Part shown: positions 1 through 64,000 of the stretch, in pieces
How positions within the stretch are numbered: position 1 is the first letter of the stretch
Layout: each line of letters starts with the position of its first letter
Assembly: GCA_964562615.1 (NCBI GenBank)
Contig: CAZLUD010000001.1
Coordinates: 327,628-391,627 of the forward strand
Length of the DNA: 64,000 nucleotides
Reading direction: 5' to 3'
Source of the DNA: an uncultured Candidatus Saccharibacteria bacterium
GTDB lineage: Bacteria; Patescibacteriota; Minisyncoccia; Phycocordibacterales; UBA12088
The notes under the pieces: model-generated
Told to the model about the DNA's origin: nothing
The model's input: only the letters and a program-made list of their open reading frames with translations
The model's database searches: none
Program-made: the position numbers and the translations under genes

Positions 1-53
1 TCCTAGACGATAGAATCCAGAATCGTATTTTGCGCCCTTCTCTGATATTTCTC

Positions 54-236
54 AATACATAATGCCCTATCGGGCATATCTTTTGTGCGGGAATTTCCGA
101 CCTTGGAAACCTTCGGTTTTCCAACGTTCGCTTTGCTCACTGCCTTCCACCACGGGAGAGAATTCTCTCCCACCGATCTCATTCCGGTATCCCTCAGTAC
201 ATAATGCCCTATCGGGCATATCTTTTGTGCGGGATA
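54..236. repeat. tRNA-Gly(TCC)-linked palindromic element. A 38-bp direct repeat (56-93 and 198-235, consensus ATACATAATGCCCTATCGGGCATATCTTTTGTGCGGGA) contains the tRNA 3' terminus plus its trailer. The ~100 bp core between the copies holds an inverted copy of the tRNA T-arm/acceptor (rc of ATTCCGGTATCCC) and of the anticodon-stem segment (GGAAGGCAGT).
   Basis: The repeat and the inverted segments were aligned by eye. The repeat includes the perfect hairpin ATGCCC-GATA-GGGCAT. Confidence 0.6.
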
Positions 237-298
237 CCGGAATCGAACCGGTACCTACTGCTTGGAAGGCAGTCATTCTACCACTAAACTAATCCCGC
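228..298 (-). tRNA. tRNA-Gly (anticodon TCC). The minus-strand sequence folds as a cloverleaf: GCGGGAT acceptor, anticodon stem ACTGC/GCAGT with loop CTTCCAA, T-arm GGTTCGATTCC. No CCA is encoded.
   Basis: The cloverleaf was read directly from the reverse complement of 228-298. It is 71 nt with a 7-bp acceptor stem, a TTCGATT T-loop and anticodon TCC. Confidence 0.8.
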
Positions 299-330
299 AA
301 TTGCAATGTAGATGATTCTACCAAATAACA

Positions 331-362
331 ACAAGTCCCGCCATAGAGCGGGACTTGTTGTT
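331..362. terminator. Perfect 14-bp hairpin AACAACAAGTCCCGC-cataga-GCGGGACTTGTTGTT with T-rich tracts on both sides. It is a probable bidirectional intrinsic terminator.
   Basis: Inverted repeat seen directly; TTATTTG follows on the plus strand and TTATTTGGTAG on the minus strand. Confidence 0.55.
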
Positions 363-370
363 ATTTGACC

Positions 371-505
371 TTATTCTGACATGTCTGCATCTTTTTCTTC
401 GACAGTTGCATCTTCTGTCATATCACCCTCTTCCTTCTCTTCTTCTTCCATAGGCACTTCTTGAGCGAACAAATGACTCAGATCAAGTAATTCTAGAGTT
501 TGCAT
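371..505 (-). CDS. Small, very acidic 44-aa ORF (MQTLELLDLSHLFAQEVPMEEEEKEEGDMTEDATVEEKDADMSE) that lies directly upstream of the hairpin at 331-362. It is not in the ORF track because it is shorter than 60 aa.
   Basis: Manual translation of the minus strand. The ATG start is at 505 and the TAA stop at 371-373. A terminator hairpin follows. Confidence 0.25.
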   Translation of the reverse strand: MQTLELLDLSHLFAQEVPMEEEEKEEGDMTEDATVEEKDADMSE

Positions 506-656
506 ATACTTATTCAATTACTCAATATCTATTTGATATTGGGTCTGATAAACGGCTTCGCTAAAGAAGCGAATAAAAATAGTATACACAAAAAATGCCA
601 ACTTTCAATCGAAAGTTGAGTATTTGAGGTTCGCTAATAAGTGATATACTCGGCAT

Positions 657-1889
657 ATGACGTATTCAGCACATCGTGCCGCGCTCCTGTTGCTTAGCCT
701 TTTCTTGTTGGTTGTTTTTGGCCTGCAATCACTATACGCACCAAAAAGGCAATTAACGATTACAACCCCAGCACAAAATGCAACCACCACGCAAGCGGTA
801 GAAGAAACCCCAATGGATAAAGTTACCGCACTCATCAAAGAAGAAATAGCTGCGACAACCACCACACCACTTTCACTACTACCAACAAAAAAAGAAACAG
901 TACCGATAAAAACAAAGAGTGTAGCCACCACCAACGAACAAAAAGAGCCGACAAAAGAAGAGGCTCCCATCACTCCAGCAACACTAAGTAAAACAGTAAC
1001 CGAAACACTCACCCCTCCCCTTCCGGTGGATATATTTCCTGTGTCGTTTTCAAGTATCAACGAAGACGTTCGCGCGTCACTCGTCAATATTCTTTGCGTA
1101 ACTAAATCTGGTGGGCCGCTTATGCCCATCTCAGGATCAGGCATTATTATCGATTCTCGTGGAGTCATACTCACTAATGCACACATTGCTCAGTACTTAC
1201 TGCTCAAAGATTACATTGTAAAAGACTATGTCGAATGCATTATCCGTACCGGATCACCTGCGTATCCGCTCTACACCACAGAGCTACTGTATGTATCAGA
1301 AGCATGGGTACGCGAAAATGCAGTACAAATTGATAGCGAAAATCCCGTAGGTACGGGAGAACATGACTATGCGCTATTGCGAATTACTGGCACGGTTGAT
1401 GGTGATCCTGTTGGGGCTATTTCACACACTCCGGTAGATACAAAAGAGGTAGCGGTTGATGTTGGTTCTGAGGTGCTTGTCGCTGGATATCCAGCAGGCT
1501 TTGTGGGTGGTATTACCATACAAAAGTCTCTGTATCCTGCATCAAGTGTTACGAGCGTACGTGAGGTGTTTACCTTTGCCACCTCTACCGTTGATCTTAT
1601 CTCTGTTGGTGGAAGTATTGTCGCACAAAAAGGCTCTTCTGGTGGCGCGGTAGTGGGAAGAGACGGCAGATTAAAAGGTCTTGTGGTTACCTCAACACAA
1701 GCAGCATCAACCAATGACCGTGATTTGCGGGCTATTACCCTCTCGCATGTAAACAGAGACATCAAACTATCTACCGGCTACTCTCTTGGTGAATTTCTTT
1801 CAAAAAATCTACCTGCTGAGTCACATCGATTTATAACCACCGTCGCCCCTACCCTCACTCGTCTACTTGAAAATGCGCTCAGGGACTAG
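657..1889 (+). CDS. Secreted trypsin-like serine protease (S1/HtrA-like fold). It has an N-terminal transmembrane/signal segment and a Thr/Pro-rich linker. The C-terminal domain carries the catalytic His motif GSGIIIDSRGVILTNAHIA and the Ser motif GSSGGAVV.
   Basis: The TNAHI and GSSGG motifs match S1 peptidases. The N-terminus is hydrophobic. The exact start is uncertain. Confidence 0.6.
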   Translation: MTYSAHRAALLLLSLFLLVVFGLQSLYAPKRQLTITTPAQNATTTQAVEETPMDKVTALIKEEIAATTTTPLSLLPTKKETVPIKTKSVATTNEQKEPTKEEAPITPATLSKTVTETLTPPLPVDIFPVSFSSINEDVRASLVNILCVTKSGGPLMPISGSGIIIDSRGVILTNAHIAQYLLLKDYIVKDYVECIIRTGSPAYPLYTTELLYVSEAWVRENAVQIDSENPVGTGEHDYALLRITGTVDGDPVGAISHTPVDTKEVAVDVGSEVLVAGYPAGFVGGITIQKSLYPASSVTSVREVFTFATSTVDLISVGGSIVAQKGSSGGAVVGRDGRLKGLVVTSTQAASTNDRDLRAITLSHVNRDIKLSTGYSLGEFLSKNLPAESHRFITTVAPTLTRLLENALRD

Positions 1890-2998
1890 CGCGCATCCTC
1901 GCTACGTATAGCAACCTTTTTGATAAAGGCGTGTAGTACCTCACGGTATCTCTCTAGATCGTTAATATCTACCCACTCATCATCACTATGAGCGCCACCA
2001 CCGCGTGGATACACAAGGAGTGAAGGGATGCCATATCGTGCAAAATGACGTGCGTCTGATGCCCCATGAGAGCGAGTCCACCCCATAGTAATACCGTAAA
2101 GGGTGCGGGCAATGCCAGCAAACAACAGCGCTTCTTTGTTGTGTGGTGAAATGCCACATGCCGGCTCATCCATCACAATGTGGTATGAAACTCTTGGGTC
2201 TTTAGCTACTATTGTTTTTATACCCTCTAAGATAGCCTCTCTATCCGCCTCATCAATCACTCGTATATCAGCAGACACCGATGCTCTGTCTGGTACCTGA
2301 TTTACCGCCTCGCCTCCCTCTATGCGAGAAAAGGTTATCGTTGAGTGCCAATGATGTTCATCATCAGTTATAAATGTCGAACCAAATGCACTGATAGCGT
2401 TAATGGTATTGAGTAGTGTTGTTATTGCATTATCTCCTAACCATGGCCGTGATGCGTGTGCTGAAGCGCCAACCACCTCTATACGGATGCGAATCATACC
2501 TTTTGCAAATTCTTCAAAACACCACTCGCCACCCCCATCTGGAATAATTGCGAGGTCGCCTCTATACCCTTCTTTTTCGAGTAACGCACGAACACCATCC
2601 ATACCCCCCACCTCTTCATCTGCGGTAATCATGAGACCGAGGTCATAGTTTGATGCTTCATCTCCAAGGGAGCGCAAAATATCCACATATATAGCGATAG
2701 CAAATTTCATATCAAATACTCCTCGCCCACGTAACACACCCCTCTCTTGTTGCGGATGAAACAGCGATCTTCCCCCTGGTACCACATCGATATGAGCACT
2801 GAGCCAAAGCTTTGGTGACCTAGTAGCTGAGCTAGTTGCCAGCAATGACTCATGCCCGCCAAAGGCATACCGATGCAGATGTAGTGGTATACCACGCAGT
2901 TGTTCTTCAATATAATCATACGCCCTTGCTATCTCGTCATGATTGCCGGTAACCGTATGAAAGGTGATTAGTTTTTTGAGGGTTTCAACTAGGTACAT
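1886..2998 (-). CDS. M20 family metallopeptidase/deacylase (ArgE/DapE-like).
   Basis: The HIDVVPGG and GRGVFDMK motifs are typical of M20 zinc peptidases. Length is 370 aa. Confidence 0.65.
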   Translation of the reverse strand: MYLVETLKKLITFHTVTGNHDEIARAYDYIEEQLRGIPLHLHRYAFGGHESLLATSSATRSPKLWLSAHIDVVPGGRSLFHPQQERGVLRGRGVFDMKFAIAIYVDILRSLGDEASNYDLGLMITADEEVGGMDGVRALLEKEGYRGDLAIIPDGGGEWCFEEFAKGMIRIRIEVVGASAHASRPWLGDNAITTLLNTINAISAFGSTFITDDEHHWHSTITFSRIEGGEAVNQVPDRASVSADIRVIDEADREAILEGIKTIVAKDPRVSYHIVMDEPACGISPHNKEALLFAGIARTLYGITMGWTRSHGASDARHFARYGIPSLLVYPRGGGAHSDDEWVDINDLERYREVLHAFIKKVAIRSEDAR

Positions 2999-3033
2999 AT
3001 AAGGACTGTAAACTATTTATTACGGTTTGAAAA

Positions 3034-3065
3034 CAAAACCACACCCTGTGAGGGGTGTGGTTTAC
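3034..3065 (-). terminator. Intrinsic terminator hairpin AACCACACCC-tgtgag-GGGTGTGGTT, followed on the minus strand by TTTTGTTTTC. It lies downstream of ORF 3071-3298.
   Basis: Perfect 10-bp stem plus a U-tract, seen directly. Confidence 0.6.
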
Positions 3066-3070
3066 GAACA

Positions 3071-3298
3071 TCAGCAAGTGTTTTTATTTTTGGGACTCAT
3101 GGATGTCAATCTATCGAGTAAAATTCTCATAGCATTTTCTCTATCTGAATGAATTGCTGCTTCAGCAACCGCAGCTGCAGTTGCTGGATTACGAATAACA
3201 AACTGAACAAATGGGACAGCATCTGATCCTCCACCCAAAAGCCTTGAGAACATGTCAAATATAGCAAATTGTGCATGGTCAAGATCTTGTACTTGCAT
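3071..3298 (-). CDS. Hypothetical small protein (75 aa).
   Basis: ORF with a downstream terminator. No recognisable motif. Confidence 0.3.
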   Translation of the reverse strand: MQVQDLDHAQFAIFDMFSRLLGGGSDAVPFVQFVIRNPATAAAVAEAAIHSDRENAMRILLDRLTSMSPKNKNTC

Positions 3299-3562
3299 TG
3301 TTGACCCCCTTTCAAAGAACTTCGCGTTTTTGCGACCAAGCCAATTGCGACTTGGAGCGTGTGTCTATGTGCCATGGGCACACACTCCAAAGAACAATTT
3401 GCACAAGAGCCCCTTTTGGAGGGGCTCTTGTTGATGTTTCTTAAGATTTATTTCAACTAAAAGCACCCTCCGTGTTGGAGTGTAATCAGTACGAGGGTAA
3501 TCAGCGCTATTTGCTTCATAAAAATATAGTACCGAAGCAAAAAATACTGTCAAGAATAAAGA

Positions 3563-3608
3563 GAAACGGCGCCCGAAGGCGCCGTTGAAGTGGGGCATTA
3601 TGCCCCGT
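3563..3608 (-). terminator. Two adjacent hairpins (AAACGGCGCCCGAAGGCGCCGTT and GTGGGGCATTATGCCCCGTG), followed on the minus strand by TTTCTCTTTATTCTT. Probable terminator of ORF 3623-4054.
   Basis: Seen directly. Confidence 0.5.
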
Positions 3609-3622
3609 GATAATACCAAGCA

Positions 3623-4054
3623 CTATTGTCTATCTGGCGGGAGCACAACCGTATGAGCTTCTCTAAAAAGCACCACATCGTCCCTTCCGTCGAGATCGGC
3701 GCCAGATACCCTAGTTCCTGCACGTATATCAATCGTTGGAAAAACTGGTAGCCTTGTACTGGGTGACATCACCTGCCCACCTTCTGTTGGTGGTATTGAT
3801 CTGGTGGAGTGACCTCCTCCACCACTACCCCAACCGATTCGGGGATTTATCCTTGCAGATCCGCCAGGGATTAGCTTCCCCGGGACTGGGGAATCAACGA
3901 AACTGAAACCATTTTTATCAGCCACGAAAGCCTCCTTGCGTCGCCAGGGTCGACGCGCTGTTTCCACTATTACCCCCTGGAGTGTGATCACTACGCAATA
4001 ACCACACTTCAGGGGGTAATACCTTAATAACCTCTTATTTTCCTCAAAGAACAA
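3623..4054 (-). CDS. Hypothetical Gly-rich small protein. The ORF-track start at 4054 is a TTG codon. A GTG at 3925, preceded by a perfect AAGGAGG Shine-Dalgarno 7 nt upstream, is a more plausible start and would give ~100 aa (3623-3925).
   Basis: Manual codon check of the minus strand. No family recognised. Confidence 0.3.
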   Translation of the reverse strand: MFFEENKRLLRYYPLKCGYCVVITLQGVIVETARRPWRRKEAFVADKNGFSFVDSPVPGKLIPGGSARINPRIGWGSGGGGHSTRSIPPTEGGQVMSPSTRLPVFPTIDIRAGTRVSGADLDGRDDVVLFREAHTVVLPPDRQ

Positions 4055-4225
4055 TCCATCTATACGACAACCAGCCCCTGTGTGGGGCCGGTTGAATGTT
4101 TTTGATGAAGCAATCTATTACACATCAAACCGGCCCGAATGATTTCCGGCAAACCAGAGCGATGTATATGCAAAAAACTGTTGCATATACACATGCTATC
4201 TCTAGCTATGTTATATGTCAACAAA
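3926..4225 (-). promoter_or_regulatory. Sigma70-like promoter on the minus strand (-35 TTGACA at 4217-4222, 17-nt spacer, -10 TAGCAT at 4194-4199). It is followed by a ~270 nt hairpin-rich leader ahead of the putative GTG start at 3925. This is a candidate cis-regulatory leader or riboswitch.
   Basis: The promoter hexamers have ideal spacing. The leader contains an 11-bp perfect hairpin (TGTATATGCAA/TTGCATATACA), a CAACCGGCCCC/GGGGCTGGTTG hairpin and a 17-bp near-perfect stem (TTACCCCCTGAAGTGTG/CACACTCCAGGGGGTAA). Confidence 0.35.
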
Positions 4226-4245
4226 AAGCGAGCCATGTGGCTCGC
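4222..4245 (-). terminator. Hairpin GCGAGCCACATGGCTCGC plus TTTTTG on the minus strand; terminator of ORF 4261-4518.
   Basis: Seen directly. Confidence 0.5.
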
Positions 4246-4260
4246 ATCATCTATGCGCTT

Positions 4261-4518
4261 TTATATGGCGCCTTGTGAGGTGTCTATTCGTATAGTACTC
4301 ACGTTTGGTAATCCTTTGAGCACCTCTCTTAAAGAAGTAATATCCACCTGCTTGTTGCCAGTATAGGCAAAAAAGGGCATTTTTGCTCCTTCAGCAAAAA
4401 GACAAAAGTGACGGCAATCACGAACATTGTTCAGTATTGTTGTGGTGGTGTCTTGAGAATTGTCTTCAATAACCACAAGGAAGCTTTGCATCATTTTTAC
4501 TCCTGCTGCCGACAGCAT
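4261..4518 (-). CDS. Hypothetical 85-aa protein (MMQSFLVVIEDNSQDTTTTILNNVRDCRHFCLFAEG...). Family not recognised.
   Basis: ORF lying between a structured GC-rich leader and a terminator. Confidence 0.35.
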   Translation of the reverse strand: MLSAAGVKMMQSFLVVIEDNSQDTTTTILNNVRDCRHFCLFAEGAKMPFFAYTGNKQVDITSLREVLKGLPNVSTIRIDTSQGAI

Positions 4519-4554
4519 AATACGACAAAAAATACGCTATGCCTACTACCATAA

Positions 4555-4800
4555 ATGAAAGAGCGGCCCCAAAGTTGGGGCCGCTCGGAGGGGGTAAAAC
4601 CCCCTCCTCGACGTGTGACCTTCGTTGGTCAGGCGCTGCCGGTCGAGTGCCTGGCCGACGGGTTGGTGCCGGTGGTGTCGACCCTGCGCGCCGACGGGTC
4701 GGTGCCGAGATTCGCCATGCTGATGACAGAAAACGGAGGATGCTTCGTTCGAGTCATTGCCATTCTCCATGAGCTAGGGTGGGGCTCTATGCCCCAATCC
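4555..4800 (-). ncRNA. GC-rich structured element of ~250 nt, far above the local GC content. Its minus-strand 3' end has two stacked perfect hairpins (GGAGGGGGTTTTACCCCCTCC then GAGCGGCCCCAACTTTGGGGCCGCTC) followed by TTTCATTT, about 40 nt upstream of ORF 4518-4261. It is a candidate riboswitch/leader or a small RNA; the identity is unknown.
   Basis: Hairpins seen directly. There is an internal 19-nt direct repeat GCCGACGGGT(T/C)GGTGCCG x2. The overlapping ORFs look like random translation of GC-rich sequence. No match was found to the RNase P P4, tmRNA or SRP motifs I could recall. Confidence 0.3.
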
Positions 4801-4972
4801 CATGCCTCAAGTAATATACACCAAACTAAAAATAAGTCAATAGACTGTAAACGAATTTTGCATGAGTTAAAAACCCCTCCAAAAAACCATTATGTGTAGC
4901 TATTTTTTGGAGCCACTCCTACATTTGTTCAAAAAAATCTTTTATTTCGAATTTTTTTATACTTTGAAGGCT

Positions 4973-5767
4973 TTATAGCTCTGCTCCTATCGCAAAAGAG
5001 AATCGGTCTTTAGCACTCTCGCCTTGAACGACGATTTCAACAAATCTATGCCCGTGTATGCCAGAACTGCCTATGATAAGGGCGCTTTCGCCCTTTGGTA
5101 CTGCAGCAAGATGCTCATAGCAGGTAAATGTCCCAAGCTTTGTTTGTACCTGCGCGCCTTCTGTGAAAGAAATTTCTTCTGGAAGAATGGTGGTCTTTGC
5201 ATTGCCAAAGTTATCTATCCACCATACCGCCCTTGGCGCTGTAGGAATTTCTTGTATTGAAATATTCTCTGCAGGAACCGTATTACCTTTTAAGAGATAG
5301 TCGAGCACCCTCGGGGTAAAATCAAAACTTCTAAATTGTGAGCCGATTATTCTGTTTCTCTCCTCTTCAGTTAAAGCACCTACACCCACCATTGCCTCCG
5401 TCACGGTAGGAATATCCATGAGCGCTACAGAATCCGCAAGCCCAAGCTTTTTGATAAGCGAGAGGGTAAGGCCATCAAATGATGATACAACAAGGGTGTT
5501 GTGTACCAAAAAGTGGCAAAACGGCGTGCCGTTTTGCCACTTTTTGCTTCCCTTATGGCGAGGTGCCACATTTACCAATACCGCGCTTGTGTGTGGGGTA
5601 TCACGATACGCATCAAGCACATCAATAAGGTTGCCAGCAGCTGAAAGATCACCGTAATCCCCCACCCCCACCAAAGAAACAGAAGCTCCAGAAAGCGCCG
5701 CGGCGCGAGCTAGCTGTCTTCCTCCTGCATTGTCATCGTGACAATCATTGATAACGGTAATATGCAT
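4973..5767 (-). CDS. SAM hydroxide adenosyltransferase-like protein (DUF62, the chlorinase/fluorinase-related family).
   Basis: The C-terminal motifs VWWIDNFGNAKT and ALIIGSSGIHGHRFVEIVVQGESA resemble the DUF62 signatures (I.YIDHFGN...LIGSSG.LEIAV..GSA). The N-terminus is less typical. Confidence 0.45.
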   Translation of the reverse strand: MHITVINDCHDDNAGGRQLARAAALSGASVSLVGVGDYGDLSAAGNLIDVLDAYRDTPHTSAVLVNVAPRHKGSKKWQNGTPFCHFLVHNTLVVSSFDGLTLSLIKKLGLADSVALMDIPTVTEAMVGVGALTEEERNRIIGSQFRSFDFTPRVLDYLLKGNTVPAENISIQEIPTAPRAVWWIDNFGNAKTTILPEEISFTEGAQVQTKLGTFTCYEHLAAVPKGESALIIGSSGIHGHRFVEIVVQGESAKDRFSFAIGAEL

Positions 5768-5855
5768 GGTATGACGATAAATATGTAAACGTCATTTGAG
5801 CATACCCCAGAGCACTAGGCTCGTCTACCCTATACCGTAGGAGTATTATGGCGCT

Positions 5856-6995
5856 TTATAGCGAGAGTATCCCCGGCGTGCTTGTAGCAGTATCGTCTTC
5901 ACTCACTTCCTTATCTATTGATACCTCTTCTACCACTTCAAATACAAGCGCATTGTCGTCTTTTAGAATAGATACAAGCGCTGCGTCCTTAGCAGCAGAT
6001 ATAGAAACACTGAAGATATTCGTTGTATCTTTATCCTCACAATCACCCTCTACTACAGAATCAGTAAGTTGTATGAATATCTCTTCATTATCATTAGTAG
6101 TATGGGTGGTTGCTTCTGCAGCAAGGTCGCACGCACCAACTTCTAGTGATCCAGTATAGTGGTGTATCCCTTCTTCGTATCGATGGGTAACTACCAGCGG
6201 CATAGTGTGCGCTACCACCGCCGTTACCGATTGTGGTATACCTGCGATACGCGATTGTACGGTATCAATGACAGGAGTAAGCGCGGTGGTAGGTACCGCA
6301 TACATTGCAATTTCTGTACCAACATGAGCAGCAACCTTTGCTGATACTTCTGATGAGCCCTCTATAGAAAGCGGTTGAGTATCTACCGCCTTGTTGAGGG
6401 CAAGTACCGCACCTTCTTCTATGATACTGCTCTCGATTGCCATAAGCTCCTCAGAACCTTTAACCAATGCTTGAGCAAATAACGTACTGATGCTGTCAGC
6501 TGCTTCAGGGCTTTCTATCCTTAGCTTTGCTATTTTTTCTGATGCGCGTGATGCAAAAGTATCAATATCAACCGCAAGTGAAGCAAATACCGCCTCAGGA
6601 ATGTTTTTTGAATTGCGAGCGAGTGTAATAGCTTCCTCAAGACGGCGCTCGGCACGACGTATTTCCCACTTTGCTGACGCTTCGTCGCTAAAGGCAAACA
6701 ATAGACGGGCTTCTTCGTTTACATTTACTTTTATTGCATACAAAGAATCTCCTGGAAGCGCGTCTTCTGCCGCATACGAAACACCAGATAGCGCAACAAT
6801 CGCAACCAAAGAAGCTGCCATGACGGGGCGTGTGTGATATGTAATCCAAGAAAATAGCGATGGAGTGGCTACAGCTTTGCTGTGCGTCACCTCAGTGCGT
6901 GGTGGTGTCATGGCAACATACTCACGCAACACATTTTTCATGTGCTCGCGCTCCTCTATTGAGAGGTTAAATTGTTGCGTAGTATTATCCTTCAT
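5856..6995 (-). CDS. Membrane-anchored anti-sigma factor-like protein. It has a short cytoplasmic N-terminus, one transmembrane segment (RPVMAASLVAIVALSGVSYAA) and a large extracytoplasmic domain. Its start overlaps the stop of the upstream ECF sigma gene.
   Basis: Gene context (ATGA overlap with the sigma factor) and topology. No specific domain motif recognised. Confidence 0.45.
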   Translation of the reverse strand: MKDNTTQQFNLSIEEREHMKNVLREYVAMTPPRTEVTHSKAVATPSLFSWITYHTRPVMAASLVAIVALSGVSYAAEDALPGDSLYAIKVNVNEEARLLFAFSDEASAKWEIRRAERRLEEAITLARNSKNIPEAVFASLAVDIDTFASRASEKIAKLRIESPEAADSISTLFAQALVKGSEELMAIESSIIEEGAVLALNKAVDTQPLSIEGSSEVSAKVAAHVGTEIAMYAVPTTALTPVIDTVQSRIAGIPQSVTAVVAHTMPLVVTHRYEEGIHHYTGSLEVGACDLAAEATTHTTNDNEEIFIQLTDSVVEGDCEDKDTTNIFSVSISAAKDAALVSILKDDNALVFEVVEEVSIDKEVSEDDTATSTPGILSL

Positions 6996-7533
6996 ATATA
7001 AATTGCTTTTCCGTTGCTACTCGTTTAAGCGCCTTGAGCGCGCGGTGTAGTCGTACTGAAATTACATTTTCACTCTCACCGGTGATGATTGCTATCTCCT
7101 TTGGTGATAGCTCGTCGATAAAGCGCATAGTCACCACCTGCGCGTATTGATCTGGGACATGGGTAAGCAAATCGTATACCTTCTCAGCATCAATACTCCT
7201 TACCGTGTCTTTATGAGAGAGATCAACAAGCTCAGGAAAGTCTCCTTCTTGTACATGATCACTCTCAAGAATTTCGTCTAGTGATGAGGTCTTTTTCTTT
7301 CTGTACTCATCTATGATGAGGTTATTGAGTACTCGATATAAAAATGAACGGTATTCATCAATAACTCCCCCCTCACTTATGAACTTCCACGTTTTCATGA
7401 ACGTATCTTGCACCACATCCTTTGCTCGTTCTCTATCTGAGAGGCGAAATACGGCATGACGAAAAAGTACATCCGAATACTCATCAAATGACGAAATAAA
7501 CCCTTCTTCTGTTACTTTTTTGTTCTCACCCAT
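6985..7533 (-). CDS. ECF-type RNA polymerase sigma-70 factor.
   Basis: Region 2 (DVVQDTFMKTWKFI) and region 4 helix-turn-helix (LSPKEIAIITGESENVISVRLHRALKALK) patterns. Length 182 aa. Confidence 0.8.
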   Translation of the reverse strand: MGENKKVTEEGFISSFDEYSDVLFRHAVFRLSDRERAKDVVQDTFMKTWKFISEGGVIDEYRSFLYRVLNNLIIDEYRKKKTSSLDEILESDHVQEGDFPELVDLSHKDTVRSIDAEKVYDLLTHVPDQYAQVVTMRFIDELSPKEIAIITGESENVISVRLHRALKALKRVATEKQFIYEG

Positions 7534-7584
7534 AATGAAGACGATTGAGGTATGCCTACTCTTTCATACACATCTTTTGGCTTA

Positions 7585-8415
7585 CTATATCCCTAAAAAC
7601 GCCTCTACACCCTTTAGTACCCGTGGTACAAGCAGAGAGCTTACCCCATAGTGACCCCCCTTTTTGTGCGTCACCATGCGTATTCCCATTTCTTTAGCAA
7701 ACTCCTTTACTGGCGCACTTAGTACTACGGTATCATCATCAGCATGAAAGATACACACCTTTTCACTCACAATGAGATTGGTACTGTGTACTGGGTTGTA
7801 AAGGGTACCCTTTTTTAGTTTCTCTACTACATTCTTTGTCCATCTATACCCATTACCAAATGCGTGTACCGCATACGCGTGCATTGCCTCAAATGGTTTG
7901 CTATTTGAGGGATGTGACCAATCTACTACTGGTGATAGTGCTATTACCTTTTCAACTAATGGATGGTGCGATGCCATAAGCACGGCAGGCCCACCAAAAC
8001 TTGCTCCCACAAGATGTATAGAGGCAATTGGGATACGTGTCATTTGCTTACTCCACGAATCCTCAAAACCTTGCTCGATACCAGCAATAACATCAAGCAC
8101 GTCGTGGTGGTGCGACTTCGCAAGAAACACTCCTCCGCTTTCCCAGCATCCTCTGTATCGTGGCTGAAACGCCCAATATCCCTTGTTCGAAAAATATTCG
8201 AGCAGCTCTGGTGCGCCAGGAGTGCTTGGTGCGCCCTTCATTATGATGACCACCTTTCGTGGTGATTGCTTTGGTGGAGTCGCCTTTTTTCCTTGTGCAA
8301 CTGCTTTCATATACGCATACACATCCTTTGGGGGTAGGTATTCTGAGACTATGTCGTGTGAGAAGCGGGTGCGAAACATATTATATCCACTTGTTCCTCG
8401 CAAAAAGAAATCCAA
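7585..8415 (-). CDS. Alpha/beta hydrolase fold protein (GxSxG nucleophile elbow HLVGASFGG).
   Basis: GASFG serine motif; C-terminal His in HADDD context; 276 aa. Confidence 0.5.
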   Translation of the reverse strand: MDFFLRGTSGYNMFRTRFSHDIVSEYLPPKDVYAYMKAVAQGKKATPPKQSPRKVVIIMKGAPSTPGAPELLEYFSNKGYWAFQPRYRGCWESGGVFLAKSHHHDVLDVIAGIEQGFEDSWSKQMTRIPIASIHLVGASFGGPAVLMASHHPLVEKVIALSPVVDWSHPSNSKPFEAMHAYAVHAFGNGYRWTKNVVEKLKKGTLYNPVHSTNLIVSEKVCIFHADDDTVVLSAPVKEFAKEMGIRMVTHKKGGHYGVSSLLVPRVLKGVEAFLGI

Positions 8416-9316
8416 TCACCCCTGCAGATATCATAATAATGGCGATTACCGCCCAAAATGCAAGCGGGTGATCTCGTAATGGCAATGGAACATTCATACC
8501 AAAAAGAGATGACACAATAGTTGGTATGGTAAGCAGGATGGTAAGCGCGGTTAGCGTGCGTACAGTTGTGTTTAATTTAGTAGACATGACTGTCATGTAC
8601 GCGTTTTTAATATTTTGGATTGATTTAAGAAGCGCCTTACCGTTTTCAACTAACTGACTATTGGCAAGCAACATGTCTTCCATTATTTCTTCGTCTTCTT
8701 TAAATAAAGGAAGATGCTTCCCTGCCCTTAATCGTATAAGCGCAATATTGGTAGGAACAAGTGAGCTGATGTAATCGTTTACGGTGTTTTCGTACTTAAC
8801 AAATTGTTCAAGATCCTTGTCGGTAATTTTATCAAGCGGCACCCTACTCTCTCGCACCTCTTTTCTGATGGTAATAAAGGATCGGGTATACTCTGCAGTT
8901 ATCGCGTGCATCACGCTTATAAAAAACTTTGCTTTCTGCGTGGTATACAACTCTATCTTTCTTGTGCCAGCACTAAAGAATAGTTTAAAGAAGGGAGGCT
9001 TTCCAAATGAAGCAGTAAGGACAAAGTCCTCCCCTACCGCAAGAAGAATTGGCTTAGTTATAACTTCACCAGACTTTTCATCTACAGTTGGATATCGAGT
9101 GAAAAGATACGAGACGCTGCCGTGATGCTCGAATCGAGGTACTTCAAAAAAGTCATTGGCATCTTCAAGAAGACCTCTATCTAAGCCGTGCTTATCAACT
9201 AGTTCAGCTATCTCTTTCTCGGTGAGAGTTTCAACATAAATCCACATCCCCACCCGTGGGGTGCTGATTTCTTTTATTTCTTTATCTTTAAGAGTGCGAA
9301 AATAATATGCCAACAT
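8381..9316 (-). CDS. corA: CorA-family magnesium/cobalt transporter.
   Basis: GMN signature (LFGMNVPLP) between two C-terminal transmembrane helices. 311 aa. Confidence 0.8.
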   Translation of the reverse strand: MLAYYFRTLKDKEIKEISTPRVGMWIYVETLTEKEIAELVDKHGLDRGLLEDANDFFEVPRFEHHGSVSYLFTRYPTVDEKSGEVITKPILLAVGEDFVLTASFGKPPFFKLFFSAGTRKIELYTTQKAKFFISVMHAITAEYTRSFITIRKEVRESRVPLDKITDKDLEQFVKYENTVNDYISSLVPTNIALIRLRAGKHLPLFKEDEEIMEDMLLANSQLVENGKALLKSIQNIKNAYMTVMSTKLNTTVRTLTALTILLTIPTIVSSLFGMNVPLPLRDHPLAFWAVIAIIMISAGVIGFLFARNKWI

Positions 9317-9343
9317 ATCGCTGTATGAAGTATCCGTACACCA

Positions 9344-9835
9344 CTATGGTATAAGTACGGCACGAGGGTTTATAAGGTGTACATGAAAATGATCAGGGAT
9401 AGATTTAAATTTTTTTGTCGCTTCGATTACATACTGATAGGTATCAGCAATGTGTGTATGTTTAATCTCAATCAATTCCTCCTTCTCTTCTTGGGTTAGC
9501 CCTCGTTCGTCTATGTGACGAATTGGAATAAGCATGTGGTGTACTTCAGCAATCTTTCCGTACGGGAAGGCATTGATAACTATCCGCCAATGAATAAATG
9601 TGTGAATCGCTGGTTCATCACTACAAAGCGGACATCCAGCATCTACTAGTAGCGACTTACGACGAGCTCTATATGCTTCTTCTACCTCGGGTAGTCTCAG
9701 TGATACTGGTGTATACGACATAGTCTGAGTATACATCAATGTTGGTAGTAGATAAAAATAGTGGTCTTGTAACGCTTTTATATCAAACAACACTCGATTC
9801 GGGGCGCCCTTGGCCAAAATATTATCGTGCCACAA
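9344..9835 (-). CDS. HIT (histidine triad) family hydrolase. The annotated N-terminus (MWHDNILAKGAPNRV) is encoded by a repeat unit, so the true start is probably an internal Met.
   Basis: HFHVHLI histidine-triad motif; CPLC zinc-type motif. The first ~15 codons lie in repeat R2, which is duplicated at 10048-10080. Confidence 0.55.
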   Translation of the reverse strand: MWHDNILAKGAPNRVLFDIKALQDHYFYLLPTLMYTQTMSYTPVSLRLPEVEEAYRARRKSLLVDAGCPLCSDEPAIHTFIHWRIVINAFPYGKIAEVHHMLIPIRHIDERGLTQEEKEELIEIKHTHIADTYQYVIEATKKFKSIPDHFHVHLINPRAVLIP

Positions 9836-10126
9836 GGGTACTTCAAGAAATATAGTCGCGTTGCTCCTTATTTCTTTGGTCGCTCGAAGCGTTGCTTCTC
9901 TCTCTGTATTTTGTCGGGGCGCCGAGAAGGGGTCAGCTCACTAAGTACATTGAGTCGCAAACTCCTCAATGTACTAAGTGGCTCCTCCCCGGCCTCGCAG
10001 CCCCATTTCTCACGTTGTTCGAAATGGGGACCCGCTGCTCCGGCTTTCGATTCTCGGCGCCCTTGGCCAAAATAGTATCGCTCGAAGCGTTGCTTCTCTC
10101 TCTGTATTTTGTCGGGGCGCCGAGAA
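9795..10126. repeat. tRNA-Pro-linked composite repeat. A 46-bp direct repeat (9883-9928 and 10081-10126) contains the tRNA-Pro 3' end plus 30 nt of trailer. A ~33-bp direct repeat sits at 9795-9826 and 10048-10080. An inverted copy of the tRNA T-arm/acceptor (TTTCGATTCTCGGCGCCC, 10045-10062) faces the direct copy (GGGGCGCCGAGAA, 9915-9928) across a 120-nt hairpin-rich core. The segment 9827-9882 is an inverted copy of 10915-10975.
   Basis: Aligned by eye. Core hairpins: ACTAAGTACATTGAG/CTCAATGTACTAAGT and CCCCATTTC/GAAATGGGG. Confidence 0.6.
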
Positions 10127-10182
10127 TCGAACTCGGGCTACACGGTCCCAAACCGTGCGTACTACCTCTATACGACGCCCCG
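10112..10182 (-). tRNA. tRNA-Pro (anticodon TGG).
   Basis: Minus-strand cloverleaf: acceptor CGGGGCG/CGCCCCG, anticodon stem CACGG/CCGTG with loop TTTGGGA, T-arm CCGAG-TTCGATT-CTCGG. 71 nt; no CCA encoded. Confidence 0.8.
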
Positions 10183-10253
10183 CGAGACAAAACAATATGA
10201 CTCGTTAAGATAACGTACCACAAAATAAGAATAAAATGAAGCGTATAGCGCTC

Positions 10254-10742
10254 CTAGAAAGAGACATTCTCAAAGAATTCACACTTTGCTAGTTTTTTAT
10301 CTTCATCTATATAGACCGTAACAAGATCAACCTGCCACTCCCCCACCTCACGCTCTTCCAGATACATTTCTATGGTGCTAAGTAATTTTGCCAGCTTGTG
10401 GCGAGTCATGTTTTCTTCAGGTCGTATACCCGGTACTGACTGGACATACAATCCATTAGACTCGGCAATAGTACATACAGCACTCTTTACTTCTATAAAA
10501 TGAGTTACTCCCCCGCTCATGGTTACAACATCTATCTCTCCATGATTAGTACGAATATTTCTATCCACCACATCGTGACCTCTATCTAAAAGCCACTTCA
10601 CGGCCAAATCCTCACCTAATTTTCCTGTCTTTTGAGCGGTAGTTGTACCATAGTTCCACATATTCATAGTATAAGCCATATTCTGGTATTTTGGTAGAAA
10701 AAGTCCCTTTATAAGAGACCAAAAAAGTCGTCCTTTATACAC
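10254..10742 (-). CDS. YraN/UPF0102 family endonuclease-like protein (restriction-endonuclease-like fold).
   Basis: Pattern GEDLAVKWL...GHDVVDRNIRTNHGEIDVV...THFIEVKS resembles the YraN consensus (GE..A..YL...G...L.RN.R...GEIDLI....FVEVK.R). The start is probably an internal Met. Confidence 0.5.
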   Translation of the reverse strand: MYKGRLFWSLIKGLFLPKYQNMAYTMNMWNYGTTTAQKTGKLGEDLAVKWLLDRGHDVVDRNIRTNHGEIDVVTMSGGVTHFIEVKSAVCTIAESNGLYVQSVPGIRPEENMTRHKLAKLLSTIEMYLEEREVGEWQVDLVTVYIDEDKKLAKCEFFENVSF

Positions 10743-10879
10743 TAATCCCCAGAGTTATCCACAGTTTTGACCTATTCTGTGTATTTCTTTTAGGCTGTTT
10801 CGGCACGAATTATACCGAGGATAGGCGCAATAATAGGATGAAAGAATAAAGCAAAATATATCCCTAATGCTCCCGCTCT

Positions 10880-11175
10880 CTCCTCTTATTTAGTGTGCGA
10901 CCTAATTTTGTTGAGCGACCAAAGAAATAAGGAGCAAAGCGACTATATTTCTTGAAGTACCCCTTGTGGCACGTAGCGATTACAAAATGGAAGTACTCTC
11001 TGTGGTGCGACCTAATTTTTACGACCGTAGGGAGATAAAAATGGAAGTACTCTTTGTGGTGCGACCTAATTTTGTTGAGCGACCAAAGAAATAAGGAGCA
11101 AAGCGACTATATTTCTTGAAGTACCCCTTGTGGCACGTAGCGATTACAAAATGGAAGTACTCTTTGTGGTGCGGG
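10880..11175. repeat. Tandem array of two ~115-bp units (approx. 10893-11009 and 11056-11172) separated by a truncated 54-bp unit. Each unit ends with the motif AAAATGGAAGTACTCT(C/T)TGTGGTGCG. The array begins with a duplicate of the tRNA-Gly(GCC) trailer (CTCCTCTTATTTAGTGTGCG).
   Basis: Direct repeats aligned by eye. This is not CRISPR-like: the units are long and the spacer is itself repeat-derived. Confidence 0.7.
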
Positions 11176-11309
11176 TAGGGAGAATCGACCCGCTTTTGCT
11201 AAGCTCGCAATGCTCGCTAAGCACGCTGGTCGCGCCTCGCCGACAATTTTACTTCGCTTTGCTACGTAAAATCGTAGACCGGCTCCGGCGTTCGATTCTC
11301 CCTACCCGC
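11169..11309. repeat. tRNA-Gly(GCC)-linked palindromic element. Perfect 18-19 bp terminal inverted repeats (GTGCGGGTAGGGAGAATCGA ... TTCGATTCTCCCTACCCGC) are copies of the T-arm/acceptor 3' strand of the adjacent tRNA-Gly, and they flank a ~100 nt core. In tRNA sense, the distal arm reads ...CCCGCACCA, ending in a CCA that the genomic tRNA lacks.
   Basis: Seen directly. The core is homologous to the Lys-linked element at 61377-61526 (shared blocks GCTAAGCAC, TCGCCGACAATTTT, CGTAAAATCGTAGACC, GCTCCGGCGTTCGA). Confidence 0.7.
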
Positions 11310-11354
11310 CTAAAATATATCGTCAAAGCTCCGCTTTCTCCTCTTATTTTAGTG

Positions 11355-11425
11355 TGCGGGTAGGGAGAATCGAACTCCCGTCTGCTCCATGGCAAGGAGC
11401 CGTCATACCACTAAACTATACCCGC
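11355..11425 (-). tRNA. tRNA-Gly (anticodon GCC).
   Basis: Minus-strand cloverleaf: acceptor GCGGGTA/TACCCGC, anticodon stem GCTCC/GGAGC with loop TTGCCAT, T-arm GGGAG-TTCGATT-CTCCC. 71 nt; no CCA encoded. Confidence 0.8.
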
Positions 11426-11491
11426 AGTTGAGGTGACATACGCCCCTCAATTGCTCAAAACAATACCACTTATCCCCTCCCCTCTCAAGTT

Positions 11492-11701
11492 TTAATGAAC
11501 GTCCTGCTTTAGCTCCTTTAACGAAAGATCATTAAAGTAAAGGTATGCAAGCGCAACAACTCCAGGAAGGATGTCTCCCAAAAATGAATTGCCAAAAAAG
11601 TAGTCAGCGCCGTGCCATATCGCTCTCCAAATAAGTGCCAAACACACTACCACAAGGACCGAGTTAATTACCCCATGACGCTTTATAAAGTCTTGAAACA
11701 T
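11492..11701 (-). CDS. Hypothetical small membrane protein (69 aa, two hydrophobic segments).
   Basis: ORF only; it overlaps the tRNA-Arg trailer region. Confidence 0.25.
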   Translation of the reverse strand: MFQDFIKRHGVINSVLVVVCLALIWRAIWHGADYFFGNSFLGDILPGVVALAYLYFNDLSLKELKQDVH

Positions 11702-11764
11702 GATACTGCGCAGTTAGCTATAGAATTAAATCCCCTATTATTCGCTTTCCACTCCTTTGTTTTG

Positions 11765-11836
11765 TGCGCCCGCCAGGACTCGAACCCAGAATAACTGATC
11801 CGAAGTCAGTTGTGATATCCATTTCACCACGGGCGC
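11765..11836 (-). tRNA. tRNA-Arg (anticodon TCG).
   Basis: Minus-strand cloverleaf: acceptor GCGCCCG/CGGGCGC, D-arm GTGA-AATGGAT-ATCAC, anticodon stem ACTGA/TCAGT with loop CTTCGGA, T-loop TTCGAGT. 72 nt. The trailer CACAAAACAAAGGAG resembles the other tRNA trailers. Confidence 0.7.
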
Positions 11837-11896
11837 ATATGCGGAATAATAGCCTAGTATAGAGAAAATACAAAGTCTGGAGTACACTATACCTAC

Positions 11897-13369
11897 ATGG
11901 AGATCACACTACCATACATACCAAATGAAGTGTTACGTGTTACAGAAACACTAGAAAAAGCTGGTTTTGAAGCATATTTAGTTGGTGGTTGCGTTCGTGA
12001 TCTTCTCCTTGGAAGAGCCCCAAAGGATTGGGATATAACCACCAACGCGGTGCCGAGCGAAATCCAATCACTATTTGAAGAAACCTATTACAACAATGAC
12101 TTTGGAACTGTCGGGGTTGTCACCACAAGTGAGCGTGCTTCCCTAAAGGTCATTGAGATAACTCCGTATAGGACAGAAGGTACATATACTGATGCGAGGC
12201 GCCCTGATAGCGTGTCCTTTAGCAAAAAACTATCTGACGACCTTGAAAGGCGTGATTTTAGTATCAATGCAATGGCGTTTCGTGTTTCATCCGAAACACT
12301 TGTTGATATGTTTAATGGTAAGGAAGACCTGAAAAAGGGCCTTATCAGAGCTGTTGGTGATGCAAATAAAAGGTTTTCTGAGGACGCCCTACGCATTTTA
12401 CGTGCTGTTCGCCTTTCTGCTGAACTTGGATTTGTTATTGAAGCAGATACCCTATCCGCAATAGTTACATGTGTAACGCAGCTTGAGAAAATTTCTAAAG
12501 AAAGAATAAGGGATGAATTTTCAAGAATTATGCTTTCAGATAGACCAGCCGAGGCACTGTTTCTCATGAAACAAGTCAAAATGCTTCAGTTTGTGATCCC
12601 TGACATTATGAGATCAATTAATGTTGAGCAGAATAAATCGCACAAATACAACGTATTTGAACACTTGGTGCGCAGCGCACAGCACGCCGCGGACAAAAAT
12701 CTTCCTCTTGATATGAGGTTGGCGGCTCTATTCCATGATATTTCAAAGCCTGAAAGCAGAAGGTTTTCACAGGAAACACATGACTATACGTTCTACGGAC
12801 ATGAAGTAATCGGTGCAAGAGTAACAAAAAGAGCTCTACAAAGCCTTAAATACCCAAACGAACTAGTTGAAAGGGTGTCACTACTGGTCAGGTGGCATAT
12901 GTTTTTTTCTGACCCAGACGAAATTACCCTCTCTGCTGTAAGGAGAATGATCAGTAATGTGGGCAAAGATAATATATGGGACCTACTCGAGCTTAGAATA
13001 TGCGACAGAATTGGTAGTGGTAGACCGAAAGAACAGCCGTTTAGGTTTAGAAAGTATAAGGCAATGGTAGAAGAAGCACTTCGCGACCCGGTGAGTGTTG
13101 GTATGTTAAAGGTTGACGGTGCAAAAATAATGGAAACATTTCATGAGAAACCAGGACCGAGAATTGGATGGACACTGCACGCACTACTTGAAGAAGTTAT
13201 AGAGGATCCTACAAAAAACACAGAGATATTGCTTCTAAAGCGTGCAAAAGAGCTTCTTGAGCTACCAGACCAAGAACTTGAAGTACTAGGAAGAAAAGGG
13301 AAAGAAAAGCGTGATGAGGTTGACGATGCAGAGATAGCTCAGATACAAAAAAAGTACGGTGTACAATAG
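11897..13369 (+). CDS. cca: CCA-adding tRNA nucleotidyltransferase/poly(A) polymerase family enzyme with an HD domain and a Lys/Glu-rich C-terminal tail.
   Basis: Head-domain motif LVGGCVRDLLLGR...DWDI; an HD region (FHDISKPE...H) follows. Confidence 0.75.
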   Translation: MEITLPYIPNEVLRVTETLEKAGFEAYLVGGCVRDLLLGRAPKDWDITTNAVPSEIQSLFEETYYNNDFGTVGVVTTSERASLKVIEITPYRTEGTYTDARRPDSVSFSKKLSDDLERRDFSINAMAFRVSSETLVDMFNGKEDLKKGLIRAVGDANKRFSEDALRILRAVRLSAELGFVIEADTLSAIVTCVTQLEKISKERIRDEFSRIMLSDRPAEALFLMKQVKMLQFVIPDIMRSINVEQNKSHKYNVFEHLVRSAQHAADKNLPLDMRLAALFHDISKPESRRFSQETHDYTFYGHEVIGARVTKRALQSLKYPNELVERVSLLVRWHMFFSDPDEITLSAVRRMISNVGKDNIWDLLELRICDRIGSGRPKEQPFRFRKYKAMVEEALRDPVSVGMLKVDGAKIMETFHEKPGPRIGWTLHALLEEVIEDPTKNTEILLLKRAKELLELPDQELEVLGRKGKEKRDEVDDAEIAQIQKKYGVQ

Positions 13370-13408
13370 TGGCTTAACAAAGCCGTTATTCAAAATAATC
13401 GCAGTTTC

Positions 13409-13612
13409 ATGGGAAACGAAAAATGCCCCGTTGGCATTGTGGAGAAAGCCGACGAGGCATTGACGATCCGCAAATCGCGGAAAGAACTAAAACTGCTTAA
13501 GAACAATTATCTATTCTGGGGTGATGTCACTTTATACAAAATTTTATTGTCTATGAGTGAGGACAAACACATTCCAGGGCAACGCCAAGATTATTATTCT
13601 CAAGAACCTTAA
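13409..13612 (+). CDS. Hypothetical 67-aa ORF.
   Basis: ORF only. Confidence 0.15.
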   Translation: MGNEKCPVGIVEKADEALTIRKSRKELKLLKNNYLFWGDVTLYKILLSMSEDKHIPGQRQDYYSQEP

Positions 13613-13699
13613 GAACAGAAAGAACTAAGCTACGATCTCAAGGAGAAGCGAGACCGTATTTGGCACACACCATATTTATTGATCTACTAGTAGTATCTG

Positions 13700-13760
13700 T
13701 CCTTTATGCAATCATGTAAAGGACAAGGGTGTGGATAACTTGTCCTTTATAAAACAGTGC
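13700..13760. terminator. Overlapping alternative hairpins (TGTCCTTTA-tgcaatcatg-TAAAGGACA and AAAGGACAAG...TTGTCCTTT) between the convergent genes 13409-13612(+) and xth(-).
   Basis: Seen directly. Confidence 0.4.
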
Positions 13761-14523
13761 CTAGAGTGAGGGTAATAGGGCAGTGGTCAGAACCTAGTAT
13801 ATCGCTTTGTATAGTCGCATTTTTAAGATGAGGAAGAAGCTCTGTTGATATAAAAAAGTAGTCAATACGCCACCCAACATTTCTATTTCTTGCAAATGTT
13901 TTCATATCCCAGTACGTATATGCATCTTTTTTGTTTGGGTTGAGATGCCGGTAGGTATCTATAAATCCGGCACCGATAAGCTCATCAACCCACGCTCGCT
14001 CTACCGGAAGAAATCCGACATGGGTTTCATTTTCTTTTGGTCTTGCTATGTCTATTTCTTCGTGAGCAACATTTACATCGCCCATGATTATCACCTGCAT
14101 GCCTTTCTTTTTTAGTGATTGTACGTAGGAGAGAAATGCGTCATAAAATGCAAGCTTGTATACAAGACGCTCTGGCGCGCCACCACCGTTAGGGAAGTAG
14201 ACGTTGCAAATTACGGTGGTGCCAAAAAACGCAATAATTACGCGCCCTTCTTGATCATTTGTCCCAAAATCATATAACACTGAGTCGGGCTCCTTTTTGG
14301 TATAAAGCGCGACACCGCTATATCCTTTTTTTGTTTTGGATGAATTAAAATACGCGTGGTATCCCTTCATTGCCCGAACATCTTCAGGTAATTGATCTAC
14401 TTCGGCTTTTGTCTCCTGTATACCAATAACATCCGCGTCAAAACAACTAATTAAAAAGGTGTTCCAATGACCCTGCTTGTGTGTTGCTCGTATACCATTA
14501 GTGTTCCAAGAAACCAGTTTCAT
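13747..14523 (-). CDS. xth: Exodeoxyribonuclease III (AP endonuclease, Xth/ExoIII family).
   Basis: N-terminus MKLVSWNTNGIRA. EEP-fold motifs: IGIQETK, GDVNVAHEEIDIA, SDHCPI at the C-terminus. Confidence 0.85.
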   Translation of the reverse strand: MKLVSWNTNGIRATHKQGHWNTFLISCFDADVIGIQETKAEVDQLPEDVRAMKGYHAYFNSSKTKKGYSGVALYTKKEPDSVLYDFGTNDQEGRVIIAFFGTTVICNVYFPNGGGAPERLVYKLAFYDAFLSYVQSLKKKGMQVIIMGDVNVAHEEIDIARPKENETHVGFLPVERAWVDELIGAGFIDTYRHLNPNKKDAYTYWDMKTFARNRNVGWRIDYFFISTELLPHLKNATIQSDILGSDHCPITLTLGTVL

Positions 14524-14605
14524 TTAGATATCGTAGCATGCAAATGATGTCTGTGTATCTAGCACAGAATTACGTTGTTATATGTACTGAACCGTAACAA
14601 AAGGA

Positions 14606-15010
14606 ATGACAATGGGTACAGAACACAACAACACAGGGGATGCCACTCTTGTAACAACCAACAGAGTTACAAGAGCTAGGTCGTTTTATGAAGGCATGTG
14701 GTGGTTATATATTGGCGGTACTGAGAATGCCATCAAGGTAATACACGACATGAATTATTCCCAAAAGATACTATTCCTTAGCTGGATACGGGGGCAGGTA
14801 ATCTTAGGGTGGCAGGTGTTTATCGAGCATCTCCAGTGCCACAGGGCGTTACCCTTTAACAATGCACCAAAAAAGAGGCCGTATTCACTCATTGGTGACG
14901 CATCAGGCAGAGCGCTGTTTGATTTTATGGTCACCCTAGAGAGGCAGCTTGTGCAAGTAAATGTAAGCGCAGCTGAGCTCCTTGAGCAAAAGTACAAAGA
15001 TAGATATTGA
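14606..15010 (+). CDS. Hypothetical protein (134 aa).
   Basis: ORF only. Confidence 0.3.
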   Translation: MTMGTEHNNTGDATLVTTNRVTRARSFYEGMWWLYIGGTENAIKVIHDMNYSQKILFLSWIRGQVILGWQVFIEHLQCHRALPFNNAPKKRPYSLIGDASGRALFDFMVTLERQLVQVNVSAAELLEQKYKDRY

Positions 15011-15042
15011 GAGGTGTGTGCCTAGGTTACACCTGGCACACA

Positions 15043-15993
15043 CTATCTTTTTGTGTGAAAACGTTTATGCACCTCACGGAGGTGTTTGTCTGTAACGTGT
15101 GTATACACTTGTGTAGTAGCAATATTTGCATGACCAAGCAGTGCTTGTACAGAACGCAAGTCTGCACCATTTGAAAGAAGGTCGGTGGCAAATGAGTGTC
15201 TAATGACGTGAGGGGTAACTTTTTTAGTAATACCTGCTTTTATGGCGTACTGCTTGACTATTCTTTCAACAGAGCGGGGATTGAGGCGAGTGGTGGTGGC
15301 GTTTTTTGAACGATTTGATGTCTGCACAAACAGCGCATCATCCATATCTTTTCTTTTGACTAGATAGGCGCGAATAGATTCACGCGCTGAATCAGACAAA
15401 AATACAACGCGCACCTTTTCACCTTTACCACGTACAGAAAACTCTTCCTTTGAAATATCTAAATCACGAGAAAGCGAACAAAGCTCTGACACGCGCAATC
15501 CAGTAGAAAAAAGCAGCTCGAGCATGGCTCTATCACGGAGTGATTTAACATCATCACCATTAGCTGCGGCCATTAAACGGGTGAGTTCTTCAAACGATAT
15601 AAGATCGAGTGATCGTTCTCCAACTTTAGCTAGCTCTATTCGCTCAGGTGAAAGAGATTCAATGCCACGCTTTCTTAAATATTTTAGAAACGCACGTAAA
15701 GCAATAAGGTAGTAATTCTGTGTCTTTTTTTTGAGTGTTTCTTTTCTTCCACCTATTGCAGCGCCAGATTCTTGGCGATTTAGCCATAATCGGTATTCTC
15801 TAAGAAGAGTGTCATCAATGGTTGATGGATTTTCTACCTTTGCAAAGGCAAGAAAACGAGAGAGGTATCGCTCATAATTCTCTATAGTATTGAGAGAGCG
15901 TCCTTTTTCAATCTCAAGGTGTTCTAAAAACTCACGCTTTAGTGTTTCTATGTGCGTGGATGACATGTCACAAGTATGACATCTATGTCGCAA
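15043..15993 (-). CDS. Tyrosine site-specific recombinase, XerC/XerD-like.
   Basis: C-terminal catalytic region HVIRHSFATDLLSNGADLRSVQALLGHANIATTQVYTHV with the catalytic Tyr. The N-terminal SAM-like domain is typical of Xer recombinases. Confidence 0.8.
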   Translation of the reverse strand: MRHRCHTCDMSSTHIETLKREFLEHLEIEKGRSLNTIENYERYLSRFLAFAKVENPSTIDDTLLREYRLWLNRQESGAAIGGRKETLKKKTQNYYLIALRAFLKYLRKRGIESLSPERIELAKVGERSLDLISFEELTRLMAAANGDDVKSLRDRAMLELLFSTGLRVSELCSLSRDLDISKEEFSVRGKGEKVRVVFLSDSARESIRAYLVKRKDMDDALFVQTSNRSKNATTTRLNPRSVERIVKQYAIKAGITKKVTPHVIRHSFATDLLSNGADLRSVQALLGHANIATTQVYTHVTDKHLREVHKRFHTKR

Positions 15994-16284
15994 AACAAAA
16001 AGAGCGCCGCCTTGTGGGCGGCGCTATCTGCGCCATGTTCTTTTATTTTGAACACAGCGGTAGGGAAACCACTCTATGTCCGGCGAAGGACAGAGTGGAT
16101 TTGGTAACTCAATTTTGTATGTAGGGGTTCTTCCGCCCCTTTCAAATCCGGCATCGCCGGAGAGGGCGCACCCTCCAAATAGGTGGAGTGCGCAAAGAGC
16201 CATTAGCAATCTCATATTTCTCTCCTTCCGTACCAGACTTCACCACCCCTTGCCAAAAAAGTCAATACGTGCTATAAATGTGCC

Positions 16285-16551
16285 ATGCTGACAAAGCGAC
16301 AAAAAGAGAATGCAATACGCGAAATAAAGCGCCACGATACTGACACTGGGTCACCGGAGGCTCAAATCGCGCTTCTCACTAAAGCAATAAACGAACTAAC
16401 CGACCATCTAAAAAAGCATGGGAAGGATCTTCATTCTCGTCGCGGTCTTTTGGGAATGGTTGCTGATAGACGTTCACACCTTCGCTATCTCGAAAAAAAG
16501 GATAAAAAGCGTTACAACGCGGTAGTAAAGAAGCTTGATCTCAAAAAGTAG
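16285..16551 (+). CDS. rpsO: 30S ribosomal protein S15.
   Basis: TGSPEAQIALLT...HSRRGLL..V..RR.HLRYL pattern; 88 aa; upstream of pnp. Confidence 0.9.
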   Translation: MLTKRQKENAIREIKRHDTDTGSPEAQIALLTKAINELTDHLKKHGKDLHSRRGLLGMVADRRSHLRYLEKKDKKRYNAVVKKLDLKK

Positions 16552-16565
16552 TTGGTGTTGTGTCG

Positions 16566-16601
16566 CTCGACACAACAATGGTGTGTCTTTTTGTATAAAC
16601 G
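16566..16601 (+). terminator. Hairpin GTTGTGTCGC-TCGACACAAC followed by a T-tract. This is the rpsO terminator/attenuator ahead of the downstream genes.
   Basis: Seen directly. Confidence 0.55.
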
Positions 16602-16649
16602 CGTTATAGTTAGGCGAGGGTATTTTTATATTTATATATAGTATTTTTT

Positions 16650-17192
16650 ATGGCTGCAATTAAACATGGGGCGCAACGAGTAGGGATATTTATTGATACG
16701 CAAAACCTATATCACAGTGCAAAGCATTTGTATCAAGCAAAGGTTAATTTTGGATCAGTATTAAAAGATGCACTTGCGGGACGTACGCTTATACGAGCAA
16801 TTGCGTATGTGATAACCACCGAGAGTGGGGAAGAGCAAGGCTTTTTTGAAGCACTTGAAAAAGTTGGTATTGAAACAAAAACCAAAGACCTTCAAGTATT
16901 CTATGGTGGAGCAAAAAAGGCAGACTGGGATGTTGGACTTGCTGTTGACGCAATCAAAATGGCATCAAAATTGGATACGGTCATTATCGCCTCTGGTGAT
17001 GGTGATTTCGCCCCACTTGTTGAATACCTCAAAATGAATGAGGGATGCCAAGTTGAAGCCATCTCATTTGGTCGCTCTACCTCGGGACTACTCAGAGAGG
17101 CCGTAGACGTTTTTACCGACCTCGACGAAAATCCAAAGAATTTTCTCATTGGGTACCGCGGCGCAAAATTTATACCGCGAACAAAGAAATAG
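16650..17192 (+). CDS. NYN (LabA-like/DUF88) domain protein, a predicted RNA nuclease fold. It sits between rpsO and pnp.
   Basis: Pattern GIFIDTQNLYHSAK...IASGDGDFAPLVEYL. Confidence 0.55.
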   Translation: MAAIKHGAQRVGIFIDTQNLYHSAKHLYQAKVNFGSVLKDALAGRTLIRAIAYVITTESGEEQGFFEALEKVGIETKTKDLQVFYGGAKKADWDVGLAVDAIKMASKLDTVIIASGDGDFAPLVEYLKMNEGCQVEAISFGRSTSGLLREAVDVFTDLDENPKNFLIGYRGAKFIPRTKK

Positions 17193-17314
17193 CTCTCGCT
17201 CATTTTCTCTGTTACACTCGAAGTGTTATAAGCTCGCTTTCCTTTAGAGAGCGAGGTTTGAAGCTGTATAGCACATGCTCAGTTTCAAGTCTTTACTCTG
17301 AAGGAGAGCGGTAA

Positions 17315-19474
17315 TTGGATTATATGCTAAAGAAAACCTTTTCAGTGGAGCTAGGTGGAAAAACCCTGACGGCAGAATTTAGTGATCTCGCAGATCAAGC
17401 AAATGGTTCGGTTATTTTGCGATACGGTAAAACGGTGGTACTCGCAACCGCAACAATGGGACAAACAGAGCGACACGAGATTGATTATTTTCCCCTTACG
17501 GTTGATTACGAGGAGCGCTTTTATGCAGCTGGGCAAATACTAGGGTCACGCTTTATGCGACGCGAAGGGCGCCCAAGCGAAGAAGCAATACTCTCTGGAA
17601 GAATTGTAGACAGAACTATACGACCACTTTTCAATCACCACTTGAGAAATGAAGTGCAAGTTGTGCTAACTATTCTTTCAATTGACGAGGATGATCCTGA
17701 TGTGCTCGGTGTCATTGCTGCATCATTAGCGCTTGGTGTAAGCGATATACCGTGGAATGGACCAGTCTCTGCGGTACGCATAGGCAAGAAAAAGGGAGGG
17801 GAAGTAATTATAAACCCTACCTATGTCGAGCGTGCGTTTGAGGATTATCATTATGATGTGCTTGCCTGTGGTAAGGATGGATCAATCAATATGATTGAGA
17901 TTGCATCAGATGAAGCGAGTGAGCACGAGATTCTTGAGGCGCTTCGCGAAGCAACACGCATACACACCACACTAGGTGCGTGGCAACAAGAAATAATTGC
18001 AGAAATAGGCAAAGAGAAAAAAACAGTTACTCACCTTGCCTACGCTGATGAAATTATCGCTCACTTTAATGAACACGCAGCGGCACTCATGTCTGCTGCA
18101 TTGATTACTGGCGAGCCAGGTAAGGCGGGGATTAAAAAACTCAAAGATGAGTGGCTCGCAAAAGTTGCCGTGGATATTCCTGATTTCTTGAAACGAGCAG
18201 GGCATTACTTTGAGGAGAAAGTAGACGAACAACTACACAGCGAAGCTACCGCAAACGGCAGACGTCCTGATGGTAGAGCGATGGATGAGGTACGACCACT
18301 GTTTGCCCTCGCGGGTGATATGTCACCTATGGCACACGGTACTGGCGTATTTTATCGTGGAGGAACACACGTATTTACCGCACTCACCTTAGGAGGACCC
18401 GGTGATTCACAAATTGTTGATTCAATTGAGCATCAGGACGAGAGCAAGCGATTCATGCACCACTACAACTTCCCACCATTTAGCTCAGGAGAAACGGGCA
18501 GACTTGGTGGTGTTAATAGAAGAGCGGTGGGACACGGCGCGCTTGCAGAAAAAGCACTCCTTCCAATGATTCCAAAAAAAGAAGACTTCCCGTACACCAT
18601 TCGTTTGGTTTCAGAGTGTATGGCGTCAAACGGATCGACCTCAATGGCATCAACGTGTGCTTCAACACTTGCGCTTATGGATGGAGGTGTGCCAATCAAG
18701 CGACCCGTAGCGGGTATCGCTATGGGGCTAATGCTACACGGCTCTACCTATAAAGTACTTACTGACATTCAAGGCCCTGAAGATCATCACGGTGATATGG
18801 ATTTTAAAGTTGCCGGCACCACAGAAGGTATTACCGCAGCACAGATGGATGTGAAAGTCGGAGGTATTCCACTCTCTATTCTTGAAGAAGCTCTAACAGG
18901 TGCTAAGAAGGCCCGTCTCCATATACTTGAAACAATGCGTGGCGCTATTAGCGCCCCTCGCGAAGACATCTCGCCACTTGCACCAAAAATAATTGCATTA
19001 AAGGTGCGCGTAGATCAGATCGGACTAGTTATTGGCCCAGGAGGAAAGACCATTAATGGTATTAAGGATAGAACGGGAGTTACCGACATCACCATCGAAG
19101 ATGATGGGTCAGTATTTATCACCGGAAAGGACGGTACTGCAGAGCTAGCGCGTGATGAAATCGCAAGTCTTACTCATGTCTACACCGCGGGTGAGCGGCA
19201 CGAGGGTGAGGTGGTGCGTCTTATGGACTTTGGAGCATTTGTAAAAATAGGGAAAAACGCTGAAGGATTGGTACACATTTCAGAAATTGCTCCATTTAGA
19301 ATTCAAAAAGTTGAAGATGTGCTTTCTGTAGGAGAGGTTGTTCCGGTTATAATACGAGAGATAGATGAGAAAGAAAGAATTAATCTTTCTATCAAAATGG
19401 CAGACCCAGAGTTTGCACAGCGTAAAGGTATAAACCCCGACATAAAGGGAACAAGTACCAATGGATCCAACTAA
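17315..19474 (+). CDS. pnp: Polyribonucleotide nucleotidyltransferase (PNPase).
   Basis: 719 aa with two RNase PH-like domains, then KH (GPGGKTINGIK) and S1 (GEVVRLMDFGAFVKIG) domains. The rpsO-pnp gene order is conserved. Confidence 0.9.
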   Translation: MDYMLKKTFSVELGGKTLTAEFSDLADQANGSVILRYGKTVVLATATMGQTERHEIDYFPLTVDYEERFYAAGQILGSRFMRREGRPSEEAILSGRIVDRTIRPLFNHHLRNEVQVVLTILSIDEDDPDVLGVIAASLALGVSDIPWNGPVSAVRIGKKKGGEVIINPTYVERAFEDYHYDVLACGKDGSINMIEIASDEASEHEILEALREATRIHTTLGAWQQEIIAEIGKEKKTVTHLAYADEIIAHFNEHAAALMSAALITGEPGKAGIKKLKDEWLAKVAVDIPDFLKRAGHYFEEKVDEQLHSEATANGRRPDGRAMDEVRPLFALAGDMSPMAHGTGVFYRGGTHVFTALTLGGPGDSQIVDSIEHQDESKRFMHHYNFPPFSSGETGRLGGVNRRAVGHGALAEKALLPMIPKKEDFPYTIRLVSECMASNGSTSMASTCASTLALMDGGVPIKRPVAGIAMGLMLHGSTYKVLTDIQGPEDHHGDMDFKVAGTTEGITAAQMDVKVGGIPLSILEEALTGAKKARLHILETMRGAISAPREDISPLAPKIIALKVRVDQIGLVIGPGGKTINGIKDRTGVTDITIEDDGSVFITGKDGTAELARDEIASLTHVYTAGERHEGEVVRLMDFGAFVKIGKNAEGLVHISEIAPFRIQKVEDVLSVGEVVPVIIREIDEKERINLSIKMADPEFAQRKGINPDIKGTSTNGSN

Positions 19475-21074
19475 CGAAACAACAAAAGACGTACAACCAT
19501 CCACCGCTCCACAACCTGATGTGGTGCTTGATGATCTTGATGTAAAACTTTCTGAAGCTGAACACTCACTCTCAGAGAGAGATATCTCTGCGCGCACAAG
19601 AGCCGAAGAGGAGCTTGCTGCTGAGCTTGCGAGCGGAGGAAACCAAGACATCTCACTCGATTTTCCTGATGCCTCTACTACACCATGGTCTGCTGCAGCG
19701 GTAAAACCCCCAACCAAAAAAGAAGAGGTGATTCACGTAACCCCTAACACCACGCAAGGGGAGGCAATACCACAGCAAAAGAGCGAGGTTACCGAGACGT
19801 CTACCGCTACACCATTTGCCTACAGAGGTTCTGTCACTCCACTTGAACAAAGAGGAGCAAAAGAGGTGAGTGCTCCAGCGGTAGTGGTGCCTACCCAGCC
19901 ACAAAGCGCACTTGCATCTGCTAAATCTGCACTTCTTGGTGGTGGTAATGAGGTGCGGGACCTATCAAAAAGTGGTTCAATAAATCAAACACCTACACCT
20001 GTTGCTCCAATAGCGGCGTCACCTCTTACGAACCTACAGAGCGAGAATCCTACACCCGCTATTCCTACGACTCCCGTAGCACCACCCACACCGACTCCTG
20101 TTGCGCAGGTTGTTCAAAACACCGAGCGCGATACCGCCCCACAAACAACTACACCACGCCCACAAGCAAGTGAGCGTGATGATTCTGTACGACCAATACG
20201 TACCTTTAGAGACGACATTGCCCGTGTGCTGCAGAAGAAGAAAACAACCTTGGTAGATGCAGTCGTTGCTGAAGAAAATCGTTCAAATCGAGAAAAGGAG
20301 GTGGAACCACCAAAGGGAGCGCCGCGATCGTTTGTATCGTACCTTGTGGTATTTTTTAGTGGACTTCTTATAACCGGCGGAGTAAGTGCGTACGCAATCT
20401 ATTATTTCTTTGGACCGACCGATATAACCCGAATAGATGTTGCTGAAGTGCCGTCCATTATATTCGTAGAAGAGCAAAAAGAATTTGAGATTTTTGATGA
20501 CGAAAGCAAGCGAGATATCTTCAGAAGAATTGGTGTAGAGAAAGATTCTGCACTACTACGCCTAGGTAGCATAGAGCAACTCTATTTCACACGAAGCATC
20601 TATGATGAAAGCATTGCTTCTACTAAAAAAATGCTTGTATCTTCTGCAGAATTTATTGCTCGAAGCGAATTTCGTATAGACAGCTCATTCACCAGAAACC
20701 TTTTGCCTGAGATGACGTTTGGCTACCACTCATTTGATGGTACTCAACCATTTATCGTCTTTAAAACAGAGTTTTATGAAGACGCATTTGCCGCAATGCT
20801 TGATTGGGAGGCGCGCATGAATGAAGATTTGTCGCCACTTTTTGGAGATATAGTGATGGAAACGTATTTGGTAGGATCATCAACCAGAACAAGACCAGCG
20901 AGTCTTACCTTTGAAGATGTGTTGGTTAAAAACAAAGAAGTAAGGGTACTCTATGACAGCACCGGTAAAGAGTTGCTCCTGTATGGATTTCCCGACTCAG
21001 AAACAATAGTAATCACCACCAATCAATACACCTTTACAGAAATAGTCACACGGCTGCAATCAATCCGAATATAG
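19461..21074 (+). CDS. Hypothetical membrane protein. It has a Pro/Thr-rich N-terminal half, one transmembrane helix (LVVFFSGLLITGGVSAYAIYYFF) and a C-terminal globular domain.
   Basis: Composition and hydrophobicity only. Confidence 0.35.
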   Translation: MDPTNETTKDVQPSTAPQPDVVLDDLDVKLSEAEHSLSERDISARTRAEEELAAELASGGNQDISLDFPDASTTPWSAAAVKPPTKKEEVIHVTPNTTQGEAIPQQKSEVTETSTATPFAYRGSVTPLEQRGAKEVSAPAVVVPTQPQSALASAKSALLGGGNEVRDLSKSGSINQTPTPVAPIAASPLTNLQSENPTPAIPTTPVAPPTPTPVAQVVQNTERDTAPQTTTPRPQASERDDSVRPIRTFRDDIARVLQKKKTTLVDAVVAEENRSNREKEVEPPKGAPRSFVSYLVVFFSGLLITGGVSAYAIYYFFGPTDITRIDVAEVPSIIFVEEQKEFEIFDDESKRDIFRRIGVEKDSALLRLGSIEQLYFTRSIYDESIASTKKMLVSSAEFIARSEFRIDSSFTRNLLPEMTFGYHSFDGTQPFIVFKTEFYEDAFAAMLDWEARMNEDLSPLFGDIVMETYLVGSSTRTRPASLTFEDVLVKNKEVRVLYDSTGKELLLYGFPDSETIVITTNQYTFTEIVTRLQSIRI

Positions 21075-21115
21075 AACCTATTGCATCGCATGTAGGGAGG
21101 CGTTATCATGGAAGC

Positions 21116-21514
21116 ATGAATCACCCAGACATTACGCCATCACAACTGGAATCCTTTAAAAATAGACTCCTTACTGAGAAAGCAGAGGTAGAAGAATCAC
21201 TTAAAGAAGTAGGTGTTCGTAATCCACAAAACCCAAGCGATTGGGTAGCAACCCCAGGTGATATGCCTGAGATAAATGCCGATGCAAATGAGCTTAGTGA
21301 TAAGTTTGAAGAATACGGCCAAAATCAAGGGTTGGTAAATAATCTCGAAGTACGACTTGCAAACATCACTCGTGCCCTCGAAAAAATAGAAAACCAGGAG
21401 TACGGTATCTGCGAAATCTCAAGCACACCAATTGAACTAGACAGGCTTGAGGCTAATCCTGCTGCTCGCACCTGCAAGGCTCACATGGAGGAAGGTGACT
21501 CGCTTCAAGCATAG
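21116..21514 (+). CDS. DksA/TraR-family C4 zinc-finger protein.
   Basis: C-terminal CEIS...C..H with a second Cys pair (CEISSTPIELDRLEANPAARTCKAH) preceded by a coiled-coil. Confidence 0.5.
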   Translation: MNHPDITPSQLESFKNRLLTEKAEVEESLKEVGVRNPQNPSDWVATPGDMPEINADANELSDKFEEYGQNQGLVNNLEVRLANITRALEKIENQEYGICEISSTPIELDRLEANPAARTCKAHMEEGDSLQA

Positions 21515-21517
21515 TGT

Positions 21518-23017
21518 ATGGCGGTGGCTCGGGTAACAAGCGCCCAACCAAGCTACCCGCATGCGATTATTGTTGATGTTGAAACAGACCTCAGTAAAGG
21601 ACTCAACGCTTTTTCTATTGTTGGACTTCCTGATAAAGCGGTTGATGAGGCGAAAGATAGAGTATCGTCCGGAATAAAAAATTCGGGCTATCCCTCACCA
21701 AAAAGCACCAATCTTAAAACAGTGGTGTCCCTTGCTCCTGCTGATTTTAAAAAAGAGGGTACACACTACGACCTACCAATAGCCATTTCGTACCTCATTG
21801 CAAGCGGGGCAATTCCCGCTATTTCACGATCAATACTTATTGTTGGAGAGCTTACCCTTGATGGGAGCGTGCGGGGAGTGCGCGGAGTATTGTCATGTGC
21901 TATCGCAGCAAAAAAAGAAGGATTCGAGGCTATTTTTGTACCTCGTGCCAACGCAGAAGAGGCGTCGCTTGTTGATGGCATTTCAATCTACCCCGTAACC
22001 TCTCTTACAGAGATATTGTTACACCTTCGAAATGAGGCGATGATATCAGCGTACACCTCTTCAGGTGTGAGTGCGGAATCGCCCACCGCGCGTATAGATT
22101 TTTTTGATATTAGAGGACAAGAGAGTGCAAAGCGCGCGCTTGAAGTAGCAGCTGCAGGGAGACACAACATCGTACTCTATGGCCCACCGGGCACTGGTAA
22201 ATCAATGCTCGCGCAAGCATTCTGTGGTATTTTGCCGCCCCTTACCCACGAAGAAGCACTCGAAGCAACAATTATTCACTCACTTGCGGGAGTGTTACAT
22301 ACCACTCACATTGCTCAGCCTCCAATGAGAGCCCCGCACCATACAAGCTCACACATTGCTCTTGTTGGGGGCGGAAGCACTCCTCGCCCTGGAGAAATTA
22401 CCCTAGCACATCGAGGTGTGCTGTTTTTAGATGAGTTTCCAGAGTTTGAACGAAGGACTATAGACGCACTACGTGAGCCACTTGAAGGAGGAGAAATAAC
22501 CATCGCAAGAGCGAGAGGCGCGGTGAGGTATCCAGCAAACTTTATTCTTGTTGCGGCAATGAATCCAACAAGGGGTCATGATGGTATCGCAAATTTAAGC
22601 GAAAAGGAGCGTCTCCAAAAAAAGATATCGGGGCCAGTGGCTGACAGAATAGATATCTGGATAGAGGTGGGACACATTACTCACCACACCCTCTCTGATA
22701 TGCCACATGGTGAACGTTCTGCTGTTATACAAAAAAGAGTAGAGGGAGCGAGGGAGGTGCAGTACAAACGATTTGCCTCAAGCGGTAAAACTAATTCAGA
22801 AATGTCGGTGCGCGACCTGGATTCTTTTATCCATATGAGCCAGCACGCAAAAGAGGTGCTCAATCAATCGGCCACACGCCTTCAGCTTTCACCCCGAGCA
22901 TATCATCGAATTGTAAAGCTTTCTCGTACTATTGCCGATTTATCTAACAGCGATAGCGTAGAAGATACTCACGTACTTGAAGCTCTTCACTACAGACCTA
23001 AAAACTTATTTGATTAG
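21518..23017 (+). CDS. comM: YifB/ComM family Mg-chelatase-like AAA+ ATPase.
   Basis: Lon-like N-domain. Walker A (VLYGPPGTGKSML), Walker B (VLFLDEFPEF). 499 aa. Confidence 0.8.
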   Translation: MAVARVTSAQPSYPHAIIVDVETDLSKGLNAFSIVGLPDKAVDEAKDRVSSGIKNSGYPSPKSTNLKTVVSLAPADFKKEGTHYDLPIAISYLIASGAIPAISRSILIVGELTLDGSVRGVRGVLSCAIAAKKEGFEAIFVPRANAEEASLVDGISIYPVTSLTEILLHLRNEAMISAYTSSGVSAESPTARIDFFDIRGQESAKRALEVAAAGRHNIVLYGPPGTGKSMLAQAFCGILPPLTHEEALEATIIHSLAGVLHTTHIAQPPMRAPHHTSSHIALVGGGSTPRPGEITLAHRGVLFLDEFPEFERRTIDALREPLEGGEITIARARGAVRYPANFILVAAMNPTRGHDGIANLSEKERLQKKISGPVADRIDIWIEVGHITHHTLSDMPHGERSAVIQKRVEGAREVQYKRFASSGKTNSEMSVRDLDSFIHMSQHAKEVLNQSATRLQLSPRAYHRIVKLSRTIADLSNSDSVEDTHVLEALHYRPKNLFD

Positions 23018-24012
23018 AAAGGATTTTTAGCACCGCGAACCTCAAAGTGGAGGTGAGGACCAGTTGATCTACCGGTATTGCCCACGTATCCGATAACCTG
23101 CCCTTGTACTACTTGTTGCCCTGCATACACGATGTTTCCTGAGAGGTGAGCATAGAGTGTTTGTGTACCGTTTTGGTGTTCTACTACAATGTAGTTACCG
23201 TACCCACCATTCCATCCGCTTGTGCGTGAGACGAGTACCTTTCCACCTGCTGATGACCTAACCGAGGCGCCAACCCTCGCACCAAAGTCAATACCATTGT
23301 ATCCATGAATACCCTGTGTCTTAATCGCTCCTGGGACTGGGTGTATGAAATATCCTGAATATGAGCTTGCTTTTGAGCCACTTGAAGCATATGCAGGCTT
23401 TGGTGCCTCTATTTCTCCACCTGGAATTGTGAGGGTTTCACCTACAGAAATAGCTTCTGCTGATGCAAGGTGGTTGTATGAAATGATTTCCTCCTCATTT
23501 CCTTTGAATTTTTTGGCAATAGAGGCGAGGGTGTCGCCCTTTTTGACGGTATATTGAACACCATTGATTGGTAGAATGAGCAATTCTTGTCCCGACACAA
23601 TGGCACTACCCTTAGCAATATTGTTTGCCCACAAGATGGTATTAGGAGAAACACCAAACATTTGAGCAATCTGGGAGAGCGAATCTCCGTCCTTTACTAC
23701 ATAAAGAGAAATCTCTCCATTTCCTGATGTTTCTTCAATATTTGCCATTGAGCCAGCAGGTCCGGTCTCGGCGCGTAGCGCGCTGTCAGAAACCACAATA
23801 ATATCGCCACCTCCCTTTGAAGGATTGGGGTCAACATTATACGCCCCCTTTAGTAGGGGTAGGGTTTGTGAGCTGTATGCCTCATAGGTATCGTCTCCTG
23901 TCTGTCTTTCAGAAGAGAAAAATGAGGTCATTCGGGAAAGCATACTGCCCTCTACAGCCATAGGCATACTTATTAGACCTAAGATGGCAATGTATGTCCC
24001 GAAATATGTCAC
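23014..24012 (-). CDS. LysM-domain M23 family peptidoglycan endopeptidase.
   Basis: Two LysM repeats (YVVKDGDSLSQIAQMF, YTVKKGDTLASIAKKF). M23 motifs HxxxD-like and GPHLHFEV. Confidence 0.75.
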   Translation of the reverse strand: MTYFGTYIAILGLISMPMAVEGSMLSRMTSFFSSERQTGDDTYEAYSSQTLPLLKGAYNVDPNPSKGGGDIIVVSDSALRAETGPAGSMANIEETSGNGEISLYVVKDGDSLSQIAQMFGVSPNTILWANNIAKGSAIVSGQELLILPINGVQYTVKKGDTLASIAKKFKGNEEEIISYNHLASAEAISVGETLTIPGGEIEAPKPAYASSGSKASSYSGYFIHPVPGAIKTQGIHGYNGIDFGARVGASVRSSAGGKVLVSRTSGWNGGYGNYIVVEHQNGTQTLYAHLSGNIVYAGQQVVQGQVIGYVGNTGRSTGPHLHFEVRGAKNPF

Positions 24013-24253
24013 CGAAGGGGAGTGCGATACGCTCGTAGCCTTTGGATCTTTGTAAGTTTTTTTGATAAGCCGTTTTTTAGCCCAATCAACCGGAAATTTC
24101 TGGAAATGGCTTTGTTAAGCCGTAGGTCAATCAGTCGTATGCGTCAGTACCTAAGCACTATAGCGGTCTATAAAATGCTGTCAACGCCTTTTATACACCA
24201 AAAAATAAAGAAATATTATTGGACAATTAGTCAAGTTTTGTTGTCTTATTTTA

Positions 24254-26200
24254 TTGGCAGTATGCTATAGTCCATGCATGACATATTTAGATGAACTGAA
24301 CACGCATCAATATGAGGCAGCAACCACCATCACGGGACCGCTCCTTGTCATTGCGGGAGCAGGCGCAGGCAAAACAAAGACCATCACCCACCGAATACTC
24401 CATATTATTAACTCTGGGGTAGCTCCTCGGAATATTCTTGCCGTTACCTTTACCAACAAAGCAGCTAGCGAGATGAGAGAGCGGGTGCTATCCCTCATGA
24501 ACAAGGAGGGTATATCAAACGAAGAGGGGTTACCCACTGTTGCCACCTTTCACTCATTGTGTGCCACCATCCTAAGAAACGAGTCTGAGGCTATTGGCAT
24601 AAAAAGGCATTTTGTCATACTCGACAGAACTGATTCTATGAAGGCAATAAAAGAGGCGATGGAAAAGTCAGGTGTGTCCGATAAGCAATTTGAGCCGCGG
24701 ACAATACTGGGGCATATATCAAGACAAAAGGGGGAGGGTAATACTGCGCAGGTGTATGAACGAAACTACGGATCAGAGTATGTTCCTGGTGTAATAGCAA
24801 AGGTGTGGCGAAACTATGAAGTAATACTCGAGCGTGAGCAGGCACTTGATTTTGACGACCTACTCTTGAAAACCATGCTACTGTTCAGCACACGTAAAGA
24901 TATACTCTCGCGATATTCATCAACGTGGCAATACATTCATATTGATGAGTACCAAGATACCAACAAGGTACAGTTCAGCATCGCTCGTCTTCTTGCGAGT
25001 GAACATGGCAACATGTGTGTTGTTGGTGATATTGATCAAAACATTTACTCATGGCGCGGCGCCTCTATCGATAATATTCTTGATTTTGAAAAAGAATTTC
25101 CGGGCGCCAAGGTAGTTACCCTTGAGCAAAATTATCGCTCAACAAAGACTATTGTGCATATTTCAAACAAGGTCATAGAGAAAAACCTTCGAAGAAAAAA
25201 GAAGGTGGTCTTTACTGAAAATGAAGATGGGGAGCCGATTTCTTTATTCTCTGCATTTGATGAACAAGATGAAGCGAGATTTATTGCCCACACCTCAAAA
25301 AAACTTATTGAGGGTGGTGTGTCTCCAAGCTCGATTGCGGTACTCTATAGAGCCAATTTTCAATCACGCGTACTTGAAGAGGCATATCTCTCTAGCGAAG
25401 TGTCATATCGTGTATTGGGAGTAAAGTTCTTTGATAGAAAAGAAGTCAAAGATGTCCTCTCGTACGTACGCGCATCACTCAATAGAGATTCTCATTTTGA
25501 TATCTCACGTACCGCAAACGTACCGGTGCGGGGTATCGGCAAAGTAACGTTGATTAAAATGCTTGCGGGGCAAATAGACGACCTCCCACCAGCTACAAAG
25601 AAAAAGGTGGCGGATTATTACACACTTCTCGACTCGATTAAAACCCACGCCTCGAATGACAAACCATCAGAGACAATAAAATTTGTCCTCGATGCAAGTG
25701 GCTACCTACAAAGTCTTGAACACACTAAAAAGGAGGAGGACCTTGAACGGGCTGAAAACCTCAAAGAGCTCGTAACATTGGCGCAAAAATATGATGACCT
25801 AAGCCCACTTCAAGGCATTGAAGCCCTGCTTGAATACGCCGCTCTTGAAAGCGATCAAGATAAACTTGAACAAAAAGAGAAAGCGGTAACATTAATGACT
25901 GTGCACGCAGCAAAAGGTCTTGAGTTTGATTACGTATTTATTGCAGGACTTGAAGATGGGCTATTTCCACACGAAAGAATGGGGGATAGTGGTGTTGATA
26001 ACGAGGAAGAGCGCCGACTCTTCTACGTAGCAGTGACGAGAGCAGCCAAAAAAATATATCTCACACACGCGGCAACGCGCACCATATATGGAACAAAACA
26101 AGTAAACCTCCCCTCAGAATTCTTAGCTGATATAGATGAGGAGTTTCTTGTTGCCGAAGAGAGGCCAGATGGATTTAGTAGGGTAATATACCTTGATTAA
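24254..26200 (+). CDS. pcrA: UvrD/PcrA-type superfamily-1 DNA helicase.
   Basis: N-terminal motif I AGAGAGKTKTITHRI. DExx (HIDEYQDTN). 648 aa. Confidence 0.8.
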   Translation: MAVCYSPCMTYLDELNTHQYEAATTITGPLLVIAGAGAGKTKTITHRILHIINSGVAPRNILAVTFTNKAASEMRERVLSLMNKEGISNEEGLPTVATFHSLCATILRNESEAIGIKRHFVILDRTDSMKAIKEAMEKSGVSDKQFEPRTILGHISRQKGEGNTAQVYERNYGSEYVPGVIAKVWRNYEVILEREQALDFDDLLLKTMLLFSTRKDILSRYSSTWQYIHIDEYQDTNKVQFSIARLLASEHGNMCVVGDIDQNIYSWRGASIDNILDFEKEFPGAKVVTLEQNYRSTKTIVHISNKVIEKNLRRKKKVVFTENEDGEPISLFSAFDEQDEARFIAHTSKKLIEGGVSPSSIAVLYRANFQSRVLEEAYLSSEVSYRVLGVKFFDRKEVKDVLSYVRASLNRDSHFDISRTANVPVRGIGKVTLIKMLAGQIDDLPPATKKKVADYYTLLDSIKTHASNDKPSETIKFVLDASGYLQSLEHTKKEEDLERAENLKELVTLAQKYDDLSPLQGIEALLEYAALESDQDKLEQKEKAVTLMTVHAAKGLEFDYVFIAGLEDGLFPHERMGDSGVDNEEERRLFYVAVTRAAKKIYLTHAATRTIYGTKQVNLPSEFLADIDEEFLVAEERPDGFSRVIYLD

Positions 26201-27008
26201 TATGCGTGCCAAAAAAAGCCTTGGGCAGCACTTTTTAACCAGCGAATCAGCAATTACTGCTATTATTGCCGCTGCAAAGCTTAATAAAAGTGATTCGGTA
26301 CTTGAAATTGGACCAGGTAAGGGTGTGCTCACCAAGGCACTGCTTAAACACGCGGGTAAGGTGGTTGCTATTGAAAAGGACCCCGACATGATTGCTTACC
26401 TTACCGAAGAATTTGCAAATGAGCTTAAAAATGGCTCACTTACGCTATATGAAGGATCGGCTGAGGATATTGCCTTTGATGCGGTATTGCCCGGCGAGTA
26501 CAAAGTGGTAGCAAACATACCCTACTACATAACCGGGTTACTACTTCGGCATATGTTTTCACAAAAGACCTTACCCACTTGTGCGGTGGTACTAGTGCAA
26601 AAAGAGGTAGCGACACGCATTGCAAGAGAAAAAAAGGAAAGCATTCTCTCACTTTCTGTAAAAGTATATGGGACACCGGTATATATTCAAACCGTAAAAG
26701 CGGGGAGTTTTTCACCTGCGCCGAAGGTAGATTCGGCCATTTTAGCCGTATACGACATACAAAGAAGTGCTGTTGATTCCCCAAACAAAGAAAAAGTGTT
26801 TTTTACCTTACTAAAAGAAGGGTTTAGCAAAAAAAGAAAGCTCCTTGTGTCCAATCTTTCACACCTACTACCTCGAGAGGAGATTTTGAGCGCGTTTACT
26901 GATGCTGGTATATCACATAGTGCACGTGCAGAGGATGTACCGCTCTCACAATGGCTTGCTATTACCTCTACACTCGAGAGACTAATCCACAGCAACACCA
27001 CAAAGTAG
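26193..27008 (+). CDS. rsmA: 16S rRNA (adenine1518/1519-N6)-dimethyltransferase RsmA/KsgA.
   Basis: SLGQHFL N-terminal motif. SAM-binding LEIGPGKGVLT. NIPY motif (ANIPYYIT). Confidence 0.85.
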   Translation: MINMRAKKSLGQHFLTSESAITAIIAAAKLNKSDSVLEIGPGKGVLTKALLKHAGKVVAIEKDPDMIAYLTEEFANELKNGSLTLYEGSAEDIAFDAVLPGEYKVVANIPYYITGLLLRHMFSQKTLPTCAVVLVQKEVATRIAREKKESILSLSVKVYGTPVYIQTVKAGSFSPAPKVDSAILAVYDIQRSAVDSPNKEKVFFTLLKEGFSKKRKLLVSNLSHLLPREEILSAFTDAGISHSARAEDVPLSQWLAITSTLERLIHSNTTK

Positions 27009-27052
27009 CTATTCTACAAAAAAACTCTGCTATACTTTGAAGAAGGGTATCT

Positions 27053-28090
27053 ATGAATGAATCCATACTTCCAAGTAAGCAGTTTATTATTACCGTGATT
27101 GTCATTACGGTACTACTCGGTGGTGGCATCGCGGTATTTTTGAGTACACGAGAATCAGCAAGTAAATTTTTTGCCGAATCAAACGAAAAAGAGATGCGAG
27201 AAATCGCAGAAAAGCTGGTTGCCTCTGACGAAGATGAAGATGGGCTTCTTGATTGGGAAGAATCTCTTTGGAAAACTGATGTAAAAAACCCTGACACTGA
27301 TAGCGACGGCACTTCAGATGGCGAAGAAATCCGCATCGGAAGGGATCCACTTAAACCAACTCCTGGTGATGAAATTACTGTTCAAAGTATTGAGGTATTT
27401 AGAGATACTGCGGTAACTGATGCGCAAATTAAAAACAGCAACCTAACCGCTGAATTTGCCAAAAACTTTTTTGTTGAATACGCAAAAACCAAAGAGGCAG
27501 GTTTACCAGTTGGGATCATGGGAGCAAGTATAGAAAAGGTAGAGAACTTGATTCCGCAAGACCAGTACGAGAATAGAGAGCCTCTTTTTACAGAAGAAGA
27601 TATTTTGATAGCGCCATCTGAAGATAATTACTCCCTACGCGAGTATGGAAATGCTGTTGGGCGTGCATTTGAAAATCACCCGGTTGTAGGGGAGAACATG
27701 CTTGATGTTCTCTATCGAGCGTTGCGTAGCGGAAATAAAGCTGAGCTCGACAAACTACGAGATGCTGCTTCTTCAGTAAGCCTGCTCGCTGAAGAGATTA
27801 TTTCGATTCGAGTCCCTGAACCTCTCGTAGAAAATCATCTTGATTTGCTTAATGCTCTAGCATTTTTTAATGAGATACTTGTCGCATTTGGCAATACATA
27901 CGAAGATCCGCTTGGTGCAACTATTGCAATGACCTACTACCCTAAGACCGCTAAAGAATTAGCAATTATCGGGATATCAACTGCAAAGTACCTTGAGTCG
28001 AGAAATATTGTATACACACGAAATGACCCTGGACATGTATTCAATGAACTACTTGTAATTTATAAGAGATCGCCGAATCTATTTATATGA
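27053..28090 (+). CDS. Hypothetical protein with an N-terminal transmembrane anchor and an acidic Asp-rich segment (DEDEDGLLDWEE...DTDSDGTSDGEE).
   Basis: Hydrophobic N-terminus. Ca-binding-like D-x-D repeats are possible. Confidence 0.35.
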   Translation: MNESILPSKQFIITVIVITVLLGGGIAVFLSTRESASKFFAESNEKEMREIAEKLVASDEDEDGLLDWEESLWKTDVKNPDTDSDGTSDGEEIRIGRDPLKPTPGDEITVQSIEVFRDTAVTDAQIKNSNLTAEFAKNFFVEYAKTKEAGLPVGIMGASIEKVENLIPQDQYENREPLFTEEDILIAPSEDNYSLREYGNAVGRAFENHPVVGENMLDVLYRALRSGNKAELDKLRDAASSVSLLAEEIISIRVPEPLVENHLDLLNALAFFNEILVAFGNTYEDPLGATIAMTYYPKTAKELAIIGISTAKYLESRNIVYTRNDPGHVFNELLVIYKRSPNLFI

Positions 28091-29808
28091 AATCAGTTGC
28101 TAGGGTAGTCACATCTCTTCTGACTCGCTACGTAGCGCCATCTACCATAATAATGGCGTTATTTGCTCCTTCAGTATTTGTTATTGCAACCCCACAAAAA
28201 ACTGAGGCTATTTTTGGATTTGGTGACACTGTAGTTGAGGTGGGTGCAAACCTATATACAAATGTTGCCAATACCGTGGAAGCAGTTTGGGCAACCCTCA
28301 AGGAAGCATCGCTTGATGGTATTGCGTGGTACCTCGCTAAGTTAGTAATACAACGAATGACCGTTGAGATTATCAACTGGATCAATAGAGATTTTGAGGG
28401 CTATCCACAATTTGTTAATAATCTTGGCGTATTTCTTACTGATGTAGTAGACCAAGCCACCGGGGCATTTATACGCGAAAACAATCTTGAGTATTTATGT
28501 AACCCACTGAGTATTCGTATTGCGCTGTTAACGTATCAATACCAACCCATTCAACAGAGGTATTCGTGTACGCTTTCTCAAGTGGTAAACAACGTAGACT
28601 CATTCATACAAGGAAACTTTGCGGAGGGAGGTTGGACGGGATGGTTTTCACACGCCACCATCCCTACCAATAACTTGCCTGGGCAATATCTTGTCATACA
28701 AGGAGAGCTTGTTAAGTACGCCAACAAAAAAGAAGAGAATCAAAAAAACTACCTTTCCTTTGGGCAAGGCATGTTCTCAGACCTTTCGTTTGAGTGGTGC
28801 CAATCAGTAGAAAATACTGAAGGGGTTCCAGATGGATCAGGGGGCGTTCGTTATCAAACCGGTATGACAAGAGATGATTGTCAAATAAAAACACCAGGTA
28901 AATTGATAACAGATCAACTAAGTTGGGTCACGACAAGCCCACTCAGACAACAAGAGCTTGCTGATGAACTAAACGAAGCGATTTCAGCAATCCTCAGTAC
29001 GCTCATGAGTAAATTGCTCTCTGATGGTCTTGCATACCTTACCTCAAGTGGTCTTGGAAGAGGTGCAGCTGGCTCTTCGTATGATGATCTTTTGCGAGAA
29101 GATATTGCACGCCAACAAGAGCGCGTAACAGAAGACATTATCCTTCAGATTGATCAACAAATTGAAGAGGAGCTTGCGCTTGGTAGAGAGCTTGGCTGTT
29201 ATGGCGAAGATCCTGGAGACGGTGATGGAGGGGGCGGGGGTGATGGAGGGGGAGGTGATATTGGTGGAAATGAATTTCACGATGTGCCTATTGGTGACCG
29301 ATCAATACTTCCTGATACCACCACATTCTCAAATATCAGATATACCCCAGCTGATTCATACGCAGCGTACCAAACATCAGGACTAGAACCTCTTACGCCA
29401 ACAGAGTACTATCAAGAACTCACCCTTGCAGGACTCATCGACAGTCCAACCAGCACTACCTGGAGTGAGAATTATACCCTTAGAGAGGTTGGTATCGACG
29501 AGGGCGCAATCATTATTGAGAGAACCGGCGAAGATGCATATCGAGTACTATATGACGCTGACGGAGACGATGTGCGAGAAGTTATCGCAACATCAAGAGA
29601 AGTAGAGGGTCAGTCTGGTACATACACCTTTACCCGCGTCACCGGAGAAGACCTTGGATTTCAAACGCTTGGGGTAAGAAGTAGTGTTGCGGCAGGAGCA
29701 GTAAATGAGGCCTTGAGAGAGTACTACCTAATTAACGAAAACCCTCCTCAAACAAAACTGGAGCCAGTTGGAGGTACAGGCTCAAATGGCACAACAGGGA
29801 ATCGTTAG
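28087..29808 (+). CDS. Hypothetical secreted or membrane-anchored protein (573 aa) with a Gly/Asp-rich linker (GDGDGGGGGDGGGGDIGG).
   Basis: N-terminal hydrophobic segment. Translationally coupled to the upstream gene. Confidence 0.35.
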   Translation: MKSVARVVTSLLTRYVAPSTIIMALFAPSVFVIATPQKTEAIFGFGDTVVEVGANLYTNVANTVEAVWATLKEASLDGIAWYLAKLVIQRMTVEIINWINRDFEGYPQFVNNLGVFLTDVVDQATGAFIRENNLEYLCNPLSIRIALLTYQYQPIQQRYSCTLSQVVNNVDSFIQGNFAEGGWTGWFSHATIPTNNLPGQYLVIQGELVKYANKKEENQKNYLSFGQGMFSDLSFEWCQSVENTEGVPDGSGGVRYQTGMTRDDCQIKTPGKLITDQLSWVTTSPLRQQELADELNEAISAILSTLMSKLLSDGLAYLTSSGLGRGAAGSSYDDLLREDIARQQERVTEDIILQIDQQIEEELALGRELGCYGEDPGDGDGGGGGDGGGGDIGGNEFHDVPIGDRSILPDTTTFSNIRYTPADSYAAYQTSGLEPLTPTEYYQELTLAGLIDSPTSTTWSENYTLREVGIDEGAIIIERTGEDAYRVLYDADGDDVREVIATSREVEGQSGTYTFTRVTGEDLGFQTLGVRSSVAAGAVNEALREYYLINENPPQTKLEPVGGTGSNGTTGNR

Positions 29809-29817
29809 AACAGCAAT

Positions 29818-31596
29818 ATGAATGCAACAAGATCAATCATAATTTCATCGCTTCTGATCATCAGTGCGTACGCATCTTCTGTTTGGATATATTCCCCAAA
29901 GCTCTCTGCTCAGACACCTCCTCAAGAACCAGTTACCTGTGAAGAAGTAGACACCACCATCGCACAGCTCACCGCCCTTCGAGCACGAGCAGAGGCAGCA
30001 GACACTCCAGAGGAGATGCAGGCAGTAGTGGATGAATTTAATAGACTAGAGACACATAATGGTAACGATTTGGTGGTAGCACAACAAGAAAATCAACTTG
30101 AAGATAGAAGAGCATATTTAATAAGTAGAATAGAGGACACAAAGGAGGTTGATGCAGCACAAGGTGGAAGAAATGCAGAAGAGCTTGATGAGCTACTTGC
30201 ACGAGCAGAGGCTGCAGATGACTTTACCGAGCTTGGACGAGTAGAAGGAGAGCTTGGTGAGATACGAGGGAGATTGGGGCTTAGCGGTGGAGGAAGTGGT
30301 GGGGGTGGGGGAGGAGGGGGAGGTGGAGTAATTGGTGGAGGAGGCGATGGATCATGGGCTGGAGGAGTGCTTGATGGCAGTGGCAAAAACAACAGAGCGC
30401 CCGTTCCTGCATTTACAAGAACAGTTGTGCTTGGGCCAGGAGATGATATACAAGGGGCAATTAATAGTGCTACCCCAGGCACTGACATCCAACTCAAAAG
30501 TGGTACGTACAATTACTCCAACCTAAGCATAAGCGGAAAGGGTGGAAATCCGAACGCATGGATACGGCTTGGCAATGCTCCTGGAGAACATCCTATTCTT
30601 AGGCCGACAGGAGGATATGCAACCCTAAACGTGGCAGGCGGTTCGAGCTATATTCTAATTGAGGGACTGGAAATAAATGGGAGTAGGGTGGGAACAACAC
30701 TTCCTGATGGGACATATATTGGATCATGGAATGATATGCTTGCCTACTCTAATAGGAGTTGCAGTAATATCGGATACCATTGCAATCAGGGTATAATGCT
30801 CGGTTGCGGAGGCTGTAATACCAATCAAGGGCACCACATTGTCGTTCGAGATAATGTTACCCACGACTTTGGAGGCTCTGGTATTAGCACCTTTGGTGTT
30901 GATTATGTGATTATTGAAGACAATGTTTCTTTCAATAATGGCAATTTCTCTCGTTATGGGGAGAGTGGTATATCTGCTGGATTTCCAGCACTGGTAGGGG
31001 GAGGAAGCATGAGTGACTACGGCTTTATTGTAAGGAGAAACACCACCTACGATAATAAGCAATACTTGGGGTCAATAGACTGTGGTTGTGGCCCAGGTAT
31101 TACCGATGGTAACGGCATAATTCTTGACGGTATGGATCATAATGGTGCATACAGAAGAGTTCTTGTTGAGAGTAATCTTTCGTACAACAATGGTGTTGAG
31201 GTGCCTGGGCAGGGTGTGCATGGGTCAGGAATGCATTCAGTCGATTCTTCTAATGCAGAGTTCATAAATAACACCGCGTATGGTAATGCAGCTGCGCAGA
31301 TATTTGCATGTTGCGCCTCAAACAACAATAAGTTTTACAACAACATAGCAATAGGCAATAGGCCGTTGTTTGCTGCCCACGGTGTCCCTTTTACTGGAGG
31401 ATGTAACATATCGAGTGGTTCTGAAAATGTACCTACTACTGTTACTGACCCAATGTTTGTAAACCCTAGCGCTGGAGACTTTAGCTTGCGGGCGGGATCT
31501 CCGGCAATAAACGCCGCATGCGGACAAACCGCATCAAGCGACCTTAATGGAGCCCTCGCAAATGGGGCAAAAGATATCGGTGCTATAGAAATGTAG
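29818..31596 (+). CDS. Secreted protein with signal peptide, shared coiled-coil N-module, Gly-rich linker (GGGSGGGGGGGGG) and a C-terminal right-handed parallel beta-helix domain (pectate-lyase/polysaccharide-lyase-like repeats).
   Basis: Recurrent N-x-G/NNG-type beta-helix coil motifs (VRDNVTHDFGGSGIST, IEDNVSFNNGNFSRYGESGISAG, VESNLSYNNGVEVPG, INNTAYGNAAAQ). Confidence 0.5.
   Translation: MNATRSIIISSLLIISAYASSVWIYSPKLSAQTPPQEPVTCEEVDTTIAQLTALRARAEAADTPEEMQAVVDEFNRLETHNGNDLVVAQQENQLEDRRAYLISRIEDTKEVDAAQGGRNAEELDELLARAEAADDFTELGRVEGELGEIRGRLGLSGGGSGGGGGGGGGGVIGGGGDGSWAGGVLDGSGKNNRAPVPAFTRTVVLGPGDDIQGAINSATPGTDIQLKSGTYNYSNLSISGKGGNPNAWIRLGNAPGEHPILRPTGGYATLNVAGGSSYILIEGLEINGSRVGTTLPDGTYIGSWNDMLAYSNRSCSNIGYHCNQGIMLGCGGCNTNQGHHIVVRDNVTHDFGGSGISTFGVDYVIIEDNVSFNNGNFSRYGESGISAGFPALVGGGSMSDYGFIVRRNTTYDNKQYLGSIDCGCGPGITDGNGIILDGMDHNGAYRRVLVESNLSYNNGVEVPGQGVHGSGMHSVDSSNAEFINNTAYGNAAAQIFACCASNNNKFYNNIAIGNRPLFAAHGVPFTGGCNISSGSENVPTTVTDPMFVNPSAGDFSLRAGSPAINAACGQTASSDLNGALANGAKDIGAIEM
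29954..30320 (+). repeat. Copy 1 of a 367-bp near-identical intragenomic repeat encoding the shared N-terminal module. It pairs with 31741-32107.
   Basis: Nucleotide alignment by eye; only a handful of mismatches. Confidence 0.85.
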
Positions 31597-31607
31597 ATTG
31601 TTGCTTC

Positions 31608-33065
31608 ATGAAAAACGCAATCAGTATAAGTAGTTTTGTATCACTCGTAGTGATCGCGCTATCGTGCGTGAGCATCATTCCAACAAGAAGTAGTGCGCAA
31701 ACACCACCGCAAGAACCGATTACTTGCCAAGAAGTTTCTTCCACCATCGCACAACTCACCGCCCTTCGAGCACGAGCAGAGGCAGCAGACACTCCAGAGG
31801 AGATGCAGGCAGTAGTGGATGAATTTAATAGACTAGAGACACATAATGGTAACGATTTGGTGGTAGCACAACAAGAAAATCAACTTGAAGATAGAAGAGC
31901 ATATTTAATAAGTAGAATAGAGGACACAAAGGAGGTTGATGCAGCACAAGGTGGAAGAAATGCAGAAGAGCTTGATGAGCTACTTGCACGAGCAGAGGCT
32001 GCAGATGACTTTACCGAGCTTGGACGAGTAGAAGGAGAGCTTGGTGAGATACGAGGGAGATTAGGGCTTAGTGGTGGAGGAAGTGGTGGGGGTGGGGGAG
32101 GAGGGGGCACAGTAGGTGGAGGAGGCGGGGGCACCACCACACCAGGAACAGGGGTGGGCTCAGGTACCGCTGCGGGTACACCAACAGACACTGGCTTTGC
32201 TCCAGCAGGGTATACACTTGCGTGGAATGATGAATTCAATTCTCTTAGCTTAGGAAGTGGTTCAGCGTTTAGATGGACGCCATTTGATACGCTTGCTGCA
32301 AATGCTGGATATGATGCAAAAGGAAGAATACTTGCAAGTAACAGCTCTGATGCTATATGGGTTGCTGATTACGAAACAAATGCAGGTGGGACACGAACGT
32401 ATGGTGACGCATTTAAGGCAGCCGGCACCTACGGTGAGGGGCCATTCTTCCATGAGGTAAGTGATGGCGCACTTGCTATGCGTGCGTATCCAGTACCAAG
32501 CTCAGTACGCAACGAATTTATTGCGTATGGATGGCCGCAGGGTGCTCCATACGCCGCAGGTGGAATATTTGGATCACTCTCACATACCCAAACATACGGC
32601 TACTATGAAGTGCGGCTGCGTGTAAATTCAATAACAAGAGGCCAACATTTTGCGCTTTGGCTACTCCAAGACGACCTTGCATGGCCTCCTGAGATAGACA
32701 TGCTTGAGGTTATTGGTGAAAATCCTCAGTTTTATCACACTACCGTACACGGCGAAGGGCCAAATGGCTCTGACCCAACCACCTCATTTAAGCTGCTTCC
32801 AGCAGGAGGGAGCGGGACATGGCACACCTACGGATTTTTGTGGACACCTGAAAGTATGCGATTTTTTGTCGATGGAAAGGAGTATTTCTTAAGAGAAAAT
32901 TATGGGGAAGGGGCAGAAATAGGAACATTACCTAACTTTGTAAACAAGCCAATGTACCTCCTTGCAACCTGGGAAATGGCAAGCTATTGGCCAGGAGATC
33001 CTGATGCAACTACCGTGTGGCCAGCAGAGGTTGAGCTTGATTACGTCCGCATCTACAAACCATAG
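31608..33065 (+). CDS. Secreted protein: the same N-module plus Gly-rich linker as 29818-31596, fused to a glycoside hydrolase family 16-like (beta-glucanase/laminarinase-type) domain.
   Basis: GH16-like motifs WNDEFN and catalytic E-I-D-M-L-E (PPEIDMLEVIGE). Confidence 0.55.
   Translation: MKNAISISSFVSLVVIALSCVSIIPTRSSAQTPPQEPITCQEVSSTIAQLTALRARAEAADTPEEMQAVVDEFNRLETHNGNDLVVAQQENQLEDRRAYLISRIEDTKEVDAAQGGRNAEELDELLARAEAADDFTELGRVEGELGEIRGRLGLSGGGSGGGGGGGGTVGGGGGGTTTPGTGVGSGTAAGTPTDTGFAPAGYTLAWNDEFNSLSLGSGSAFRWTPFDTLAANAGYDAKGRILASNSSDAIWVADYETNAGGTRTYGDAFKAAGTYGEGPFFHEVSDGALAMRAYPVPSSVRNEFIAYGWPQGAPYAAGGIFGSLSHTQTYGYYEVRLRVNSITRGQHFALWLLQDDLAWPPEIDMLEVIGENPQFYHTTVHGEGPNGSDPTTSFKLLPAGGSGTWHTYGFLWTPESMRFFVDGKEYFLRENYGEGAEIGTLPNFVNKPMYLLATWEMASYWPGDPDATTVWPAEVELDYVRIYKP
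31741..32107 (+). repeat. Copy 2 of the 367-bp near-identical repeat (pairs with 29954-30320).
   Basis: Nucleotide alignment by eye. Confidence 0.85.
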
Positions 33066-33131
33066 CGGCGGTACCGACCACACAACAAGAAACTGTGGAG
33101 TAATCTATGCTTCACACGCTAACATGGTGGT

Positions 33132-35558
33132 ATGATAGGTGTATCGCTGTGCATCTTGCACTGTTATATGGCTGCATCACCATTACATAATTTGTATACT
33201 CGCATAAAAAACTTGGTGGTATGTGGATTTGCTGAGCATAAACGCATACTCGCTATCTCGCTTGTGGTAGTGGTGACGCTACTTTTTAGTGCTACTCCAT
33301 ACGCAACACACGCTGCCAATTTGTGGGAAATTATAACCACACCACAGCTTATGTTTGCGTGGGTTGGCTCAGGAGTGTTGTGGCTCATGAGCGGTATCTT
33401 GGGTATTACGGCAATCCTCCTCAATATCACAATTTTGCAAACCGTAACCGGGATGGGAAATCACATCAACGACATAATAGGTATACAAATTGCCTGGGCA
33501 CTACTACGTGATATGGCAAATATATTGTTTATCTTTGGCATTGTATACATAGGCTTGAATCTTATTCTTGGCAACAATAGACACGGGCATCAGCAAGCAC
33601 TTGCACGACTTGTGATTATCGCGCTCGTCATTAACTTTAGTCTCTTTATAACAAAAACCGTAGTCGAGACATCGAATGTAATGGCGAACACGATATTTAG
33701 ACTCATTATTCCTCCGGGCACAACTGGGAGTCAAGCGTGTGATGGAAGAAGCACGCTTCCAGAAAACGTAATACAATGCGTAAATTTTGGTATTACAGGA
33801 ATTATTAATAACTCCCTTGGTCTTACTACGGTATTTAACGTTGGGGGTACTGCAAACTCAGCTGGATTTACCTCTCCAACACTTAACAGCGCTACAGCAA
33901 TTGATGCGTCTAAAATCTTCTACATAACAGCACTCGGTTCAATATTTATTCTCATTACTGCGTTTGTCTTTGCGTCCGCTGCCGTGTTGTTGGTTATTAG
34001 ATTTGTCATACTGATTATACTCATGGTGTTTTCACCGCTTGCGTTTGCGGCGTGGATACTGCCTTCAACGAGTGGTTACTTTTCTTATTGGTTAAAATCA
34101 CTTCTCAATCAATCGTTTTTTGCGCCTGCCTACATGCTTATGATGTGGATCGCAATAAAAATAATCGAGGGGTATGGTGTCTCTACGGTTACTGGTGTTG
34201 CCACACGATCAAACAATTTTGGCGCAGCGCTCTTGGGCGCAAATGTTAGCTTTGCAAACGTATTCTTAAACTTTGCCATTATCACCGTATTTATGGTGGC
34301 AGCGCTTGTAGTTGCAAAGAAACTTGGCGCCATTGGCGCTGATAAGGCATACGGCATTGGTAAGGGATGGGTCAACACCGCACAGTCAACCGCGTATAAG
34401 TACAAGAGCACAATTGCGGCTGGAGCAGCGGGTGCAACTGTATTTCCTGCGCTTGTTGGAGGGGGGGCACTCCTTGGCGCAGCGGCTGGTGTTGCTGGGT
34501 GGAAGGGAACGAGAGTTGGCACGAAGGTAATTGCTGACGAGAGTGCAAGGTTTGCCGGCAGAAAGGTAAACGCGATAAATGAAAGATTGATGAAGGCCCC
34601 AGTAAAAGAAGGTGGTGTTAAAGACACAATAAGAAAAGCGACAATTGGACGATTAGACAATGCACTAGGCTACAGCCAAACAGTGGCAGCTGATGTGAAG
34701 TCAGCACAAGAGAAAGTAAAAGCCCTTTCTAGAGATGGAAATACAAAGGGATCATCTGATTTCCTTCTCGCACAACGTGAAGACGTAAGAAATACGCTAT
34801 TTGCAGGACTATCACCATCTGAACAAATTACTGTGGGGGCAGAGATGGGTAAGAATGTAGTGACTCGAGACGGACTGGTTGATAAGAAAGCTACGGATAA
34901 AAATATCAAGAAAAAAGCCGTCGCACTCTCAAGCCTACGTGAAAGCGCAAGAGAAAAATACCTTGAAGCCATGACAAAGGATTTTGCAAACGACTCAAAA
35001 GAGTTGTACAAACAAATCTCAACGCTTAATGGTGATGATCTAACCTACGCATACTCAAAAATGACTCCACGCATCAGAGCGGCGTACGAAACAGAACTTA
35101 ACAAGGCGACTGGAAATGATACTCGCACAAAATCTCTTAGAAAGACAATATCAATTGAGGATCAAGAAAAAACAGAGAAAGAAGCAGGTGAAGTAAAAGC
35201 TCGTACAGAGAAAAAATCAAGATCTGGAGACCTTATCACCTTGATACAGCAACATCAAACACTCTCTACAACACCAACAACCTCAAATCCATCTTCACCT
35301 ACCGGCACAGAGATTGATAATAAAATCCGTAACATTATTAGAGTAATGGGCGACAAAGAAGTAACGGATCTAAAACCAGATGTGTTGAAGAGTAAAGAAT
35401 TTGCAAAGCATGTAACAGTAGGAATGCTCTCTAAAATTGCTGCGGTAGACAATATCACGCAAGAGACCAAACAAACACTTAGAGATAATGTTATGAGTGT
35501 AAACAATACAAAAGGAATCAGTTGGCTACAAGACAAAGGTAAAGATTTATTCCAATAA
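33132..35558 (+). CDS. Polytopic membrane protein, VirB6/TrbL-like component of a type IV secretion system. It has a long hydrophilic C-terminal tail. The start is probably downstream of 33132.
   Basis: Six or more transmembrane segments in the first ~400 aa; Gly-rich intramembrane stretches. It is in a cluster with a VirB4 ATPase and PrgI-like proteins. Confidence 0.45.
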   Translation: MIGVSLCILHCYMAASPLHNLYTRIKNLVVCGFAEHKRILAISLVVVVTLLFSATPYATHAANLWEIITTPQLMFAWVGSGVLWLMSGILGITAILLNITILQTVTGMGNHINDIIGIQIAWALLRDMANILFIFGIVYIGLNLILGNNRHGHQQALARLVIIALVINFSLFITKTVVETSNVMANTIFRLIIPPGTTGSQACDGRSTLPENVIQCVNFGITGIINNSLGLTTVFNVGGTANSAGFTSPTLNSATAIDASKIFYITALGSIFILITAFVFASAAVLLVIRFVILIILMVFSPLAFAAWILPSTSGYFSYWLKSLLNQSFFAPAYMLMMWIAIKIIEGYGVSTVTGVATRSNNFGAALLGANVSFANVFLNFAIITVFMVAALVVAKKLGAIGADKAYGIGKGWVNTAQSTAYKYKSTIAAGAAGATVFPALVGGGALLGAAAGVAGWKGTRVGTKVIADESARFAGRKVNAINERLMKAPVKEGGVKDTIRKATIGRLDNALGYSQTVAADVKSAQEKVKALSRDGNTKGSSDFLLAQREDVRNTLFAGLSPSEQITVGAEMGKNVVTRDGLVDKKATDKNIKKKAVALSSLRESAREKYLEAMTKDFANDSKELYKQISTLNGDDLTYAYSKMTPRIRAAYETELNKATGNDTRTKSLRKTISIEDQEKTEKEAGEVKARTEKKSRSGDLITLIQQHQTLSTTPTTSNPSSPTGTEIDNKIRNIIRVMGDKEVTDLKPDVLKSKEFAKHVTVGMLSKIAAVDNITQETKQTLRDNVMSVNNTKGISWLQDKGKDLFQ

Positions 35559-35570
35559 ATACTAATTGCC

Positions 35571-36167
35571 ATGGATGAACTAGAACTAAAGTTTAAAGAG
35601 CACTTTGATCGACTACCAGAGGTTGTGCAAGAGTATGTGCTTCATGGTAATTACTCATCTGAAATAGCGTCCATAGGGCATCTATTCAAATTTCACATTG
35701 ATACGATGGGGCAACTTTCCGATTTTGTCACCTATGTCTTGGTTGGTATTATACCCACCCACGAAGCAGAGAAGAAATTTACTGAGTTCTTACCTGAGTA
35801 TTCAGCTCAAACAAAAGCAATCTTACAAGAAATTGAGCGCCGAATCTTGAGTAGTGTACGCACCATGACCACAATTAAATCTGATTCGACTGCTCCCATT
35901 GAACAGGTGACGGCACCGAGTGCTATTTCCAATCTCCCTACAACACCAGCACAACAAGCACAGACTGTGCCAATAAACACCGCACAAGTACCTGTTGCTG
36001 TTTCGCCACAAAAATTACCAATGGTTACACCAGCCACTCCACCAACAAGTCAAACAGCACCGAACCAAAATGCTTCTACACCAATGAAAACGGTAGGGAA
36101 GGAGATAGTTATTCCAGACACTGCACCGAAAAAATCAACGGATCCCTATCGAGAGCCAGTTGACTAA
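35571..36167 (+). CDS. Hypothetical protein with a Pro/Thr/Gln-rich C-terminus, associated with the T4SS cluster.
   Basis: ORF, tightly spaced within the cluster. Confidence 0.35.
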   Translation: MDELELKFKEHFDRLPEVVQEYVLHGNYSSEIASIGHLFKFHIDTMGQLSDFVTYVLVGIIPTHEAEKKFTEFLPEYSAQTKAILQEIERRILSSVRTMTTIKSDSTAPIEQVTAPSAISNLPTTPAQQAQTVPINTAQVPVAVSPQKLPMVTPATPPTSQTAPNQNASTPMKTVGKEIVIPDTAPKKSTDPYREPVD

Positions 36168-36197
36168 ATAATGTTTTCATGGTATAAATAATATAGT

Positions 36198-37523
36198 GTG
36201 CTCTTTGACAGAGCGCTTTCTAAACACTTAACTGGAGGTCATCCGATGACGAACAGTGTACTGGATCTGGTCTCGATTATCCTATTTCCACACACGTTTG
36301 CGCTTTTTGTGGGTCTGTTTTCGGTGCTATACGCACCATTTACCATTAACTCAGCAAAAAATCCTGCGAGATTTCTCTCCATGTTCACACGTGTCTCTCC
36401 AAACCAACTCAAAATTATTGAGTGGGGTGGAACATTTGTGAGGGTTATTTGTGTCAACCCTGGGTACGCCTTCAGAGCGTGGGTTGATAGTGGTGGTAAC
36501 ATGTTGCCTTCAAAAAACAACTTACATGAATGGGAGGTGGTTGAAAGACCTCCAACCTGCCCTCCAATGCCAGAAGTTGTGCCTGGAAGTATATTTTCTG
36601 GGCGCTACACGAAATGGCTTTCTCCGCTCTTTGTGTTTAGACTGGTATCCTACAAGATAACAGGTCTTCACTTTTATGGCATCGCGCCATATGTGCAGGT
36701 CAGATCACAAGACTACAAGCGCGGAAAGGTGCCTGACTCTGGTGAAATATCACTAGAGACCGTAACACAGGTTGTAGATGAGACCGATCATTTTAGACTA
36801 AGTGCGTTTACAAACCTCACCGTATCGGGAAAGCTCCCAACACAGCAGGGGTGGGGGGTGTCTGTACTTGTTGCGCTTGAGCTGTCAATTACCGACGCTC
36901 CGAGCGCTGCCTATTCGGTGAATAGGTGGGACCAAAACATACAGCAACGCGTTGTTGCTGCCATTGCTGAAGCGATGCATGGAGCAAACATCGGTTCGGT
37001 ATATGGAGGTGGTGATATCTCTCACAAGAACGCCATCGTGGATAAGTGTTGGTTCTTCTTGACGGGGCTTGATACTAACGCACGAGCCACCAATGCCAGA
37101 TACTTCCGTACTGTTGCTGATTTGGGAAGCATCAACGTGCACAACATTCGAGTTGTGGATATGAATGCTGATCAGCATTCACAAGAAGCGGTGGAGCAAG
37201 CACTCTCTGCTGCCTTTGTTGGGACCCAGGAAGGAAACAAGATCAAGAACAAACTTACCCTTGAAGGAGAAGGTAGGCAGGCTTTCCTGAGTAACCAAAT
37301 TAGCGGCGTAAGCGAGAGCCTAACCGACCAAGAAAAAATGAGGTTGGCCATACGCATCATTGAGGGGGAGGCACTTCGAAACGCAGTGATAGATGGAGGC
37401 GCGAAGGTAATAGCCACGTTTGGTAACCAGCAGCAAGAACCAGGCGCTCCGCTTTCGTTGCCTCAATTTATTGCGGCAACGAAAGAAGATTCTCAGCAGA
37501 ACACGGAAGGAGACCGTCAATGA
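36198..37523 (+). CDS. Hypothetical membrane-anchored protein (441 aa), associated with the T4SS cluster.
   Basis: N-terminal transmembrane segment (LVSIILFPHTFALFVGLFSVLYAPF). Its stop overlaps the next gene. Confidence 0.35.
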   Translation: MLFDRALSKHLTGGHPMTNSVLDLVSIILFPHTFALFVGLFSVLYAPFTINSAKNPARFLSMFTRVSPNQLKIIEWGGTFVRVICVNPGYAFRAWVDSGGNMLPSKNNLHEWEVVERPPTCPPMPEVVPGSIFSGRYTKWLSPLFVFRLVSYKITGLHFYGIAPYVQVRSQDYKRGKVPDSGEISLETVTQVVDETDHFRLSAFTNLTVSGKLPTQQGWGVSVLVALELSITDAPSAAYSVNRWDQNIQQRVVAAIAEAMHGANIGSVYGGGDISHKNAIVDKCWFFLTGLDTNARATNARYFRTVADLGSINVHNIRVVDMNADQHSQEAVEQALSAAFVGTQEGNKIKNKLTLEGEGRQAFLSNQISGVSESLTDQEKMRLAIRIIEGEALRNAVIDGGAKVIATFGNQQQEPGAPLSLPQFIAATKEDSQQNTEGDRQ

Positions 37524-38206
37524 CACAAGAGGGAGGTGGGTGGACGCTGGATATACTTCCCATAATACCAGCATCAATAGAGATAGCTGTAATACTAGCT
37601 ATCCTTTTCACCCTTCTGGTGGTAATCATTTCTGTTTTCAAATCGGAATCCTCAGGAGCAGCGCCCTCAACCACTAAACGTATCTCGCTTAGTGGGAGTC
37701 TTATACCACTTGGGGGGGTAATCCTGATCGGTGTCACCATTCTTGTGGTAGCACTGTACTGGCCATCACAAACCCCATTCCTCGCATTGGTGTTGCCAAT
37801 ACTCTGGCACTACACCGCCTCAAGGACAAAAGCTGAGGCGCATTTTTGGGGGATCACGTGGAGGGATGGTGAACAATACCTTTCCTCGTACTTGATGCTC
37901 CAATTTATGTTCCAAATGCTGTTCCTTGTAGGGGTTATTTTACTCCTACTATTGTGGGGGCCTTGGTTCCTTGCTAAGGCACTCCAAGGATCCGCGCTCT
38001 ATATAATTCTTGGTGTTGGTATAATTTTTACCACCTGGTTCTTTGAGAGCTGGGGCAAATTTACCAGGATGATGCTATATGCATTTGGTGGAGGCGTCAC
38101 CCTATTATGGTTGTTTGGCAGAAAACTTGCTGCCCAAAATGATTTCGCCACCATAGAGTTGTGGCGAAATAACATACTCGAGCTAGATAAGCTATTTTAT
38201 CTCTAG
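37520..38206 (+). CDS. Polytopic membrane protein (about 6 transmembrane segments), associated with the T4SS cluster.
   Basis: Hydrophobicity; ATGA overlap with the upstream gene. Confidence 0.4.
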   Translation: MTQEGGGWTLDILPIIPASIEIAVILAILFTLLVVIISVFKSESSGAAPSTTKRISLSGSLIPLGGVILIGVTILVVALYWPSQTPFLALVLPILWHYTASRTKAEAHFWGITWRDGEQYLSSYLMLQFMFQMLFLVGVILLLLLWGPWFLAKALQGSALYIILGVGIIFTTWFFESWGKFTRMMLYAFGGGVTLLWLFGRKLAAQNDFATIELWRNNILELDKLFYL

Positions 38207-38280
38207 CTCGAAGAGGCTTGAAGCCGTGATGCAATATCATCACGGCTTCTTTTATTTGTGATACACAGTCAAAAGCAGAG

Positions 38281-38784
38281 TTGCCAACAATTATTTATAT
38301 AAATGACTTAGCTATAGGTTGTATTCGAGGTACAATATACTCACATACCCCTATGCGTTATCACGTACCACAATTTATTGATATCGAAGATAAAGTGGTT
38401 GGACCACTTACCATAAAACAGTTTGTGTACATCGCGGGAGGTGTAGGGTTTGTTGCACTTCTTACCGCATTTATGCCGTGGCAGTGGGCTGCTATTGTGG
38501 GTAGTCCGCTTGTACTCCTTGGATTACTCCTTGCCTTCTATCAAGTAAACAATCAACCTTTTATCGCAATAATGGAAGCGGCATTTTATTACCTTGTGAG
38601 TAAAAAACTCTATCTTTGGAAAAAGAATACTGGGGTAAAAGATGAAGCAAAAGAAATGGTAGGGAAGGAAGCGCTCGTGCATACTCCCTATGTGCCAAAA
38701 GTCTCTAATAATAGACTTAAAGAGCTTGCGTGGTCACTAGACATAAAAGATAAAACTGGTGGTTCAACACTAAATCAATCGTAG
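38281..38784 (+). CDS. PrgI/TcpE/VirB3-like small membrane protein of Gram-positive-type T4SS.
   Basis: Motif GPLTIKQFVYIAGGVG followed by two transmembrane helices. It lies immediately upstream of the VirB4-like ATPase. Confidence 0.45.
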   Translation: MPTIIYINDLAIGCIRGTIYSHTPMRYHVPQFIDIEDKVVGPLTIKQFVYIAGGVGFVALLTAFMPWQWAAIVGSPLVLLGLLLAFYQVNNQPFIAIMEAAFYYLVSKKLYLWKKNTGVKDEAKEMVGKEALVHTPYVPKVSNNRLKELAWSLDIKDKTGGSTLNQS

Positions 38785-38785
38785 T

Positions 38786-39430
38786 ATGAAAGAAGTTAAT
38801 AAAAAATCAGGCGCATCACAAGCATTTGTACCCATCGAGGAGGTGCGAGATGGAATTGTCATACTTAAAGACGGCTCATTGCGCGGAGTGTTTATGGCGT
38901 CATCGACCAACCTCGCCCTAAAGGGGCAAGACGAGCAACAAGCTATCCTCACCCAGTTTGGACAATTCCTTGATTCGCTTGATTTTTCAGTGCAATTTTT
39001 TGTGCAATCACGAAAACTTGATATTCGCCCCTATGTCGCCATGCTTGAAGCGCGCTATGTTGAACAAACAGAAGAGCTCATGAAAATACAGGTACGTGAG
39101 TATGTAGATTTCATAAAAACATTTACCGAGGGTGCCAATATCATGACAAAAAGCTTCTTTGTGGTAGTGCCATACGCACCAGCAATTATTGGTAGCGCAT
39201 CATCAATAAATCCTTTTGCAAAAAAAGACGAAAGTGGTGAAGCGTCCAATGCCACCTTTGAAGAGAGCAGGTCACAACTTGAGCAGCGCATGGGCATCGT
39301 ACAACAGGGGTTGCTACGATCTGGAGTACGGGTCGCACAACTCGGAACCGAAGAGGTGATAGAATTGTTTTACAAGATGTTTAACATGGGTGAACTAGAG
39401 CGCCCTATCCCTCTTGATAACAGAGCATAG
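38786..39430 (+). CDS. T4SS-associated hypothetical protein (214 aa) whose N-terminus resembles the N-terminal region of VirB4-family proteins (VPIEEVRDGIVILKDGSLRGV).
   Basis: Motif similarity by recollection only. Its stop (TAG at 39428-39430) lies 5 nt before the VirB4 start. Confidence 0.35.
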   Translation: MKEVNKKSGASQAFVPIEEVRDGIVILKDGSLRGVFMASSTNLALKGQDEQQAILTQFGQFLDSLDFSVQFFVQSRKLDIRPYVAMLEARYVEQTEELMKIQVREYVDFIKTFTEGANIMTKSFFVVVPYAPAIIGSASSINPFAKKDESGEASNATFEESRSQLEQRMGIVQQGLLRSGVRVAQLGTEEVIELFYKMFNMGELERPIPLDNRA

Positions 39431-39435
39431 TATAT

Positions 39436-41271
39436 ATGGGACTATTTGATATCTTTAACAAAAAAGGCGACAAAGAGTCGATGGAGGATTACCACATCCA
39501 GCCCGTACTTCCTGCAGAGATGTTTGAAGTTGGCTCTCTTGAGCTTAAAGATGTTATCGCACCATCTGCGCTAGAGATTACCCCCAAAGAAATGAACTTG
39601 GGTGACAAAGTAGTCCGAACATTTTTTGTTATTTCGTACCCGAGCTTTCTCTCTGATAACTGGTTTTCTCCAATTATCAATCTCGATAAAGTGTTTGATG
39701 TCTCAATCTTTGTTCATCCTATAGACACCGCCTCGGTACTTAAAAAGTTTCAAAAAAAGGTAGCAGAGGTACAAAGCCAGATTCAACTACGCGAAGAAAA
39801 AGGACTTGTCCGCGACCCAAAACTAGATAGTGCATATCAAAACCTCGAGGAACTCCGTGATAAATTGCAACAAGCACAGGAGCGTCTGTTTGATGTTGGT
39901 TTGTATATCTCTATATACGGAGACAGTAGGGAGGAGCTTGATAAAATTGAATCAGAGATAAAATCAATTCTAGAAGCGCAGTTGGTCTATTTAAAGCCCG
40001 CACTCTTTCAACAGGAGCAGGGGTGGAAGAGTGTCATACCTATTTCTACCGACTTACTTAGTGTGCATTCAAAACTAAACTCTCAACCACTTTCAAGCTT
40101 TTTTCCTTTTATTTCTTTTGATCTCTCTGCAGATACCGGTATCCTCTATGGTATCAACCGCCACAACTCATCTTTGGTGTTGTTTGACCGATTCTCAATG
40201 GAAAACTACAACTCTGTGGTATTTGCAAAATCTGGTTCTGGAAAGTCCTACACCATAAAGCTAGAGATTTTGCGTTCACTCATGTTTGATACAGACATCA
40301 TTGTTATCGACCCAGAACGTGAGTATGAATATATCGCTGAAGCAACTGGCGGGCGTCACTTTAACATTTCACTTTCATCAGGTCACCATATCAATCCGTT
40401 TGATCTTCCTATACCCCGAGAGGACGAGTCTCCTTCAAACGTTCTTCGATCACACGTGGTATCGCTGGTGGGATTGTTTCGTATTATGCTCGGCGGGCTT
40501 TCTCCAGAAGAAGACTCAATTATAGACAGGGCAATAACCGAGACCTACGCACTAAAAGACATCACCGGTGAACATGACTTTTCAAGCATGAACCCACCGC
40601 TTCTCTCTGATTTTGAACTAGTACTTGCTGGTATGGATGGAAGTGAATCACTTGTACAACGACTCACCAAGTACACCAAGGGTACGTGGGCAGGATTTAT
40701 TAACCGTCCTACCAATGTTGATATCAACAAACGATTCGTGGTGTTTTCAGTACGTGACATGGAAGACGAGCTGAAGACTGCCGCGATGTACATCATCACT
40801 AACTTTATTTGGGCAACCATACGCAAAGAGCTCAAAAAGAGGCTCTTGGTGGTAGATGAGGCGTGGTGGATGATGAAATCAGAAGACACCGCATCATTTC
40901 TCTATGGTATTGCAAAGCGAGGACGAAAATACTATCTAGGTTTGGCAACCATCACTCAAGACGTTGATGACTTTTTGAAAAGCCCATATGGCGTACCGAT
41001 GATCACCAACTCATCTATACAATTACTCCTTAAACAATCTCCAACCTCAATAGGAACAATCCAGCAGGTATTTAACCTTACCGATGAAGAGAAATATCTT
41101 CTTCTTGAATCTAATGTGGGGGAGGGGATATTCTTTGCTGGCATGAAGCACGTAGCGATAAAGATAATTGCTTCGTACACCGAGGATCAGATTATTACCT
41201 CTGATCCGTCACAGCTCCTCTCTATAAAGAAAGCACGCGATGAAAAAAAGGCGTCTGTTGATACGGTATAA
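39436..41271 (+). CDS. virB4: VirB4/TrbE/CagE-family type IV secretion ATPase.
   Basis: Walker A (VVFAKSGSGKSYTIK), Walker B (LLVVDEAWWMM). The N-terminal block APSALEI...RTFFVISYPSFLSDNWFSPIINLDKVFDVSIFVHPID is typical of Gram-positive VirB4 homologues. Confidence 0.8.
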   Translation: MGLFDIFNKKGDKESMEDYHIQPVLPAEMFEVGSLELKDVIAPSALEITPKEMNLGDKVVRTFFVISYPSFLSDNWFSPIINLDKVFDVSIFVHPIDTASVLKKFQKKVAEVQSQIQLREEKGLVRDPKLDSAYQNLEELRDKLQQAQERLFDVGLYISIYGDSREELDKIESEIKSILEAQLVYLKPALFQQEQGWKSVIPISTDLLSVHSKLNSQPLSSFFPFISFDLSADTGILYGINRHNSSLVLFDRFSMENYNSVVFAKSGSGKSYTIKLEILRSLMFDTDIIVIDPEREYEYIAEATGGRHFNISLSSGHHINPFDLPIPREDESPSNVLRSHVVSLVGLFRIMLGGLSPEEDSIIDRAITETYALKDITGEHDFSSMNPPLLSDFELVLAGMDGSESLVQRLTKYTKGTWAGFINRPTNVDINKRFVVFSVRDMEDELKTAAMYIITNFIWATIRKELKKRLLVVDEAWWMMKSEDTASFLYGIAKRGRKYYLGLATITQDVDDFLKSPYGVPMITNSSIQLLLKQSPTSIGTIQQVFNLTDEEKYLLLESNVGEGIFFAGMKHVAIKIIASYTEDQIITSDPSQLLSIKKARDEKKASVDTV

Positions 41272-41279
41272 TACGGGGT

Positions 41280-41756
41280 ATGCACGTAGATAACGACAAT
41301 TACAGAATTTCCTCCTTTACAGGAGGCATGATGGTGAGTGTTGCCATGATAACCGACGTGGTGCAAATGGCACTCACCGGGCTACACCTATTTATCCCCC
41401 TCTTTGGGAGTATGCTTTCTATACTTAGTATCTTTGGTATAACCACCCTCGGGGGGCTTATTTTCTTTCTTTGGTTTCATATTCTTGATGTGAGTCAAAT
41501 AGATTCAGCGCTTGATAACCCTGGCGCAACATTTGCCTTTTCGATTGCAGAACTATCGCCGTTTGTTAACTTTCTCCCTTTTATGACTATAAAAGTAGCG
41601 TGGGAGGTATACTCATCGAGGCTTTCAGACAAAAAAGAGATGGAGAAAAGCAAGAAGAAAAAAGCACAACTACGACAACGTCAGTTACAACAGGCGATGA
41701 ATGCTCGTATGTTGGCACAAAATGCAAATAATCAAGTAATTCAAGATGCGAGCTAG
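41280..41756 (+). CDS. Small polytopic membrane protein with a Lys/Gln-rich C-terminal tail; a T4SS cluster component.
   Basis: Hydrophobicity only. Confidence 0.35.
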   Translation: MHVDNDNYRISSFTGGMMVSVAMITDVVQMALTGLHLFIPLFGSMLSILSIFGITTLGGLIFFLWFHILDVSQIDSALDNPGATFAFSIAELSPFVNFLPFMTIKVAWEVYSSRLSDKKEMEKSKKKKAQLRQRQLQQAMNARMLAQNANNQVIQDAS

Positions 41757-41789
41757 AGGAGGGGGGTAAAAAGGTGGTATACTTTTTTT

Positions 41790-42806
41790 ATGATTCGTAT
41801 AGGTATGATGATGGTGATATGGAGTGTGGGGATATTGGTATCTCTTAGTCCTTTACCGTTGCTTGCACAGTCATTTGGTATTGGCATACCATCGCCAACT
41901 ATTGGCGGTTCGCCTCTTACCATGGAAATGTTTCCTCAATACGCACGCCCGGGTGAGTATGTGGAGTTTTCTTTAGTTAGCTCAACCATCGCACTTTCAA
42001 CCGCTACTGTCACCTGGACAGTAAATGGTACTCGAGTATTTTCTGGTGCATCGGCAACAAAATACGTGTATAAAATCCCAGAGAGTACTGATCCATTTGT
42101 GGTGGTAGCAGATGTCTACACAAGAACAAATCAGTACTTTACGACACGTCTTACCGTACAACCATCATCTCTTACCCTCCTCTATGAAGGCGCCACCTAC
42201 GCGCCGCCACTATATGCCGGAAGACCAACACTCTCACCAGAGGCAAGTCTTTCGGTACACGCGATTCCTGCTGTGATAGAAAACGGCATAGAGCTACAAC
42301 CGGATGATCTCTATTTTAAGTGGACCGTGAATGGAAAGTTTGTTTCTGAATTATCTGGACTTGGCAAAAGCTCTGCGATTGTAGCAAACACTGGGTACCT
42401 CCGTCCTTTAGATATTATTGTGGAGGCATCATCAGATAACGGAACCATTGCAGGGGATAGAATAAAAGTGTCGGTAGAAAATCCGTGGGTTGTCTTCTAT
42501 GAAAATGATCCGTTGCTTGGCATTCGCTACGACAAAGCACTTGGAACATACTCGCTAAAAAATGAGGAGGTGACAGTTATTGCAGAGCCCTACCATATGA
42601 GCGCATACAAAAGAAATGATGCTACCCTTGAGTATTCTTGGGGAATCAATCAGGAACGACAGGCAGAAACCACTGCACCGAGCATCACCCTTCGTCCACA
42701 GAGCGATACAGGTAGTGGAATCTCTACCATAGGTGTTTATATACAAAATACCGTCTTCGAACTGCAAAACGTAGCTAATGCATTTAGAATAAACCTCTCA
42801 CAATAA
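41790..42806 (+). CDS. Secreted protein (signal peptide, 338 aa), likely beta-rich; a T4SS cluster component.
   Basis: N-terminal signal-like segment MIRIGMMMVIWSVGILVSLSPLPLLA. Confidence 0.35.
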   Translation: MIRIGMMMVIWSVGILVSLSPLPLLAQSFGIGIPSPTIGGSPLTMEMFPQYARPGEYVEFSLVSSTIALSTATVTWTVNGTRVFSGASATKYVYKIPESTDPFVVVADVYTRTNQYFTTRLTVQPSSLTLLYEGATYAPPLYAGRPTLSPEASLSVHAIPAVIENGIELQPDDLYFKWTVNGKFVSELSGLGKSSAIVANTGYLRPLDIIVEASSDNGTIAGDRIKVSVENPWVVFYENDPLLGIRYDKALGTYSLKNEEVTVIAEPYHMSAYKRNDATLEYSWGINQERQAETTAPSITLRPQSDTGSGISTIGVYIQNTVFELQNVANAFRINLSQ

Positions 42807-42812
42807 TATTGT

Positions 42813-43298
42813 ATGAATGTTGTAACTATACTAAAAGGGCTGCTCATATTCATGGTCACGCTAGTTATCGCGGTACCATCATACGCCCTTGCTGCTGATC
42901 CAATCGAGCCGTTAATTTTCCTTCCACGGATTGTTGGTGATGCATCATCTCCGACAAGCGTAGAGGGGCTGCTTCAAGGATTGTTTCAACTTTCCATTTC
43001 AATCGGTGCGATTTTGGCAGTGATAATGATTGCTGTTGGTGGTATTGAGTATATGGGTAGTGACGCAATATCAAGCAAGCAAGCAGGGAGAGAGCGTATG
43101 TTTAATGCAGTACTTGGGCTAGTGCTTATACTTGGTACCTATGTGATTTTAAATACAATAAATCCCAATCTCCTTAGCTTTGCTATTTTCTCCGCCCCTG
43201 GTAATCAGGTTGAATCTAGAGCTGATTTTCCAACTGAGGCAGTAACAAATCCAGGCAGTGGGCCTACACAGGGGGTACCTGCTGGTACCAGTGGTTAA
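42813..43298 (+). CDS. VirB2/TrbC-like pilin-type protein: a signal peptide followed by two hydrophobic helices separated by a short polar loop.
   Basis: Topology (signal, then LFQLSISIGAILAVIMIAVGGIEYM, polar loop, then AVLGLVLILGTYVILN) resembles T4SS pilins. There is no sequence-level proof. Confidence 0.35.
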   Translation: MNVVTILKGLLIFMVTLVIAVPSYALAADPIEPLIFLPRIVGDASSPTSVEGLLQGLFQLSISIGAILAVIMIAVGGIEYMGSDAISSKQAGRERMFNAVLGLVLILGTYVILNTINPNLLSFAIFSAPGNQVESRADFPTEAVTNPGSGPTQGVPAGTSG

Positions 43299-43374
43299 GC
43301 ACTTTGCTTGACTTGCGCTTGGGTCTAATTAGTTGTATAAAATATACAGTGAAAACCTGAAGTAGGAGGTACTC

Positions 43375-43815
43375 GTGTTTAAGGCACTACTGAGGAGTGT
43401 GTTGCTCCTTGCTTTTCTTGGGAGCCCCATTTATGGGGCTGAATACAGCAAAAAACCAATTGTAGTGGACGCACTGGGGGGGAGGATGTTAGGGGTTAAT
43501 GCCCTAACACAAAACGACAACTACATTTGGTATGGGAAAGACGAAGAAGTTCGGGATGTGACGATGAAAGTCATCTGCACTCTCGAACAGGCGAACACCG
43601 AATTTGTGGTTCTTGTCGATCCACAAACTAACAGTGCGGTTGAGGTGCGAGGGCATCACTTCATCTATCTCAAGTATTTTAGGGTGGACGGCATATCCAC
43701 CCACAAGTGCGACAAACGAGTCGTCGCGATCGAGAAGGGTACCTTAAAGAGTATCCTTCAGATAAACGAAGAAAAGCTGCAAATCAGGCAGGTGGCAGTT
43801 GTAGCTACAAACTAA
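43375..43815 (+). CDS. Small secreted protein (146 aa).
   Basis: Signal-like N-terminus. Confidence 0.3.
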   Translation: MFKALLRSVLLLAFLGSPIYGAEYSKKPIVVDALGGRMLGVNALTQNDNYIWYGKDEEVRDVTMKVICTLEQANTEFVVLVDPQTNSAVEVRGHHFIYLKYFRVDGISTHKCDKRVVAIEKGTLKSILQINEEKLQIRQVAVVATN

Positions 43816-45237
43816 ATGGGAGGTATCCTCAATGAGGATAACCGGAGGCAGAAGGAGCGCATCGAGATGAAATACGATGCGCTTTTTCAATTATGCCATT
43901 TGGCATACGTTGATAATTACAAACACCCGCACCCTCCACGCGTTAGTAAATCCATGAGATACTACAGCTACATGGAGGATCTAAAAAAGAAACTTGCCGA
44001 AAATTGGAAGCAACTAGTACTACTCATCATAGTAGTGCTTATACTCATTGCGGTTGCAATGTTTATGTTTTTACGAAGTGACACTAACTCCACCAACACA
44101 ACAGAGACTGGGGTATTTCCACAAGCGGGGGATAGGGGGATTGGCTTTCCTAACACCAACGAGCAAGGCGGTATAAGCAATACACCCGCAACAACCACAA
44201 ACGAGATTCCGCTATTAAGACAATTGTGGAGTAAGCCTGTTTCTGGGGCTGGGTATTTTCGAAGCAATGAAGAGACTCTTGCGGTGCGCTTTGTTGAAAG
44301 AGCTAGCGGCCATATATATGACATACCTACAGATAGCCTTACCGCTACCAAAATACTCAATATTACTATCCCTCGTATTCAACACGCATTCTTTTTTAAT
44401 AACGGAGGAAATCTAATTCTTCAATATCTTAGCGATCTGCATACCAGCATCGAAACCTATAGCGCCACCCTTATACCCGTCTTGGATGATGGAGAAAACG
44501 CTTATTCGCTTGATGGGACATTCTTACCCGCTGACATTACGGCAATAACCCCATCACCGGATGGCAAATCGCTTTCATTTATTCAAAAGAACGAAACCGG
44601 TTCAACACTATATAAGTCGTCACTTGATGCGGGAAGCGCGGTTGAGTTGTTTAGAAGTCCTTTTAAGAGTTGGCGATTAGAGTGGGCAAGTCCAAGTAGG
44701 GTAGTGCTTACCTCTGCACCTCATCCAGGCGCAATTGGTTCCACTTTTGCTATTGCAACAGAAGATGGGGCACTCAAAAGTTTGGTCACCTCTAAGAATG
44801 GTTCATTTACCGCATCAAGTAATGACAACCTTACCTATACTGTTTTCTCTGAAGAGATTGATAAAGTGGTGAGATTGTATGCCTATGACTACGCAAAAAA
44901 GGAGCGCAAGAATCTTAATTTGAGTACATTTATGGATAAATGTGTGTGGAGTAATGTCTCCAACACCACCCTATACTGTTTTGTGCCTAATCAGCTTGTC
45001 ATACCTGGAAACATCTTGGCGTGGAACCAAGGTGGAGGTAATTTTGCTGACAACATGTGGAAGATTGATGTCAGCACTGGAGAAGCCGTACTCCTATACC
45101 AAATTGATAAAGAGTTTAGCAAGTACCTCGATGTAATAAAGCCTGTACTTGCCGATGATGATTCAAGTATTACCTTTATAGACAAAAACGACCTCACACC
45201 GTGGCTCCTTTTATTTAGTACCTCAAAAGGAGAGTAG
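43816..45237 (+). CDS. Membrane-anchored protein with a large extracytoplasmic domain (possibly beta-propeller-like). The real start is probably an internal Met near MRYYSYMEDLKKK.
   Basis: Single transmembrane helix (LVLLIIVVLILIAVAMFMFL), then ~400 aa of Ser/Thr-rich beta-type sequence. Confidence 0.35.
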   Translation: MGGILNEDNRRQKERIEMKYDALFQLCHLAYVDNYKHPHPPRVSKSMRYYSYMEDLKKKLAENWKQLVLLIIVVLILIAVAMFMFLRSDTNSTNTTETGVFPQAGDRGIGFPNTNEQGGISNTPATTTNEIPLLRQLWSKPVSGAGYFRSNEETLAVRFVERASGHIYDIPTDSLTATKILNITIPRIQHAFFFNNGGNLILQYLSDLHTSIETYSATLIPVLDDGENAYSLDGTFLPADITAITPSPDGKSLSFIQKNETGSTLYKSSLDAGSAVELFRSPFKSWRLEWASPSRVVLTSAPHPGAIGSTFAIATEDGALKSLVTSKNGSFTASSNDNLTYTVFSEEIDKVVRLYAYDYAKKERKNLNLSTFMDKCVWSNVSNTTLYCFVPNQLVIPGNILAWNQGGGNFADNMWKIDVSTGEAVLLYQIDKEFSKYLDVIKPVLADDDSSITFIDKNDLTPWLLLFSTSKGE

Positions 45238-45261
45238 GGTACCGAGTACGTATACAAGTTA

Positions 45262-45756
45262 TTACACCAGCTCCGCGTCTCCTGTAGGAATAAAGCCGGC
45301 GTTTCGTGGTGTGATAACAATATGTCGATCTCTTCCTTCTCCACGAGATTCGGTTTTTATATCCTTATCTTCAGAAAAGAGGGCGTGTATTATCATGCGT
45401 TCATATGAGCTCATTGGTTGAAGGGGTACTTCTGCTTTTAACGAACGTACTCGCTCTGCGAGCATTTTTACTGTACTGACAAGGGTATCAATCTTATTCT
45501 TTTGGAAGTTGTTCACATCAAGCATGAAATGCCTTCCTTCTTCGCCATATTTCTTCTCTGTTATCCTTTTTACAATATGCGTTAGCGCTTGCAGTGTCTC
45601 ACCGCGCTCACCAACAAGTACTTGATTAGGAGAAGTGACCATCACAGAAGGGTGTATATCTGACGCCTCAACTACCACACTCTCATACTCTGCCCCCATG
45701 GCGGCAAGTACCTCTTCTACTATTGTTTTAAGTTCTTGGGGATTCATACTAGGCAT
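45262..45756 (-). CDS. Jag/KhpB-type RNA-binding protein (KH plus R3H domains).
   Basis: C-terminal R3H-like region (ERMIIHALFSED...ESRGEG). Conserved position after yidC. Confidence 0.65.
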   Translation of the reverse strand: MPSMNPQELKTIVEEVLAAMGAEYESVVVEASDIHPSVMVTSPNQVLVGERGETLQALTHIVKRITEKKYGEEGRHFMLDVNNFQKNKIDTLVSTVKMLAERVRSLKAEVPLQPMSSYERMIIHALFSEDKDIKTESRGEGRDRHIVITPRNAGFIPTGDAELV

Positions 45757-46471
45757 CGTTCTTTATATGCTTCTTTACATACATCTCTTGGAAAATTTGG
45801 AACACATTACTTGTTATCCAGTACAACGCAACCGCAGCAGGAAGTGCGTATGAAATACCAGTAATAATAAGAGGGAAGACATACTTCATTTGAAGCTGAA
45901 AACTTCGTTGAAAATCATCACTAAATGAAGCGTTATCTTTTCGCTTTGTGATTTCAGGCATCACAATATGCATTTGTATGTATTGGGTGATACCGGTAAG
46001 GAGCGCAAGGAATATATTTCTCTCAGCAACATTAATAAGCCCCAAGAAATTCATATCGATTGTAGCTGGAGTTGGTATAAAGCTATACAGAATGTCAGTG
46101 TTAATACTTGGTAGTCCTCCGCTTGAGAAAACCCAAAAAAGCCCAAGAATGATAGGTATCTGAACAAGAAGAGGGATAAACAATGAAAATGGGCTTATGT
46201 TGTACTCTCGGTAGAGCTCCATTGTTTTAAGGGCAAGTGCTTGCTTATCTTCTTTGTATTGCTCTTTTAGCGCCTCCAGCTTTGGTTGCATGAGACGAAT
46301 TATTTGTTGAGTTTTGGCCGCTTTAAGGGAGATAGGGAAGAGGAGAAACTTTACCGCTAGAGTAAGTACAATAACCGCAATACCAAGCTCTGCGTACGGC
46401 ACCACAGAAACGATTCCCACAAGGGCGTTATATAAAGGGTTATATACTACCGCATTAAATATGTCTGCCAT
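45749..46471 (-). CDS. yidC: Membrane protein insertase YidC (short form).
   Basis: 240 aa polytopic protein in the rnpA-yidC-jag context. Motif PLLVQIPIILGLFWVF. Confidence 0.75.
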   Translation of the reverse strand: MADIFNAVVYNPLYNALVGIVSVVPYAELGIAVIVLTLAVKFLLFPISLKAAKTQQIIRLMQPKLEALKEQYKEDKQALALKTMELYREYNISPFSLFIPLLVQIPIILGLFWVFSSGGLPSINTDILYSFIPTPATIDMNFLGLINVAERNIFLALLTGITQYIQMHIVMPEITKRKDNASFSDDFQRSFQLQMKYVFPLIITGISYALPAAVALYWITSNVFQIFQEMYVKKHIKNDA

Positions 46472-46534
46472 TATCCAGCTATTCTAGCTGAATAATGGTA
46501 CTAAATCTACTTGCGCTAATGAGAAAAAGTGCCG

Positions 46535-46867
46535 TTATGCGTGATGTCTATTTATTGACTTACTAACCATACTATCAATCTCTGCTTTAATCTGCTTTTG
46601 CTTTGCCTTGAGTATTCCTTTGTTTGGAAAAACCACATATGATCCCTTGGGTATAGTGTGTAGAATATCCTTAAAAAGACTATATATTCTGCGCTTTATT
46701 ACATGGCGCTCATGTGCCATAGACAATGTTTTTTTAGAAATAACCACAGACATCTTGGTGAGGGTGCCTTTATAGACGCGTATAGTAAGCAAATCACCTC
46801 TATGCGTAGTAGGTGACGATCCCTTCGGGAATTCTTCTCGAGATAGTCTCGAGACAGCTCTTAGCAT
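46535..46867 (-). CDS. rnpA: Ribonuclease P protein component.
   Basis: 110 aa basic protein; RNR-like motif region (KKTLSMAHERHVIKRRIYSLF). Position between rpmH and yidC. Confidence 0.75.
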   Translation of the reverse strand: MLRAVSRLSREEFPKGSSPTTHRGDLLTIRVYKGTLTKMSVVISKKTLSMAHERHVIKRRIYSLFKDILHTIPKGSYVVFPNKGILKAKQKQIKAEIDSMVSKSINRHHA

Positions 46868-46876
46868 GAAATGGTA

Positions 46877-47014
46877 TTAAACCGCTAATCTAGCTCTGCC
46901 CTTCATTCTTCTTCGCTTGAGCACTCTGGTGCCTGTTTTGGTCCTGGATCTAACTAAAAATCCGTGAGTGGTCTTTCTTTTTTTGTTTTTTGGTTGGTAG
47001 GTTCTCTTTGGCAT
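46877..47014 (-). CDS. rpmH: 50S ribosomal protein L34 ([45 protein letters not shown]). It is not in the ORF track because it is shorter than 60 aa.
   Basis: Manual translation of the minus strand. The L34 signature is nearly invariant. Start ATG at 47014; stop TAA at 46877-46879. Confidence 0.9.
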
Positions 47015-47070
47015 ATAAACATCTTATACACATCTTATTAACATAATTACTCATAAATCGCAAGTTTTTA

Positions 47071-48453
47071 TTGCATGAAGAGACAGCTATAATAGGGGAC
47101 ATGCACACTCAAAACAATAGAGAGCTCTGGCAAAATATCCTTACTGAAATAGAGCTGACTATTCCCGGACCACATTTTAAGACATGGTTTAAAGATACCT
47201 CAATAGTAAAAATAGAAGACGGCGTAGCAACCATTGGTGTTCCTACAGAAGTTGCAAGAGAGTGGCTTCAAAAGAAGCATAGTAAGTTACTTCTTAAATC
47301 ACTACGAAGCCATCTTGATTCTGCTCGGTCTCTTGAGTTTATCGTACATAAATCAAACAAGCTCAAGCAACAAGCACCTACATCACGTAGTCCATTTTTT
47401 GCCCAAGAGTTGCCGCTCGGTGAGCATTACGTAAACAGAAGTGATAACCTCAATCCAAAATACGTATTTGAAACCTTTGTGGTTGGACCATTTAACGAAA
47501 TCGCCTTTTCTGCAGCACAGGGTGTGGTAAAAGAGCCTGGAATTACCTACAACCCATTGTTTATATATGGAAATACTGGATACGGTAAAACACACCTCAT
47601 CCAAGCTATTGGTAATCAAATAAAAAAGCAGAGCCCGAACAGAAAAGTATTCTATGTCACGAGTGAAAAATTCACTATGGATTTTGTAAACGCTCTTCAA
47701 AGCAACTCCGTTAATGCATTCAAAGAAAAGTATCGTCAATATGATGTACTTATCATGGATGATATTCAGTTTTTTGCTCAAAAAGAAAAAACACAGGAAG
47801 AGCTCTTTCACTTGTTTAACTCACTTTATCAAAACAATAAGCAGATAATCTTCTCTTGCGACAAGCACCCAAACTATATTCAGGATCTGGAAGATAGATT
47901 GAAGTCTCGATTTGCACAGGGAATGATTATTGATATATCAGAGCCAGATAGCGAGTCGCGTATCGCCATCCTTAAAACCAAGGCAGCACAACACAATTTT
48001 CACATAGAAGACTCCATGCTTACCTTTATTGCGTCACTTGTAGACGGCAACATACGAGACCTCGAGGGTATGCTTAATGCTGTTATTTGCCAAACACAAC
48101 TACGTGGTAGAGCGCTTAATCCCGGAGAAATAAAACATCTTATCAAGGATAGTTCGAGACCAAAAAGAGCCATCTCTCCAAAGGAGATAGTAAAGCGAGT
48201 AGCGGAGTTTTATGATCTTGAAGAAAATGCTATTTATGAAAAGACAAGAAAGAAGGAAGTAGTTCGTCCTCGACAACTCATTATGTACATCCTGAGAGAG
48301 GATTATAACGTGTCATATCCACTTATCGGTGAAAAGTTAGGAGGGAGAGATCACACCACTGTTATTCACTCATGTGAAAAAATCAAAAAAGATATTCAAC
48401 ATAACAGCGTATTACAACAAGAATTGCAGCATATACGCATGATGTTGAAATAG
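47071..48453 (+). CDS. dnaA: Chromosomal replication initiator DnaA.
   Basis: AAA+ Walker A (GNTGYGKTHL), sensor regions, C-terminal DNA-binding domain (QLIMYILRE...GGRDHTTVIHSCEKI). Confidence 0.9.
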   Translation: MHEETAIIGDMHTQNNRELWQNILTEIELTIPGPHFKTWFKDTSIVKIEDGVATIGVPTEVAREWLQKKHSKLLLKSLRSHLDSARSLEFIVHKSNKLKQQAPTSRSPFFAQELPLGEHYVNRSDNLNPKYVFETFVVGPFNEIAFSAAQGVVKEPGITYNPLFIYGNTGYGKTHLIQAIGNQIKKQSPNRKVFYVTSEKFTMDFVNALQSNSVNAFKEKYRQYDVLIMDDIQFFAQKEKTQEELFHLFNSLYQNNKQIIFSCDKHPNYIQDLEDRLKSRFAQGMIIDISEPDSESRIAILKTKAAQHNFHIEDSMLTFIASLVDGNIRDLEGMLNAVICQTQLRGRALNPGEIKHLIKDSSRPKRAISPKEIVKRVAEFYDLEENAIYEKTRKKEVVRPRQLIMYILREDYNVSYPLIGEKLGGRDHTTVIHSCEKIKKDIQHNSVLQQELQHIRMMLK

Positions 48454-48689
48454 TGTGGATATATATGTGGATAACAAATGAACAGTACTGTGGAAAAGAG
48501 ATGAATGAGAAAGGTGATAACTCGAGGACAACACAACTAGTACATTTCAAAAATAGGTATACGAGCCGTATGAACACTTATACACAAACATCTATGCATA
48601 AATACCTACCTGTGTAGCTATGGTTAGAAGTTATCCACGTATCCACACCCCTAATAATAAAACTATCTTTATAAGCAAAAAAACTCACT
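48454..48689. promoter_or_regulatory. Probable oriC. The DnaA-box cluster lies between dnaA and dnaN: TGTGGATAT (48455-48463), a perfect TGTGGATAA (48467-48475), TTATCCACG (48631-48639) and TATCCACAC (48640-48648). A further near-consensus box, TTATACACA, sits at 47024-47032 upstream of dnaA.
   Basis: 9-mer matches to TTATCCACA or its complement seen directly. AT-rich spacer. Classic dnaA-dnaN intergenic origin. Confidence 0.65.
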
Positions 48690-49790
48690 ATGAACTTCAC
48701 TACACCTACTGCAACGCTACTCACCATAAGCTCAATAGTTGAAAAGGTAAGTGGGAGAAATCTAACACTCGCTAATCTCAATGGGGTGTATGTTGAAGCG
48801 AGTAAGGGGCAGGTCATTCTTAGAGCAACAAACCTGGACGTTGCGGTAGAGATAAAAGTACCTGCAAAGGTGGAAGAAGACGGTGTGGCTTCAATACCGG
48901 GGAGTATGCTCTCTCAGATACTCTCAAACAGCTATAAAGGCGATAGCGTGAGCGTAGTGCGCAAAGACGGTACATTGTCCATAAAAACAGGGGACGGCCT
49001 CTCTACCATCAAAATATTGCCTGATGAGGACTTTCCAACACTCCCAAGTGTTGTTGATGGTAATAAGATAACCTTAAAGGCTAAAGATTTTATTGATGGC
49101 ATTGCTAATGTCTGGCACTGCGCATCTACGTCAACAATTAAACCGGAGCTAGCAAGTGTGTACGTATATCCTGACGGGAAGAATCTTATTTTTGTCGCAA
49201 CAGACTCATTTAGATTGGCAGAAAAGAAGGTAGCAGCACAATTTACCGGAGAGTTTGACTACATGCTCATTCCCTCAAGAAACATTCCGGAGATTATTAA
49301 GGTACTTGAGATTGCTGAAGGAGAAGTCGAACTTACCTTTAATGATCATCAGCTTTCATTTACCTTTGACTCGGTACACCTTACTACGCGTCTTACTGAC
49401 GGGGTATTCCCTGACTACAGACAAATTATTCCAAAGCAACGTGTTGCCGAAGTAACGGTACTTACTAAGGATTTGCAACAAGCATGCAAAAGAACCAGCA
49501 TGTTCTCTGATAAGTTTAATCAAGTGCAGTTTTCGATACAACCATCAAAAAAGATATGTAGAGTTATTGCTAAAAACCCAGATGTTGGCGAGTCAGTAAC
49601 TGATCTTGATGCAGTTATAGAAGGGGAGGAGCTTGATATCTCGTTTAATGTTAAGTACATCAGTGAAGTGTTTCAGGCACTACAAGCGGATAGTGTCTCG
49701 CTCTCATTTTCAGGAACCGCAAAACCTTTAGTTATTAAAGGGGTGAGTAATGCATCATTCCTTTACTTAGTGATGCCAATGAACAGATAA
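48690..49790 (+). CDS. dnaN: DNA polymerase III beta sliding clamp.
   Basis: 366 aa, three-domain length. Position after dnaA. Confidence 0.8.
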   Translation: MNFTTPTATLLTISSIVEKVSGRNLTLANLNGVYVEASKGQVILRATNLDVAVEIKVPAKVEEDGVASIPGSMLSQILSNSYKGDSVSVVRKDGTLSIKTGDGLSTIKILPDEDFPTLPSVVDGNKITLKAKDFIDGIANVWHCASTSTIKPELASVYVYPDGKNLIFVATDSFRLAEKKVAAQFTGEFDYMLIPSRNIPEIIKVLEIAEGEVELTFNDHQLSFTFDSVHLTTRLTDGVFPDYRQIIPKQRVAEVTVLTKDLQQACKRTSMFSDKFNQVQFSIQPSKKICRVIAKNPDVGESVTDLDAVIEGEELDISFNVKYISEVFQALQADSVSLSFSGTAKPLVIKGVSNASFLYLVMPMNR

Positions 49791-49804
49791 TTACTCCACG
49801 GTAT

Positions 49805-50068
49805 ATGGCCTTTGAAGGTATCCGCAGCTATTTTGATAAATTCACCACGCTACGCCCCCCGCAGCGGTTTATCGGCGGTATGGTTATTGATGCGTGTTAT
49901 GCAATCTGTGGTATCACGCTCAAAGAGCACGAGGTAGTGGTTCGCGATTCTGTAGTGTACATCACTACTAATCCAATGATAAAGAATGAAATTTTAGAGA
50001 GGCGATCAGAAATACTTTCTCGGGTATGTGAGAGAGCGCGAACGAGGGTGATTACTGAGATACGCTAA
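49805..50068 (+). CDS. DUF721/DciA-like small protein, commonly encoded after dnaN(-recF).
   Basis: Size (87 aa), position, and pattern FIGGMVIDACYAICGITLKEHEVVVRDSVVYI. Confidence 0.4.
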   Translation: MAFEGIRSYFDKFTTLRPPQRFIGGMVIDACYAICGITLKEHEVVVRDSVVYITTNPMIKNEILERRSEILSRVCERARTRVITEIR

Positions 50069-52532
50069 AGATAGTAGATATCTCGTTTTTATTTCGTACC
50101 ACATCATACACTATCATCTTAAGTGTGTTTGATTCTGTAATGGTTGGTTGTGATGCAGGAGTAAACATAAATTGGAACGGTTCTTTTGTGGCAGTGCCAA
50201 TGTGTACGTTGTTTACATAAAACTCTACTTCACTAATTGGAAATTTACCTTTAACTTGTGGGATAAGAAGCATACTCTCGTTCTTATTGAATGTTTGACC
50301 ATACGCAGGGGAAATAATACTTATGGTAGGGATATTTTCTCTCGTATGTATGGTGTCTACTGCGGTAGGAGGTGTAAAGATGGTCTCATCAGTAAGTCCA
50401 AGTGCTGACTTGTAGCGCTGAACTCCCGCCTCCCAGAATGGGTACTGTGGGTCGTTTGCTGGATTTGAAGGGAATGGGCCAAGTGGATCACTCTTGTTTA
50501 CCCAATGTAATATTGTATGGATATTAATTATCATATGCTCTTTTACAAGCTCTTGTGGTGTGTATTCTGTTGCTAAATTACCAGTAAGTGAATCAACAAG
50601 ATATGATTCGCCACCTTGCCATTTGCCTCGTAATACTGGTTTTATTTCTGTAGAAATAGGTGGAGGAGTAGGGAATGTTTCTTGTGGATACTTTTGTAGC
50701 GCGTAGGTAAAAAATTCATTCCACATAGGTGCAATGATGAATCCTGCCACCTTCTTTTCCATGGGGGTATTGTCATTGTTTCCTGCCCATGCACCTGCTG
50801 CAAATGAAGGGGTGTATCCTATTATCCATGCATCACGGTACTCATTAGTGGTACCGGTTTTAACCGCCACCTGTCTGTTAGGGAAGTATAAAGCTGAGGT
50901 GGCGCCGAATGCGGGAGCTCTTGCGACATTATCAGAAAGCATATCAGAAATAGTATGTGTTACTGGAGCCTCCAATACCCTTGTTGCTTTCGGGGTGAAT
51001 TCCTCTACCAGCGCGCCGGTAGAATCCTCTATTTTAATGATACCAGTGTACGGGTTTCTGATTCCATCGTTTGCAAAGACTCCATAGGCGCTAGTCATAT
51101 CAAGTAGTGATACTTCTCCACCTCCAAGTACTAACGTAAGCCCGTATCGTGATATATCACCAAGTGACTCTACGCCCATACCTTGAGCAAGTTTTAGCGT
51201 GTCTTTAATACCAGCAAGGTACAATACTTTAATAGCGGGTATGTTCATTGATTGAGCAAGCGCCTCACGGAAGGTGACCGGGCCTCTGAATTTACCGTCA
51301 TAGTTTGTTGGGGCATAGCAATCACCTCCATTTGTTAAATCATATGGACTACAAGAGGTAGAGAATTGCGTCGCAACGTCAAACACTACGGTGTTTGCGG
51401 TGTAGCCTTTTCTGAGTGCTTCTGCATACGCAAATGGTTTAAAGGCAGAACCAGGTTGTCGGTGGGCGAGTGCAACGTTAAAGTTGCCATCTATTTCTTC
51501 ATCAAAATAATCACGTGACCCTACCATAGTAAGGATTTGTCCTGTCTTAGGATCAACAGCAACCAATGATGCGTTAGATGCATTAAAACTTTTTGCATTT
51601 TCTAACGCATATTTTTTTACAGTCTCCTCTGCTTTAGCCTGAAGGTCGTAGTCGAGTGAGGTGATAACCCTGAACCCTCTCTCTTCTAGCGCTCGCTGAC
51701 CATACTTATTTTCTAAGTATTCTCGTATAAAGAATACAAAGTGAGGCGCGAGAATACCCTTATCTCTAGATGGTTTAAATTCAACAGTGGTAGATTTTGC
51801 GCCTTCATACTCTTCTTCTGTAATAAAGCCATTCTCAAGCATTTTGCTCAAAACTAGATTCTTTCTTGATTCTAGCTTTTCTCTATTGTTGCCATATGGA
51901 GAATAGTAGGTTGGTGCTTGGGGAAGTGCTGCAAGGTACGCAGACTCAACCAATGTTAGGTCGGTAGCTGATTTACCAAAAAATTGCTCACTTGCTTCTT
52001 CGATACCATATATATTTCCTCCATATGGTGATTCGTTTAGGTAGAATTCGAGAATCTTCTCTTTTGAATACTCACGCTCAAGTTTTATAGCAAGCACCCA
52101 CTCTTTAAGCTTTCGAGAAATTGATTTTTCTTGGCTAAGAACACTATTTTTAATTACCTGCTGGGTAATAGTAGAGCCACCTTGTGAATACTCAAGGGTA
52201 GTAAGGTTAACCAAAATCGCCCGCAAAATAGCATCTGGTTTTATTCCACCGTGTTCATAAAACTCGGCATCTTCAATTGCAACAGTGGCGTTTTTGATGT
52301 GGTGGGCAATTGAGTCAAATGGTACTACCGTGCGTTGTACCTCGTTGTGGAGCTCGTAAAGAAGTATCTCACCAGTGCGGTCATAAATTTTTGTTGATTG
52401 CGCCACCTTTCGTGTATCAAATGATCCTAGATCAGGTGTCTTAAGTGATGCTACCCACAATACTGATATGCCAGAGATAAAGAATCCCCCAATAACACAG
52501 TATATAAATATTTTCCACGCTAATTCACGCAT
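50052..52532 (-). CDS. Class A penicillin-binding protein (PBP1A-type, bifunctional glycosyltransferase/transpeptidase).
   Basis: GT51 motifs (IEDAEFYEHGGI, ITQQVIKN); transpeptidase SxxK (GSAFKPF), SxN, KTGT (VAVKTGTTN). N-terminal transmembrane anchor. Confidence 0.85.
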   Translation of the reverse strand: MRELAWKIFIYCVIGGFFISGISVLWVASLKTPDLGSFDTRKVAQSTKIYDRTGEILLYELHNEVQRTVVPFDSIAHHIKNATVAIEDAEFYEHGGIKPDAILRAILVNLTTLEYSQGGSTITQQVIKNSVLSQEKSISRKLKEWVLAIKLEREYSKEKILEFYLNESPYGGNIYGIEEASEQFFGKSATDLTLVESAYLAALPQAPTYYSPYGNNREKLESRKNLVLSKMLENGFITEEEYEGAKSTTVEFKPSRDKGILAPHFVFFIREYLENKYGQRALEERGFRVITSLDYDLQAKAEETVKKYALENAKSFNASNASLVAVDPKTGQILTMVGSRDYFDEEIDGNFNVALAHRQPGSAFKPFAYAEALRKGYTANTVVFDVATQFSTSCSPYDLTNGGDCYAPTNYDGKFRGPVTFREALAQSMNIPAIKVLYLAGIKDTLKLAQGMGVESLGDISRYGLTLVLGGGEVSLLDMTSAYGVFANDGIRNPYTGIIKIEDSTGALVEEFTPKATRVLEAPVTHTISDMLSDNVARAPAFGATSALYFPNRQVAVKTGTTNEYRDAWIIGYTPSFAAGAWAGNNDNTPMEKKVAGFIIAPMWNEFFTYALQKYPQETFPTPPPISTEIKPVLRGKWQGGESYLVDSLTGNLATEYTPQELVKEHMIINIHTILHWVNKSDPLGPFPSNPANDPQYPFWEAGVQRYKSALGLTDETIFTPPTAVDTIHTRENIPTISIISPAYGQTFNKNESMLLIPQVKGKFPISEVEFYVNNVHIGTATKEPFQFMFTPASQPTITESNTLKMIVYDVVRNKNEISTIFSVSQ

Positions 52533-52606
52533 AATGAGTATAGTAATAGTAGCATGTACCCTCTGTAGTACTTAACAGAAGACCATGAACAGCAGCAGCA
52601 TGAGCC

Positions 52607-52645
52607 AAAATAGAAATGCGATTCATATGAATCGCATTTCTATTT
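52607..52645. terminator. Perfect 18-bp palindrome AAATAGAAATGCGATTCA-ta-TGAATCGCATTTCTATTT. It is probably the terminator downstream of the minus-strand gene at 52657-52869 and upstream of the PBP1A gene.
   Basis: Seen directly. Confidence 0.55.
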
Positions 52646-52656
52646 GATCATACTCA

Positions 52657-52869
52657 CTAAAACGCCTCTTCATCATCAACCATTCCAAAAACATCATCCT
52701 CGTCCTCTTCTTCATCTGCGGCGTCCTCTACGTCCTCAATTCCATCTTCGATACCTTCTAGATCTACCGCATCGTCTTCTGGAAGCTCTATCTCTTTCTC
52801 GTCATCTACCTCTTCTTCCTCGGTGGAAAAAAACGACCACCAAGGTAAATCATATGCATCAGCAAACAT
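52657..52869 (-). CDS. Small, extremely acidic protein (70 aa, mostly Asp/Glu).
   Basis: ORF with a downstream palindromic terminator. Composition only. Confidence 0.3.
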   Translation of the reverse strand: MFADAYDLPWWSFFSTEEEEVDDEKEIELPEDDAVDLEGIEDGIEDVEDAADEEEDEDDVFGMVDDEEAF

Positions 52870-52985
52870 GGTCTATACCGCGTACATTACTAGTAAAATA
52901 TTTTCCTATGACTTCGTCACAGTTGTATCAAAACCTCACCTTTTTTCAATACCCCCCTATGGGGAAAAGTAAGACTCGCAGTACC

Positions 52986-53465
52986 TTAGCGTTTCTCTCT
53001 GTAATATGCAAGGGAAGTAATACCAATTGCAATGGCGTCATATTCGTCATCAAGCATATCGGTACGTGGTAGTGATACTAATTTAGGAAGTAGGCGCATC
53101 ATACTACGCTTGTCTGAGCGACCTTCTCCCGTAATTGCGATTTTTACTTCTTGTGGTGAGTACTCTTCAATTATTAAATTATGACTTTTTGCAATATGAA
53201 GTAGCATGCCTCGAACCTCAGCAACTTTCATTGCTGTCTTTTGATTCTTTTGAAAGAAAAGTTTTTCCATAGCGCAATGGGTGGGAGTGTGCGTGTTGAT
53301 GAATGATTCAACCGCACTCGCAAGTATGGCAAGACGAGTAGGAAAATCGTCTTCTTTATTTGTCCGTACTGTGGTGGAAAAAAGGACTACATCCTTTCCA
53401 GAGTTTTTTTCTAGCAAGGCAACACCAAGTCGTTCGTACCCAGGATCAAAGGCGATGACTCGCAT
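52986..53465 (-). CDS. ruvC: Holliday junction resolvase RuvC.
   Basis: N-terminus MRVIAFDPGYERLGVALLE (catalytic Asp). 159 aa. Confidence 0.8.
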   Translation of the reverse strand: MRVIAFDPGYERLGVALLEKNSGKDVVLFSTTVRTNKEDDFPTRLAILASAVESFINTHTPTHCAMEKLFFQKNQKTAMKVAEVRGMLLHIAKSHNLIIEEYSPQEVKIAITGEGRSDKRSMMRLLPKLVSLPRTDMLDDEYDAIAIGITSLAYYREKR

Positions 53466-53468
53466 ATA

Positions 53469-53999
53469 TTAGAGGGCATTAGCATACACTGCAGTAACAT
53501 CATCAATTTCTTCAAGTACATCAACAAGAGAGGTAAGCTTCTCCATATCCTCAGGTGAAAGGGTAAGGGTGACACTTGGAACCCACTCACCATCGGTCTT
53601 AGTAAATGCCCAGCTCGCAGATCCACTTTCAGCAAGTACATGCCCATAGACAGACAGAGCACGCTTTACTTCTTGAACACTTCTGTTTCGGTTATCGGTC
53701 AATCCTTCGATAATAAGTGCAACGCCAGCAGGCCCGTATGCTTCATAGACCACCTTCTCAAGTGGGGCGCTTGTATCAAGTACACCCTTTTGTACTGCGC
53801 GCTCGATATTTTCTTTAGGCATGTTTATCGACTTTGCCTTATCAATAACCATCTTAAGCGATGGTGACGAGGTGTCGCCTTGTACAAGGCGAGATTCGGT
53901 ACTAATAAGACGAGAGTATTTTGAAAACTCCTTACTCTTCTTCGCATCTGAAGAAGCCTTTTTGTGCTTTATTTTTGACCATTTATTATGACCAGACAT
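53469..53999 (-). CDS. YebC/PmpR-family DNA-binding regulator. It is shorter than typical (176 aa, against ~240).
   Basis: N-terminus MSGHNKWSKIKHKKASSDAKKSK matches the YebC signature. Position between ruvC and ruvB. Confidence 0.65.
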   Translation of the reverse strand: MSGHNKWSKIKHKKASSDAKKSKEFSKYSRLISTESRLVQGDTSSPSLKMVIDKAKSINMPKENIERAVQKGVLDTSAPLEKVVYEAYGPAGVALIIEGLTDNRNRSVQEVKRALSVYGHVLAESGSASWAFTKTDGEWVPSVTLTLSPEDMEKLTSLVDVLEEIDDVTAVYANAL

Positions 54000-54004
54000 A
54001 GGTA

Positions 54005-55015
54005 TTATAGTGACAAGGTTGATTGGTTTTGTGGCGGCACTTCTTTAAGGTGAGTGTACGCGTGGGGGGTGGCCACTCTACCTCGTTGTGTTCTCTCTAT
54101 AAGCCCACACTGAAGAAGAAACGGTTCATGGACATCAGCAATGGTGGACTCTTCATCCCCAAGCGCTGCAGCAAGAGTGCTTAATCCAACGGGACCACCA
54201 GAGAATTTTTTTATAAGTACTCGCAACAATTCTCTGTCTCCTTCAGTTAATCCCAAGTCATCTACTCCAAGGAGTGAGAGTGCTTCAATAGCCATTGCTT
54301 TAGTGAGTGGTTGGTTGTGTACTTGCGCGTAGTCACGGCATCGCTTTAGCAAATAATTTGCGATGCGTGGAGTTCGTCTACTTCTTTGTGCGATGGTTTG
54401 TATTGAATCACTATCAATCTCAGTGCCAAGAATTGTGGCAGATCTCTCTACAATGCGCTCAATTTCTTGTGGAGAGTAAAACTCAAGCCTGAATGATCCA
54501 CCAGAAAAACGTGAGCGTAGTGGGGCAGAGACATTAGCTACCTGCGTGGTGGCAGCAATAAGGGTAAATGGTGGTAATTCAAGTTGAATTGTTCTTGCTG
54601 ATGGACCTTTACCTAAAATTATGTCCAATACGCCAGATTCAAGTGCGGGGTATAGTACCTCCTCAATTGATTTATTAAGACGATGCACTTCATCGATAAA
54701 TAAAATGTCTCCTTCGCCTAGGTTGGTGAGAATTGCCGCAAGATCACCCACTCGCTCTATTGCAGGACCCGAGGTTATTTTCATTTGTGCATTAAGTTCA
54801 CGTGCGACAAGGTGAGCAAGAGTGGTCTTTCCTAACCCTGGTGGACCGTAGAGAAGGATATGTTCAGGGGAGTGACCTCTTGTGGCAGCGGCACCGAGTA
54901 AAATTCGCAAATTTCCTTTTATGGTTTCTTGCCCAATATACTCATCCCATGAGGATGGCCTGAGGGTTTTGTCTAGGTAGGTGTCCTTTTCTTGAGTTGT
55001 AGGGGGGGTTGACAT
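54005..55015 (-). CDS. ruvB: Holliday junction branch-migration ATPase RuvB.
   Basis: Walker A LLYGPPGLGKTTLAHLVA, Walker B ILFIDEVHRL, sensor and C-terminal winged helix. 336 aa. Confidence 0.9.
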   Translation of the reverse strand: MSTPPTTQEKDTYLDKTLRPSSWDEYIGQETIKGNLRILLGAAATRGHSPEHILLYGPPGLGKTTLAHLVARELNAQMKITSGPAIERVGDLAAILTNLGEGDILFIDEVHRLNKSIEEVLYPALESGVLDIILGKGPSARTIQLELPPFTLIAATTQVANVSAPLRSRFSGGSFRLEFYSPQEIERIVERSATILGTEIDSDSIQTIAQRSRRTPRIANYLLKRCRDYAQVHNQPLTKAMAIEALSLLGVDDLGLTEGDRELLRVLIKKFSGGPVGLSTLAAALGDEESTIADVHEPFLLQCGLIERTQRGRVATPHAYTHLKEVPPQNQSTLSL

Positions 55016-55312
55016 AATATTTTTTTCGTGCTAAATTCTATGATAGTACGGGTGCGGTATGAAGTGACTTCATTTGAGTGGTAGCTGAAGTATAGCAAAA
55101 AACCAGCTCAAATAGATAAATCCGATTCAGCACCCTCTAAGCGACGCGCCGCGCATGGCAGTGGTTCTTCTTGCGAGGGTTTTCTGGTTCTACCTTCGGG
55201 TGTGTTACTGGAAAATTCCTTAGAGGAAAGAACCAACTTTCAATTTCGGTTGAAAGTTTCACTTAGAGGGTGGTGTACCGGATTTGATTCGGTCGTCTCT
55301 AATAATTCTTTC

Positions 55313-57151
55313 TTATGAAAGAATATGATCATTGAAGGTGTCTATATCCACCTCAATAACACGCGCTAATTCTTCAAGGGTGGTAACTCCATCAAGTACT
55401 TTTATAACCCCATCTTGAATCATGGTGAGGGTTCCTTGTTTTGCAGCTTCAAGTGCAATTTCGCGCTCGGTAGCAGTACTATTCATCATTTCTTCGATGG
55501 CTGGAGTTACTTCGATTGCTTCAAATACTGCAAGTCTACCCCTAAATCCAGTAATACAAGCGCCACCAGTTTTTGCTTTATATGCAACAGTAGTGTTTTG
55601 AGGAATGAGAGATGTGTCCTCAATAGTTGCAAGGACTCTATCGACAAATGCTTTTTCTGTACCCTCTAATGTATAAGGTTCACGACAATCTTCTCGTAAT
55701 ATACGCACTAGACGCTGTGCCATCACCACATTCACCGATGAACCAATAAGTGCCGGATTAACACCAAGTCCTATTAGTCGTGGAAACGCACCCGCAGCAG
55801 TGTTGGTGTGTAGTGTTGAAAATACAAGGTGTCCCGTAAGTGATGCTTGAATTGCAGTATCGGCAACTTCTGGGTCACGAATTTCTCCCACCATAATAAT
55901 GTCAGGGTCTTGTCGGAGTGATGATCGAAGTCCAAGCTCAAACGTGTAGTCTTTTTTATTTACTTGTGTTTGTACTATGCCGGGTACGTGGTACTCGATA
56001 GGGTCTTCGATGGTGATTATTTTTATTTGAGGATTTTTTACTCGCTGAAGAAACGCGTAGAGGGTGGTGGTCTTTCCTGATCCAGTTGGTCCGGTGTTGA
56101 GGATCATCCCGTTTGGTTTATGGATTTCTCTTTCAAGAAGTGGAAACAACTTTTTATTCATACCGAGCTTTTCCATGGGAATAGTTAGGGTGGTTGGATC
56201 AAGCACACGAAGCACTACAGATTCTCCATAGTTTCCTGGGAGTACTGACGTACGAATCTCTATCTCTTTGTTATCAATACGTACACTAAATCGTCCGTCT
56301 TGCGCGGCGTTTTTAATATTGATTTTTAGGCCTGAAAGAAGCTTCATGCGAGAGAGGAGGAGATTGTGCGTCTCGTGATCAAACGAAAGAATATCAGTAA
56401 GTACACCATCGAGTCGGTATCGCAACTTCACTGATATTTCTTCTGGTTCGATATGTACGTCGGAGGCAAAGGTAGCAAGTGCTCCAGCAAGAATGGTCTC
56501 TAAGATACGAGAAATTTTGTATATCTTCTTCATCCCAAGTACGTTGGTAACTTGCTCAACCACGTCTTCAATAGAATGAATGGTAGCCATGAGGTGTTGC
56601 ACCTCTTCACCTGAAATATCTAGTACCCCCGCCTTAGTTTCAATGGCAAAGGAAAGGTCTTTGTACCTACTCCATGCTCGCTCTAGTGAGAGATGTGATG
56701 CCATAAAGAGAGAGACCACAAACCCTCTTTTTGTAAGATCATCGACTATCTCTTTTACTTTTTGATTATTGGGAGAAATAACCGCAAGAGAAACTTTTTT
56801 ATTGAGTTGATTAAATGGACACAACCCTGCGTCTCGCGCTCGCTCCTCATGTACTAGTCGCAAGGAGTCTGTGTCGATAGGTAGTTGTGTTAGGTCAACA
56901 TACCCAATGCCGTATTTCTCAGAAAGCATTCTGGCAAGCTCTTCCTCTTCGTGTCTTCGAAGAGTTTCTAATTTCTTCTCTTGTTTTTCTTCATTAAATT
57001 CAGCCACAGTACTATGATACCTGCTTTGGGTATAAAAAACGAGAAAAAAACCAACAGCAAAAAGAAATGCTAGAATAGATGTATGAAAGAGGTATTCAGC
57101 ATCGAAAGTGAAGATGACCTTAAAGAGGTCCTCGTAGGAATAAGTAAGCAC
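55313..57151 (-). CDS. GspE/PilB-family type II/IV secretion or pilus assembly ATPase. The annotated N-terminal 45 aa are hydrophobic, so the start is probably an internal Met.
   Basis: Walker A (LNTGPTGSGKTTTLYA), Asp box, Walker B (IIMVGEIRD), His box (LVFSTLHTN). Confidence 0.8.
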   Translation of the reverse strand: MLTYSYEDLFKVIFTFDAEYLFHTSILAFLFAVGFFLVFYTQSRYHSTVAEFNEEKQEKKLETLRRHEEEELARMLSEKYGIGYVDLTQLPIDTDSLRLVHEERARDAGLCPFNQLNKKVSLAVISPNNQKVKEIVDDLTKRGFVVSLFMASHLSLERAWSRYKDLSFAIETKAGVLDISGEEVQHLMATIHSIEDVVEQVTNVLGMKKIYKISRILETILAGALATFASDVHIEPEEISVKLRYRLDGVLTDILSFDHETHNLLLSRMKLLSGLKINIKNAAQDGRFSVRIDNKEIEIRTSVLPGNYGESVVLRVLDPTTLTIPMEKLGMNKKLFPLLEREIHKPNGMILNTGPTGSGKTTTLYAFLQRVKNPQIKIITIEDPIEYHVPGIVQTQVNKKDYTFELGLRSSLRQDPDIIMVGEIRDPEVADTAIQASLTGHLVFSTLHTNTAAGAFPRLIGLGVNPALIGSSVNVVMAQRLVRILREDCREPYTLEGTEKAFVDRVLATIEDTSLIPQNTTVAYKAKTGGACITGFRGRLAVFEAIEVTPAIEEMMNSTATEREIALEAAKQGTLTMIQDGVIKVLDGVTTLEELARVIEVDIDTFNDHILS

Positions 57152-57526
57152 CTAACACCGCAAGAAGAAGGGGCAACGGTGATAGGTCTTGTTGGAGAAT
57201 TGGGAGCGGGAAAGACCACTTCTGCTCAACTACTAGGGAGGCATATTGGAGTGGTAAGCACCATGCAGAGCCCCACGTTTGTGATTGAGCGGGTATACCC
57301 AATTGCGTGGAATGGATTTACCACACTTGCACATCTTGATATGTATCGACTTTCTCCTGGAGATCTCCCCTCGGTAAAACTTCACGAACGATTAAGAGAC
57401 GTGCAGACGCTACTAATTATTGAGTGGGCAGATATGATAAAAGATACCCTTCCAAAAAACACCCATTGGATAACCCTTGCTCGTACGAAAGACGATACGC
57501 GTGAGGTAGAGTACAACCATGAGTAA
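57083..57526 (+). CDS. tsaE: tRNA threonylcarbamoyladenosine biosynthesis ATPase TsaE (YjeE).
   Basis: P-loop GELGAGKTT; ~150 aa. The start is likely downstream of 57083. Confidence 0.65.
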   Translation: MKEVFSIESEDDLKEVLVGISKHLTPQEEGATVIGLVGELGAGKTTSAQLLGRHIGVVSTMQSPTFVIERVYPIAWNGFTTLAHLDMYRLSPGDLPSVKLHERLRDVQTLLIIEWADMIKDTLPKNTHWITLARTKDDTREVEYNHE

Positions 57527-59891
57527 AAAACAGACAAAAAAAAGAATAGTCCTCCTTGATACGCATGCAATTTTGCATAGGGCGTATCATGCGCTGCCAG
57601 ATTTTGTTGCGCCTGATGGATCACCTACTGGAGCGCTCTATGGACTAGTAACTATGCTACTTAAACTTGGAAGTGATCTTACCCCAGACTATATCGTTGC
57701 TTGCTATGACTTGCCGGGCCCAACGTATCGACATCACGCATTTGAAGGGTACAAGGCAACACGAGAAAAAATGGAGGATGCGCTTTCTTCTCAGATTGAA
57801 AAATCGCGCACGCTACTTGCTGCATTTGGTATTCCTGTATACGAGGCACCGGGATTTGAAGCGGATGATATTTTAGGAACTATTGCCGCCCAGACAAAAA
57901 AACAAAAAGATATTGAAATAGTCATTGCGTCAGGTGATATGGATACCATGCAATTAGTGACAGATGGTCACGTGCGTGTGTTTACCCTGAAAAAGGGTAT
58001 CAAAGAGACAATCCTATACGACGAAGCAGCGGTGGTGGAGAGGTTTGGCTTTCGCCCCACACTACTTCCTGACTTTAAAGGGTTACGAGGAGACCCATCA
58101 GACAACATACCAGGTATTCATGGTATCGGAGAGAAAACGGCAACCATCCTTATTACCAACTTTGGTGGTATTACAGATATATACAAGACAATAAAAAAAG
58201 ACCCAGAAGCTATACGAAATGCAGGTATAACGGAGAGAATGCTACAAAAGCTTATCGAAGGTGAGGAGGACGCACTTTTTTCAAAGGAGCTTGCAACTAT
58301 TCGTACTGATGCACCCATCACCTTTTCACTACCCACAAAGCCGTGGCAAGAGGGAATTGATATTGATACCATCGTGTCATTGTTTGATGCGTATGCATTT
58401 CGCACGCTCACCCAACGAGTGCGGGCGCTTAAAGGGGTGCAAGAGAGTGCGGAGAGCATACAAGCAACTGAGCCTAAAGAAGATATAGACGAGGTGTTGC
58501 TCGCAAAAGCAAAAATAGCGTTATGGCTTTTAGATTCAGAACGAACAAATCCAGGGTATGAAGAAGTGCTTGATTATACACAAAAGAAAAACCTAAGAGA
58601 GGCGCATGAGCACCTACTCCTTTTATTAGAAAAAGACACTCTTCTACGAGTGTATACAGATATTGAGCTGCCTCTTATACCGGTGGTGATGCGAATGAAA
58701 GAGCGAGGGGTGCTCATAGACAGAACGTATCTACACGAGCTGTCTGTTACGTATCACAAAGAACTAGAAGCAATCGAACGTGATATTTATGAGCTTGCAG
58801 GAACTACCTTTAACATCAACTCACCAAAACAATTAGGTGACATTTTATTTGGAACATTAGAACTTGAGGTAAAGGGAGTTAAAAAAACAGCGACAGGGCA
58901 ACGATCAACTCGTGAAAGTGAGTTGGCAAAAATCGCAGACCAACATCCAATAGTTGCAAAGATTCTTACCCATCGCGAACTTTCGAAGCTTTTAAGTACC
59001 TACATAGACACCATACCAAATCTACTTGGTGACGATTCACGGCTTCATGCTGATTTTATACAAACAGGTACCACCACAGGAAGAATGGCAAGTCAGAATC
59101 CAAACATGCAAAATCTTCCTATACGGACAGAGCATGGAAAAAACATACGCAAGGCAATTACCGCCCCTGAAGGATTTAGTATTTTAGCGCTCGATTATTC
59201 GCAAATAGAGCTGAGGATTGCCGCTATTCTTTCTGGGGATGAAAAGTTAACTCGGGTATTTCTTGAGGGGAGAGATATTCATCTTGCGGTAGCGGCAGAA
59301 GTATTTGGTGTTCCACCAGAAGAAGTTGATAAAGAAATGCGCCGCCGTGCAAAGGTAATTAACTTTGGCATTCTCTACGGGATGGGTGTTTCTGCGTTGA
59401 TGCAAAACCTAGGAACTTCTCGGAAGGAAGCGCAAGATTTTTATAACCACTACTTTGAATCGTTCCCTGGAATTACCCACTACTTAAATAAAACAAAAGA
59501 CGAGGTGCGGCGTCTGGGGTACACCGAGACGCTTTATGGAAGAAAGCGCCGGTTCCCAGGCATTCGCTCTCCGCTTCCATACGTGGTGGCGCAAGCTGAG
59601 CGCATGGCAATCAATGCACCAATCCAAGGTACGCAGTCAGATATTATAAAAATTGCGATGAGCCGTATTCATCAACAGATTGAAAAAAATAAATGGAATA
59701 ATGATGCCTACATGATTATGCAGGTGCACGATGAACTGGTGTTTGAGGTACGGGATGAGATTGTTGACGATGCCATTCACGTGTTTTCAGAGATTATGGA
59801 GGGCGTGCTCCCAAAGAATGAATCAAGAGGTATAACCCTTAAGGTGGATGCAGAAACTGGAGTATCGTGGGGCGACATGAAAGAACTATGA
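57519..59891 (+). CDS. polA: DNA polymerase I (5'-3' exonuclease domain plus polymerase domain). At 790 aa it is shorter than E. coli Pol I, so the 3'-5' proofreading domain is probably reduced.
   Basis: 5' nuclease motifs in the N-terminus. Polymerase motif A (LALDYSQIELRI), motif B (RRRAKVINFGILYGM), motif C (QVHDELVFE). Confidence 0.9.
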   Translation: MSKKQTKKRIVLLDTHAILHRAYHALPDFVAPDGSPTGALYGLVTMLLKLGSDLTPDYIVACYDLPGPTYRHHAFEGYKATREKMEDALSSQIEKSRTLLAAFGIPVYEAPGFEADDILGTIAAQTKKQKDIEIVIASGDMDTMQLVTDGHVRVFTLKKGIKETILYDEAAVVERFGFRPTLLPDFKGLRGDPSDNIPGIHGIGEKTATILITNFGGITDIYKTIKKDPEAIRNAGITERMLQKLIEGEEDALFSKELATIRTDAPITFSLPTKPWQEGIDIDTIVSLFDAYAFRTLTQRVRALKGVQESAESIQATEPKEDIDEVLLAKAKIALWLLDSERTNPGYEEVLDYTQKKNLREAHEHLLLLLEKDTLLRVYTDIELPLIPVVMRMKERGVLIDRTYLHELSVTYHKELEAIERDIYELAGTTFNINSPKQLGDILFGTLELEVKGVKKTATGQRSTRESELAKIADQHPIVAKILTHRELSKLLSTYIDTIPNLLGDDSRLHADFIQTGTTTGRMASQNPNMQNLPIRTEHGKNIRKAITAPEGFSILALDYSQIELRIAAILSGDEKLTRVFLEGRDIHLAVAAEVFGVPPEEVDKEMRRRAKVINFGILYGMGVSALMQNLGTSRKEAQDFYNHYFESFPGITHYLNKTKDEVRRLGYTETLYGRKRRFPGIRSPLPYVVAQAERMAINAPIQGTQSDIIKIAMSRIHQQIEKNKWNNDAYMIMQVHDELVFEVRDEIVDDAIHVFSEIMEGVLPKNESRGITLKVDAETGVSWGDMKEL

Positions 59892-60610
59892 TATACGCGT
59901 ATCTCATCGAGCATAATGAAGGATTAGCAAAAGTAAGATCATTAGAATCTACACTCAGAGCAAAACAGCCTGATGCGGGGTATTTTGTTGTTGATGAAGA
60001 AAATCTATCCTTGTCACTTATACATGAACTTACTGAATCACAGGGATTATTTGCAAAACGATATTTGGTACGGGTGGAGGGAAATTTTTCATCAGCAGAA
60101 CACAAAGAAGTAATCAAAAAGGCAATACCGCTTATGGCGGAATCAGAGAATGTGTTTATTGTTCTTTCTGAGCAGGTAGATAGCGCAACAAAAAAACTTC
60201 TTGCAACACATGCAGAGAAAGTACTAGAGCCAAAAAAAGCGCTAGATGATGTGAAAGAGAAACAGAGCGGTAACCTTTTTAGACTAACTGATGCTTTTGG
60301 TGATAGAAACACAAACCGTATGTGGAGCTTGTATAGAGAAGCAAAAGAAAATGGTGCATCAGACGAAGAGATACATGGACTCCTGTGTTGGCAGTATCGG
60401 CAGATGCTATTTGCAACAAAAGAATCATCTGCTGAAAATGCCGGTATGAAGTCATTTATCTATACTAAGGTCACTCGTCAGGCGAGGAACTTCTCTGCAG
60501 CGGAGTTGGTACACATTGGCACTACGCTAACGGCGATGAATCATGATGATAGGCGAGGGCTGCGAGACTTAGCGACATCACTTGAATTGTTTACCCTTAC
60601 CCTTCGGTAG
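59867..60610 (+). CDS. DNA polymerase III delta subunit-like protein (HolA-like).
   Basis: Size and weak pattern (LF.LTDAF..RN...MW.LY......GA....I..LL.WQYRQML). Confidence 0.4.
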   Translation: MGRHERTMIYAYLIEHNEGLAKVRSLESTLRAKQPDAGYFVVDEENLSLSLIHELTESQGLFAKRYLVRVEGNFSSAEHKEVIKKAIPLMAESENVFIVLSEQVDSATKKLLATHAEKVLEPKKALDDVKEKQSGNLFRLTDAFGDRNTNRMWSLYREAKENGASDEEIHGLLCWQYRQMLFATKESSAENAGMKSFIYTKVTRQARNFSAAELVHIGTTLTAMNHDDRRGLRDLATSLELFTLTLR

Positions 60611-60729
60611 GTGTAAGAATGGGTGATGGGTGGCGTCACCGCAATAGGAAGCACATCTATGCTTGGTACCCTGGAGCAAAATGCCGTCTAGTGATTTGGG
60701 CATTTTACGCAGAGCACCTAGCGTAAAAA

Positions 60730-61266
60730 ATGAGGAGGACGCTGATGACTCTCAGCAGGATCGTCGAAATAACGAGCAACAAACACAGAAACAGAATACG
60801 GCGCACGCCTATTCTCATTCTCGTTGGTGCTTTTATTCTTTTGCTTTTTCTATCGAAGATTGCAAACGCAACTCAAAACGATATTGAGTGCTTGGCTAAC
60901 AATGCTGCCTATGAAGCGGCAGGTCAGGGTGTGACTGCAATGGCAAATGTTATTGAAGTAACCATCAATAGAGCAAATGGAAAGAGTATATGCCAGGTAG
61001 TGTATGAAAAAACTACCAATGGTGTTTGCCAATTTTCTTGGGTGTGCATGCAAAAAAGGAGAGTGCTCACTCACAGGGAAAAGAAGCTTGCTATAGATAT
61101 TGCACAATCAGCGTTATACGGAGGAGCTACCCTCAACTCCCCATTTACAGAGGATGCACAATATTTTTGTGTACCAAAGGCATGCAAAAAATGGCATGCA
61201 AAAAGCCCGCAACTAGAACGGGTAGGATATGATGGTGCCCACGTGTATTACAGAGTAGCATCGTAA
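60730..61266 (+). CDS. Cell-wall hydrolase of the SleB/CwlJ family (Hydrolase_2 domain) with an N-terminal membrane anchor.
   Basis: Motifs CLANNAAYEAAGQG...VIEVTINRA...CQVVYE...CQFSW. Confidence 0.55.
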   Translation: MRRTLMTLSRIVEITSNKHRNRIRRTPILILVGAFILLLFLSKIANATQNDIECLANNAAYEAAGQGVTAMANVIEVTINRANGKSICQVVYEKTTNGVCQFSWVCMQKRRVLTHREKKLAIDIAQSALYGGATLNSPFTEDAQYFCVPKACKKWHAKSPQLERVGYDGAHVYYRVAS

Positions 61267-61276
61267 TATGTGTGGA

Positions 61277-61308
61277 AAGGGCTCGACAATGTCGAGCCCT
61301 TTCTGTGT
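61277..61308 (+). terminator. Intrinsic terminator hairpin AAGGGCTCGAC-aat-GTCGAGCCCTT plus TTCTGTGT.
   Basis: Seen directly; it follows the stop of the SleB-like gene. Confidence 0.6.
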
Positions 61309-61526
61309 ATGGAAGTACATTTGTGGTGCGACCAAAAAATAATGAGCTCTGCGAATATATTTTTTGAAGTACTCTTGTGGTGCGCCCGGGAGCTCGGTCA
61401 CTAGTTGCTAACCATTTTGTACGCTTCGCTTCAAAATGCTAAGCACTTGCGACCCCGACTCGGCGACAATTTTGCTCCATTTCATTTCGCAAAATCGTAA
61501 ACCGCCTCCGTCTTTCGAACCCTACG
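61309..61526. repeat. tRNA-Lys-linked element. It has two copies of the motif (ATGGAAGTACATTTGTGGTGCG at 61309-61330; TTGAAGTACTCTTGTGGTGCG at 61364-61384). The 5' arm is a copy of the tRNA-Lys 3' end including CCA (GTGGTGCGCCCGGGAG, 61377-61395). The ~115 nt core is homologous to the Gly-GCC element core. The distal arm is a degenerate inverted T-arm (TTTCGAACCCT, 61511-61525).
   Basis: Aligned by eye with 11169-11309. Confidence 0.6.
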
Positions 61527-61596
61527 CAAAGCACGAAGGTGCTTTGCTCCACGGGGCACCTAATCAAAATGGAACACCTACGTGTTCTATTTTTCA

Positions 61597-61672
61597 TGGT
61601 GCGCCCGGGAGGGTTCGAACCTCCGACCAATGGCTTAAAAGGCCACTGCTCTACCAGCTGAGCTACAGGCGC
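61597..61672 (-). tRNA. tRNA-Lys (anticodon TTT) with genomically encoded CCA.
   Basis: Minus-strand cloverleaf: acceptor GCGCCTG/CGGGCGC, D-arm GCTC-AGCTGGTA-GAGC, anticodon loop CTTTTAA, T-arm GGAGG-TTCGAAC-CCTCC, 3' ACCA. Confidence 0.85.
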
Positions 61673-61715
61673 GTACGAGACGCACTATACCACAAATAGC
61701 GTTCAAGTCGATATG

Positions 61716-62165
61716 TTAGAGCCGCGGAATATCAATAGCGAGTACTCCAGCGCCACTAAGTAACAAAGAAAGGCACACGACAAAGATAAGTATATAGGTT
61801 GCTCGTTCATTTTTTGCTACTGATGGGTAGGTTCGTTGTAGGTAGTAGAGCTTTCCTGCGATGAGCATACCGCCAATAGCTGCTGCTTGAGTAAGGAAGC
61901 CGGTAATAAGGAATGCTCCCACAATGATTTCAAAAAATGATAAATACCATATAAATAAGATACCAAGCGATCCCCACTCGACTCGCAAGCTTGTGGCACA
62001 GTCAGCATATCTATCTTTCTTTAGGAACTCTATTCCCCAGTATAAAAAGTAGGATCCAACCACCACGCGTAGGAGTAATGGAGCAAAAAGCACAAAGGTG
62101 ATTAGTTCTGGAAATATGTTAAGCATAAGGGTATTGTAGCAGGACAGGGCAAAAAACACTTCCAC
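61716..62165 (-). CDS. DoxX-like small polytopic membrane protein.
   Basis: Four predicted transmembrane helices; 149 aa. Confidence 0.35.
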   Translation of the reverse strand: MEVFFALSCYNTLMLNIFPELITFVLFAPLLLRVVVGSYFLYWGIEFLKKDRYADCATSLRVEWGSLGILFIWYLSFFEIIVGAFLITGFLTQAAAIGGMLIAGKLYYLQRTYPSVAKNERATYILIFVVCLSLLLSGAGVLAIDIPRL

Positions 62166-62167
62166 AC

Positions 62168-62635
62168 ATGAAAATACTTATTCTTGAAAACATACGAAGC
62201 GCCGAAAATACAGGCTCAATTCTGCGTACGGCAGAAGCGCTGGGTGTTGAAGAGGTGTTGCTCGTAGGAACCACACCAACCCCAATTGATAGATTTGGCA
62301 GAGTAAGAAACGACATCAAAAAAGTTGCCCTAGGGGCAGAGAGTATGCCGTGGAAATTTTTTGAGACAATGCGTGAGGCGGTTGACTATGTGCGTACGCA
62401 TAAGCTTTGCCTGCTTGTGCTTGAACAAGATGTTCGCTCGATATCGTATCAGTCGTGTCAGGTACACAACGACTTTGCGCTGGTTGTTGGTAACGAGGTG
62501 GAGGGGGTAAGTGCATACGCAAAAGATAGCGCCGATACCATTATAGAAATACCTCTTTTAGGTAAAAAGGAATCCCTCAATGTCTCGGTAGCGCTTGGGA
62601 TAGCACTTGCGTCACTTGTTCACGGTAGGAGTTAA
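62168..62635 (+). CDS. SpoU/TrmH-family RNA 2'-O-methyltransferase.
   Basis: SPOUT motifs LVVGNEVEGVS and ESLNVSVALGIAL; N-terminal ILILENIRSAENTGSILRTAEALGV. Confidence 0.7.
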   Translation: MKILILENIRSAENTGSILRTAEALGVEEVLLVGTTPTPIDRFGRVRNDIKKVALGAESMPWKFFETMREAVDYVRTHKLCLLVLEQDVRSISYQSCQVHNDFALVVGNEVEGVSAYAKDSADTIIEIPLLGKKESLNVSVALGIALASLVHGRS

Positions 62636-63588
62636 TACCGTATTCTGTCTACCACCACACCTGATGGATCAATAAGATCTATAACGTCATGCTCGTTATT
62701 CCAAAGCTCTTTGGTGAGTCCAAAAAACAGACGCCACTCTGGTCTAAAAAATCCACGCACTTCACTAAATCTATCAACGCATCCAGCATAGGTAAGCTCG
62801 TTTTGTATAAAAGTGACACACTCAGAAGAGAAGGTTTTTGGTAGTTCTTCTAGCACCATCTCGCACCGAGGTATGCGTGATATGTATTCAGTGCAGGATT
62901 CACCAAGACCGTCAGAGAGCTTTTTCATATCAAAGGTTTCGCTTGGGAGTGGGCAGTAATGATAGAGGCGGGGGAAGTAGTCTTGAAATTGATCAAAGTA
63001 CCCAGTACATCCGTTTACCCTAAAGGATGATCCGATAGGAGATTCACCAGTAGTTAGGTATACCCGTTCTCCAGGGGCAAGATATACCGGCGCTTCTTCG
63101 TTAATGCGTGAAGTGTACGCTATTCTTGCTGCCTCAGGAATAATAGCCTCAGCTCCACTGTTGTTGCTTCGTATTTTCCACCCACTTATATTAACGGACT
63201 CTGTCGCATCGGGAGCCACTTCAAGCACGAGGTACTCTTTTTTAGTCTCAGAATATTGTGTCCCGGTTGGGCCATCAACAAAGCGAACTTTGTTCCATAA
63301 TGGAGAAGTACTTTTGAACGAGCTATCTCTTCCTATAGAAAAAGAAATACCAAGATTGTCGGTAAAGCCATCGCCATAATATTCTTGTCCTTCTGTCCTT
63401 CCTGTAAAGAGCTCGCCTATTGTATTTGGGTCAGTTTCTCCAGAAAAAGTACCAGTCTGATTAGGGGCGGTGATAAAGGGGCGCTTTGATTGTTCGCGCG
63501 AAGGTCCTCCCATAGATACCCATACAAAAAAGAGCACAATAAAAATGCCTATCACGAAAAAGAGATCTTTTTTTGCATCGCCATCCAT
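62632..63588 (-). CDS. Hypothetical membrane-anchored or secreted protein (318 aa).
   Basis: N-terminal transmembrane segment (LFFVIGIFIVLFFVWVSM). Several Cys residues in the C-terminal half. Confidence 0.35.
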   Translation of the reverse strand: MDGDAKKDLFFVIGIFIVLFFVWVSMGGPSREQSKRPFITAPNQTGTFSGETDPNTIGELFTGRTEGQEYYGDGFTDNLGISFSIGRDSSFKSTSPLWNKVRFVDGPTGTQYSETKKEYLVLEVAPDATESVNISGWKIRSNNSGAEAIIPEAARIAYTSRINEEAPVYLAPGERVYLTTGESPIGSSFRVNGCTGYFDQFQDYFPRLYHYCPLPSETFDMKKLSDGLGESCTEYISRIPRCEMVLEELPKTFSSECVTFIQNELTYAGCVDRFSEVRGFFRPEWRLFFGLTKELWNNEHDVIDLIDPSGVVVDRIRY

Positions 63589-63597
63589 ACTGCTATC

Positions 63598-63960
63598 CTA
63601 CGCTTTAGAGGATGTATTGTGAAGCACTTCAATTTCTTCTGCGGCAACAGCGCTATCACTCCAAGGAGTTTTTTTACCTCCCGCTTCCATTATATAAGGA
63701 TCAGTACCTTTACCGGTAATAAGTACTACATCCTTTTCTTTTGCGAGGTGTAACGCTTCACGTATTGCATGTCGTCTATCAAGAATTATTTTTGGCGTGA
63801 TGGTAGTAAAGCCAGGAAGCATGTCTTGTAGTATTTGCTTTGGGTCCTCGTCATAGGGATCCTCATTGGTGAGGATTGCAACATCACAATAGGTATCAGC
63901 AACCTTTGCCATGAGTGGGCGCTTCCACTTGTCACGGCCACCACCACAGCTCCCAAGCAC
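63598..63960 (-). CDS. C-terminal domain of a Mur ligase (MurE/MurF-type). The gene is partial within the window and probably continues upstream beyond 64000.
   Basis: Pattern GG.RDK.KRPLMAK.A...CDVAILTNEDP..EDP..I and VVLITGKGTDPYI...G...PWSD, typical of the Mur ligase C-terminal domain. Confidence 0.5.
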   Translation of the reverse strand: MLGSCGGGRDKWKRPLMAKVADTYCDVAILTNEDPYDEDPKQILQDMLPGFTTITPKIILDRRHAIREALHLAKEKDVVLITGKGTDPYIMEAGGKKTPWSDSAVAAEEIEVLHNTSSKA

Positions 63961-64000
63961 GCATATTTTTCTTTTTGTTTTAAATGCAGCATAGAGCTTT

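Follow-up and report, generated by a model that had tools for sequence, protein, structure and literature searches.

Why should the 3' end of a tRNA gene recur behind that gene, in both orientations? The question is raised by the tRNA-Gly(TCC) locus at the start of the window (the whole stretch of 64,000 nucleotides analysed here), where a 38 bp direct repeat of the tRNA 3' terminus and its trailer, with its copies 142 bp apart, had been predicted. The spacing of 142 was confirmed, the exact repeat is 37 nt long and the coordinates were off by a base or two; the hairpin ATGCCC-GATA-GGGCAT is indeed present in both repeated trailers (Table 1). Extended beyond its exact part, the direct repeat shows 90% identity over 52 nt (41-92 and 183-234). 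Reverse-complement copies of two tRNA segments lie between the repeats, as announced: that of the T-arm and acceptor is exact over 13 nt (181-193 vs 231-243) and 80% identical over 25 nt (172-196 vs 228-252), and that of the anticodon arm is exact over 11 nt (139-149 vs 263-273). By our own arithmetic, about 0.002 exact 11-mers are expected by chance between a core of ~87 nt and a tRNA of 72 nt, and chance falls far short of accounting for the longer repeats. Beyond the outermost feature listed, the locus is cut off by the end of the window.

Table 1. Features of the tRNA-Gly(TCC) locus and of the other element-bearing tRNA loci (window coordinates)
Feature	Position	Strand	Remarks
tRNA-Gly(TCC) gene	228..298	-	ARAGORN (adds base 227); Rfam tRNA 74.6 bits; no encoded CCA
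Proximal direct-repeat copy	198..234	-	Acceptor 3' strand TCCCGCA (228-234) and 30-nt trailer, hairpin 204-219
Unit trailer at Gly(TCC), next to tRNA	198-227	-	
Inverted arm	172..196	-	Reverse complement of T-loop, T-stem 3' strand and acceptor; exact 181-193
Type-C core, Gly(TCC) locus	93-171	-	
Core hairpin 1	154..171	-	GGGAGAGAATTCTCTCCC
Anticodon-complement segment	139..149	-	Complements tRNA anticodon stem 5' strand and loop (UGGAAGGCAGU, tRNA strand)
Core hairpin 2	103..124	-	UUGGAAAACCGAAGGUUUCCAA (tRNA strand); kept in L004 and L126
Distal direct-repeat copy	56..92	-	Acceptor 3' strand 86-92 and trailer, hairpin 62-77
Possible heavily decayed older tRNA 3' end	8..26	-	ACGATTCTGGATTCTATCG, ~11/19 identical to TCGATTCCGGTATCCCGCA; aligned by eye; weak
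Type-A element behind tRNA-Pro(TGG) (10111-10182)	9913..10062	-	
Truncated older unit after Pro element	9794-9879		
Type-A element behind tRNA-Gly(GCC) (11354-11425)	11167..11309	-	
Type-A element behind tRNA-Lys(TTT) (61597-61672)	61378..61559	-	

Folding of tRNA-Gly(TCC) and the element behind it as a single strand gave a long quasi-palindrome (RNA, -111.6 kcal/mol, z = -9.5; DNA, z = -7.0), in which pairing runs through three colinear inverted segments. The T-arm and acceptor find their partner in the arm, the anticodon stem-loop in GGAAGGCAGU and the 5' acceptor strand in the distal UCCCGC. A fold of this kind had been proposed as a check, and in it the antisense segments are predicted to pair with the tRNA. 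The description of the element as an antisense-then-sense partial tRNA stands for these three segments and fails for the interior: the rest of the core, taken as its reverse complement, has no significant likeness to the tRNA interior (P = 0.13), and an inverted pseudo-tRNA was rejected for type C on this value. That the transcript masks the tRNA 3' end is possible and is not the best-supported reading. The anticodon-complement segment is part of a conserved linker (GUGG.GGAA....CAGUGAGC). Homologous cores were found in two other genomes: an exact-pattern search recovered, among the loci examined, only contig L004, and alignment revealed a more diverged copy in locus L126. Both have a hairpin at the position of core hairpin 1, with another stem sequence. 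The L004 element is without the anticodon-complement stretch. The segment is nevertheless not a one-off: the homologous stretch of L126 (GGAAAACAGT) is complementary to the tRNA of that genome at 8 of 10 positions, with GGAAAACAGU in the type-C element where the tRNA has CAGUUUUCC.

Elements are present behind four of the five tRNA genes of the window (Pro, Gly(GCC), Lys and Gly(TCC)), as the original prediction had it, and for tRNA-Arg no direct or inverted 3'-end repeat was found. The structure had been called consistent at the four loci, which is true of the layout and not of the core: this is of type C at Gly(TCC) and of type A at the others, and a covariance model for type A matches the Pro, Gly(GCC) and Lys elements and not the Gly(TCC) element. 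On either side of the Pro element stands a copy of the tRNA 3' end with its trailer, the two agreeing exactly over 49 nt (9880-9928 and 10078-10126); the inverted repeat at this locus is 17 nt long. The Gly(GCC) element (direct repeat 20 nt, inverted 23 nt) is followed by an array of short degraded units reaching to ~10895, at the end of which the trailer of this tRNA recurs with ~85% identity (10869-10895 vs 11328-11354). In the Lys element (direct repeat 15 nt, inverted 10 nt), an additional 5' hairpin separates the acceptor complement from the T-stem complement. The tRNA genes of the window are uninterrupted and the genes around the elements are housekeeping genes; no reverse transcriptase, transposase or phage module was found among the window's neighbouring genes, and the sole recombinase in the window is an Xer-like gene (15043-15993) that is syntenic in relatives. 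The CCA-adding enzyme gene adjoins the locus, and its homologues assign the window to Patescibacteria/Paceibacterota. Short-read contigs of the same species (Logan contigs) break exactly at the repeats.

The survey of related genomes used 85 sequences (1.25 Mb), consisting of the window, contigs L001-L004 and 80 loci (L005-L084) retrieved via the CCA-adding enzyme. A tRNA was considered to have a direct copy when at least 11 nt of its last 24 nt recurred no more than 450 nt downstream, and an inverted copy when at least 10 nt did so. Direct copies were found downstream of 48 of 239 tRNAs (upstream control, 6/249) and inverted copies downstream of 37 of 239 (upstream control, 3/249), both kinds being present at 25 of the 239; about 22% of the tRNAs in related genomes are positive. 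No element was found in the sampled loci of 44 of 74 genomes (34.8 expected), and two or more were found in 19 of 74 (11.5 expected; permutation P <= 0.0002): the presence of elements clusters by genome. A mechanism or function, and not chance, had been argued for; that a specific mechanism and not chance lies behind the pattern is supported by its recurrence, with fixed anatomy, behind tRNAs and tmRNA in many genomes. A survey in which most tRNAs lack the element and the four loci are clustered by chance had been named as a result that would speak against it; most tRNAs in the related genomes do lack it, and it is not a general feature of tRNA genes. The interpretation given in the original prediction is, overall, partly supported. 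In syntenic relatives, elements occur behind Gly(TCC) and Gly(GCC) in L004 and behind Gly(GCC) and Arg in L003. The same tRNA can be followed by differing core types in different genomes, different tRNAs of one genome have similar cores, and likeness across genomes links the Pro core of the window to the Pro core of L014 and the Gly(TCC) core to those of L004 and L126. The cores are old and partly vertically inherited.

The type-A covariance model was built from five compact copies; a MAFFT alignment of all type-A copies was poor. It gave 32 matches in genome loci and at least 85 in metagenome loci. The family is abundant in the metagenome scan (at least 85 matches) and occurs in two phyla, Patescibacteria and Elusimicrobia (L128). 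Among the matches listed, 89 of 115 model-supported copies have a tRNA or tmRNA on the same strand at a median of 57 nt upstream, 10 lie at contig edges and 16 are without a partner within 260 nt; the partner genes in the same matches represent 18 amino-acid specificities and tmRNA. In L119 and L141 the partner is tmRNA, and the arms match the tmRNA 3' end. For genome-locus matches, the 3' arm and its own tRNA usually agree at 16-17 of 17 positions, vs ~8-9 for other tRNAs. Some orphan copies lie behind small islets, as in L145, or behind another unit; the L145 islet carries HTH and NYN genes and a decayed tmRNA 3' copy. Rfam 15 holds no family for the elements, only tRNAs (plus tmRNA in L119, L141 and L145) reaching the gathering score, and a full-text literature search found no paper matching the family, which is apparently undescribed.

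Read in tRNA sense, the tRNA is followed by a trailer (often A-tract, GC hairpin and T-tract), an optional complement of the acceptor 3' strand, sometimes a hairpin with a CUGC or CUUC loop, the complement of the T-stem 3' strand with AAUCGAA, and the core; the element ends with CGAUUC, the T-stem 3' strand, the acceptor 3' strand and the discriminator. Direct repeats range from 12 to 52 nt, and the arms differ from locus to locus and equal the local tRNA sequence. Exact complementarity between the inverted arm and the 3' part of the gene has a median length of 11 nt and can reach 20 nt or more; in such a hairpin the trailer is the loop. There are at least three core types: A (GCCGGAGC, hairpin, GCGAGGCGG, GGUCGC, hairpin, GUGAC), B (long hairpin, GURUACUG, small hairpin) and C (two hairpins and the linker GUGG.GGAA...CAGUGAGC). 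RNAalifold gave a three-way junction for the five compact type-A copies, with compensatory changes at 21 of 34 pairs. In the alignment of 32 sequences, whose pairing and covariation figures carry the caveat that it was fitted to the covariance model, the share of paired cells is 89.6% (63.8% in shuffles), both sides change in 33 of 34 pairs, and the covariation score is 0.50 (shuffles, 0.16; slid controls, 0.05-0.08). Unpaired motifs are also conserved (GAAUCGAA.GCCGGAG, GCGAGGCGG, GGUCGC...GUGAC and GCGRCGGC). The strand that folds is the tRNA-sense strand, since G.U exceeds A.C in the internal helices (49 vs 16, with one conserved G.U) and 22 of 25 elements have the better fold on the sense strand.

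Conserved structure, compensatory changes and strand-specific G.U pairs, in an alignment fitted to the model, are what would be looked for in a structured non-coding RNA. It is conceivable, if rather doubtful, that the elements are a functional RNA family coupled to tRNA and tmRNA genes, transcribed by read-through or from a promoter of their own, in which a three-way junction closed by a copy of the partner's acceptor and T-arm acts at the RNA level, the patchy distribution being due to lineage-specific gain and loss. Such an RNA might be a substrate of RNase P, RNase Z or the CCA-adding enzyme, might act as a decoy that draws away enzymes or toxins specific for the top half of tRNAs, or might mask the tRNA 3' end by pairing with it transiently. 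The strong covariation with conserved unpaired motifs, the G.U excess and the better sense-strand fold speak in its favour, as do motifs shared by two phyla, cores kept at orthologous loci of streamlined genomes across deep divergence, copies that end ...GCACCA like a mature tRNA, and the extensive pairing open to a transcript of tRNA plus element; the age of the core, its conservation across phyla and its strand specificity make this a serious rival. Several features fit it poorly, however. A terminator-like hairpin stands inside the unit's trailer, between tRNA and element, in 42 of 89 loci (47%, vs 6% of random windows) and after the element in 23% of loci, and the promoter scan called no convincing sigma-70-type promoter in front of the window's elements. 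The closing helix often takes in the discriminator, leaving no consistent tRNA-like single-stranded end, and the T-loop sequence serves as a helix strand, so the element has no mimic of the elbow. A generic mimic would need no exact copy of its neighbour's sequence, cores are found inverted between the same arms, and the arrays and the filled/empty pair described below are insertion behaviour. Folded single-stranded DNA would, moreover, give the same covariation signal as a structured RNA. GNRA or UNCG tetraloops are nearly absent (9 of 142 predicted) and G-N-A triloops are common; GCGAAGC, a sequence that forms a DNA mini-hairpin of exceptional stability, was counted 26 times on the sense strand and not once on the antisense strand. 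This loop census hints at DNA folding.

Known RNAs were considered in turn. With Rfam at E <= 10 on window positions 1-320, the real tRNA alone was found, and only the arms and one 11-mer match it, so a further tRNA or pseudo-tRNA was rejected. Against tmRNA, group I and II introns, self-cleaving ribozymes and T-boxes, the elements gave chance-level scores only, at gathering and at permissive thresholds. Group I introns of Patescibacteria tRNAs lie in the anticodon loop, at position 35/36 (bioRxiv 10.1101/2025.07.03.662931); here the tRNAs are uninterrupted, the element is downstream, the junction is at 55/56 and Intron_gpI is not matched. A retro-element primed at a complement of the 3' end plus CCA was dismissed, CCA not being general and no reverse transcriptase lying nearby (copies at Gly(GCC) bear CCA; in L004 the reverse is seen, a gene with CCA and a copy without). 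A T-box-like specifier was also rejected, GGA in P2 being conserved whatever the tRNA identity, and the internal loops, compared by eye only, did not match the consensus of K-turns, hammerheads or hairpin ribozymes. Autonomous relatives were sought in the DNA that separates the tRNA from the element at L097, L145 and L146; it holds housekeeping genes or unrelated decayed islets.

The direction of the event was read from a comparison of L126 with L026, two loci with flanking genes in common (71-78% identity). In L026, which is empty, tRNA-Gly(TCC) lies directly 5' of a terminator. In L126, which is filled, tRNA-Gly(TCC) is followed by a 47-nt trailer, a type-A unit, an identical 47-nt trailer and a type-C unit; the 3' end then recurs imperfectly, and only after it comes a terminator homologous to that of L026. 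As the L026 tRNA meets the terminator directly and units stand between them in L126, the distal copy is taken, from the alignment of this single clean pair, to be the displaced ancestral 3' end; the inserted unit would then consist of the tRNA 3' part, trailer, inverted arm and core. On this insertion model, drawn from L126 and L026, the trailer in the proximal repeat at Gly(TCC) would belong to the inserted unit, and the distal copy marks the start of a next, degraded unit. Of 64 displaced copies, 37 begin at tRNA position 56; the inverted arm extends to 53/54 in 68 of 75 cases, a figure partly imposed by the search pattern; this places a fixed junction at T-loop position 55/56, which is largely a common type-A trait, in cases that are not fully independent. 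In the window itself the boundaries, judged by eye, fall instead at ~55, 59, 61 and 66. The inverted arm is closer to the upstream tRNA copy than to the displaced copy in 71 of 85 cases, a difference to which the unconstrained decay of the displaced copy would contribute. The loci also include arrays, truncated units and cores inverted between the same arms, and where the trailer has a hairpin the unit may give its tRNA a new terminator. The fixed T-loop junction, tRNA-like targets, gene restoration, arrays and inverted core point to site-specific insertion.

The same repeats might have arisen with no dedicated machinery, through triplication of the tRNA 3' end by template switching at terminator and T-arm palindromes (quasi-palindrome or fold-back events of the DUP-TRP/INV-DUP type) and spread of the cores by ectopic gene conversion via the conserved T-loop. 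The Gly(TCC) locus, a long quasi-palindrome centred on the trailer hairpin, has the expected form, and its repeat begins exactly at the 7-nt acceptor strand, a natural microhomology; in several loci complementarity runs from the tRNA end into the A- and T-tracts of the terminator. Arms that are perfect copies beside diverged cores, the little G.U bias of P1 (17 vs 12, a derived figure) and identical trailers within a locus, which suggest ongoing homogenisation, are of the same tenor. We nevertheless consider this account unlikely, as it leaves unexplained the covarying core conserved across tRNA types, genomes and two phyla, the fixed 55/56 junction and the strong clustering of the elements by genome.

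Genomic islands classically integrate at tRNA and tmRNA 3' ends, and the elements could in principle be attL/attR remnants of degraded prophages or genomic islands after deletion of the interior. This had been raised at the outset as an alternative, and part of it stands: the repeat is att-like, and in the one informative pair (L126 vs L026) the distal repeat is the displaced ancestral 3' end. Genuine islets also occur at the same sites (HTH and NYN genes behind tmRNA in L145, a serine-recombinase fragment in L146), and arrays of ssrA 3'-end repeats (PMC3146451) are a parallel. The rest of the scenario fails, and we regard it as highly improbable. The same structured core of ~110-180 nt, with covariation, recurs at more than 100 loci; the repeats bound no integrase, phage or cargo genes, the neighbours being housekeeping genes. 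No distant direct copies were found 0.45-12 kb away, and a scan of viral contigs gave only chance matches to coding sequences. The islets of L145 and L146 are separate, sitting between the gene and the older copy, apart from the element.

The explanation that we prefer, with a confidence that is moderate at best, is that of miniature protein-less elements that target the T-loop and 3' end of tRNA-like genes (tRNAs of many specificities, and tmRNA). Each unit would bring a new 3' part for the gene (copied from roughly position 56 through the discriminator), a trailer, often with a terminator-like hairpin, an inverted copy of the replacement 3' part, and a structured core of ~80-110 nt (a three-way junction in type A, two hairpins and a linker in type C). 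The gene would stay intact after insertion because the unit supplies a new 3' end, and a terminator-like hairpin in about half of the cases; the original 3' end would be pushed downstream, giving the direct repeat, and repeated insertion followed by decay would produce the arrays. Insertion may be a site-specific recombination event within the T-loop, with an enzyme such as a tyrosine recombinase of the host or of an island acting in trans. The direct and inverted copies, probably in single-stranded DNA, would fold back on each other to give a hairpin equivalent to the duplex target, as in CTXphi attP(+) or integron attC, and quasi-palindrome template switching or gene conversion might keep the arms matched to the local tRNA. 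Read in this way, the Gly(TCC) feature is, with about equal weight for and against, one unit and the stump of a second in a family of miniature protein-less insertion elements. The anatomy, the one filled/empty comparison, the fixed junction, the arrays, the clustering by genome, the covariation and the absence of linked genes (no protein gene linked to the units was found) are observations. Against insertion, no recombinase is linked to any unit, the only one in the window being the syntenic Xer-like gene; a double-stranded circle made of one unit (~140-230 nt) would be very small, and we know of no source of single-stranded copies. There is a single clean filled/empty pair, with flanks 71-78% identical, no polymorphic site was observed among strains of the same species, the G.U bias and sense-strand folding fit a functional RNA equally well, and a move to other tRNA species without a chimeric tRNA lacks an explanation.

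More tentatively, the units may form a new class of self-targeting, protein-less mobile elements, in which a single strand (DNA, or an RNA intermediate) folds its copy and anti-copy of the T-arm and acceptor into the target duplex, while the core, a conserved three-way junction, either brings in a host enzyme or has catalytic activity of its own. If so, the units would insert at 55/56 of essentially any tRNA-like gene and repair it, by an attC/CTX-like or ribozyme-like integration system for tRNA T-loops common to Patescibacteria and Elusimicrobia. The 3' ends of tRNA and tmRNA genes are the best-known landing sites of mobile DNA, and their known occupants are, to our knowledge, kilobase-scale islands with their own integrase; a gene-less unit of ~0.2 kb would be the smallest integrative element at these ends and a possible new example of recombination via a folded single strand. 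Given the constant junction in the T-loop and the motifs conserved in the core, the mechanism lends itself directly to tests with oligonucleotides. In practice, the units break short-read assemblies at tRNA loci of candidate-phyla genomes, and the tRNA-like fragments that they leave can confuse annotation. Should the core be a functional RNA, it would represent an abundant undescribed RNA class in two poorly understood phyla.

The nearest known systems are MITEs, islands at tRNA and tmRNA genes, integron attC sites and the attP hairpins of IMEX/CTXphi, and from each the units depart in at least one defining feature. Like MITEs and REP/BIME sequences, they are protein-less, ~100-200 nt long, multi-copy, structured, presumably mobilised in trans and prone to break assemblies. 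Unlike in these, the terminal inverted repeats are not constant and are copied from the local target gene, only tRNA-like 3' ends are occupied, and the flanking duplication is of 12-50 nt with gene sequence; identity with MITEs was rejected, the arms varying per locus and the repeats (12 to 52 nt) not being fixed. With the tmRNA tRNA-like domain and other top-half mimics, the fullest copies share a large insertion and the stacking of an acceptor-like helix on one that resembles the T-stem, and some copies end in ACCA, whereas the units' T-loop has turned into a helix, the discriminator is often paired, each partner gene has one element bearing its own sequence, and Rfam gives no match. Islands and prophages at tRNA and tmRNA genes have the same targets, the incoming DNA restoring the 3' end and the old end becoming a direct repeat, and they can accumulate in tandem (e.g. 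the Dehalococcoides ssrA islands; PMC3146451); the units, in contrast, are without integrase and cargo, are ~100 times smaller, and add an inverted copy of the att region and a covarying core.

Similar in size are integron attC sites, of 57-141 nt, which recombine as a folded single strand with a duplex partner and are resolved by replication (PMC4792948). The units share with them structure conserved above sequence, strand-specific folding, arrays and a fixed crossover in a short motif (G|TT in attC, T-loop 55/56 here), but they have no IntI, attI, Pc or cassette ORFs, their terminal boxes are tRNA-derived and not RYYYAAC/GTTRRRY, and their core has conserved primary-sequence motifs. They abut each other or housekeeping genes, no IntI-like gene is found in the window, and identity with attC was rejected. 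In CTXphi, the folded single-stranded attP mimics dif, host Xer recombines it and the product is resolved by replication (PMC3442271 and PMC3089051). An IMEX/CTXphi identity was also rejected, the target here being the tRNA/tmRNA T-loop and 3' end and not dif, and phage genes being absent; the units are gene-less and ~0.2 kb long, CTXphi being a 7-kb filamentous phage, and their arms copy whichever tRNA adjoins. The topology is nonetheless the same, a unit running from the target-derived copy through spacer, inverted copy and ~90 nt to the direct copy. Two inverted target-like sites, ~90 nt apart in CTXphi/IMEX, can fold into a hairpin that mimics the duplex chromosomal site, as the units' arms can; after integration, a target-derived copy is followed by the remainder of the element, then by the inverted copy, a spacer and a direct copy; tandem arrays form at one site; and the recombinase is host-encoded and unlinked. 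Because the arrangement has the topology of CTXphi and recalls attC, recombination in the T-loop, in trans and possibly through a folded single strand, is suggested for the units.

Across all elements (protein-less structured repeats of ~0.2 kb lying 3' of a tRNA or tmRNA gene, with arms that copy the 3' end of that gene), the heptamer GCGAAGC was found to be enriched ~18-fold and to occur strictly on one strand (26 vs 0). Another conserved sequence, GCGACGGC, sits at the tip of the core helix P3 (21 vs 0). In the tandem 3' of tRNA-Arg(CCG), the type-A core (a three-way junction) of the second unit is inverted with its arms unchanged, and this inversion between the same arms suggests recombination between the flanking inverted repeats. 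The presence of these units in Elusimicrobia also shows that the family occurs beyond Patescibacteria. At another locus, the convergent genes for tRNA-Arg(TCT) and tRNA-Val(TAC) have one element apiece, and the two elements meet tail to tail.

Features in the window and in the fetched comparison sequences (L-numbers)
Feature	Sequence	Position	Strand	Remark
Perfect 20-bp inverted repeat, 6-nt loop	window	322-367
Mechanical ORF, 163 aa	window	9344-9835	-	Pro locus
Mechanical ORF, 102 aa	window	9892-10200	+	Pro locus
Trailer module	window	9828-9885, 10922-10981, 11078-11137, 61330-61375
Trailer module	L044, L046, L126			other genomes
Degraded array	window	10895-11166	-	downstream of Gly(GCC) element
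CCA-adding enzyme gene	window	11897-13369	+	adjoins tRNA-Arg/Gly(GCC)/Pro cluster
Large ORFs	window	28087-29808, 29818-31596
Tandem repeats, periods 9, 18, 24 nt	window	29221-30367		GGTGGAGGA-like
Tandem pair of units 3' of tRNA-Arg(CCG)	L128	1496-1920		Elusimicrobia
Tandem pair of units 3' of tRNA-Arg(CCG)	L148			Elusimicrobia
tRNA-Arg(TCT) and tRNA-Val(TAC)	L166	2647-3201
Islet, ~1.3 kb	L145	2888-4420		between tmRNA gene and decayed tmRNA 3'-end copy

Synteny of the CCA-adding enzyme gene with the tRNA cluster was observed in fetched Paceibacterota sequences (L001-L004 and many of L005-L084), and most of these tRNA genes encode no CCA. For Gly(GCC) in the window, CCA is present in the element's copy of the 3' end and absent from the gene itself; the reverse holds in L004, with CCA in the gene and none in the element copy. 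The short degraded units arrayed at this locus measure 36, 74 and 54 nt, a trio present twice with a period of 164 nt, and they terminate in ...GTGCCA or ...GGTCGCACCA, each being followed by CA(A/G)AGAGTACTTCC.

A palindromic trailer module is conserved beside the units in both orientations; it is AAAGAAATAAGGAGCAAAGCGACTATATTTCTT-like and consists of an A-tract, AAGGAG, a mini-hairpin and GACTATATTT. Within the mobile unit this module may serve as loop or terminator; alternatively, it may be a promoter-like -10. The two ORFs called at the Pro locus overlap the Pro element and remnants, have no Pfam matches and are probably not genes.

Logan contigs of the same species (L001, L085, L086) stop exactly at tRNA 3'-end repeats (window ~205, ~9909 and 11354), and systematic fragmentation of short-read assemblies at tRNA loci is to be expected from such units.

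Among the other repeats of the window, the perfect inverted repeat lies 24 nt upstream of the 5' end of tRNA-Gly(TCC), with a protease gene on its other side, and scores as a plus-strand terminator. The tandem repeats fall in the region of the two large ORFs, which are without Pfam matches, and probably encode Gly-rich repeats.

The islet codes for a protein with an Xre-type HTH and for one with an NYN domain, and looks like toxin-antitoxin-like cargo integrated at tmRNA.

Follow-up and report, generated by a model that had tools for sequence, protein, structure and literature searches.

The GC-rich island at positions 4555-4800 of the window (the whole 64-kb stretch of DNA that was analysed) is most likely a tiny self-contained gene encoding a fast-changing 42-residue peptide, rather than a riboswitch. 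With confidence somewhat better than even, we favour the prediction that it is a compact small gene, independently transcribed from the minus strand. This reading draws on the anatomy of the unit (Table 1), the conservation of its layout and reading frame in two related species (represented by L007 and L059), a compositional signal in its codons, allelic variation within the species and its status as an insertion, whereas its transcription and translation are predicted.

The segment had been singled out in an earlier note as strikingly GC-rich, and it is: its GC content is 0.63 against 0.438 over the whole window, which makes it the strongest GC island of the window and, outside long ORFs, the sole strong one, with a 150-nt peak of 0.707 lying about 5.6 s.d. 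above the mean. The high GC would come from two separate sources, the GC-rich stems of the untranslated regions (UTRs) and the G/C-ending codons of the ORF.

Table 1. Features of the GC-rich unit and its surroundings, in window coordinates
Feature	Positions	Strand	Description
SAM_HAT terminator-like hairpin	4866-4912	-	Inverted repeat CTCCAAAAAA...TTTTTTGGAG then GGGTTTTT; upstream of the unit
Predicted sigma-70-type promoter	4813-4840	-	TTGACT-16 nt-TATATT, GTG just 5' of the -10 element; 10/12 match
5'UTR stem-loop	4777-4801	-	GGGAUUGGGGC-auaga-GCCCCACCC; from folding
Shine-Dalgarno (SD) GGAG	4765-4768	-	7 nt upstream of the ATG at 4757
Small ORF, 42 aa	4629-4757	-	MTRTKHPPFSVISMANLGTDPSARRVDTTGTNPSARHSTGSA; ends in TGA (4631-4629); two residues longer (MA) if started at the in-frame ATG at 4763
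Hypervariable ORF core, 96 nt	4635-4730	-	From allele comparison
Two 18-nt direct repeats	4654-4671, 4690-4707		17/18 identical, spaced 36 nt
3' stem-loop 1	4616-4631	-	UGACC-aacgaa-GGUCA; includes the stop codon; from folding
3' stem-loop 2	4587-4607	-	GGAGGGGG-uuuua-CCCCCUCC (DNA: GGAGGGGG-ttttA-CCCCCTCC)
Intrinsic terminator	4551-4586	-	11-12 bp GC-rich stem, then UUUCAUUUAU
Downstream orphan gene	4261-4494	-	Most likely 77 aa, ATGATG after AGGAG; listed as 85 aa from 4518

Transcription signals and folding

The promoter at 4840-4813, with a predicted transcription start at about 4807-4805 on the minus strand, is the same in all alleles, is identical at 27 of 28 positions in L059 and is still recognisable in L007 (TTGACT-16-TAGATT). 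It would yield a transcript of about 255 nt, insulated from transcription upstream by the SAM_HAT terminator-like hairpin. Only the minus strand has a predicted promoter and terminator, and no plus-strand promoter was found in 4000-5200. The two adjoining perfect minus-strand hairpins and the U tract reported earlier are present at 4607-4587 and 4586-4561. The second of them (GAGCGGCCCC-aacttt-GGGGCCGCTC, then TTTCATTTAT) has an 11-bp stem with 9 GC pairs and the form of an intrinsic terminator, and equivalent terminators close the units of L007 and L059. From the end of the U tract to ORF 4518-4261 there are about 33 nt, in line with the roughly 40 nt previously given.

The description of the segment as hairpin-dense applies to its ends and fails for the ORF between them. 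Compared with shuffled sequences, the 5'UTR folds of the window and the two relatives have z-scores of -1.6, -2.4 and -3.8 and the 3'UTR folds -7.2, -4.3 and -3.8, while the five versions of the ORF fold no better than shuffles (z -0.09, +0.35, +0.72, +1.22 and +1.72). The division holds in both relatives, whose UTRs carry stem-loops and whose ORFs have no excess structure. In L059 the 5' stem-loop occupies the same position with two double compensatory changes (G-C to U-A and U-A to C-G), and L007 carries a different stem-loop there. The 5' stem-loop (4801-4777) and the three 3' stem-loops would bracket the transcript; the 5' hairpin and the stacked 3' hairpins would protect the mRNA ends and terminate transcription, so that a stabilising role in the mRNA, with no ligand sensing, may be ascribed to them.

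The proposal that the segment is a riboswitch or attenuator leader of ORF 4518-4261 fared poorly. An Rfam scan of the window returned only five tRNAs above the gathering thresholds, none of them in the island; at permissive thresholds, the best matches in 4000-5100 had E values of 0.023-7.7 and scores far under gathering, the homologous units of L059 and L061 gave nothing consistent, and ARAGORN detected no tRNA- or tmRNA-like gene in the island. The unit shares with Rfam riboswitches and leaders its GC-rich hairpins, the terminator at its end and its place upstream of a gene; it differs from them in having an unstructured centre, a translated-looking ORF and no covariance-model match. A conserved ligand-binding fold is not seen, the central 96-160 nt being without excess structure and unalignable between species. 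Furthermore, the unit has a promoter, SD and ORF of its own, and is kept in L007 without the downstream gene.

Start site, reading frame and codon composition

It had been stated that the segment holds no convincing ORF and that all its frames are nonsense, neither of which survives inspection of the minus strand. The ORF at 4757-4629, with GGAG placed 7 nt upstream, has no internal stop in any allele or relative and shows a base composition peculiar to its frame. The arrangement GGAG-N7-ATG occurs in the window, L007 and L059 with spacers that differ in sequence (AATGGCA, AAAAGCG and ACCTTCG, respectively). The ORF encodes 42 amino acids in the window, 40 in allele B, 32 in allele C, 53 in L007 and 25 in L059; its length is weak as evidence, because all frames tend to be open in GC-rich DNA. 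Its frame is preserved, as indels come in multiples of three and the period-3 composition is in phase with the start.

Codon statistics set the ORF apart within the window. Its GC3 is 0.81 (0.67-0.85 across versions, with 0.8-0.85 in the two related species) against a background of 0.38 +/- 0.06 for 56 window ORFs, with 0.57 as the ceiling for any other gene, and by codon usage it is the ORF of the window that departs most from the genome (CAI-like z -4.1). Adenine is found at codon position 3 in 1/41, 1/39, 1/31, 3/52 and 0/24 codons of the five versions, whereas the first two positions carry it in about 28% of cases (Fisher p for the position-3 depletion, 1e-4 to 0.09). Translationally optimal codons were considered as the source of the high GC3 and rejected, the bias being present in no other gene of the window. 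The period-3 signal alone does not separate the sense frame from the antisense frame that shares its wobble position; the latter is interrupted by stops in alleles B and C. A 114-aa ORF on the plus strand was likewise discarded, having no homologues and containing stops in alleles B and C.

The predicted peptide

Ribosomes would enter via GGAG-N7-AUG and translate an unstructured, C-rich and U-poor ORF of 42 codons into a short, mostly hydrophilic and probably disordered chain, whose segments include HPPFSVISMANLGTDPSAR and the tryptic peptide VDTTGTNPSAR. Between species, the only conserved parts of the peptide are H-P-[P/T] near the N-terminus, kept with synonymous differences (CCT/CCC and CCG/CCC), and [S/T]-A at the C-terminus. 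Constraint would fall only on N-terminal M-x-R-[S/T]-x-H-P-[P/T]-x-F and, weakly, on the C-terminal [S/T]-A. The window peptide is hydrophilic and that of L059, alone among the versions, is hydrophobic, so this character is not conserved. The direct repeat described in the earlier note is present with a length of 18 nt rather than 19, and corresponds to a 12-codon internal duplication (GTDPSARRVDTT / GTNPSARHSTGS).

A HMMER search of 1.84 billion representatives retrieved only allele B of the same species, which has independently been called as a 42-aa gene (protein record P0121), and two repeat proteins; the latter matched through the low-complexity stretch TTGTNPSAR and were judged to be repeat-inflated chance. 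A peptide word search gave no match. A degenerate DNA pattern comprising the SD, the start and the HP motif had eight matches in metagenome contigs, all by chance, and the promoter pattern had none in viral contigs.

Alleles within the species

Three alleles occur in the species of the window, with differences confined to the 96-nt core and flanks that are 96.6-100% identical. Alignment with allele B gives an identity of 82-85% over the core, as against 96.6% in the flank upstream of it and 100% in the flank downstream; with allele C, only about 45% of the core can be aligned, between flanks that are 99.8-100% identical. The alleles differ in length by 6 and 30 nt, through indels of 3, 3, 6, 18 and 3 nt. 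Allele B has diverged only about twice as much as neutral sites in the neighbouring gene. With a dN/dS of 0.87 for the core and 0.69 for the whole ORF (18 differences), and core differences spread 7:4:7 across codon positions, the core shows no clear purifying selection on amino acids. A comparison of two sequences had suggested that the core is an unrelated captured 'spacer'; allele B ended this reading by revealing that each allele is a homologous mosaic of the others. Outside its constrained ends, the peptide would drift or diversify fast, by substitutions and by in-frame gain and loss of repeats, giving several alleles per species. Several metagenome contigs break at the GC island.

Relatives, neighbours and insertion history

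In L007 and L059 the unit likewise lies directly downstream of the SAM_HAT gene, whose product is 86% and 82% identical, respectively, at the amino acid level. The order of elements is shared throughout: promoter, 5' stem-loop, GGAG-N7-ATG, GC-rich ORF, three GC-rich stem-loops and U tract. The dS of SAM_HAT against these two species is 1.0 and 1.25, approximately saturated at synonymous sites, and the features conserved in their units are therefore under constraint. The core sequences of the window, L007 and L059 are not alignable. The 7-mers shared between species exceed those in position-preserving shuffles (p 0.002-0.02), and some shared words lie out of frame, for example CCGTCGGCCA in the window and L007, which together give a hint of constraint at the nucleic-acid level.

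Where SAM_HAT identity falls to 57-67%, the gene is followed immediately by the ancestral leaderless small ORF, and the GC island is missing. The compositional anomaly and the absence from the same site in sister lineages mark the unit as a clade-specific insertion, with which the downstream 77-aa gene was probably co-inserted. A homologue of that gene follows the unit directly in L059 (47% identity, E 2e-17); none is present in L007, though the unit there is intact. The four small proteins encoded downstream had no matches in Pfam, NCBIfam, PHROGs or PADLOC, and the single-sequence AlphaFold model of the 77-aa protein (pLDDT 57.7) had no Foldseek match in the PDB with E < 0.4. The small peptide and this adjacent protein may be linked. 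The only enzymes nearby are the SAM_HAT-family protein, an M20 peptidase and a trypsin-like protease, all of which also occur in lineages without the unit. A RiPP or bacteriocin locus is not indicated, as no relevant Pfam, NCBIfam, PHROG or PADLOC matches were found among the neighbours. Neither is a type I toxin-antitoxin system, the window peptide being hydrophilic and 4000-5200 being without a plus-strand promoter.

Alternative explanations

An unlikely alternative is that the transcript itself is functional, its C-rich, U-poor and unstructured centre binding a protein or nucleic acids, with the ORF incidental or secondary. The earlier suggestion of an independent structured sRNA is well supported as regards an independent promoter-to-terminator unit of about 255 nt. 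Consistent with an RNA function, the centre is constrained in composition and free in sequence across species with a dS of about 1, it folds slightly less well than shuffles, which would suit a single-stranded region open to binding, its peptide core shows no clear purifying selection, and out-of-frame words and surplus 7-mers are shared. However, the unit looks like a small mRNA, because the SD-ATG spacing, the reading frame and the period-3 composition are all conserved: the spacing is kept exactly, the frame survives indels, the depletion of A at position 3 is in phase with the ATG in all three species, and the H-P-P/T motif is retained through synonymous changes. No complementary target of the unit RNA was found within the 64-kb window, Rfam gave no match, and a regulator of the cell's own genes would hardly be expected to have a seed that is hypervariable in one species.

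The layout recalls small-ORF (sORF) genes and dual-function small transcripts such as RNAIII/hld, SgrS/SgrT and SR1/SR1P, which share with the unit a length of about 250 nt from their own promoter to an intrinsic terminator, structured ends, an internal SD-led ORF of 25-53 codons and a tendency to be overlooked or mis-called by gene finders. The unit departs from them in that no base-pairing function or target was found, in its extreme G/C-ending codons, conserved across species in a 44% GC genome, in a peptide core that is allelic in one species, and in its lack of sequence relation to any described family.

Rather improbable is an attenuator in which translation of the small ORF, with conserved Pro-Pro near its start and non-preferred codons, tunes read-through of the terminator into the 77-aa gene. 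Such a role would suit the succession of a strong promoter, a short ORF, a terminator and, 57 nt further on, a co-oriented gene whose own promoter is weak (9/12). The unit of L059 likewise precedes a homologue of the downstream gene, and in L066 a natural deletion removes the terminator and fuses the unit to the SD of that gene. The association is not constant, however, as the intact unit of L007 stands without the gene, and in both the window species and L059 the stretch from the terminator to the downstream gene holds a plausible promoter. Minimum-free-energy and centroid folds alike consist of independent local hairpins, with no antiterminator pairing to the terminator arm, and about 45 nt separate the stop codon from the terminator stem downstream, which places a terminating ribosome out of reach. 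The ORF is also long and shows no enrichment in one regulatory amino acid. The unit resembles trpL, hisL and mgtL/mgtP in its short ORF with prolines near the start, its strong intrinsic terminator and the co-oriented gene, and differs from them in the distance from stop to terminator and in having no regulatory codon runs or visible antiterminator.

It is very unlikely that the unit is recently acquired high-GC DNA, for example from an actinobacterial host, persisting as a functionless relic or captured gene fragment. The earlier idea of acquisition from a high-GC organism would fit the status of the unit as an insertion relative to sister lineages, which lack it, and its foreign-looking codons: high-GC coding DNA typically has a GC, GC3 and RNY-like codon pattern such as these, which are an extreme outlier here, and the organism is Saccharibacteria-like. 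No donor emerged, as blastn of four different cores against 72,556 plasmids and 50,697 phages returned nothing or chance-level matches of 30-50 nt, and neither strand's frame has a protein homologue. Moreover, the promoter, SD and 5'UTR are native-like and conserved, and the alleles are mosaics of one another rather than independent captures. Three species at a dS of about 1 keep the GC-rich core in frame with the same start, and the retention of this composition argues for maintained selection over a recent unameliorated fragment.

A further proposal is a long shot: the GC-rich core could be kept as nucleic acid or mimic and not for any defined peptide, as a composition-selected, sequence-free cassette with a high-GC codon signature. 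An epibiotic, Saccharibacteria-like cell would express it strongly from a stabilised transcript, and it could act on a high-GC (actinobacterial) host or the phages of that host. Its form of action could be that of an antisense or decoy RNA, or that of a disordered peptide resembling those of the host, and different alleles would follow different hosts.

CPR bacteria are rich in diversity-generating retroelements (DGRs). That the core is the target of a DGR or of cassette gene conversion is nonetheless extremely improbable and was rejected: as in DGR variable regions, hypervariation is limited to about 100 nt at the 3' end of the ORF, followed by GC-rich hairpins, codon position 3 is poor in A, and several contigs break at the island, but a sensitive blastn search of 4610-4770 against the whole 64-kb window found only itself, with no template repeat or silent copy, the alleles have in-frame indels and many invariant adenines in place of adenine-restricted, indel-free variation, allele B shows the modest divergence given above, and 42 codons are far too few for the known target fold.

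Comparison with pherotype loci and implications

For the small-gene reading, polymorphic peptide-signal or bacteriocin precursor genes, the pherotype loci of the comC and agrD type, offer a parallel. They too have a small ORF with a conserved N-terminus and a variable remainder, several alleles per species, near-identical flanks and recombination breakpoints at the locus. In contrast to them, the unit has no double-glycine or known leader and no adjacent processing, export or sensor genes, and its dN/dS of about 0.7-0.9 is not clearly above 1.

In full-text literature, no such element was found for Saccharibacteria or Patescibacteria. If the small-gene reading is right, a candidate structured RNA becomes an unannotated small gene that gene callers mis-call, and the unit is a new orphan small gene without being a new class of element. 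It would also be a clear example of selection on synonymous sites, since, in a genome with a GC3 of 0.38, G/C-ending, A-avoiding codons have outlasted one or more substitutions per synonymous site, which is unusual. For Saccharibacteria and CPR bacteria, it would represent a clade-specific, allelic small peptide beside an orphan 77-aa protein, a type of locus that may take part in strain-specific interactions. In three contigs (L001, L003 and L004), gene callers called a 77-aa antisense ORF instead of the small ORF.

A probable small gene within the GC-rich island

The most plausible reading of the GC-rich island is a compact small gene on the minus strand, whose translation and function we infer. 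As the earlier note had remarked, the segment is compositionally distinct, with a GC content of 0.63 at 4555-4800 versus 0.438 for the whole window and a 150-nt sliding-window maximum of 0.707, ~5.6 sd over the mean. Three other stretches of the window exceed 0.60, and because all of them lie within long plus-strand ORFs, this is the sole intergenic GC island. These stretches (30235-30410, 31983-32240 and 34416-34566; GC 0.61-0.65) fall in the consecutive plus-strand ORFs 29818-31596, 31608-33065 and 33132-35558, the second of which has a glycosyl hydrolase family 16 domain, while the first and third gave no match in Pfam. The two perfect minus-strand hairpins noted earlier are present, and so is the direct repeat (4654-4671 and 4690-4707), although it measures 18 rather than 19 nt; its copies are 17/18 identical at a spacing of 36 nt and represent a 12-codon duplication inside the small ORF.

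Same-species contigs from several metagenomes, gathered by exact-protein look-ups with neighbouring genes and then aligned, revealed three alleles: A (window, L001/L003, L004/L065; peptide MTRTKHPPFSVISMANLGTDPSARRVDTTGTNPSARHSTGSA), B (L005/L064, L070; MTRTHPPFANISMAKLGIGTSARKVDTTGTDPSARPAGSA) and C (L002; MDRTHPPFATFANTVDSTDIDTGTAARPADTA). The three differ little or not at all in promoter, 5′UTR, 3′ hairpins, terminator and downstream region. In the downstream flank, B matches the window at every position over 1,734 nt and C over 298 nt, and identity in the upstream flank is 96.6% (B) and 99.8% (C). The 96-nt core of the ORF (4730-4635) is 82-85% identical to the window in allele B and only ~45% alignable in allele C. 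Every indel (3, 3, 6, 18 and 3 nt) is a multiple of three, and the frame from ATG 4763/4757 is open in all alleles, with its stop placed in the conserved flank, which overturns the previous view that the segment held no convincing ORF. A long plus-strand ORF over the island, a gene-finder candidate, has stops in alleles B and C and no homologues, and was rejected. Gene callers put an Arg/Gly-rich antisense ORF on the island in three contigs, missing the small ORF led by a Shine–Dalgarno (SD) sequence; only for allele B (L005) did the call agree with the strand and frame proposed here.

Neither a word search nor HMMER found a peptide family for the small ORF. Two large proteins matched by HMMER are repeat proteins having the word TTGTNPSAR in common with its peptide. 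In the peptide VDTTGTNPSARHSTGSA (window 4632-4700), the repeated word [T/L]-G-T-x-P-S-A-R matches the segment TTGTNPSAR(R)xHSS of P0122, a 636-aa repeat protein taken to be Kelch-like; the E value of 4e-5 is summed over five repeats, and we judged the match to be a repeat-inflated chance match. We regard the unit as a new orphan small-protein gene.

Coordinates of features in the window and in related contigs
Feature	Sequence	Position	Strand	Remarks
Hairpin	window	4607-4587	-	perfect inverted repeat
Hairpin + TTTCATTTAT tract	window	4586-4561	-	perfect; scored as intrinsic terminator
Antisense 77-aa call	L001; L003; L004	5138-5371; 2747-2980; 763-996 (= window 4539-4772)	+	automatic calling
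Contig ends	L002; L006/L067; L066; L063	window ~4337; ~4640; ~4843; ~4887
Leaderless ORF promoter	window	4221-4193	-	TTGACA-17-TAGCAT; ATG ~7 nt past -10
Leaderless ORF	window	4186-4118	-	22 codons, MQQFFAYTSLWFAGNHSGRFDV; ATG 4186-4184, stop 4120-4118; no SD
Leaderless ORF counterpart	L059	~2548-2651 (= window 4118-4221)		MQKFFAYTSLWFSGNYPGRFDV
Leaderless ORF counterpart	L007	~5245-5350 (= window 4118-4221)		MQQVFAYAFSWLLPMIGGRMRA
Leaderless ORF, distant relatives	L048; L062; L073; L075; L077	4843-4911; 3823-3897; 3270-3344; 3317-3391; 3320-3388
Leader hairpin	window	4069-4095	-	AACCGGCCCC-acaca-GGGGCTGGTT
Leader 17-bp hairpin	window	3970-4019	-	TTACCCCCTGAAGTGTG...CACACTCCAGGGGGTAA
Leader hairpin	window	3939-3957	-	GCGTCG-accctgg-CGACGC
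AAGGAGG, then GTG start	window	3925	-

Equivalent units in related species

The window organism belongs to the Patescibacteria/CPR, and the nearest reference genome, labelled uncultured Candidatus Saccharibacteria, is L007. Both L007 and a second related species, L059, carry an equivalent arrangement of parts immediately 3′ of SAM_HAT, the gene directly upstream of the unit (86% and 82% amino acid identity to the window, respectively). The promoter TTGACTTATTTTT[A/T]GTTTGGTGTATATT has 27/28 identity between the window and L059, and in L007 it reads TTGACT-16-TAGATT. The 5′ stem-loop of L059 differs from that of the window by two double compensatory changes, and L007 has a different stem-loop. 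GGAG, 7 nt and ATG recur in all three species, followed by GC-rich ORFs of 53 aa in L007 (MNRSDHPTSFAML...) and 25 aa in L059 (MPEHPPLICALF...), and both units end in three GC-rich stem-loops and a U tract. Since dS of SAM_HAT from the window is 1.0 for L007 and 1.25 for L059, the features still common to the unit versions are constrained: promoter, SD-ATG spacing, structured UTRs around an unstructured ORF, and composition. H-P-[P/T] near the N-terminus is likewise kept in the three species, with synonymous differences, and a C-terminal [S/T]-A is weakly common to their peptides.

Codon composition

GC3 is 0.38 ± 0.06 in 56 non-overlapping window ORFs, with a maximum of 0.57 barring the spurious antisense ORF on the island; a 109-aa plus-strand ORF at 43486-43815 has the second-highest value in the window (0.57). 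The small ORF reaches 0.81 in the window, 0.76 and 0.67 in alleles B and C, 0.81 in L007 and 0.85 in L059. In the same five versions, A occupies codon position 3 in 1/41, 1/39, 1/31, 3/52 and 0/24 cases, whereas the first two positions have ~28% A (Fisher p = 5e-4, 2e-3, 5e-3, 1e-4 and 0.09). In all three species this three-nucleotide periodicity runs in phase with the ATG behind the SD. An antisense frame sharing wobble positions would fit it as well, but that frame is without promoter, SD or conserved start and has stops in alleles B and C. Codon usage of the small ORF is the least adapted to the genome in the window (z -4.1) and is unmatched by any other window gene, so a 'highly expressed' codon class was discarded as the cause. 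Neutral sequence should have decayed to low GC after dS ~1; this one did not, and its composition is therefore maintained. The GC-richness of the island is best read as GC-rich stems plus maintained G/C-ending codon usage, and the odd feature of the gene is a synonymous-site composition held far from that of the genome.

RNA structure and alternative readings

Compared with shuffled sequence, 4545-4810 is more stably folded on either strand (z -5.7 for the minus and -7.4 for the plus strand), the plus strand at lower energy because, as the complement of a C-rich, U-poor strand (A.20, C.38, G.27, T.15), it gains G-U pairs. On the minus strand, the excess belongs to the ends of the region, not its centre (5′UTR z -1.6 to -2.1; 3′UTR z -7.2; central ORF z -0.09). 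The 5′ hairpin is best read as a stabiliser and the 3′ hairpins as stabiliser and terminator of the small gene.

The unit is possibly also a dual-function small transcript. Some support for RNA-level constraint comes from the cores of different species, which have more 7-mers in common than do position-preserving shuffles (p 0.002-0.02) and also share a single 10-mer that lies out of frame; this keeps a dual-function or non-coding reading alive. A leader-peptide attenuator of the downstream 77-aa gene fits less well, because L007 keeps the unit without that gene. The riboswitch envisaged earlier found no counterpart among known RNA families: cmscan at gathering thresholds gave five tRNAs and nothing else in the whole window, permissive settings on 4000-5100 gave sub-threshold matches to unrelated sRNA models only, all due to the terminator hairpin, Rfam searches of homologous units gave nothing consistent, and ARAGORN found nothing in the island. 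Independent capture of foreign fragments was rejected, alleles A, B and C being mosaics of one another, and plasmids and phages searched for a high-GC donor of the cores yielded chance-level matches at most. A diversity-generating retroelement (DGR) variable region was dismissed on the lack of a template-repeat-like copy in the 64 kb, the allelic indels and many invariant adenines.

Divergence of the core

The allelic variability of the small gene is notable. Between alleles A and B, the core has dN 0.19, dS 0.22 and dN/dS 0.87, with differences of 7:4:7 by codon position, and no purifying selection on its amino acids was detected; SAM_HAT for the same pair has dS 0.093 and dN 0.015. We estimate that the core changes at ~2x the local neutral rate and that repeat-mediated in-frame indels add to this, the 36-nt duplication in allele A being one case. 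Allele C is carried on flanks identical to those of A, and recombination is therefore required.

Contigs end at, in or beside the island in four independent assemblies, consistent with several alleles co-existing in samples. In L066 (1-160, Logan SRR8640623), a deletion across a 10-nt near-repeat (GTCGACAGCA/GTCGGCAGCA) brings codon ~17 of the allele C ORF up against the SD that precedes the 77-aa gene. The remainder of the small ORF is lost, along with the terminator and every 3′ hairpin. Either a genuine strain variant or a chimeric molecule could account for this.

Insertion and neighbouring genes

In L048, L062 and L073-L078 (SAM_HAT 57-67% identity to the window), SAM_HAT is directly followed by a leaderless ORF of 22-24 codons (M[Q/H]..IIAII..AG.V..). 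Next in order come a hairpin, a structured leader and a ~100-aa gene. The DNA word ATTATTGCGATTATT is near-invariant across these lineages, synonymous sites included, which suggests constraint at the nucleotide level. The counterpart in the window, L007 and L059 lies further downstream and resembles a unit for a leader peptide or small protein 5′ of the next gene; from this displacement relative to the sister lineages, the GC-rich unit is a clade-specific insertion. The adjacent 77/85-aa gene appears to be part of the insertion both in the window and in L059.

For this gene (ORF 4261-4518, minus strand), the most probable start is ATGATG at 4494, behind AGGAG, which would give 77 rather than 85 aa. 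Its homologue in L059 (107 aa, 47% identity, E 2e-17) shares the C-terminus FCLFA..A..PFF.YTG.K.V....LR.V.K......I..DTSQGAI, and L007 is without it; the gene is a genuine, conserved orphan. Family searches matched neither its protein nor the other small neighbours, and a single-sequence structure model (pLDDT 57.7) was too poor for use. Before the next gene lies a structured leader (3939-4095, minus strand) that is without a match in Rfam and near-identical in L007. Two longer calls, of 143 and 122 aa, cross the leader hairpins and are probably over-extended, and the gene after the leader is called as 100 aa (3925-3623) in some contigs.

Follow-up and report, generated by a model that had tools for sequence, protein, structure and literature searches.

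RESULTS

tRNA-Pro is followed by direct and inverted copies of its own 3′ end

We analyzed a 64-kb window (the whole 64,000-nt stretch of DNA) in which a HIT-like gene (9344-9721, minus strand), recognizable by its HFHVHL motif, lies beside a tRNA-Pro(TGG) gene (10111-10182, minus strand; ARAGORN; 60.6 bits with the Rfam tRNA model). Downstream of this tRNA gene, the segment running from its T-loop to its 3′ end, termed X, is copied in both orientations. A repeat search found the direct copy as a perfect 49-nt repeat (9880-9928 and 10078-10126; 100% identity) made up of 15 nt of the tRNA-Pro 3′ end and 34 nt of trailer; a sequence-only reading of this DNA had the spacing of 198 right but gave the length as 46 bp. 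The proximal copy (10078-10126, minus strand) holds the last 15 nt of tRNA-Pro and trailer T1, which contains a small GAAGC-AAC-GCTTC hairpin. The distal copy (9880-9928, minus strand; repeat search and fold) comprises X_d (9914-9928), which repeats the end of tRNA-Pro in direct orientation, and a second copy of T1. Between them, as that reading had also noted, lies an inverted copy of the T-loop, T-stem, and acceptor (17 nt, 100%, 10046-10062 versus 10115-10131). This segment, X′, corresponds to tRNA-Pro positions 54 to about 70 and follows a linker at 10063-10077 (linker and X′ together, 10046-10077, minus strand; repeat search and fold).

X′ and X_d supply the 5′ and 3′ strands, respectively, of P1, the predicted 12-bp stem that closes a core of two strong hairpins. 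The first, P2 (9992-10044, minus strand; fold; family-model match of 23.7 bits), leads from a 3-bp GCC/GGC base helix through a GGA/GA purine internal loop into a long hairpin, and within it lies the GCCGGAG...CGAGGC block that is the signature of the family described below. The second, P3 (9929-9990, minus strand; inverted repeat, fold, and comparison with the sister species L002), has a variant base without the GTCGCG/CGTGAC motif. The core had been expected to fold strongly, and it does so at -82.1 kcal/mol (z = -8.1), an energy matched by 0 of 200 shuffles.

Further repeats surround this unit. A second direct repeat, reported earlier as 33 bp, is real (34 nt, 91%, 9794-9827 and 10047-10080), and its copy at 9794-9827 (minus strand) is a truncated, coreless, older copy of linker plus X′ (CGATAATATTTTGGCCAAGGGCGCCCCGAATCGA), the remnant of a second cassette unit. 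The 50-nt segment at 9836-9885 (no strand assigned) is 98% complementary to 10913-10962 and 11077-11126 in an array behind tRNA-Gly, as the sequence-only reading had seen for the first of these; it is a fragment of an H unit, a second small repeat family, inverted with respect to the Gly-array copies. The junction block that had been proposed to link the Pro and Gly elements, GCTCCGGC(T/G)TTCGATTCTC, is common to 10037-10055 and 11282-11300 (95%). The Pro locus is best explained as containing a single complete cassette without an ORF, together with an older copy, now truncated, and a piece of a second mini-repeat.

It had further been suggested that the HIT-like gene begins within the first copy of the 34-nt repeat and that recombination has remodeled its 5′ end. 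This proposal does not hold. The HIT-like ORF, whose product has no match in Pfam or NCBIfam, is extendable to a TTG at 9835. In the comparison with the closest species, homology ends at 9737 and the gene starts there at the ATG equivalent to 9721, and the NCBI record of a 99%-identical strain likewise calls a 125-aa protein from the equivalent of that ATG. The comparison places the true start at ATG 9721, outside and downstream of the repeats, and because the start lies there, the 5′ end of the gene does not appear to have been remodeled.

The same module follows four of the five tRNA genes in the window

Read in tRNA sense, the module consists of a hairpin spacer T, X′, a structured core, and X_d, and it occurs in this sense downstream of four of the five tRNA genes in the window; T spacers are about 45 nt long, hairpin-forming, and often terminator-like. 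The tRNA-Gly(GCC) element (11167-11425, minus strand; ARAGORN, repeats, fold, and family model at 40.5 bits, E = 2.7e-9) comprises the gene (11354-11425), T (11310-11353), X′ (11290-11309), a type-B core (11189-11289), and an X_d with an added CCA (11167-11188). The accompanying Gly tandem array, recognized by direct repeats (10853-11173, minus strand), contains H-type units at 10895-11173, each ending in ..GGTCGCACCA, and beyond them a displaced copy of the tRNA-Gly trailer (10853-10895). A DnaA box at 10755 was considered as a sign of an origin beside the array and rejected, the real dnaA, box cluster, and dnaN being located at 47-50 kb.

The tRNA-Lys(TTT) element (61378-61672, minus strand; ARAGORN, repeats, and family model at 48.6 bits, E = 1.2e-11) has the same organization, with the gene at 61597-61672, trailer at 61526-61596, X′ at 61514-61525, a type-B core, K1, at 61393-61513, and an X_d with CCA at 61378-61392. 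A different, type-C core occupies the tRNA-Gly(TCC) element (53-298, minus strand; ARAGORN and repeats), whose parts are the gene (227-298), trailer (194-226), X′ (181-193), core (93-180), and X_d plus a trailer copy (53-92). At tRNA-Arg(TCG) (11764-11836, minus strand), strain comparison shows that only a 26-nt scar is left (11738-11763; gene and scar together, 11738-11836), corresponding to the first part of the cassette trailer.

A family of hairpin cassettes at Patescibacteria tRNA and tmRNA 3′ ends

The repeats behind tRNA-Pro represent a single member of a widespread family: small, non-coding cassettes of hairpins at the 3′ ends of Patescibacteria tRNA and tmRNA genes. Across 80 related Patescibacteria genomes, complete chromosomes included, 51 of 256 tRNAs are followed by an inverted copy of their own 3′ end (exact, at least 10 nt, within 450 nt downstream), as compared with 1/256 in an upstream control. 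Metagenomes yielded 120 copies of the commonest core, 91 of which sit 40-80 nt behind a same-sense tRNA, with all isoacceptor families represented, and four others behind tmRNA. The cassettes measure 75-190 nt and contain no ORF; a search of 141 tRNAs with X′ for ORF-carrying relatives, in which the distal tRNA copy would lie beyond 350 nt, found none.

The arms of each cassette are specific to the tRNA beside which it lies. X′ is an inverted copy of the neighboring tRNA from T54 outward and X_d a direct copy from T-loop to discriminator; beyond the universal TCGAA, arm complementarity extends over 6.6 nt with the neighboring tRNA versus 1.3 nt with other tRNA types, and 40 of 43 arms match tRNA positions 59-65 with at most one mismatch. 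In type-B copies, the distal arm begins CGAWTC without GTT. The direct repeat equals the tRNA end (7-22 nt, and up to 49 nt after secondary duplication) and ends 0-4 nt past it in 51 of 60 cases. The palindromes of T mirror the trailer of the tRNA gene, even to the TGG complement of an encoded CCA. A conserved trailer motif, GCGACTATATTTTG, was considered as a possible promoter, but promoters are not enriched by consensus scan (3 found versus 3.9 expected; -35 not consistent).

At least four unrelated core types carry the same arms. The commonest forms a three-way junction of the P1 arms, a GCCGGA..GAGGC helix with a purine loop, and P3. A family model of the type-B core, R1, built from genomes other than the window, has 43 matches in 0.89 Mb of related genomes and scores the Pro cassette, with its variant P3 base, at 23.7 bits with filters off. 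In the alignment of the commonest core, 96.2% of cells pair, as opposed to 75% for shuffled sequences and no more than 45% with slid partners, and 18 of 29 pairs show double changes, indicating covariation. One G.T/G.U pair is invariant (36/36 sequences) and a second occurs in 20/36, both being C.A mismatches on the opposite strand; a conserved purine internal loop, an invariant bulged A, and 28 GNRA loops complete the core. Hairpin loops are strongly biased between strands: GCGAAGC occurs 48 times on the sense strand versus 3 for its complement, about 10-fold above background, and cGNAg triloops number 65 sense versus 4 antisense. GCGNAGC is a hyper-stable DNA mini-hairpin, RNA versions of which are much less stable (PMC13037366). 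The GGA/GA loop was compared with a canonical kink-turn and rejected as such, its bulge being 1 nt, not 3.

In the window, tRNA is the sole Rfam 15 model to attain its gathering score, and nothing credible appears at E up to 10 in 9700-11450. Matches to a type-B 15-mer in IMG/VR viral contigs (33) include none in cassette context, and a type-A motif has 0 there; a metagenome search with a 23-mer of the Pro P3 hairpin gave 0 matches. Exact-protein look-ups found the UPF0102 protein and the cell-wall hydrolase not to be on record. Our literature searches found no description of tRNA-flanking cassettes that combine inverted and direct copies. To our knowledge, hammerhead, twister, and other ribozyme cores do not match the cassette junction sequences.

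Cassettes turn over between closely related strains

Assemblies about 99% identical to the window differ from it in the presence or absence of cassettes, in replacement of the core, and in tandem stacking. An independent NCBI assembly, L082, keeps the Pro arrangement with both repeat copies (98.8% identity over 1040 nt). The sequence-only reading had proposed that identity in distant relatives would speak for a conserved structured locus over recent recombination. The outcome falls in between, with a conserved architecture whose content changes even from strain to strain. At the Pro locus, the length of the inverted H fragment differs between near-identical strains and is 107 nt in L082; one 164-nt unit of the Gly array differs between L082 and the window; and tRNA-Lys has three alleles—K1, K2, and a K2-K1 tandem—of which either single form can be derived from the tandem if the repeated X or X′ segments recombine. 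Strain alleles were drawn from short-read assemblies, which often break at cassette repeats.

Two comparisons with the sister species L002 reveal sites without a cassette. At tRNA-Arg, the full 130-nt cassette is present in L082, is missing from the near-identical window apart from the scar, and is absent from L002; the distal copy in L082 joins ..GGGCGCACAAA to TAGGGTATTT, the very tRNA-Arg/trailer junction of cassette-free L002. These alleles show a footprint in which the original tRNA end is represented by X_d with its flank. The tRNA-Pro site of L002 is empty, with 54 nt from tRNA to gene versus 389 nt in the window. P3 of the window's Pro cassette is 97% identical to P3 of the L002 tRNA-Gly cassette, in genomes about 84% identical elsewhere. 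The alleles show that, among strains sharing about 99% identity, cassettes are gained and lost, exchange their cores, and stack in tandem.

DISCUSSION

The sequence-only reading had described the tRNA-Pro locus as a hotspot of repeated recombination. Instability anchored on tRNA 3′ ends is borne out; a local accident is not, given that the module recurs widely. Because it does so, with a core structure that is conserved and covarying, we regard the Pro repeats as the component parts of one defined family of elements, which recombination has since rearranged.

The reading we favor, at a probability of roughly one half, is that ORF-less cassettes insert at tRNA 3′ ends by way of a folded single strand and are subsequently reshuffled by homologous recombination. 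The insertion mechanism we infer is the one by which integron attC sites and the CTX-phage attP work: a cassette mobilized in trans would enter as a folded single strand, and pairing of X′ with X_d would rebuild a duplex identical to the target, the T-loop-to-acceptor region of the tRNA. A site-specific enzyme would then exchange one strand at the tRNA 3′ end, with replication fixing the insertion; an IS200/IS605-like HUH enzyme acting on single-stranded hairpins could be an alternative catalyst. Homologous recombination among the repeated X, X′, and T modules after insertion could account for the duplicated 49-nt stretch, the truncated older unit, and the inverted piece noted in the sequence-only reading. 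In favor of this reading we count the repeat and fold anatomy, the recurrence of the architecture behind tRNA and tmRNA genes, the specificity of the arms, the footprint with its precedent among integrases, and the turnover between strains. The folded single strand is supported by the sense-strand covariation, the invariant G.T/G.U pair, and the strand bias of GCGAAGC and cGNAg, and the T palindromes, which mirror the gene trailer, point to copying at the level of DNA.

Among the window ORFs scanned, the sole recombinase (15043-15993, 3.2 kb from tRNA-Arg) is of the ordinary Xer type; it reaches 133 bits where the NCBIfam cutoff for integron integrases is 265, and Xer models match it best. Pfam found no transposase and no reverse transcriptase among 30 window ORFs. 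Several observations count against insertion, the lack of any recombinase beyond the Xer-type protein among them. ORF-carrying relatives were absent among the 141 tRNAs with X′, two motifs gave no copies on IMG/VR viral contigs, and the strain alleles come from short-read assemblies. No excised or circular cassette has been seen, and the purine loop, bulged A, and GNRA loops fit a protein-bound RNA equally well. The arms, moreover, always match the neighboring tRNA. To move to another tRNA, a cassette would therefore have to re-template both arms, or resident cassettes would have to exchange cores, neither of which insertion explains.

The main rival, which we consider unlikely but well worth weighing, is that the cassettes are genes for tRNA-like non-coding RNAs. 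Such an RNA would be transcribed with or just after the tRNA, its core would bind a protein, and its X′/X_d stem would mimic the stack of acceptor and T-stem, on which RNase P, RNase Z, or the CCA-adding enzyme could act; duplication, gene conversion, and homologous exchange following DNA uptake, not transposition, would account for the spread of the genes. The strong covariation, invariant G.U, bulged A, and GGA/GA loop, which resembles a protein-binding motif, all suit this idea, as does the better folding of the tRNA-sense strand (-82.1 versus -78.1 and -76.6 versus -68.6 kcal/mol). Many X′ segments are split by an extra hairpin between their acceptor-like and T-stem-like parts, giving a cloverleaf-like outline; X_d carries CCA where the gene has none at the window's Gly-GCC element and in about 8 of 53 metagenomic cases; and allelic homologous recombination could produce all of the presence/absence alleles. 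The idea sits poorly, however, with at least four unrelated core types bearing the same arms, and with different cores being stacked at one tRNA and lost between strains without visible consequence. In many copies the arms pair only over T-loop and T-stem, leaving no acceptor mimic, and a terminator-like hairpin often separates tRNA and element. The commonest loops, cGNAg and GCGAAGC, are typical of stable DNA hairpins, no Rfam family matches, and sigma-70-like promoter matches are not enriched.

A more speculative proposal, which we think has a small chance of being correct, casts X′ as a programmable guide. The cassette, as ssDNA or RNA, would find the 3′ end of a tRNA gene through X′ pairing, and guide and X_d would be re-templated on the target, for instance by heteroduplex repair. 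If so, the same core could colonize any tRNA or tmRNA gene, and the smallest-genome bacteria would harbor a guide-directed, ORF-less mobile element served by a trans-acting enzyme.

We find it improbable that the repeats are scars of ordinary integrase phages or islands combined with local illegitimate recombination, with no dedicated small element. This is the plain form of the sequence-only reading, and family-level conservation largely refutes it. A direct repeat of a tRNA 3′ end is the classical attL/attR footprint (PMC4383910), and the locus is unstable between strains; yet scars would neither share a conserved, covarying 100-nt core over 80 genomes and 120 metagenomic loci nor keep the target's inverted copy at a constant spacing, and integrase or phage genes are absent between every repeat pair (141 tRNAs with X′).

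Fainter still is the prospect of a retro-element, in which a processed read-through transcript with a tRNA-like 3′ end (CCA) would be reverse-transcribed and re-inserted at tRNA genes, X′ acting like a primer-binding site. CCA does follow some distal copies where the gene encodes none, and the complementarity of X′ to the tRNA 3′ end recalls a retroviral primer-binding site. But X′ reaches T54, past the usual stop at position 58; mirror copies hold gene trailers, with TGG only if CCA is encoded, as expected of a DNA-level copy; most distal copies run on into trailer-like A runs, not CCA; and the window ORFs scanned include no reverse transcriptase. An assembly artefact, with nested repeats arising from short-read mis-joining at tRNA genes, can practically be dismissed: short-read contigs from several runs do end exactly at tRNA 3′ ends or X′, but independent assemblies repeat the same junctions at the Pro locus (NCBI) and the Lys locus (NCBI and JGI), and the same architecture exists in 80 other genomes, complete chromosomes included.

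Even with genomes smaller than 1 Mb, Patescibacteria tolerate having a structured non-coding cassette downstream of most tRNA genes. The cassettes are either very successful parasites, with a mobilization route to be found, or useful to tRNA genes. They constitute a sequence-defined, highly repeated, strain-variable marker, explain why short-read assemblies of Patescibacteria break at tRNA genes, and could mislead finders of tRNA fragments and islands that take displaced tRNA 3′ ends as boundaries. Should the folded-strand or the guide mechanism be true, recombination of the attC/CTX type would extend to tRNA targets and ORF-less units, and an undiscovered enzyme would be indicated.

Integrases that restore the gene while displacing a 3′ fragment of it classically target tRNA and tmRNA genes (PMC4383910). 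With tyrosine-integrase islands and prophages (T-loop sublocation; Islander definition, PMC4383910), the cassettes share the target, the 3′ part of tRNA and tmRNA genes. They share as well the footprint of a regenerated gene plus a displaced T-loop-to-3′-end fragment joined to the original flank at the far end, and the tendency to accumulate in tandem at one tRNA. Unlike islands, they span 100-200 bp without an ORF or integrase of their own, possess an extra inverted target copy and a conserved structured core, and, instead of being confined to one or a few tRNAs of a genome, occupy most of them (in the window, four of five).

Other small elements invite comparison. PATEs of IS200/IS605 and REP/REPIN units, mobilized by Y1 HUH enzymes, are small, ORF-less, strand-specific elements with subterminal hairpins and no terminal inverted repeats of transposase type, set in a single orientation 3′ of a recognized sequence without classical target duplication. 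The cassettes may be alike in this: they have hairpins and a strand bias, and their junction falls 0-4 nt past the tRNA end. Recognition works by internal pairing of guide and cleavage site, but the guide proposed for the cassettes would be 10-20 nt rather than 4 and identical to a tRNA end; none of the window ORFs examined is a Y1 HUH transposase (TnpA or RAYT). DDE-derived MITEs have terminal inverted repeats flanked by a short target-site duplication of fixed length, whereas the inverted arms of cassettes are copies of the target itself and their direct repeat is a tRNA end of variable length. With tRNA-like RNAs (the tRNA-like domain of tmRNA, the bacterial Y RNA YrlA, plant mitochondrial t-elements, and mascRNA), the cassettes have in common a stem copying acceptor and T-stem, a 3′ terminus that coincides with the discriminator and in some cases bears CCA, and a position accessible in principle to tRNA-processing enzymes. 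In the cassettes, by contrast, a three-way junction replaces the T-loop, D and anticodon arms are absent, the acceptor mimic is often missing, and no Rfam model matches.

Another comparison is with integron attC and CTX-phage attP(+), substrates of IntI or XerCD. Here too, an imperfect inverted repeat with conserved unpaired features folds from one strand, its stem re-creates a duplex resembling the double-stranded target, and units of about 60-150 nt with different inner parts form arrays. Cassettes differ from attC in that no IntI or attI lies beside the arrays (window ORFs scanned), the units carry no gene, and stem sequence is set by the neighboring tRNA. In a possible resemblance, the T-loop sequence GTTCGAW fits 6 of 7 positions of the integron core, GTTRRRY (R″/R′, RYYYAAC / GTTRRRY).

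A repeated module behind tRNA genes

The tRNA-Pro(TGG) gene lies on the minus strand (10111-10182), so that its downstream side has the lower coordinates. Repeat searches recovered there all of the repeats named in the sequence-only reading: a perfect 49-nt direct repeat (9880-9928 and 10078-10126) composed of the last 15 nt of the tRNA and 34 nt of trailer; a perfect 17-nt inversion of the T-loop, T-stem and acceptor (10046-10062 versus 10115-10131); a 34-nt repeat of 91% identity (9794-9827 and 10047-10080); a junction block common to the Pro and Gly loci; and a 50-nt segment (9836-9885) reverse-complementary to one Gly-array unit. The interval between the two 49-nt copies adopts a Y-shaped fold (-82.1 kcal/mol, z = -8.1). 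Its 12-bp closing stem, in which the inverted copy pairs with the distal tRNA-end copy, encloses two hairpins, the pair already proposed for this core. The start of the neighboring HIT-like gene had been placed within a repeat copy, which proved wrong: the nearest species begins this gene at the ATG that corresponds to 9721, and for a 99%-identical strain the NCBI record gives 125 aa from that ATG. Homology to the nearest species stops at 9737, and the ORF is extendable to a TTG at 9835.

Of the window's five tRNAs, four (Gly-tcc, Pro, Gly-gcc and Lys) are followed by one and the same ordered module. In tRNA sense it consists of a trailer (T), an inverted copy of 10-20 nt that copies the tRNA from T54 outwards (X'), a structured core, some 90-120 nt long, and a direct distal copy of the tRNA end (X_d). 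The tRNA-sense strand of these cassettes folds better than its complement. Past the universal TCGAA, arm complementarity averages 6.6 nt with the adjacent tRNA versus 1.3 nt with other types; positions 59-65 are matched with at most one mismatch in 40/43 arms, and the acceptor 3' strand is copied exactly at the end of 61 of 86 cassettes. Since the direct repeat ends 0-4 nt past the tRNA in 51 of 60 cases, the 49-nt Pro repeat falls in a minority class, made by secondary duplication.

X_d carries CCA at Gly-gcc and Lys, and the Gly-gcc gene itself has no encoded CCA. A distal CCA beside a functional gene lacking one occurs at window 11167-11188, in L002, L011, L024 and L053, and in roughly 8 of 53 metagenomic cases. 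Cassette insertion may be among the ways in which these genomes shed an encoded CCA, provided that the distal copy represents the gene's original end.

The tRNA-Gly(TCC) cassette (53-226) has a distinct type C core (..GGAAGGCAGTGAGCAAAGCGAACGTTGGAAAACCGAAGGTTTCCAAGG..), which recurs in L080 after tRNA-Arg and, with less clarity, in L027 after tRNA-Gly-tcc. The direct repeat of the window cassette is 40 nt long and takes in the trailer hairpin. Many trailers share a pattern of AAAATAAnGAG, a GNA-looped 5-bp hairpin and GCGACTATATTTTG, in that order, whose end lies 4-12 nt short of X' (for example window 11310-11353 and 10063-10110; L027, L049 and L075). Possible identities are a -10-like promoter element, a protein site or a segment of the palindrome.

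The family is widespread and shares a conserved fold

The window belongs to a Patescibacteria genome, Paceibacteria/Kaiserbacteria in type. We collected 80 syntenic loci via the CCA-adding enzyme gene that adjoins tRNA-Arg. Among their 256 tRNAs, 51 have their own 3' end repeated as an exact inverted copy of 10 nt or more, in most cases 35-58 nt downstream, against 1/256 in the upstream control. The order T, X', core, X_d is uniform across the listed loci, and their cores fall into at least four unrelated types. Type B is the commonest core, and its signature matched at least 120 loci in a metagenome scan; 91 of the 120 matches listed lie 40-80 nt behind a same-sense tRNA, with every isoacceptor family represented. 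Four of the listed matches (L134, L159, L241 and L188) instead lie 60-70 nt behind a tmRNA gene (ssrA), and in these the arms agree with the T-arm and acceptor of the tmRNA over as many as 21 nt.

A few type-B cassettes stand behind loci missed by both ARAGORN and Rfam (L154, L197, L156, L158, L162, L214, L226, L194, L201, L219 and L237), where motifs such as AAATAGGTTCGA.. or ..GTTCTGAAAGCC.. recur upstream. These may be unrecognized Patescibacteria RNA genes, or cassettes that no longer have their tRNA.

Alignment of 36 type-B cores from different organisms yields a three-way junction. P1 is built from the arms; P2 has a covarying 3-bp base helix (GCC/GGC, GAC/GTC, CGC/GCG) and a GGA/GA purine loop; P3 has the invariant base GGTCGC/GTGACC and a bulged A that is likewise invariant. 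P1 and two anchor motifs were imposed by sequence selection, and the remaining helices are free of it. In this alignment 96.2% of cells pair, versus 75% when shuffled and at most 45% with partners slid; double-sided changes occur at 18/29 pairs, and the covariation score (0.55 versus 0.17) was matched by none of 500 shuffles. A G.T/G.U pair is present in 36/36 cores and a second in 20/36; these would be C.A mismatches on the opposite strand, and the folding strand is thus the tRNA-sense strand. A covariance model trained solely on genomes other than the window's scored the Lys and Gly-gcc cassettes at 48.6 and 40.5 bits and found 43 matches in 0.89 Mb of related genomes. The Pro cassette, because of its variant P3 base, reached 23.7 bits with filters off.

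Cassettes turn over between strains

Independent assemblies 98.8-100% identical to the window were retrieved by exact-protein look-ups. One of them, L082, reproduces the Pro locus, so the arrangement described from the sequence holds in a second assembly. Its inverted H unit (a second mini-repeat family) spans 107 nt versus about 60 in the window, its Gly array has one 164-nt unit fewer, and a 130-nt type-A cassette sits behind its tRNA-Arg. The sister species L002, cassette-free at tRNA-Arg, reads ..CACAAAAAG|TAGGGG, and the L082 distal copy reads ..CACAAA|TAGGGT. The likeness of these junctions identifies distal copy and flank as the original gene end; by this comparison, everything between gene and distal copy in L082 is an insertion. 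The window retains at tRNA-Arg a scar equal to the first 26 nt of the L082-type trailer. At the empty tRNA-Pro site of L002, the tRNA-to-gene gap is 54 nt versus 389 nt in the window.

Three alleles occur at tRNA-Lys: the window has core K1, L086 has K2 (a type-B core unlike K1) between the same arms, and in L083 the K2 and K1 cores are stacked in tandem. Either single allele could arise from this tandem through recombination between repeated X (the tRNA T-loop-to-3' end) or X'. The P3 hairpin at Pro shares 97% identity with the Gly-cassette P3 of L002, in genomes about 84% identical elsewhere.

H units are hairpins of about 53 nt (CAAGAGTACTTCAAGAAATA..TATTTCTTTGGTCGCACCA) or 164-nt composites (window 10895-11173, 61318-61377 and 9836-9885; L083 about 2140-2210). 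They lie directly after the ..ACCA of a tRNA-end copy, themselves end in ..CGCACCA, occur in both orientations and vary in copy number between strains.

Logan short-read contigs of this species stop at X' or at or within the 3' portions of tRNA genes (starts at window 11354 for L001, 205 for L089, 61640/61637 for L085/L087 and 61514 for L084), as would be expected either from graph breaks induced by the repeats or from a mixture of alleles in the samples.

A proposed insertion through a folded single strand

The cassettes are an ORF-less structured family anchored on tRNA and tmRNA 3' ends, with strain-level turnover. Within them, the sense strand carries 48 copies of GCGAAGC and 3 of its complement, about ten times background. 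The commonest terminal loops are cGNAg triloops (sense 65, antisense 4); GNRA tetraloops number 28 and 6. GCGNAGC forms an extraordinarily stable DNA mini-hairpin, found at single-strand initiation sites, with far less stable RNA counterparts (PMC13037366). T is often a perfect palindrome, mirroring the trailer of the tRNA gene plus the TGG complement where CCA is encoded, and X, T and X' together make one long hairpin (median 78% paired). The mini-hairpin loops and T palindromes favor a folded DNA strand; RNA is also possible. The main rival, that the cassettes are a family of tRNA-like RNA genes, we consider less likely; no family in Rfam 15 matches them. That they form a guide-directed system of a new kind seems improbable.

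Integron attC and CTX-phage attP sites rebuild a target duplex for recombination from a folded single strand, and the cassette insertion we propose follows the same logic. X' would pair with X_d in the folded strand, rebuilding the target duplex, and a single exchange of strands at the 3' end of the tRNA would yield exactly tRNA-X-T-X'-core-X_d-native flank. It weakens the proposal that the sole recombinase within the window is Xer-type; an IS200/IS605-type enzyme would be an alternative catalyst. Later homologous recombination between modules could have produced the 49-nt duplication, the truncated linker and X', and the inverted H fragment (9794-10126). A weak point of insertion through a folded strand is that it does not account for the match of both arms to a new tRNA. 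It also counts against the proposal that no ORF-carrying relative turned up among 141 tRNAs with an X', and no viral copy in scans of IMG/VR contigs with two motifs.

The literature searched yielded no description of tRNA-flanking cassettes. PMC4383910 describes tRNA-integrating elements that regenerate the gene and displace its 3' fragment; the cassettes leave a like footprint. We place them near tRNA-targeting integrative elements, folded-hairpin recombination sites and miniature non-autonomous elements.

Other features of the window

A likely chromosomal origin (47071-49790) comprises dnaA (47071-48453), six clustered DnaA-box-like sites (48454-48647) and dnaN (48690-49790). The cumulative GC-skew minimum and a gene-orientation switch lie near 10-12 kb, away from the dnaA region. 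A perfect DnaA box at 10755-10763 (TTATCCACA), between a UPF0102 gene and the Gly array, is probably due to chance; the window holds 23 near-matches versus 18 expected. Large plus-strand ORFs, mostly without a Pfam match, form a block at 27053-47000 that includes a VirB4/TraG-type ATPase (39436-41271). This block may encode machinery for type IV secretion or DNA transfer, which would supply single-stranded DNA.
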